Positions 1 through 18,827 of a DNA stretch of 18,827 bases are shown piece by piece (position 1 is the stretch's first letter; each line of letters starts with the position of its first letter). The notes beneath the pieces are model-generated. The model had not been told where the DNA came from, did not search any database, and saw only the letters and a list, made by a program, of their open reading frames with translations. The stretch is from Vulcanimicrobiota bacterium. Its GTDB lineage: Bacteria; Vulcanimicrobiota; Vulcanimicrobiia; Vulcanimicrobiales; Vulcanimicrobiaceae. Where the stretch lies: contig PLCF01000087.1 of NCBI GenBank assembly GCA_003135555.1, positions 6,630-25,456 of the forward strand, written 5' to 3'. The translations under genes were made by a program, and so were the position numbers.

Positions 1-944
1 GCGGTGAGGTTGAACGTGCACGAGTTACAGTTGTACGAGCTTCCCAGGTTGTAGAACGTCACGCCGCTTCCGTTCAGGGTCGTGCTGTTCGAGTTCAAGC
101 CGTTGGTGAACACGTACAGACCCGGGTTGAAGGTGACGGTCGAGCTGTTCATGTTCACCGATTGGCAGTAGACGCCCGGGTTCAGCGTGGTTGTCACGCT
201 GTTCAAGTTCAGGTTCGAGTAGTTGCAGGGCGTGGTCGCGGGCGGGTTCGCCGCCAGGTACGCGCAGCCGGCGATCGCGGGGCAAGGATCGATCGCCGCG
301 ATGGCATGTGACGGCGACGCTTCCGGGAAGGTCGAGGAGTTGACGCTGATCGACCCGACGGCACCGATCGAGGCGGCAGTGATGTTGTCGCTGTTGAGGT
401 TCATGATGCCGTTGGAGATGATGCCGCAGCTTGGCGCGTTGACCGTCGAGGAGTTCATGTCGATATCGGAGTTGAGCGCGTAGATGCAGTTCCCAGCGCC
501 GTTGGCGGTGCCGAACACGGCGACGGCGCGCGTGCTGACCGATTTGGCCGCGACGCCGAGCACTCGCTCGAAGAACATCCCGTGCGTGGCGCTGACGATA
601 ACCTCGACCGCGTTCGCATTGCCGGCGTACGTTCCCGACGCCGGCGGCGTGTTCACCGTGACGGTGATGTTCGCGCCGTCGTGCGTGAAGCCGTTCGAGG
701 CCGCGTCCGCCCGCGCCGCGGCCTGGACGTCGTTTGCGGCCGGATACGCGAGCTCGTTGGCCCCGGCGATCGCCGCGCTGTCGGCCGCAGATTGCTGGAC
801 GCGCGCCATGTAGCGCAGATAACCGGTGTCGACCGCCATCCCCGCGGCGCCTAGCAGCATAACGACAGCGAGGGCCACGATCGGTAAGACCTGGCCCCGT
901 TCACCTTCCTGGTGGACTCGTCTAAGCGGTAAAGCGAGCTCCAT
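1..944 (-). CDS. tadG: TadG-like Flp pilus minor pilin/adhesin, 3' end beyond the window
   Basis: Not in the ORF track (no stop in the window). Manual translation from ATG 944 (GAAGG upstream): MELALPLRRVHQEGERG|QVLPIVALAVVMLLGAAGMAVDTGYLRYMARVQQSAADSAAIAGA. This is the Tad N-terminal motif (class III signal, TM, D.G...Q.AAD.AA.AGA). It is followed by a Cys- and Asn/Ser-rich region with LNPGVYC...FNPGLYVF...GSGVTFY. The frame is open to position 1. Confidence 0.9.
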   Translation of the reverse strand, partial: MELALPLRRVHQEGERGQVLPIVALAVVMLLGAAGMAVDTGYLRYMARVQQSAADSAAIAGANELAYPAANDVQAAARADAASNGFTHDGANITVTVNTPPASGTYAGNANAVEVIVSATHGMFFERVLGVAAKSVSTRAVAVFGTANGAGNCIYALNSDIDMNSSTVNAPSCGIISNGIMNLNSDNITAASIGAVGSISVNSSTFPEASPSHAIAAIDPCPAIAGCAYLAANPPATTPCNYSNLNLNSVTTTLNPGVYCQSVNMNSSTVTFNPGLYVFTNGLNSNSTTLNGSGVTFYNLGSSYNCNSCTFNLT

Positions 945-986
945 TGAGGGTGCCTTCGTCCATGAGACAACACCGGTGCTGTGCTA

Positions 987-1016
987 AGTGTACCGTTGCA
1001 CCAGCACGCACGACAA
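987..1016 (-). promoter_or_regulatory. Putative sigma70-type promoter for tadG
   Basis: Minus strand TTGTCG (1016-1011), 18 bp spacer, TACACT (992-987), about 40 bp upstream of the tadG ATG. Confidence 0.4.
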
Positions 1017-1052
1017 GCGAAACCCGTCACGTTCCGCCTTTCTTAGCGCTGC

Positions 1053-1069
1053 GTCAACGGCGCGACAAC
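1053..1069. promoter_or_regulatory. 11-bp-period direct repeat, candidate winged-helix operator
   Basis: GTCAAC (1053-1058) N5 GACAAC (1064-1069). Same geometry as the repeat at 11475-11491. Confidence 0.4.
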
Positions 1070-1167
1070 GGGGCCGCGTGACCCAGCGCACAAGGCCGCG
1101 ATCGCCGGCCTAAATTGCTCAAGCGAACGGCGTCGCGGGTCGATGACATGATCACCCGGCACTCAGT

Positions 1168-2706
1168 ATGGAGGCTGCATTGGTCTGTCCGGGCCCCGCC
1201 CTTTCGGTGTGCTCTCGGCCCGTTTCAAACGGGGTAGAGCGCCGGCGCGTGCTCGACTGGTGCGATGCGACGGGCGACGCGGCGGTGCGCATCCTGTGCG
1301 GACCGATCGGCTCGGGAAAGACCTTTGCCGCGCGGCAATACGTCGCTGCGGGGGTCGGCCGCGCAGCGTACGTTCGCGTCCCGGCCCGCATCGACTCGGA
1401 CCGGCTGCGCGCGGCGATCGCGACGTCGCCGGCCCTCGAGACGGTGGTCCTCGACGACGTCGACCGGATCGACGCGGCGGTTTATGCCGATCTGGTCGAC
1501 GCGATCATAGCGGGCGAGGTCGAGCGCAAACTCATCTTGATCGGGCGCTCGCGTCGCCGGCTGCGCGCGGAGACCCTGCAGGCACGCGGCTTTGCGCGCG
1601 CGTGCAGCGACGAAACGCTGGCGTTCGAGGCGCGCGAAGTCGAGCAGCTCGCGGCAGCGTACGGGGTTGCGTTCGAGGCCGACGACGTGGTGCAACTGCT
1701 GCACGACACCGACGGTTGGGCGCTGGCCTCGGAGTGGCTGGTCCGCGACGCGGCCGAGAGCCGCCGCTCGCTGCGCGATGCCTTTGGCCACTGGCGCCAG
1801 CGAAACGGCCACTTGCTGCTCGAGTTCGTGGAGCGCGAGGGGTTCGAGGATGCCGCGGCCTACGAAGCGTTCTTCAACTCCCTGCGCACAGGGGCGCCCG
1901 GGGCGGAGCACGAGACGACGCGCTTCGAACAGCTGGGTCTACCGATCGTTCGCACCCGCACCGGCCTGCGGCCGTATCGCATTCTGGCTCGGCTCGCCGT
2001 GCCCGCAACCGCGACCGCCGCGGTCGACATTCGCACGACGACCTCGTTGCCGCCGGTCATGGCGGTCAACGTGTTCGGGCGGTTTCGGTGCGAGATCGCT
2101 GGACAGGCCGTCCCGTTCTCGCGCCGGCGCGACCAGCAGGTCTTTGCGTTCGTGGCCCTGCAGCCGGAGTGCCGCACGAGCCGGGACCGGCTGCTCGAGG
2201 CGTTCTGGCCCGGGATCAACCACGCCGTCGCCTCGCAGGGGCTCCGCACAACGCTGAGCCGCATCCGGCGCGCGATCGGCGCCGCCGCGCCCAGCGTCGA
2301 TCCCGAGCGGTATTTCGAGACCGCCGGCGAGGTACGCGTGAACGTGCGCACCGTCGCGATCGACGCGCTCCGTTTCGTGGATCGCGTCGAACAAGGGCGC
2401 ATCGACGATGCGCGCGGCGCAGTCGAAGGGGCCAAGCACCACTATCGCGTCGCGCAGCGGATCTACGCCGATCGCGTCCTCGCCGCCGAAGCCCCCGAAC
2501 CGTGCCTCGAACGCCACGCCGAGCAGTTCGAGGCGCTCTACGTCGAGGTGCTGACCCGCGTCACCGAGCTCCACGCCGCGACCGGGGACTTCGAGACCGC
2601 GCGTGAAGCCGCGCGGTCGCTGCTTTCGTGCAACAGCGACGAGGCGCGGCGGCGCGCGCTGACGAGCATCGCGGCGCGGCCGCCGGTAGCCGCGGCGACG
2701 GCATGA
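1168..2706 (+). CDS. Transcriptional regulator with MalT-like P-loop ATPase N-terminus and C-terminal OmpR-type wHTH plus BTAD (SARP/AfsR-DnrI-like)
   Basis: Walker A GPIGSGKT, Walker B VVLDDVD, MalT-like LAFEAREV...LLHDTDGWALA. C-terminal VFGRFRCEIAG...SRDRLLEAFWPG...GLRTTLSRIRRAI...IDALRF...YADRVL is the SARP wHTH/BTAD pattern. The true start may be the in-frame TTG at 1180 (GGAGG 5 nt upstream). Confidence 0.85.
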   Translation: MEAALVCPGPALSVCSRPVSNGVERRRVLDWCDATGDAAVRILCGPIGSGKTFAARQYVAAGVGRAAYVRVPARIDSDRLRAAIATSPALETVVLDDVDRIDAAVYADLVDAIIAGEVERKLILIGRSRRRLRAETLQARGFARACSDETLAFEAREVEQLAAAYGVAFEADDVVQLLHDTDGWALASEWLVRDAAESRRSLRDAFGHWRQRNGHLLLEFVEREGFEDAAAYEAFFNSLRTGAPGAEHETTRFEQLGLPIVRTRTGLRPYRILARLAVPATATAAVDIRTTTSLPPVMAVNVFGRFRCEIAGQAVPFSRRRDQQVFAFVALQPECRTSRDRLLEAFWPGINHAVASQGLRTTLSRIRRAIGAAAPSVDPERYFETAGEVRVNVRTVAIDALRFVDRVEQGRIDDARGAVEGAKHHYRVAQRIYADRVLAAEAPEPCLERHAEQFEALYVEVLTRVTELHAATGDFETAREAARSLLSCNSDEARRRALTSIAARPPVAAATA

Positions 2707-3887
2707 CCGCGATCGTCCCCTACGCTCCGGGCGACATCCGGCGCGGTCTGCGGCGCGGCGCGACGAGCGTCGTGCAATTCGCCTCCGGCGGCGTCGCCGC
2801 CGACGTTCGCGTCGAGCGCTTCGACCGGCGCAATCGCTGTTGCTGGTATGCGCTCAAGCTCGGCTCGAACGGGTCGGAGGTCACGGGACGGCTGGTCGGG
2901 ATGCGGCGCGGCGGCGCCGTCGACGAACTCGGATCGGTAGAGGTCGCGGCGGGCTCGCTCGGCAGCGCACGCTTCGCGGTCACCGCGCCGCGCGGCGGCG
3001 CGTACCAATCGATGTACCTGGAGATTCGCTCGGATGAGATGCTGCTGCGCGTTGAGGCGCCGCGCCCGCCGGTTCCGAGGCGGTTCGGTCCGTTCCGGGC
3101 GGCCGCGATGCTGCTCGCGATCGGGTTTGGCGTGACCTGCGCCGGTGCGGTGCCGCTCGCACTCGCCCGCGATTCCAAAGGGAGCGTGCCGGCACGACCG
3201 GTCGCGGCGGCGCCGCATCGCATCGTGCTGGTGAACGCGGCGGCGACGCCGGCGCGCGTGATCTCGTTCTCGGTCCGGCGCGACGCAACGCTCGGCGCCG
3301 AAACCGTCTTGGCGTCGTACCTCGCGGTCGGCGAGCGCGGCACGATCGAGCTGCTGGACCCGGCCGGCACGGTGATCGCCGCCGGTCCGTTCACCCGCGT
3401 CGGCACGATCCGGCTGCCCGTGCCGCTCCGGTACCGCGCGCTGCCGCTCACCGCGCAGCTCACCGTTCATCGCGGCGAAACCAAGGCCGTCTCGGGCGTC
3501 TGGGTAGCGCCCAACGCCGTGGCCGCACCCAGCCCGCTGCCGAATGCGACGCCGAGCACCGCGCCCGACGCACCGGCAGAAGGCATCACCCCGATCGACT
3601 CGGCGTCCTCGGCGACGGCGACCGGGATCGTCGCGGTCGAAGGCCACGCCGTCGCGGGGCAGCCGCTGCGTCTGCGCGTGGCGCCGCAGACCAGCGCGAT
3701 GCATCTCGAGCTGCAAGACGAAACCGGCACGACCCTCGCGGAAACGGAGATCGCGACCGGCGCGCGCCACGCGCTGTTGCCGCTCCCCGCTACGGCGGCG
3801 CGCGCGACCTATCTGCTGGCGCTGCACTACACCCACAACGGCGGCGAAGAAACCCTCATCCGCACCGTCATCGCCGCCCCGCACTAA
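2703..3887 (+). CDS. Hypothetical single-pass membrane protein with two extracytoplasmic beta-rich domains and a Pro/Ala/Thr linker
   Basis: ATG 2703 overlaps the regulator stop (ATGA). MTAIVPYAPG..., central hydrophobic helix AAAMLLAIGFGVTCAGAVPLALA, internal repeat IELLDPAGTVIA...RLPVP / LELQDETGTTLA...LLPLP. Codon usage fits the locus. Confidence 0.75.
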   Translation: MTAIVPYAPGDIRRGLRRGATSVVQFASGGVAADVRVERFDRRNRCCWYALKLGSNGSEVTGRLVGMRRGGAVDELGSVEVAAGSLGSARFAVTAPRGGAYQSMYLEIRSDEMLLRVEAPRPPVPRRFGPFRAAAMLLAIGFGVTCAGAVPLALARDSKGSVPARPVAAAPHRIVLVNAAATPARVISFSVRRDATLGAETVLASYLAVGERGTIELLDPAGTVIAAGPFTRVGTIRLPVPLRYRALPLTAQLTVHRGETKAVSGVWVAPNAVAAPSPLPNATPSTAPDAPAEGITPIDSASSATATGIVAVEGHAVAGQPLRLRVAPQTSAMHLELQDETGTTLAETEIATGARHALLPLPATAARATYLLALHYTHNGGEETLIRTVIAAPH

Positions 3888-3968
3888 TCGCTCGGCTCGC
3901 GGGCGCGGGAACCCGAGGTAGCGAACAGGATGCCGGCGACCCCGTCCCGCAGGGAGTCCGTATCGACA

Positions 3969-4364
3969 ATGAACGCGCTCGCTTTCGCCGTCATGCTCCT
4001 CTCGCAATTGGCCTCCCACGACGCGCAGGTCGTCGTCGCGAGACCAGAAGTCTCGAACGCCAACGTCGTCCACGTGGGGCAGACGCTCGTAATACCGCTG
4101 TACGACGGGCAGATCGCTCCGCTTTGGCACGATGCTGAGGGACTGCGGCGAGTCGGGCAACGGCGCATCCACAAGCACGATCTGCTCCAAGACCTCGGGA
4201 AGCGGACCGCGTTCGGCGGCTACGATGCCTCGTCAGAACGAAGCGAGGCCTTCATCGTTGAGCGACCCGGAGCGGGGAGCATCAACGTGACACTGCGTCT
4301 ACCTCAGCTCAAAGAGCGGTGCGTCAGTTGTCGGACGGTCCATTTCTACTTCCACGCCCAGTGA
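3969..4364 (+). CDS. Hypothetical small secreted protein with C-terminal CxxC
   Basis: MNALAFAVMLLSQLASHDAQ signal-like N-terminus, AGGGAG upstream. Fills the gap before the convergent DUF192 gene. Alternative start at 3930. Confidence 0.55.
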   Translation: MNALAFAVMLLSQLASHDAQVVVARPEVSNANVVHVGQTLVIPLYDGQIAPLWHDAEGLRRVGQRRIHKHDLLQDLGKRTAFGGYDASSERSEAFIVERPGAGSINVTLRLPQLKERCVSCRTVHFYFHAQ

Positions 4365-4378
4365 TGCTTGCGATGGTG

Positions 4379-4723
4379 TCAGACGAGTTCGAGCACGTCT
4401 CCCGGGAGCACGTCCACCTCGCGTAGCGCGCCGCCGCCGAGTTCGACGACGCCTTGTGCGCCTTTGCAACTGATGGCGATGCGGTTGGGGCGGACATTGT
4501 CGACGACGCGGATCACGTGGCCGTCGCGGTCGACGAAGATCACGTCGATGGGGACGCGCATGCCGATCGTGTGGATCGCGCGACAGGACGTGATCCAGAC
4601 GCCTTCGTCGGGGCGGAGCGTCGTGCGCGCGAGCAGGCCGACCGCTCGGTGCAGGAACGTGGAGAGCCTGTCGATTCTGGTCGCCACGATTTTTCCGGTA
4701 GTGGAGTTGCGCAGGAGCGGCAC
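4379..4723 (-). CDS. DUF192 family protein
   Basis: FLHRAVGLL...EGVWITSCRAIHTIGMRVPIDVIFVDRDGHV...VVEL..G matches the DUF192 pattern. GTG start 1 nt after the upstream peptidase stop. Confidence 0.88.
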   Translation of the reverse strand: MPLLRNSTTGKIVATRIDRLSTFLHRAVGLLARTTLRPDEGVWITSCRAIHTIGMRVPIDVIFVDRDGHVIRVVDNVRPNRIAISCKGAQGVVELGGGALREVDVLPGDVLELV

Positions 4724-4724
4724 G

Positions 4725-5342
4725 TCAGATCGTCCTCACGACGGCGAGCGATGCGGCAATCGAGGCCGCGAGGTAGGGTCCGAAAGCGATCGGGCGGCGT
4801 AACGCCGCGGTCCGTCGAGCGATGACGTAGGCCGCCAACGCGGCCAAGATGAACGCGAGCGTTGCACCGGCGGCGCCCAGCAGCGCGCCGCCCAGTGCCG
4901 CGAGCTTGACGTCGCCCCAGCCCATCCCGCGACCGCGCGAAAGCAGTGCGGCCGCCGCGAACGGGATCGCGACGAACGCCGCGCCCAGCGCCGGCGCCCA
5001 GTCGTGCGACGCCGCGCCGGCCCCCAGGACGAGCGCGAGCGGTCCGACGGTCAACACGTCGGGCAGCGCGCCGCAGAGCAGGTCGGCCGCCGCGCCGCCG
5101 GCGAGCGCGAGCGTGACCGCCAACAGCATGCCGAGATGAACCGGCGTTTCACCGCGCGCCGCGAGCGCGAGCCCGATGCACGCGCCGATCGCCGCGAAGG
5201 GCCAGCGAGCGAACGCGATCGGGTCCGGCCCGTCGTCGTACGGAACGCGGTCTGCGCACAGCCGCGCGCCGAGGAGCGCACCGCCCCACCCGGCGCAACC
5301 AAACAGCAATGCCGCGAGCGCCGCCGTGATGGAGAAGCTCAT
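4725..5342 (-). CDS. A24 family prepilin peptidase (PilD-like peptidase domain, no N-terminal Zn/methyltransferase domain)
   Basis: ATG 5342 overlaps the tadC stop. AAADLLCGALPDVLT, GMGWGDVKLAALGGALLG and PIAFGPYLAA; both catalytic Asp present; polytopic. Confidence 0.88.
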   Translation of the reverse strand: MSFSITAALAALLFGCAGWGGALLGARLCADRVPYDDGPDPIAFARWPFAAIGACIGLALAARGETPVHLGMLLAVTLALAGGAAADLLCGALPDVLTVGPLALVLGAGAASHDWAPALGAAFVAIPFAAAALLSRGRGMGWGDVKLAALGGALLGAAGATLAFILAALAAYVIARRTAALRRPIAFGPYLAASIAASLAVVRTI

Positions 5343-6193
5343 CGGTTCGTCACCAGCTTCGCGATGACGGGGCCGAAGATCATCAAGTACAGCGACGGGA
5401 TCATGAACAACGCCATCGGCAAGATCATCTTGACCGGGAGATGCGCGGCGCGCTCCTCGGCCCGGCTCCAGCGCCGGTCGCGAATCTCTCGGGCCAGCTC
5501 GCCGAGCACGTCGCTGAGGTTTGCGCCCAGCCGGTCGGCCTGCACGATCGCCGTCACCATCATCGTCGTCGACTCTTCGTTCACCCGGTCCGCCAGCGCG
5601 TTGAAGGCGTCGGCACGCGGACGGCCGAGCTGAATCTCCGACAGCATCGAGGAGATCTCTTCGCGCAACGCGCCCTGCGTCGCGTCGACCGCCTGCACGA
5701 GCGCGGAGTTGAGCGCCAGCCCCGCCTGTACGGTGCTGCTCAGGAAGTCGAGAAAGTCGGGCAGGCCGCGCTGGATGCTCTCTTTGCGCGCTTTCACCGC
5801 GCGGGAGAGCATGATGTTCGGTATGCGCCAGGCGACCAGCGCGGCGAACGCGCCGATCACGATCCCCAGCACGTTCCCGTCGAACAGGACCAGCGACATC
5901 AGGCAGGCGACCGCGCCGATACCCAGCGCGCCGATGCCGCGCAACGTCATCGCGATCGGGGTCACGCCGTACCAGCCCGCCTCGATGAGCCGCTGCTGGA
6001 CCCGCGAGTGCTGCTCCTTGCTGACGATCTGTTCGATGAGCGTGTAGCGCATGGCGACCGACTTCTCGTCGATCTTCTCGAGCTTTTTCAAGCGCGCCGC
6101 CATCGGGCTCTTCGCCGGGACGGTCGAGAACGCGATCAAGAACGCGGAGAAGGCGCCGCATCCGGCGACGATGTACGGCGAGATGTGGATCAC
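5339..6193 (-). CDS. tadC: Tad platform protein TadC (T2SS F family)
   Basis: GTG 6193 overlaps the tadB stop. LPDFLDFLSSTVQAGLALNSAL...LGRPRADAF...QADRLGANLSDVL...AEERAAHLPVKMILPMALFMIP. Confidence 0.93.
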   Translation of the reverse strand: MIHISPYIVAGCGAFSAFLIAFSTVPAKSPMAARLKKLEKIDEKSVAMRYTLIEQIVSKEQHSRVQQRLIEAGWYGVTPIAMTLRGIGALGIGAVACLMSLVLFDGNVLGIVIGAFAALVAWRIPNIMLSRAVKARKESIQRGLPDFLDFLSSTVQAGLALNSALVQAVDATQGALREEISSMLSEIQLGRPRADAFNALADRVNEESTTMMVTAIVQADRLGANLSDVLGELAREIRDRRWSRAEERAAHLPVKMILPMALFMIPSLYLMIFGPVIAKLVTNR

Positions 6194-7047
6194 GGGTCGA
6201 TCCTCGTGATTCGCGTCAGGACGAGAATCGCCAGCGCGTCGAGCGCGAGGGCGACCCCCAGAAAGATCTGCCCGATCGGCGTGCCGATCATCGGCCCGCG
6301 AAGATCGTCCTGCGAGAAGGCGAAGGCGCCGACTCCCAGCGGCAGCAGCCCCAACAGCCACGCGGTGGCGCGGCCCTGCGCGGTGACCGCGCGAACGCGG
6401 CGGCGCAACCGGCGGCGGTCGCGAATCGTTCCGGCCAGCCCCTCCAAGACCGTAGCGAGGTCGCCGCCCGTCTGCGCCTGGACGCGGATCACCCGCGCAA
6501 GCACCGAGGTCTCCGTCGTCGTCATGCGCAGCGCCAGCTGGTCGAACGCGTCGAGGATGCTCACGCCCAAGCTACTCAGCCCGACGACGCGCATCAGCTC
6601 GCTCTTGGCCGGCTCGCGGCTCTGTTCGCTGGTGAGCACCAGCGCCTGCCGGACTCCCAGGCCGACCCGCACGCCGCCCGCGAGCGTTCGCAGCGCGCCC
6701 TCGAGCTGCTCGGAAAACGCTCCAATCCGCTGCAGCCGACGCCGCTTGAGATACAGACGGCCGCCGACGCCGCCGACGACGGCGCAGGCGAGGAGCAGGA
6801 GCAGCGACATCAGCAACGCGGGATGCATCAGCACCAGCAACAGCACCCACAGCCCCACCGCGACGCCCGCCAGGACGAACACGAAATGCTGCGGCTCGAT
6901 GCGCATCCCGGCGGCTTCGAGGTCGACCGCGAAGCGCGACCCGAACGAGCCCAGGCGCGCGAATAGCGGCTCCGAGAACGACGCGAAGAGCAGGCCGATC
7001 GCGATCACGGCGCCGATCAGGATCGCGAACGGCGCTACCGCAGCCAT
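6190..7047 (-). CDS. tadB: Tad platform protein TadB (T2SS F family)
   Basis: ATG 7047 overlaps the ATPase 3' end. FSEQLEGALRTLAGGVRVG...QTGGDLATVLEGLAGTIRDR...AVTAQGRATAWLLGLLP. Confidence 0.93.
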   Translation of the reverse strand: MAAVAPFAILIGAVIAIGLLFASFSEPLFARLGSFGSRFAVDLEAAGMRIEPQHFVFVLAGVAVGLWVLLLVLMHPALLMSLLLLLACAVVGGVGGRLYLKRRRLQRIGAFSEQLEGALRTLAGGVRVGLGVRQALVLTSEQSREPAKSELMRVVGLSSLGVSILDAFDQLALRMTTTETSVLARVIRVQAQTGGDLATVLEGLAGTIRDRRRLRRRVRAVTAQGRATAWLLGLLPLGVGAFAFSQDDLRGPMIGTPIGQIFLGVALALDALAILVLTRITRIDP

Positions 7048-9146
7048 GCCTTCTCCGCGCGCTTCGCCGGCGACAGGTGGAAGGTGACCGGGTCGTATGG
7101 GACGCCGAGCTCTTCGAAGCGCGTGAGGCAGTTGGGCTGCACGCCACACGGCTCGAACTCGCCCAGCACCTTGCCCTGGCCGTCGACGCCGCGCTGTTTG
7201 TAGCGCACCAGCTCCTGCATGGTGACGATGTCGCCTTCCATCCCGACCAGCTCGCTGACACCAGTCACCCGGCGCGAGCCGTCGCGCAGGCGGGCGACCT
7301 GGACGATGAGGTCGACCGCGCCCGCGACCTGCTCGCGGATGGCGCGCACGGGGAGCTCGAAACCGGCCATCAGCACCATCGTCTCGACGCGCGAGAGCGC
7401 GTCGCGAGCCGAGTTTGCGTGAACGGTCGTGAGCGAGCCGTCATGGCCGGTGTTCATCGCTTGCAGCATATCGAGCGCCTCGCCGCCGCGGCACTCGCCG
7501 ACGACGATGCGGTCGGGCCGCATCCGCAGCGCGTTGCGCACCAGGTCGCGGATCGAGACGTTGCCTTTCCCTTCGAGGTTCGCCGGCCGCGACTCCAAGC
7601 GCACGACGTGCGGCTGGGCGAGCTTCAACTCCGCCGCGTCCTCGATGGTCACGATGCGGTCGCGCTTGGGGATGAAGGTCGAGAGCGCGTTGAGCAGCGT
7701 CGTCTTCCCGGCGCCGGTTCCGCCGCTCACGATGATGTTCAGCCGCGCTTCGACCGCGGCGCGAAGGAAGTCGAGCACGGGCGGGGTGATCGCGCCGACC
7801 TCGATGAGGTCGTCGACGCCGAAGCGACGCGTCCCGAAGCGCCGGATCGTGAGGGTCGGTCCGTCGATCGCGAGCGGTGAGATGATCGCGTTGACGCGCG
7901 ACCCGTCGGGGAGCCGTCCGTCGACCATCGGGCTGGACTCGTCGAGACGCCGTCCCAGCGGCGCGATGATGCGCTCGATCACCAGCCGAACCTGGCTGTC
8001 GTCGACGAACTGCTTCTCGGTGCGCTCGATCCCGCCGGCCCGCTCGACGTAGACGTTGGAGTGCCCATTCACCATGATCTCGGTGATGTCGGGCTCGTGC
8101 AGCAGGCTCTCGAGCGGGCCGAGACCCAGCGCTTCCTCGATGACTTCGTGCCGGATGCGCGACGCGTGTTCCGCCGAGGTGACGTCCTTGCGGGAGGCCA
8201 GGAAATCGTCGGCGATCGCGTCGACCTGCTGGCGCAGCTCGGCCAACTTCTGCGCGTCGGTGTGTGCGCGCGCCGCTGCCAGGAAGTCGATCTTCTTGAG
8301 CATCGTCGCGTGCAGCTCGGTCTTGAGCCGCTCGCTCGCCGGGGAGTCGCTGCCCGGGAAGGGCGTAGCGAAGATGGTCGACGACCCGGTCGACGTGCCC
8401 GGAAAGGGCTGCGGCGGCGCAACCGCGGCCTCGTTGCGCACGACTTGGCGACGGTCGCCGATCGGGTTCGCCATCGACGGGCGCAGCGCGGTCAGTTGTT
8501 CGGCCGGCGGCGCGCCGGTGAGCGCGTCGCCGAAGCGCGCGAACGCGCGTGCCCAGTTGCGGTCGCGGGGGGCAGGCAGCTCAGCGGCGACGGTGATCTT
8601 GAGCGACTCGGCGATCTCGCGGGTGCGCAGCTCGGCGGTGCCCCGCAAATCGAACAGCGTGAACGCGATCCGCGATTGCGGGATGCCGAAGCGCTCCAGC
8701 GCCGCCAGCATCCCTTTTGCCGAGCCGACGCCGAGCAGCGTCGGTTCGGTCATCACGACGATCTTCGCGGCGTTCATCACGAAGGGACGCACGGTCGCCG
8801 CGAACGGCTGCGGCGCATCGACGACGACGAGCGCGTTCTCGGGCAGCTTCGCGGCGAACTGTTCGACCCCGTCGGCGGTGACGACGAAGCCGTCCTCGTA
8901 CGAGCGGGCGAGCTCGACGATCGAAAGCGCGCCTTTCTTGCAGCTCGCCGGGGCGCCCGGGACGCGTCCCAAGTCGAGTTCGGCGGCGACGTCGTACCAG
9001 ACGGCGTGCGCGCGCCGCCCGGCCAAGTCGGCGTCGACGATGTAGCGCGGGCCGTGCCACGGCAATTGTTCGACGAGCCCAATCGCGGTGCTCGAGGCCC
9101 CGACGCCGCCCTTCGCGCCCACCACCAGGAAGACGCGCAGGCTCAT
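7035..9146 (-). CDS. cpaF: Fused CpaE/TadZ-like (MinD/ParA-type) domain plus CpaF/TadA pilus assembly ATPase
   Basis: N-terminal GAKGGVGASS (CpaE-type deviant Walker A), VDAD and VVVDAP. C-terminal GLGPLESLL..PDITEIMVNG, PMVDGRLPDGSRVN, SGGTGAGKTTLLNAL, TIEDAAEL, ALRMRPDRIVVGECRGGEA and AMNTGHDGSLTTVHANS. One continuous 703-aa ORF. Confidence 0.95.
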   Translation of the reverse strand: MSLRVFLVVGAKGGVGASSTAIGLVEQLPWHGPRYIVDADLAGRRAHAVWYDVAAELDLGRVPGAPASCKKGALSIVELARSYEDGFVVTADGVEQFAAKLPENALVVVDAPQPFAATVRPFVMNAAKIVVMTEPTLLGVGSAKGMLAALERFGIPQSRIAFTLFDLRGTAELRTREIAESLKITVAAELPAPRDRNWARAFARFGDALTGAPPAEQLTALRPSMANPIGDRRQVVRNEAAVAPPQPFPGTSTGSSTIFATPFPGSDSPASERLKTELHATMLKKIDFLAAARAHTDAQKLAELRQQVDAIADDFLASRKDVTSAEHASRIRHEVIEEALGLGPLESLLHEPDITEIMVNGHSNVYVERAGGIERTEKQFVDDSQVRLVIERIIAPLGRRLDESSPMVDGRLPDGSRVNAIISPLAIDGPTLTIRRFGTRRFGVDDLIEVGAITPPVLDFLRAAVEARLNIIVSGGTGAGKTTLLNALSTFIPKRDRIVTIEDAAELKLAQPHVVRLESRPANLEGKGNVSIRDLVRNALRMRPDRIVVGECRGGEALDMLQAMNTGHDGSLTTVHANSARDALSRVETMVLMAGFELPVRAIREQVAGAVDLIVQVARLRDGSRRVTGVSELVGMEGDIVTMQELVRYKQRGVDGQGKVLGEFEPCGVQPNCLTRFEELGVPYDPVTFHLSPAKRAEKAWLR

Positions 9147-10027
9147 GGACGTGCCGGAGCGGCTTCCGAGACGCGGTCGAGCTCGATGACGGTGACGCCG
9201 GAGGTTTGCGTTACCGTGCGCTTTGGCGCGGTGGCGACCAGCGCGGGCGTCGCCGCGATCGGCGCGGCCGCGGGAGTCGGCGGGCCGGGCGCCGGCGCAG
9301 CCGGGGCCGCCGGCTGGCGGTCGGCGACGCCGAGCTGCAGCGGTTCGGGCGCGAACGCGCGAACCGGTTCCTTAGGCGGACGCAGCGCAAGGCGCAGGGT
9401 CGTATTGAGGTCCGCCGCCGCAAGCAGGTTCACTTGTTGCGGCGTCAGCGCGAGCGTTACGGTCGTGAGGTTGTTTTGATTGTCGGGGCTGGGCGTCGCG
9501 CTGGTGGTCTCGACCGCGTTCCCCATTGCCAGGACGAGCGCGCCGCGCAGAATCGCCGATGCGCGCGGAACCTCCGAGCCCACTCGGGGCGGGACTGCGA
9601 TCACGTCGACGCGGTCGCCGGGCTGAATGAGGCCGGCGACTCCTTTGACGCGATCGATCGAGATGCTGACCGCGCGCATGCCGTAGGGAAGCCGCGCCGG
9701 CAACGCGTTCGCACCGGCTTCGCCGATCTTGGCGCCGGTGACGACGCTGCCGGCAGGGATCGTGATCAGCGAGTACTTGCCGGCGATCTGTTTGAGGTCG
9801 GTGACCGCGTCCCCGTCGACTTCGTTCGCCGGGCGCGTCGCTTCGGCCAGAAACGTATCGTTGAGCAGTGCCCGCGCCGGCACGTCACGCGACGCGACGT
9901 AGACGCGCTTCATCGGCACCGCGGCGTCCGAGGCGCGCAGCGAGCCCAGATAGTTGAGCAGCAGCACGCCGGTTCCCAGCGCCAGCAGCAGCCCGACGAT
10001 CAGCGGGATCCGGCGAGCATTTTTCAT
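9143..10027 (-). CDS. cpaB: Flp pilus assembly protein CpaB/RcpC
   Basis: ATG 10027 overlaps the cpaA stop. N-terminal TM, SAF-like VYVASRDVPARALL, LPYGMRAVSISIDRVKGVAGLIQPGDRVDVI, TVTLALTPQQ...LRLALR. Confidence 0.95.
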   Translation of the reverse strand: MKNARRIPLIVGLLLALGTGVLLLNYLGSLRASDAAVPMKRVYVASRDVPARALLNDTFLAEATRPANEVDGDAVTDLKQIAGKYSLITIPAGSVVTGAKIGEAGANALPARLPYGMRAVSISIDRVKGVAGLIQPGDRVDVIAVPPRVGSEVPRASAILRGALVLAMGNAVETTSATPSPDNQNNLTTVTLALTPQQVNLLAAADLNTTLRLALRPPKEPVRAFAPEPLQLGVADRQPAAPAAPAPGPPTPAAAPIAATPALVATAPKRTVTQTSGVTVIELDRVSEAAPARP

Positions 10028-10521
10028 ACGGGCAACCTCAAGGCGGGGACGACGGTGGAAGCGGCGTACGCGAAGCTGCCCGCGGCGATCGCGACACCGT
10101 ACGGTAACAGCATGGTCTCTTGGAGCGGCGCGCCGTGCGCAACCGCCGCCGTGCTGCGCACCAGCGCGACGAGGCGCCCGCGCGCCGCCGCGGTGACGAG
10201 CGCGAGCAAAGCGCCGGCGGCGAGGACGTAGAGCACCAGCACGACCGAACCGGGGAAACCTGCGAAGCCGCAACACGCGGCGATGAGCTTCACGTCGCCC
10301 CCGCCGAACCAGCCGGCGGAAAAGGCGATCGTCCCGGCGCCGAACGCCGCGACCATCATCCCAAGCGCGAGCAGCACGGCGGTTGGACCGGCGGGGAGCG
10401 CCGCGGCGAGCGCGGCGACCGCCGCGGCGCCGGTGAGGAGGTTGGGGATCCTGCGCGTCCGGACGTCGACCGCCGCAGCCGCGCAGGTGACGATCACCAG
10501 AACGATGGTGGCGATGGTCAC
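10024..10521 (-). CDS. cpaA: Flp prepilin peptidase CpaA/TadV (A24)
   Basis: GTG 10521 overlaps the flp2 stop. AAVDVRTRRIPNLLT, GWFGGGDVKLIAA and LPYGVAIAAG; directly follows the pilins. Confidence 0.93.
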   Translation of the reverse strand: MTIATIVLVIVTCAAAAVDVRTRRIPNLLTGAAAVAALAAALPAGPTAVLLALGMMVAAFGAGTIAFSAGWFGGGDVKLIAACCGFAGFPGSVVLVLYVLAAGALLALVTAAARGRLVALVRSTAAVAHGAPLQETMLLPYGVAIAAGSFAYAASTVVPALRLPV

Positions 10522-10673
10522 GGATAGCTCGATCCGACGTCCCAGAGCCGCGAGACGACCTGGGACCCGATGAACATGACGGCAGCCACGCACAGCACCG
10601 CGATGAAGCCGAGGATCAAGGCGTACTCGCCCAGCCCTTGACCCGCTTCGTCGCGGAGCGTGTGCGCGATCAT
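10518..10673 (-). CDS. flp: Flp family type IVc pilin (flp2)
   Basis: MIAHTLRDEAG|QGLGEYALILGFIAVLCVAAVMFIGSQVVSRLWDVGSSYP (51 aa) with the G|xxxxEY Flp motif. Start overlaps the upstream stop (ATGA). Confidence 0.92.
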   Translation of the reverse strand: MIAHTLRDEAGQGLGEYALILGFIAVLCVAAVMFIGSQVVSRLWDVGSSYP

Positions 10674-10789
10674 GAGAAGACCGACCGGATGGCCGTGAGG
10701 ATGTCGTCGACGCGGTCGTGCATGACGAGCGCGGCGGATATGGACTGCACCGCCACGAGACCGACGACGACGACAAACCTCGAATGCAT
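10670..10789 (-). CDS. 39-aa Flp-like peptide lacking the leader and the EY motif (divergent pilin or pseudogene)
   Basis: MHSRFVVVVGLVAVQSISAALVMHDRVDDILTAIRSVFS. GAGG 8 nt upstream of the ATG, stop overlaps the flp2 ATG, and it aligns without gaps to the Flp1 mature helix. Confidence 0.65.
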   Translation of the reverse strand: MHSRFVVVVGLVAVQSISAALVMHDRVDDILTAIRSVFS

Positions 10790-10801
10790 GGCCGAACCCT
10801 C

Positions 10802-10963
10802 TTAGATGCTGCTGCCGACGTTGCTCAGCAGCCCGGAGATCTGGCCTTTCAGGAACAGCACGGCGCCGATGCACAGAACCGCGATGAGACCCAGGACGAG
10901 ACCGTACTCGGCGAGGCCCTGGCCTGCGTCGTCGGCGAGGATGGAGCGAAGCGTGGTTTTCAT
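10802..10963 (-). CDS. flp: Flp family type IVc pilin (flp1, likely major pilin)
   Basis: Not in the ORF track. MKTTLRSILADDAG|QGLAEYGLVLGLIAVLCIGAVLFLKGQISGLLSNVGSSI (53 aa) with a strong AAGGAG RBS. Confidence 0.95.
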   Translation of the reverse strand: MKTTLRSILADDAGQGLAEYGLVLGLIAVLCIGAVLFLKGQISGLLSNVGSSI

Positions 10964-10984
10964 GTGAACTCCTTTTCGATTGTG

Positions 10985-11410
10985 CTAGTGCACGGATGCG
11001 GGGATGTCGTCCGGCGGGGCCGAGACGTTGGGGGCTCCGATGATGACCGTCGTACGGGCACCGTTGCCCGCCGGAACGGCATCGACGACGACGGTGAGGA
11101 TCGCGTTGCGGAAGAAACCCGGTGCGATCGGTAGCGTCGCGTCGTAGCGTCCGGTGGCGTCAGTCGAAATCGAGCGGCGGCTCAACAGCACCGTTGGAAG
11201 ATCCCGCGAGAACGTAGCGTAGAGCGAGGCTTCCAGCGGTCGAGCGGTGGGCGCGGAGCCGGTGATCTTCACCGCTTCCGTTCCCACCGCGCGCGTCGCG
11301 GTCAGGGTGATGCGCGTCGCTGCCGGGTCCGCCGTTTGCGCACCGGCCGGCGCGCAGAGCGCAGCCGTGGCGGCGAGGATTGCGAAGGACAACGGGTTGC
11401 GAAGTTGCAT
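10985..11410 (-). CDS. Hypothetical secreted beta-rich (Ig-like?) protein, first gene of the flp operon
   Basis: MQLRNPLSFAILAATAALCAPAGA|QT Sec signal peptide, then alternating beta-strand patterns (ITLTAT, VKITGS, YDATLPI, LTVVVD). 141 aa, ending 21 bp before flp1. Confidence 0.78.
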   Translation of the reverse strand: MQLRNPLSFAILAATAALCAPAGAQTADPAATRITLTATRAVGTEAVKITGSAPTARPLEASLYATFSRDLPTVLLSRRSISTDATGRYDATLPIAPGFFRNAILTVVVDAVPAGNGARTTVIIGAPNVSAPPDDIPASVH

Positions 11411-11419
11411 CGTGGCCGC

Positions 11420-11448
11420 ATCGTACACAGCCGAATCGCCGGTGGAAA
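11420..11448 (-). promoter_or_regulatory. Putative promoter of the leftward flp/tad operon
   Basis: Minus strand TTTCCA (11448-11443), 17 bp, extended -10 TGnTACGAT (11425-11420), 9 nt before ATG 11410. No SD, so the transcript may be near-leaderless. Confidence 0.4.
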
Positions 11449-11473
11449 GAGCGTTCGGGAAGAATTGACGGTC

Positions 11474-11491
11474 TGTCCACGCCTTGTCAAC
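11474..11491. promoter_or_regulatory. 11-bp-period direct repeat in the divergent flp/cpaC promoter region
   Basis: TGTCCAC (11474-11480) N4 TGTCAAC (11485-11491). It sits over the -35 position of an extended -10 TGgCATACT (11501-11509) for cpaC. Confidence 0.45.
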
Positions 11492-11549
11492 GCGGCGCTC
11501 TGGCATACTCGGTGCAACGACTCGCGCTTCCACTGCGAGAGGTATCGCT

Positions 11550-12992
11550 TTGCACCACCCACTTCGTTCGCTCCTGACTTCCCTGGCCGTGATCTGCGTC
11601 ACTGCGGCGCCGCCGGGCGCCCGCGCCGACACGATGTCCCCGATGATCTTGCGCACCGGGCAATCCATGGTCGTCGCGACGCCGCACCTGACGCGGGTCG
11701 CTGTCGGCGACGGCAAGATCGCCGGCGTGCTCGCGGTCGGGAACAGCGAGATCGTCATCAGCGGCCGCGCCGCCGGACGGACGACGCTGCTCGTCTGGAC
11801 GGGCTACGGACGCCGCTCGTACGACGTCACGGTGACCGAGCAAAGTCTCGAGAGCCTGCGCCAGATGCTACAGGGCTCGATCACCGAGCCCGGCATCCAC
11901 GTCGACGCGGTCGATCGTACGATCGTGGTCAACGGGAGCGTCGCGACGGGCGAGACGCTGGTGCACCTGGGGGAGGTCGTCTCACACTTCGAACCCGCCG
12001 CCGCTGCGGGCAAGTTCACGCTCGTCAACGCGGTCACCGTCGCAAAACCGTTGGGCCCGCTGCAAAGCGAGTTGGCCGGCGCGCCGGCAACGGCCGGAGT
12101 TCGCGTCGACCGCGACGTGAAGGGAAACTTGATCGTGAGCGGTCAGGTGCACGATCGCGTGACGGCCGAGCACGTGCTGCATCGCGTCCGCGCCCTGGCC
12201 GGTCCGTATCTCGCGATCGAGGGCAAAGTGGTCGATCGCCTCGAGACCGCGACGGTCAGCCAAGTCGACGTGAAGGTCTACGTGCTCGAGGTCGACGAGA
12301 CCGGACTCAAACAGCTCGGCGTCAACCTGCAGTCGGCGATCTTCCACCCCGACGGCACGTACACGCTCGCGGGGCCGCAGTTCCCCGTCGTCGAGAGCCC
12401 GCTCACGGGTAACGGCGCCAAGCCGGGACCGAGCATCGCCGGGTTCGGCCTCAACGTCGGTGCCTTCTTCCGGTCGATCACGCTGGCGCCGACGGTCAAC
12501 CTCGTGCTCCAAAGCGGCCACGCGCGGCTCCTCTCCTCGCCCGACCTGGTGACGATGCCCGGACGTCAAGCCGAGTTTCTGGTCGGCGGACAGATCCCGA
12601 TCCCGGTCGCGAGCGGACCGCAGCAGATCGCGATCCAGTACAAGGATTTCGGCGTGAAGCTGGTCGTCACGCCGACGATTCTCGGCGACGGCGGCGTCGA
12701 GACGCTCATCGCGCCCGAGATCTCGGATCTCGATTTCCAGGACGGCGTGTCGCTCAACGGCTTCACCGTTCCGGCGCTCAAGACGAGCCGGTTGTCGACC
12801 GACGTGGTCACCCAAGACGGCGAGTCGATCGTGATGGGCGGCCTGCTGCGCCGTCAAGAGCAACGCAACGTCGACAAGATCCCGCTGCTCGGCGATCTGC
12901 CGATTCTGGGCAAGCTGTTCCGCTCGACGCGTTACCAGAGTTCGCAGACCGACGTCGTGTTCGTAATGACGCCTACGATCCTGACGCGATGA
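11550..12992 (+). CDS. cpaC: Tad secretin CpaC/RcpA
   Basis: Likely TTG start 11550 with GAGAGG RBS. Signal peptide, pil_N domain (TRVAVGDGKIAGV...GRAAGRTTLLVW), BON-like middle region, secretin domain ARLLSSPDLVTMPGRQAEFLVGGQIPIP...YKDFGVKL..TP...KIPLLGDLPILGKLFRS...TDVVFVMTP. Confidence 0.95.
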   Translation: MHHPLRSLLTSLAVICVTAAPPGARADTMSPMILRTGQSMVVATPHLTRVAVGDGKIAGVLAVGNSEIVISGRAAGRTTLLVWTGYGRRSYDVTVTEQSLESLRQMLQGSITEPGIHVDAVDRTIVVNGSVATGETLVHLGEVVSHFEPAAAAGKFTLVNAVTVAKPLGPLQSELAGAPATAGVRVDRDVKGNLIVSGQVHDRVTAEHVLHRVRALAGPYLAIEGKVVDRLETATVSQVDVKVYVLEVDETGLKQLGVNLQSAIFHPDGTYTLAGPQFPVVESPLTGNGAKPGPSIAGFGLNVGAFFRSITLAPTVNLVLQSGHARLLSSPDLVTMPGRQAEFLVGGQIPIPVASGPQQIAIQYKDFGVKLVVTPTILGDGGVETLIAPEISDLDFQDGVSLNGFTVPALKTSRLSTDVVTQDGESIVMGGLLRRQEQRNVDKIPLLGDLPILGKLFRSTRYQSSQTDVVFVMTPTILTR

Positions 12993-14440
12993 CACCGGCT
13001 GCGCAGCGGGTCGCCTGCTTCGCCGCGTACCTGATCGCACCGCTGATCCTGGCCGCGATGATCGCGGTCAACGGCATGCGGGGCGAAACCTATCTGATGG
13101 GCGATTTTCGCGCTTTCTATTGCGCCGGCAACGCGATAGCGCAGGGCGCGAACCCGTACCTCACCGAGCCGCTGCGGACGTGCGAGGCGCACGCCGGGCC
13201 GCCCGCGGAACCGGCATTCTTGCGGCCCGTTGCGCTGCCGGCGCCGTTGCCGCCGTATGCGCTGGTGCTGTTCGTGCCCTTGTCGCTGCTGCCGTTCGGG
13301 GTCGCGGCGGCGTGCTATGGTGCGCTGCTGGTTGCGGCGATGATGGCGGCCGTGGCGCTGTTCGCGCGGGTGACCGGCGCCTCGAGCATCCTGCTCAACC
13401 TTGCCTTCGCACCGATCGCCGCGACGGTGACGTTGTACGTCGGACAGCCGGTCCCGTTGGTTTTCGCCGCGCTGGCGGCGGCGGCGCTGCTGGTGCGCAG
13501 CGGCCGGTGGGGCGCCGCGGCAGGTTGCGCGATGTTCGCGAGCATCGAGCCGCACGTCGCGCTCGCGGCGATCGCCGGGATGCTCGTCGCGTTCCCGCGC
13601 GTGCGGCTACCGCTGGTCGGGTTTGGCGCGGCTCTGGGCGTGGTCAGCGTTGCCGGGGTCGGTTGGGCGACGAGCCTGTCCTACGTGCGCGACGTCGTTC
13701 CGGCGCACGCGTTGGCAAACGTGTACGAATGGCAGTTCAGCCTGACCTCGATCCTCACGTCGGTGGGCGTCGCCGCGCAGCCCGCGATTCGGGCCGGGGA
13801 GCTGATGTTCGCGGCGATGGTCGTGGTGGGCGTCGTCGTCGCGCTGCGGCTGCGTTCGCTGACCGCGGATGCGGCGGTCGTGGTGATCGTGCCGCCGGCG
13901 TTCGCCTTGTTCGGCGGGGTGCACGTGCACTTCCAACAGCTGGCCGTCGCGTTCCCCGCCATCCTCTACGTGTGCGTGCGCTACCCGCGCGTCCGCACGC
14001 TCGCCGCGAGCGGACTGGCGTTCGCGATGATCCCCTGGAATGTGCTGGGCTCGAGCGTGCTCGCCGGCCTCGCGCCGCTGGTGGCGGGCACGTTCGGCGC
14101 GGCGACCATCGGGCGGCGGGCCGGTCTGGTGTTCGCGCTGTGCGCCGCGGGGATCGGCTTCTCGCTGCTCGTGCTAGGAGTATTGGGGCTCGGCCCGGCG
14201 CCGGTCCACTTCGTGGCGCAGAACTACGCGCCCAGTGCGCTGGCCGAAGTGAGCTGGGGCGACTTCTCGCGCGGCGTGCTGATGCGCCCGTCGCCGATGA
14301 TGCACTGGCTGCGCGTCCCCACCATGACCGGGCTCGCGTGCGGGCTGGCCGCGGTCGCCTGGGCGGCCCGGGGGAACGCGGTGCGGGCCGGCCGGGCACC
14401 GCTGCGCGCGCCGGTATCCGCTGCGGTGCCGGTGCGGTGA
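12989..14440 (+). CDS. GT87/DUF2029-like GT-C polytopic glycosyltransferase
   Basis: ATGA overlap with cpaC. After TM1: GDFRAFYCAGNAIAQGANPY...PLPPYALVLFVPLSLLPF, then GQ and IEPH (KP-equivalent) motifs and many TM helices. Confidence 0.8.
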   Translation: MTPAAQRVACFAAYLIAPLILAAMIAVNGMRGETYLMGDFRAFYCAGNAIAQGANPYLTEPLRTCEAHAGPPAEPAFLRPVALPAPLPPYALVLFVPLSLLPFGVAAACYGALLVAAMMAAVALFARVTGASSILLNLAFAPIAATVTLYVGQPVPLVFAALAAAALLVRSGRWGAAAGCAMFASIEPHVALAAIAGMLVAFPRVRLPLVGFGAALGVVSVAGVGWATSLSYVRDVVPAHALANVYEWQFSLTSILTSVGVAAQPAIRAGELMFAAMVVVGVVVALRLRSLTADAAVVVIVPPAFALFGGVHVHFQQLAVAFPAILYVCVRYPRVRTLAASGLAFAMIPWNVLGSSVLAGLAPLVAGTFGAATIGRRAGLVFALCAAGIGFSLLVLGVLGLGPAPVHFVAQNYAPSALAEVSWGDFSRGVLMRPSPMMHWLRVPTMTGLACGLAAVAWAARGNAVRAGRAPLRAPVSAAVPVR

Positions 14441-15867
14441 ACGTCGCGCCGATCCGCGCCCGCCCCGATCCCGCGCGGCTGTTGCCCTGGGTTTGCGCCG
14501 CCGCGATCGTCGCCTGGCAAACCGCCGTTGCACTGCAGTTTCCGCCGCGCGACGGCGATCTGCTGTGGCAGCGCTGGCTCGGCGAGCGCATCCTGCGCGA
14601 GCACGCGATCCCGCGAACGCTGGGACCCGAGACGTTCGCCGCCGAGGGCGTGCGCTGGACGCCGCACGAGTGGCTGTTCTCGACCGTCCTTGCGTGGAGC
14701 GGCGATCACGGTGCCGCCTGGCTCGTCCCGTTGATCTGCGCGCTCGCGGCCGGCGTCGCGTTGGCGACGGTCGCGCTGCGCTGCGCGCGGCGCGGCGTCC
14801 CGGGCACGACCGCGTCCGCCGCGGTGCTGCTGTGCGGGTTGGCGACGATTCAGTCGTTCGGGCCGCGCGCGCAAGTGCTCGGGTGGGCCGCCCTCGGCAG
14901 CGTGGTGCTGCTGCTGGAAACCGAAGGTCCGTGGGCCTGGGCTGCCGTGCCCGTCACGGTAATGTGGGCAAATCTGCACGCGAGCGCGTTTCTGGCGCCC
15001 GCAGTTGCCACGCTGTTCGCGCTTTCGGCGTTGCTGCGCGACCGCGCCTGGTCGCCGGCGGTTCGGCGCGCGGCGGCGCTGGCAGCGGCCTGCGGCGCCG
15101 CGACGCTCGCGACACCGCTCGGAACGGACCTCGTGCGGTACGCCGTGGAGCTCACGACGAGCCCGATCCGCCAGTCGATCAGCGAGTGGGGCCCGACGAG
15201 CATGAGCAGCGTCGCGTTTGCGGCCGGCGCGTTGCCGCTCGTCGTGTTGCTCGCAGCGTTCGGCGTCCGGGCGTCGCTGCGGGATCGCCTCCTGGCGGCC
15301 ACGTTCACCGTGCTGCTGTTTGCCGCGGTCCGGAACGTCGCCGTCTTCGCCATCGTCGCGGCACCGATCGCGCTCGCCGCGCTGCCCCGCATCGGCCGGT
15401 CCACCACCGCACCTCGCGGCGTGGCGTGGGCGACGCTCGCGCTCGTCGCGTGCTGCGGGGCGGCGATCTCGTTGCTCACCTGGCGCGGGGCGCCGGCGTT
15501 CGCCGGGGCGCTGCCGCAGGGGACGGCGCAAGCGCTGCTGGCCGGCGCGCGGACGCCGCCGCGCGTCTTCTGCGAAGACTTCGCCTGGTGCAGCCTGTTC
15601 CTGGGCCGGCCGGTGCGGTTCTTCATGGACGGGCGCTGCGATCCGTATCCGGGCCCGGTCTGGCAGGCGTACCGCGAGGTGATCGACGGCAACCGGCACT
15701 GGGCCGAGGTCCTGGACCGCGAGCGGATCGACGCGGTGCTGGTGCGCCGTGACGGCGCGCTCGAAAGCCTGCTCGCCGAGCGCCGCGGCGCGTGGCGGCG
15801 CATCGCCTCCGATCGCGTCTCCGCGCTGTACGTACGCGCACCGCTGCTGGCGCGGCTGCGGACGTGA
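14437..15867 (+). CDS. Polytopic membrane protein, probable GT-C-fold glycosyltransferase
   Basis: GTGA overlap with the upstream gene. DGDLLWQRWLGERIL...IP...G.RWTPHEWLF in the first loop, WANLHAS, ISEWGP, and a C-terminal soluble domain FFMDGRCDPY...W..VLDRERIDAVLV. The acidic DxD after TM1 is typical of GT-C. Confidence 0.72.
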   Translation: MNVAPIRARPDPARLLPWVCAAAIVAWQTAVALQFPPRDGDLLWQRWLGERILREHAIPRTLGPETFAAEGVRWTPHEWLFSTVLAWSGDHGAAWLVPLICALAAGVALATVALRCARRGVPGTTASAAVLLCGLATIQSFGPRAQVLGWAALGSVVLLLETEGPWAWAAVPVTVMWANLHASAFLAPAVATLFALSALLRDRAWSPAVRRAAALAAACGAATLATPLGTDLVRYAVELTTSPIRQSISEWGPTSMSSVAFAAGALPLVVLLAAFGVRASLRDRLLAATFTVLLFAAVRNVAVFAIVAAPIALAALPRIGRSTTAPRGVAWATLALVACCGAAISLLTWRGAPAFAGALPQGTAQALLAGARTPPRVFCEDFAWCSLFLGRPVRFFMDGRCDPYPGPVWQAYREVIDGNRHWAEVLDRERIDAVLVRRDGALESLLAERRGAWRRIASDRVSALYVRAPLLARLRT

Positions 15868-16988
15868 GCGCAGCGCGCGAAACGCTCTTGCCCCTCACCT
15901 CGCTGCGCTTCGTCGCGGCGCTGCTCGTGTTTTCATGGCACTGCGTGCCGACCCGGCGCATCTCCGCGATGTTCTCGTTCGGCTACATCGGCGTCGCGTT
16001 CTTCTTTCTGCTGTCCGGCTTCATCCTCACCTACACCTATCACCAGACGTTTCGCGACCGGCTGAGACCCGCCGCGATCCGCGCGTTCTATGCCGCGCGG
16101 TTCGCCCGGGTCTATCCGCTGCATCTCGCGACGATGCCGCTGATGCTCGCGGTGCTCGCGTACCTGGGGACGGACAGCTTGTGGAGCGGCGTCGACCCGC
16201 AGACGCGGCTCCGCGCCGTCGCGGCGCAGGCGCTGCTCGTGCAAAGCTGGATCGCGGCGGTTCCGATATCGTTCGGCGTCAACGGGCCGGCGTGGAGCAT
16301 CTCGGTCGAGGCGTTCTTCTACGCACTCTTTCCGTTCGTCGCGTTCGGGTTGCTGCGGGCGTTCCGCGGGTCGCCGCCGCACGTTGTGCTGCTGGGCGCG
16401 GGCGCCCTGTGGCTCGTCCAGGCGTTGCTGCTATGGCCGCAGCCCGCCGTCGTCGACGACTGGCGCTGGTATGTCTTTCCGCCGAGCCGGTTGATCGACT
16501 TCGTGGTCGGGATGCTGCTGGGGATCGCGTTCGTCGGAGCGCGGGAATCGCAGCGCCGGCGGCTGCACGCGACCAGCCTCGAAATGTTCGCGATCGCCGG
16601 CGTGTGCCTGGCGGTGTACGTTTCGCCGTTCGTGCCGCTGTCGATGCGCTTTTCAGCCTGGGTGATGCCGGCCTGGTGCGGCGTGATCTACGTGTTCGCG
16701 CAGCGGCGCGGCGCCATCTCACGGGTTCTGTCTTGGGCGCCGCTGGTACGCTTGGGCGAGATCAGCTTCGCGTTCTACCTGTGCCACCTCATGGTCGTCA
16801 AGCTCGTCGACGGCCGCGTCGGGTGGGATCACCCGCTTTCCCTGACGCTGGCATTCGGCGGCACGCTGGCGCTGAGCTTCGCACTCCACCACGGGGTCGA
16901 GCGGCCGCTGCGAACGCGCGTCCGCGCGCTGCTCGCACGGCCCGGACCACGCGCGATCGGCGTTCCCGCAGCTGCGGTGGGCCGGTAA
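15864..16988 (+). CDS. Acyltransferase family 3 (OafA-like O-acyltransferase), copy 1
   Basis: GTGA overlap. LTSLRFVAALLVFSWH, GVAFFFLLSGFIL, FYAARFARVYPLH, NGPAWSISVEAFFY and LGEISFAFYLCH. Confidence 0.92.
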   Translation: MSAARETLLPLTSLRFVAALLVFSWHCVPTRRISAMFSFGYIGVAFFFLLSGFILTYTYHQTFRDRLRPAAIRAFYAARFARVYPLHLATMPLMLAVLAYLGTDSLWSGVDPQTRLRAVAAQALLVQSWIAAVPISFGVNGPAWSISVEAFFYALFPFVAFGLLRAFRGSPPHVVLLGAGALWLVQALLLWPQPAVVDDWRWYVFPPSRLIDFVVGMLLGIAFVGARESQRRRLHATSLEMFAIAGVCLAVYVSPFVPLSMRFSAWVMPAWCGVIYVFAQRRGAISRVLSWAPLVRLGEISFAFYLCHLMVVKLVDGRVGWDHPLSLTLAFGGTLALSFALHHGVERPLRTRVRALLARPGPRAIGVPAAAVGR

Positions 16989-16992
16989 GACC

Positions 16993-18120
16993 GTGGCCGG
17001 CGAGCGGGTTCGGATCGAGCTCGATGCGCTCACCGCGCTGCGGTTCTTCGCAGCGCTGCTCGTGTTCGTCTACCACTGCGCGCCCACGGCCGCGTTTGCC
17101 ACCCAGTTTGCGCTCGGCCACAGCGGGGTCGGCTTTTTCTTCCTGCTCTCCGGTTTCATCTTGACGTACACCTATCATCCGGTGTTCGGCGGAGTGTTGG
17201 ATTGGCAGGCGGTTCGCGCGTTCTACGTCGCGCGCATCGCACGCATCTACCCGGTGCATCTCGTCGCGACGGGCTTCGCCGCGCTGGTGCTGTGGCGGTT
17301 CGGCGGCAACGTCTGGGACGCGTCCGGTGTGACGACGCGGGAAGTAGCCGCCGCCGCCCAACTGCTGCTGGTGCAATCCTGGATCCCCAACGAAAACGTC
17401 TATCTCGGGATCAATGCTCCGGCATGGAGCATCTCGACGGAGATGTTCTTCTACGCGGCGTTCCCGTTCGTCGTGCGCTCGTTGCTGCGCTCGTTCGGCC
17501 TGAGCACGCCGCGCGTGATCTGGGTCGCGGCGGCGATGCCCTGGGCGATCGAGGTCGCCGTCGCGCTCGTCCCGCATCCGGTCGCCGTCTGGACCGCGTA
17601 CGTGCTGCCGCCGGTGCGCTTGGCCGACTTCGTCGTCGGCATGCTGTTGGGGATTGCATTCGTGCGTTCCGCACCGGCTGCGCGGAGCGCCGCGCGCGCG
17701 ACGGGCCTGGAGGGACTGGCGCTGGCCGGCGTGGTCGCCGCGATCGCGGTCTCACCGTTTGCGCCGACTGCGCTGCGCTACTCGCTGTTCCTCATGCCGT
17801 TCTGGGCGGTGCTCATCGCGGTCTTCGTGCACCAGGCCGGCGCGCTTTCCGGAGTGCTGCGACGGCCCGCGTTCGTTGCGTTGGGTCGCGCGAGCTTCGC
17901 GTTCTACTTGATTCACTGGCCGGTGATCGCGATCGTCGGCGCGACCTTGGGCTGGACGCACCCCACCCTGGCGATCGCCGTCGCTTTCGCGCTGAGCATC
18001 GCCGGCAGCTTCGCGCTGTTCCATCTGGTCGAGCAGCCGATGCGCGCTCGCCTCCGCGCCGTGCTGGCACCGCGGGCGAGCGTGCCGCGCTACGCCGCGT
18101 TGGCGCCGCGCGAAGCATGA
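16993..18120 (+). CDS. Acyltransferase family 3 (OafA-like O-acyltransferase), copy 2
   Basis: LDALTALRFFAALLVFVYH, GVGFFFLLSGFIL, FYVARIARIYPVH, NAPAWSISTEMFFY and LGRASFAFYLIH. Confidence 0.92.
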   Translation: MAGERVRIELDALTALRFFAALLVFVYHCAPTAAFATQFALGHSGVGFFFLLSGFILTYTYHPVFGGVLDWQAVRAFYVARIARIYPVHLVATGFAALVLWRFGGNVWDASGVTTREVAAAAQLLLVQSWIPNENVYLGINAPAWSISTEMFFYAAFPFVVRSLLRSFGLSTPRVIWVAAAMPWAIEVAVALVPHPVAVWTAYVLPPVRLADFVVGMLLGIAFVRSAPAARSAARATGLEGLALAGVVAAIAVSPFAPTALRYSLFLMPFWAVLIAVFVHQAGALSGVLRRPAFVALGRASFAFYLIHWPVIAIVGATLGWTHPTLAIAVAFALSIAGSFALFHLVEQPMRARLRAVLAPRASVPRYAALAPREA

Positions 18121-18827
18121 ACGCCTCGATCGCCGCACCGGCCCACCCGCGTGTGCGCGCGCTGCCGCTGCGCACGTTCCTGTGGGTTTGGTCGGCGGCG
18201 GTCGCGCTGGTCATCGCCGCGTGCAGCGGCTGGTCGATCGGCCACGGCGGCGGCGACTGGCGGGTCTTCGTCGCTGCGGGGTCGCTCGCCGGGACCCCGG
18301 CGCTCCTCGATCCGCCCGAAGCTTGGCAGTCGTTCTTCTATCTGCCGGGCGCCGCATGGGCGCTCGTCCCGTTCGCACACCTTCCGCTCGCGCTCAGCTT
18401 CGCGCTCAACGGCGCGTTCATGCTGGGCTGCGCCGCGGCCGCCGGCGTCGTCGCGGCGCGGACCTATGCGTTATCGCGCACGACCGCCGTCGCGACGTTT
18501 GTGCTGTGGTCCCCGGTCGTGTACGCGGCCGCGATCATCGGCCAGAACGCCCCGCTGGGGCTGCTCCTCGCGCAGCTCTCGATCGCGGGCCTGGCGGCGC
18601 GCTCCGTCGCGCTGACCGCGATTCCGATCGGACTGCTGATGTACAAGCCCACCTACGCGCTGCCGATGATCGGGCTGCTGCTCGTCCGCGGACGGCGGCG
18701 CGAGCTGGCCGTCGTCGGCGCGTTCGCCGCGGTGTGGTACGGGATCAGCGCGGCAGCGACCGGCGGAGACTGGAGCTGGCCGAGCGCGTGGGCGCACCTG
18801 CTCGCGCGCTTCGCCGCCGGCGACTTC
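18117..18827 (+). CDS. GT87/DUF2029-like GT-C glycosyltransferase, 3' end beyond the window
   Basis: Not in the ORF track. ATG 18117 overlaps the upstream stop. MNASIAAP...GGGDWRVFVAAG...FFYLPGAAWALVPFAHLP...IIGQNAPL...LLMYKPTY shows the D-W/F, FxYxP, GQ and KP motifs. Open to the window end. Confidence 0.82.
   Translation, partial: MNASIAAPAHPRVRALPLRTFLWVWSAAVALVIAACSGWSIGHGGGDWRVFVAAGSLAGTPALLDPPEAWQSFFYLPGAAWALVPFAHLPLALSFALNGAFMLGCAAAAGVVAARTYALSRTTAVATFVLWSPVVYAAAIIGQNAPLGLLLAQLSIAGLAARSVALTAIPIGLLMYKPTYALPMIGLLLVRGRRRELAVVGAFAAVWYGISAAATGGDWSWPSAWAHLLARFAAGDF

Follow-up and report, generated by a model that had tools for sequence, protein, structure and literature searches.

A GT-C and GT87 glycosyltransferase module in Tad pilus loci of Eremiobacterota, with the Flp pilin as its predicted acceptor

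Few adhesive fibres of bacteria are as widespread as Tad pili, which are thought to descend from archaeal pili. Archaeal type IV pilins and archaellins are N-glycosylated by AglB, which carries, as do STT3 and PglB, a WWDxG motif in its C-terminal domain. To our knowledge, no enzyme is known for glycosylation of the Flp subunit of Tad pili. The Flp1 pilin of A. actinomycetemcomitans is reported to be glycosylated (PMC6182317), and the Caulobacter Tad pilus is reported to lack extra density (PMC10710030), a point against the reading favoured below. A Tad pilus module combining GT-C, GT87 and AT3 enzymes was put forward as undescribed in the original prediction of this locus, and the accessible text of the literature searched, including a 2026 review, likewise yielded no description of one.

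PimE-type GT87 enzymes are characterised by alpha-1,2 mannosyl transfer that depends on polyprenyl-phosphate mannose. In P. aeruginosa group IV, pilin D-arabinofuranosylation depends on TfpW, a GT-C enzyme encoded beside pilA; the accessible part of its report gives it a periplasmic loop 1, a large periplasmic C-terminal domain, a polyprenyl-phosphate sugar donor and the pilin as acceptor (10.1101/2020.04.19.049825). In actinobacteria, PMT begins protein O-mannosylation and the GT87 enzyme PimE extends it, with polyprenyl-phosphate mannose as the donor (PMC12757957, accessible text). The classical acceptor of PimE is the glycolipid Ac1PIM4, and PimE D58, at the tip of the first juxtamembrane helix, and the catalytic Asp residues of ALG6, ArnT and PglB are located after TM1 (PMC12041525, accessible text).

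The window analysed here is a stretch of 18,827 nucleotides from an uncultured peat-soil bacterium, Ca. Elarobacter, of the phylum Eremiobacterota. A full Tad/Flp (type IVc) set of Flp pilins, A24 peptidase, RcpC/CpaB, TadA/CpaF, TadB, TadC and secretin is present:

3 to 944, minus strand: tadG-like minor-pilin gene, truncated at the window start by a scaffold gap (Pfam Tad (TadE/G-like), 36.2 bits)
4725 to 5342, minus strand: second A24-like peptidase gene, after tadC (Pfam Peptidase_A24, 27.2 bits)
5339 to 6361, minus strand: tadC (Pfam T2SSF, 76.4 bits)
6190 to 7149, minus strand: tadB (Pfam T2SSF, 60.8 bits)
7035 to 9146, minus strand: fusion of a cpaE-like N-terminal part with the cpaF/tadA ATPase, 703 aa (Pfam T2SSE, 220.5 bits, residues 340-619; weak Pfam ParA match at residues 5-44)
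9143 to 10027, minus strand: cpaB/rcpC (Pfam RcpC, 91.2 bits, plus SAF)
10024 to 10521, minus strand: cpaA/tadV prepilin peptidase (Pfam Peptidase_A24, 52.2 bits)
10518 to 10673, minus strand: flp2, second Flp prepilin, 51 aa, tail ...WDVGSSYP
10802 to 10963, minus strand: flp1, Flp prepilin, 53 aa (alignment of 17 orthologues)
11484 to 12992, plus strand: cpaC/rcpA-type Tad secretin (Pfam Secretin, 141 bits; T2SS-T3SS_pil_N, 44 bits)

Both Flp pilins carry the G/xxxxEY site and a hydrophobic helix, though their Flp_Fap scores fall below the Pfam cut-off. The secretin has a signal peptide within residues 1-50 and an uncertain TTG start; its orthologues, 68-77% identical, adjoin tad operons. 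Five genes follow it on the same strand:

12989 to 14440, plus strand: GTC1, PimE-like GT87 membrane glycosyltransferase, 483 aa (Pfam GT87, 27.3 bits)
14437 to 15867, plus strand: GTC2, GT-C glycosyltransferase of an unnamed family, 476 aa (assigned by fold)
15864 to 16988, plus strand: AT3a, acyltransferase-3 membrane O-acyltransferase, 374 aa (Pfam Acyl_transf_3, 91.1 bits)
16993 to 18120, plus strand: AT3b, paralogue of AT3a (51% identical), 375 aa (Pfam Acyl_transf_3, 95.9 bits)
18117 to 18827, plus strand: GTC3, second GT87-like glycosyltransferase, partial (Pfam GT87, 41.7 bits)

All six frames were recovered as a tightly coupled block, as had been predicted. ATGA overlaps join cpaC to GTC1 (12989) and AT3b to GTC3 (18117), GTGA overlaps join GTC1 to GTC2 (14437) and GTC2 to AT3a (15864), and the AT3a stop at 16988 is separated from the AT3b GTG at 16993 by a 4-nt gap. 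In other public runs, contigs span all five junctions (12618-13490, 13411-15582, 15432-16295, 16181-17141 and 18022-18814). Third-position GC is 0.86-0.92 across the six frames and matches that of the other tad genes of the window. A site scan found no sigma-70-like promoter site; it found two terminator-like sites, both within coding sequence, where 4.8 would be expected from shuffles. We infer co-transcription of the block from the gene overlaps alone, since the stretch is absent from the RNA runs. An alternative AT3a start at GTG 15792 is disfavoured, as orthologue matches begin at residue 1-6 of the 15864 start. GTC3 is interrupted by an NN near the window end, 237 nt before the contig ends; its orthologues are ~388 aa long.

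The GT87-like class originally assigned to GTC1 was borne out by fold search. Its AF2 model (pLDDT 90.6) aligned to PimE (9dm5) with a Z of 25.8 and an rmsd of 3.5 over 365 of 383 residues, with ALG3 as the second-best match (Z 20.0), and Foldseek matched it to PimE at E 3e-5; the Pfam score is barely above the 25-bit cut-off for GT87 (PF09594). Residue D39 of GTC1 is invariant in 27 sequences and begins a helix (38-51) after TM1. The D39-G40-D41 motif of GTC2 also sits after TM1. By their place after TM1, these conserved acidic residues of GTC1 and GTC2 were matched to PimE D58 and to the catalytic Asp of ALG6, ArnT and PglB, and they appear to be of catalytic type.

GTC2 had no match in Pfam (E up to 0.01), NCBIfam or PDB sequences (E up to 10). 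Its AF2 model (pLDDT 91.5) has ~13 TM helices and a periplasmic C-terminal domain (352-476), and its fold is of the STT3/PglB/PMT/ArnT kind, in keeping with the GT-C class predicted for it: STT3 matched best (Z 19.8, 443 residues aligned; Foldseek E 9e-7), followed by PglB (17.4), Pmt1/2 (17.1), Pmt4 (16.9), and AglB, ArnT and DPY19 (16.1 each). The C-terminal domain itself aligned over ~105 residues to the soluble domains of AglB, PglB and STT3 (Z 8.2, 7.0 and 6.8). GTC2 thus combines a GT-C membrane fold with a mixed alpha/beta periplasmic domain, the oligosaccharyltransferase (OST) type of fold. STT3, PglB and AglB match both its membrane part and its C-terminal domain, but GTC2 is about two thirds their length and is not one of them by sequence, with no Pfam STT3 match and nothing like the WWDxG motif in any of 26 family members. 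Nor is it a PMT (GT39), as it has neither a Pfam PMT/PMT_2 match nor MIR domains, and Pmt1/2 and Pmt4 align to its membrane part alone (model residues 7-354).

Compared with TfpW, the locus is alike in that the gene for a GT-C enzyme adjoins pilus genes. The comparison of GTC2 with TfpW draws on described features, and TfpW serves a type IVa pilus with a globular pilin; its donor genes (DprE1/DprE2 and others) are known but have no counterpart here, where two GT87 enzymes and AT3 proteins occur in addition. With the PMT/PimE system the locus would share, as far as the accessible text describes that system, a division of labour in which a GT-C enzyme starts on Ser/Thr and a GT87 enzyme extends, and the folds of GTC1 and GTC2 agree with PimE and the Pmt proteins respectively. 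In contrast, PMT has a wide range of secreted proteins as acceptors and its gene lies outside pilus loci, and the organism studied here has an outer membrane, as it has a secretin.

A survey of gene neighbourhoods supported the predicted link between glycosyltransferases and Tad genes. Of the 76 loci that encode a GTC2 relative, 69 also contain core tad genes, in two different layouts. In the window-type layout (23 loci), the glycosyltransferase genes lie behind cpaC or behind tadG/tadE genes; a tadG-like gene stands between cpaC and GTC1 in most relatives, and tadG-like and tadE-like genes separate cpaC from the first glycosyltransferase gene in 15 of the 22 window-type loci that include cpaC. 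The operon headed by the secretin, as proposed, therefore holds in the window but not as a general order. The other layout comprises 44 loci: in 41 of them tadC and an A24-like gene precede GTC2 and share its strand, and 28 of the 44 also include a GT87-like gene. The window's own genome carries a 39% identical GTC2 paralogue in this second position. In 201 genomes from across the phylum there were 72 strong GTC2 matches, of which 54 have an RcpC gene 3-9.5 kb away. In a distant branch, only 27-32% identical, 13 loci had an upstream flank of 5 kb or more; 10 of these carry a CpaF-like gene, and 7 of the 10 have tadB and tadC as well. GT87-like genes also occur in 10 of 20 Tad loci that lack a strong GTC2, and a Pfam search of ORFs from 10 of those 20 turned up DUF2142, AT3, GT2 and MBOAT genes. 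Four strong GTC2 matches on long contigs and three long loci (L084, L090 and L094) are far from any tad gene, and weak GTC2-like matches also occur in families of the phylum where no RcpC was found. With 19,869 representative clusters, the GTC2 family is too large for all its members to be pilus-bound.

AT3 proteins usually act on glycans, and both AT3 genes belong to the predicted family, their scores lying above the 31-bit cut-off for Acyl_transf_3 (PF01757). Like OafA/OafB, AT3a and AT3b have an Acyl_transf_3 domain, and their first helix contains an R-x10-H stretch (from residue 15 in AT3a and residue 17 in AT3b); unlike OafA/OafB, they have no fused SGNH domain. Of the 23 window-type loci, 9 have the AT3 genes on the opposite strand and 4 lack them, and none of the 44 loci of the other layout has any. 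They are accessory genes, and the idea that AT3 is a fixed part of the module did not hold.

Since the pairing of glycosyltransferase and tad genes is kept across the phylum, the enzymes likely glycosylate pilus subunits. Our best explanation, to which we give an even chance, is that the block works in the periplasm as an assembly line dedicated to glycosylating Tad pilus proteins; the predicted acceptor is the Flp pilin. In complex prediction, the Flp1 helix was placed in a groove of GTC2 with a score of 0.77, as against 0.00 for the best of three controls, all unrelated proteins, with neither other membrane helices nor other GT-C proteins among them; with such controls, the score may reflect no more than a greasy helix docking to any membrane groove. 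Of 157 solved complexes, 116 attained this mark, as did 2 of 215 mismatched pairs, counts that apply only roughly because the prediction used custom alignments. The runs share at least 77% of contacts, with a partner pLDDT of at least 64. In the contact pairs (16-23, 20-27 and 24-30) the pilin follows TM1 in parallel, an orientation that would bring the pilin tail beside the D39-G40-D41 loop; the confident contacts themselves include neither the tail nor the loop. The Flp1 tail (...LSNVGSSI) is conserved, with S47 and S52 invariant in 17 orthologues, and of 40 window-type Flp pilins only 4 contain N-x-S/T sites.

A less probable though real possibility is that the enzymes act on a surface glycan not attached to protein, building or modifying, for example, a glycolipid, a lipoglycan or an adhesive polysaccharide that is produced along with the pilus as its holdfast-like partner, and that the linkage reflects co-regulation instead of pilin modification. 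The enzyme closest to GTC1, PimE, has a glycolipid as acceptor, and enzyme sets differ between loci as they do in surface-polysaccharide loci: AT3, MBOAT and GT2 genes join tad loci in shifting sets. A strong GTC2 lies within 12 kb of only 53 of 120 RcpC loci, which makes the module accessory, and the STAND/BTAD regulator gene that adjoins 33 of the 44 second-layout loci could couple separate functions. Against a surface glycan, the glycosyltransferase genes are embedded among pilus genes in both layouts, genes for a polymerase, flippase, export or initiating transferase were absent from the loci examined, and Flp, measured against unrelated-protein controls, was placed in GTC2.

It is improbable that GTC2 instead handles pilins as a membrane part of the Tad machine, docking or chaperoning Flp at the inner membrane and keeping the GT-C shape without a transferase role, while the GT87 and AT3 genes are unrelated passengers. 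The predicted interface, which is purely helix-helix and lies within the membrane, would suit such a dock, as would the position of GTC2 behind the platform genes tadB and tadC in second-layout loci. However, GTC2 keeps residues in the way expected of an active site, with D39-G40-D41, P76/E78/W79, H181, E250-W251 and residues of the periplasmic domain invariant across 26 sequences whose identity falls as low as 37%. In both layouts GT87 genes are found together with GTC2, and about half of Tad loci do without GTC2. Least probable of all is inherited synteny without shared function: most loci come from one phylum, their kin are not independent, and plain synteny is exemplified by UbiA and DeoC, whose genes lie downstream in just 13 and 17 window-type loci, respectively, but the link outlasts a change of position and strand between layouts and is seen again both where a single genome has paralogous tad loci and in the distant branch.

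If the block does glycosylate Tad pilus proteins, polyprenyl-phosphate sugars would be made elsewhere in the genome and flipped to the periplasmic face; no polyprenyl-phosphate sugar synthase was found in the locus, and the GT2 synthase or flippase suggested to lie downstream of the block was absent from the ORFs scanned in three relatives with longer contigs. Membrane-embedded Flp would enter GTC2 sideways, between its first helix, helix 122-139 and its last helix, so that the short C-terminal tail (S47, S52) would come out next to both the D39-G40-D41 loop and the periplasmic domain. There, GTC2 would add the first sugar to the tail, as PMT, TfpW and oligosaccharyltransferases do to their acceptors, and the two GT87 enzymes would lengthen the chain in the way that PimE acts on the O-mannose of mycobacterial proteins. 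In lineages that carry them, the AT3 proteins may O-acylate the glycan as optional decorators; the original prediction suggested that such an acylated glycan might serve in phage shielding or adhesion tuning. The tadE-like and tadG-like minor pilins may be alternative or additional acceptors.

A broader reading, that the GTC2 family consists of miniature oligosaccharyltransferase-like enzymes that ancestrally glycosylated Flp pilins in the inner membrane, we regard as doubtful. Were it true, Tad pili would carry an OST-type enzyme of their own, and in soil bacteria many of these pili would be fibres of glycoprotein. The conserved GT-C and GT87 module in tad loci offers candidate enzymes for Flp glycosylation, with the Ser-bearing C-terminal tail of Flp as the candidate site, and it gives a first clue to the function of a GT-C family that comprises ~20,000 representative clusters and has neither a Pfam nor an NCBIfam model.

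The assembly containing the window comprises 3.57 Mb in 98 contigs with 68% GC, and its genome holds three paralogous tad loci, on contigs C32 (the window), C60 and C90. Close homologues and related contigs bear source names that put the genome in Candidatus Elarobacter, phylum Eremiobacterota/Vulcanimicrobiota. In the window, the glycosyltransferase and acyltransferase block follows the Tad secretin gene cpaC on the plus strand:

4379-4723, minus strand: DUF192 gene, Tad operon
4725-5342, minus strand: second A24-like gene, Tad operon
5339-6361, minus strand: tadC, Tad operon
6190-7149, minus strand: tadB, Tad operon
7035-9146, minus strand: fused cpaE-like/cpaF gene, Tad operon
9143-10027, minus strand: cpaB, Tad operon
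10024-10521, minus strand: cpaA, Tad operon
10518-10673, minus strand: flp2 (Flp prepilin), Tad operon
10802-10963, minus strand: flp1 (Flp prepilin), Tad operon
11484-12992, plus strand: cpaC, divergent from the minus-strand Tad operon
12989-14440, plus strand: GTC1 (PimE-like GT87), after cpaC
14437-15867, plus strand: GTC2 (GT-C enzyme), after GTC1
15864-16988, plus strand: AT3a (acyltransferase-3 family), after GTC2
16993-18120, plus strand: AT3b (acyltransferase-3 family), after AT3a
18117 to the window end, plus strand: GTC3 (second GT87-like enzyme), after AT3b

N borders the window at both ends (window 1-2 and 18827; around 6629 and 25457 of G000:C32, its contig) and the contig stops 237 nt further on, so GTC3 is incomplete and nothing downstream is readable in this assembly. 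The left scaffold gap cuts a tadG-like gene (3-944), which leaves the position of that gene relative to cpaC uncertain in this genome. In the 703-aa Tad ATPase, an N-terminal part resembling CpaE/ParA (weak ParA match, residues 5-44) is fused to a T2SSE ATPase (340-619); relatives match it across residues 1-703, indicating that this group has kept the fusion. All three tad loci of this genome, and most loci across the phylum, have a second A24-like membrane protein next after tadC; in the window and on C90 a DUF192 gene comes after it. Pfam found no family for a 419-aa Ala/Pro-rich protein (2628-3887, plus strand) or for a secreted 141-aa protein directly upstream of flp1 (10985-11410, minus strand; 148-165 aa in relatives), though codon bias is good in both. 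At 3889-4389, a contig from two peat runs (depths 122.6 and 71.5) has 36 other letters in place of 499 bases, deleting most of a 144-aa ORF without a Pfam family (3930-4364); this looks like a strain variant.

The six genes from cpaC to GTC3 had been described as coupled by ATGA/GTGA overlaps and one 4-nt gap, and the junctions read accordingly: ATGA, GTGA, GTGA, the 4-nt gap and ATGA, in that order, with third-position GC of 0.86-0.92 across the six frames. Contigs from runs of other studies span all five junctions with 2-17 letters different, so the immediate junction of cpaC with GTC1 did not arise from the assembly of this genome. A scan with consensus promoters found no promoter-like site, and both of its two terminator-like sites (4.8 in shuffles) fall within coding sequence. 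None of the public runs listed as containing the stretch is an RNA run. The overlaps suggest that the block is co-transcribed.

GTC2 has no sequence match in Pfam, NCBIfam or the PDB (0 matches with the GTC2 profile), and its named homologues are "hypothetical protein" in every case. Its model (pLDDT 91.5) has the GT-C fold, on which structure and Foldseek searches agree, the matches being STT3 (Z 19.8, 443 residues aligned), PglB (17.4), Pmt1/2 (17.1), Pmt4 (16.9) and AglB, ArnT and DPY19 (16.1 each). Over residues 357-468 the model also matches AglB (Z 8.2), PglB (7.0) and STT3 (6.8) in their soluble domains. The GT-C-like label of the original prediction was thus upheld by fold of the STT3/PglB/PMT kind, with no family from HMM searches. 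Invariant residues are D39-G40-D41, P76/E78/W79, H181, E250-W251 and a set in the periplasmic domain. Membership of the STT3 family was rejected, as a WWDxG-like motif occurs in 0 of 26 sequences. The GTC2-family profile matches 19,869 representative clusters at E ≤0.001 and 1,438 at E ≤1e-30; protein atlas entries are unnamed clusters only, and among ten mid-range clusters checked the sole organism name was an Actinomycetota MAG.

The assignment of GTC1 and GTC3 as GT87-like also stood. GTC1 passes the Pfam GT87 model narrowly (27.3 bits), and the incomplete GTC3 more clearly (41.7 bits). The AlphaFold model of GTC1 (pLDDT 90.6) matches PimE with Z 25.8 (rmsd 3.5, 365 residues), well above the next match, ALG3 (Z 20.0), and Foldseek concurs on PimE (E 3e-5). 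GTC1 D39, right after the first helix, is invariant in 27 sequences; PimE is reported (PMC12041525) to carry its catalytic D58 after the first helix, at a position we liken to D39. An NCBIfam search of the five enzymes gave nothing above cut-off. By hhalign against the GTC2 profile, neither GTC1 (probability only 1.6) nor a 469-aa membrane protein of C90 (only 0.4) was accepted as a GTC2 relative.

In Pfam, AT3a and AT3b are both plain members of Acyl_transf_3, each with an R-x10-H stretch in its first helix that we take to be the AT3 motif. Their place in the block was only partly borne out by relatives. They are joined to it in the window; among 23 loci of the window-type layout, however, 10 have AT3 genes on the strand of cpaC, 9 have them on the other strand and 4 have none, and the second layout lacks them in all 44 loci. 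A 34-kb stretch around the block in a one-contig relative (G020) contains no AT3 gene. GTC2 and GT87 genes recur in both layouts; AT3 genes do not. The last gene of the block in relatives is GTC3 or AT3, and unrelated genes (DeoC-type aldolase, UbiA-family, dehydrogenases, two-component system) come next. The UbiA and DeoC genes were rejected as donor-synthesis genes: they are restricted to 13 and 17 window-type loci, which is plain synteny. Those of this genome lie on C93. In L013, the locus on C1 of G020, GTC1-like and GTC2-like gene fragments at 15084-17537 between intact copies read as traces of duplication and decay inside the block.

The original prediction had proposed a gene-neighbourhood survey, which bears out linkage to tad genes. 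Scanning one genome per species gave 183 GTC2 relatives, of which 76 loci were retained; at least one core tad gene is present in 69. Four of the other seven are on contigs of 2-9 kb, and three of 16-21 kb genuinely lack tad genes (L084, L090, L094). The window-type layout (n=23) runs cpaC, tadG-like and tadE-like genes in 15, GTC1, GTC2, and variably AT3 and GTC3. The claim that the secretin heads the operon therefore holds for the window and seven window-type loci where cpaC directly adjoins GTC1, but not in the same form for the 15 with intervening genes. The second layout (n=44) runs flp, cpaA, cpaB, cpaEF, tadB, tadC, the A24-like gene, often a GTC2-like gene of 25-29% identity, and GTC2, which is on the same strand within 3 kb in 41 of 44; 28 loci also have a convergent GT87-like gene, and 33 a STAND/BTAD regulator gene. 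On C60, a GTC2 paralogue (39%) lies immediately after the A24-like gene, on the same strand as the operon. The tad locus of the window is adjoined by a STAND-type NTPase of 512 aa (1168-2706, plus strand) that carries a BTAD domain and, with homologues flanking those 33 loci, is a candidate pilus regulator.

Among 201 genomes of the phylum, 97 have GTC2 matches and 99 have RcpC, the cpaB product. For 54 of 72 strong GTC2 matches (E ≤1e-100) an RcpC gene lies 3-9.5 kb away; 12 are on contigs without RcpC, many of them near a contig end, and their genomes carry RcpC on another contig; 4 share a contig with a distant RcpC, and 2 come from genomes in which RcpC was not found. Seen from the RcpC side, just 53 of 120 matches lie within 12 kb of a strong GTC2. 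Of 20 Tad loci without one, 10 have GT87-like genes; Pfam on the unassigned ORFs of 10 of the 20 found DUF2142 proteins (~780 aa) at the GTC2 position, and also AT3, a GT2 and an MBOAT fusion. Four loci of another genus without GTC2 (L104, L105, L109, L118) have a 780-820-aa membrane protein right after the A24-like gene (about 8830-11310), with a DUF2142 match in 2 of 4. When metagenomes were scanned with a branch 27-32% identical to GTC2, 78 loci outside the clade of this bacterium came up. With at least 5 kb of upstream flank, 10 of 13 have a CpaF-like gene lying on the opposite strand, 7 of these 10 with tadB and tadC too; loci of at least 7 kb with a shorter upstream flank have none (0/12), as expected from the spacing.

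The complex prediction for GTC2 with Flp1 scored 0.77, against 0.00 for the best of three controls, which were unrelated proteins rather than other membrane helices. In calibration, which is approximate because our own alignments were used, 116 of 157 solved complexes reached the mark, as did 2 of 215 mismatched pairs. Contact agreement between runs was at least 77% and partner pLDDT at least 64. Flp helix 16-44 is placed in a GTC2 groove (residues 16-31, 122-139, 259-263, 325-351), parallel to the first and last GTC2 helices, so that by topology the pilin tail would emerge next to the periplasmic domain and the D39-G40-D41 loop; the confident contacts include neither the tail nor this acidic loop. 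The model supports, but does not show, binding of Flp by GTC2. Tails of window-type Flp pilins are strongly conserved: one type ends in ...LSNVGSSI, with S47 and S52 invariant (n=17), and the second in ...YP.

N-glycosylation of Flp was rejected. N-x-S/T occurs in 4/40 window-type, 26/55 second-layout and 3/28 GTC2-less pilins, with means of 0.10, 0.67 and 0.11 versus 0.25, 0.53 and 0.30 in shuffled tails, and is not enriched in any group judging from these counts. It was likewise rejected for the tadG-like protein; the window copy has 9 sites versus 4.6 expected, and 31 relatives have between 0 and 14, without a consistent excess.

By analogy, the likeliest mechanism, held with moderate confidence, is a Tad-dedicated version of the known PMT/GT87 scheme. 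According to PMC12757957, PMT initiates protein O-mannosylation and the GT87 enzyme PimE lengthens it. GTC2 would, like PMT, start a glycan, either on the tail of Flp or on minor pilins; lengthening it as PimE does would fall to GTC1 and GTC3, and the AT3 proteins would acylate it wherever present. The main rival, a glycolipid or polysaccharide co-produced with the pilus, seems to us less likely; it draws on lipid being the classical PimE acceptor, on enzyme sets that differ from locus to locus and on the absence of GTC2 from half of Tad loci, and the Flp1 complex model points toward the pilin. PMC10710030 reports no extra density on the Caulobacter Tad pilus, so glycosylation is not a general trait of Tad pili.

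For such a Tad-dedicated scheme, the nearest precedent in kind is TfpW, which a preprint describes as a GT-C enzyme encoded adjoining pilA. Like GTC2 it is pilus-linked; unlike here, it modifies a type IVa pilin. The original prediction knew of no described module for Tad pili. In a literature in which subscription journals were little covered, no paper mentioned Tad pili together with GT-C enzymes, and no such module appeared among the papers listed on Flp pilin glycosylation or tad-locus glycosylation systems; the accessible text of a Tad pilus review from 2026 mentions no glycosylation enzyme. Pilus-linked GT-C glycosylation is already known, and what is new is its proposed occurrence for type IVc pili, together with an unnamed enzyme family.
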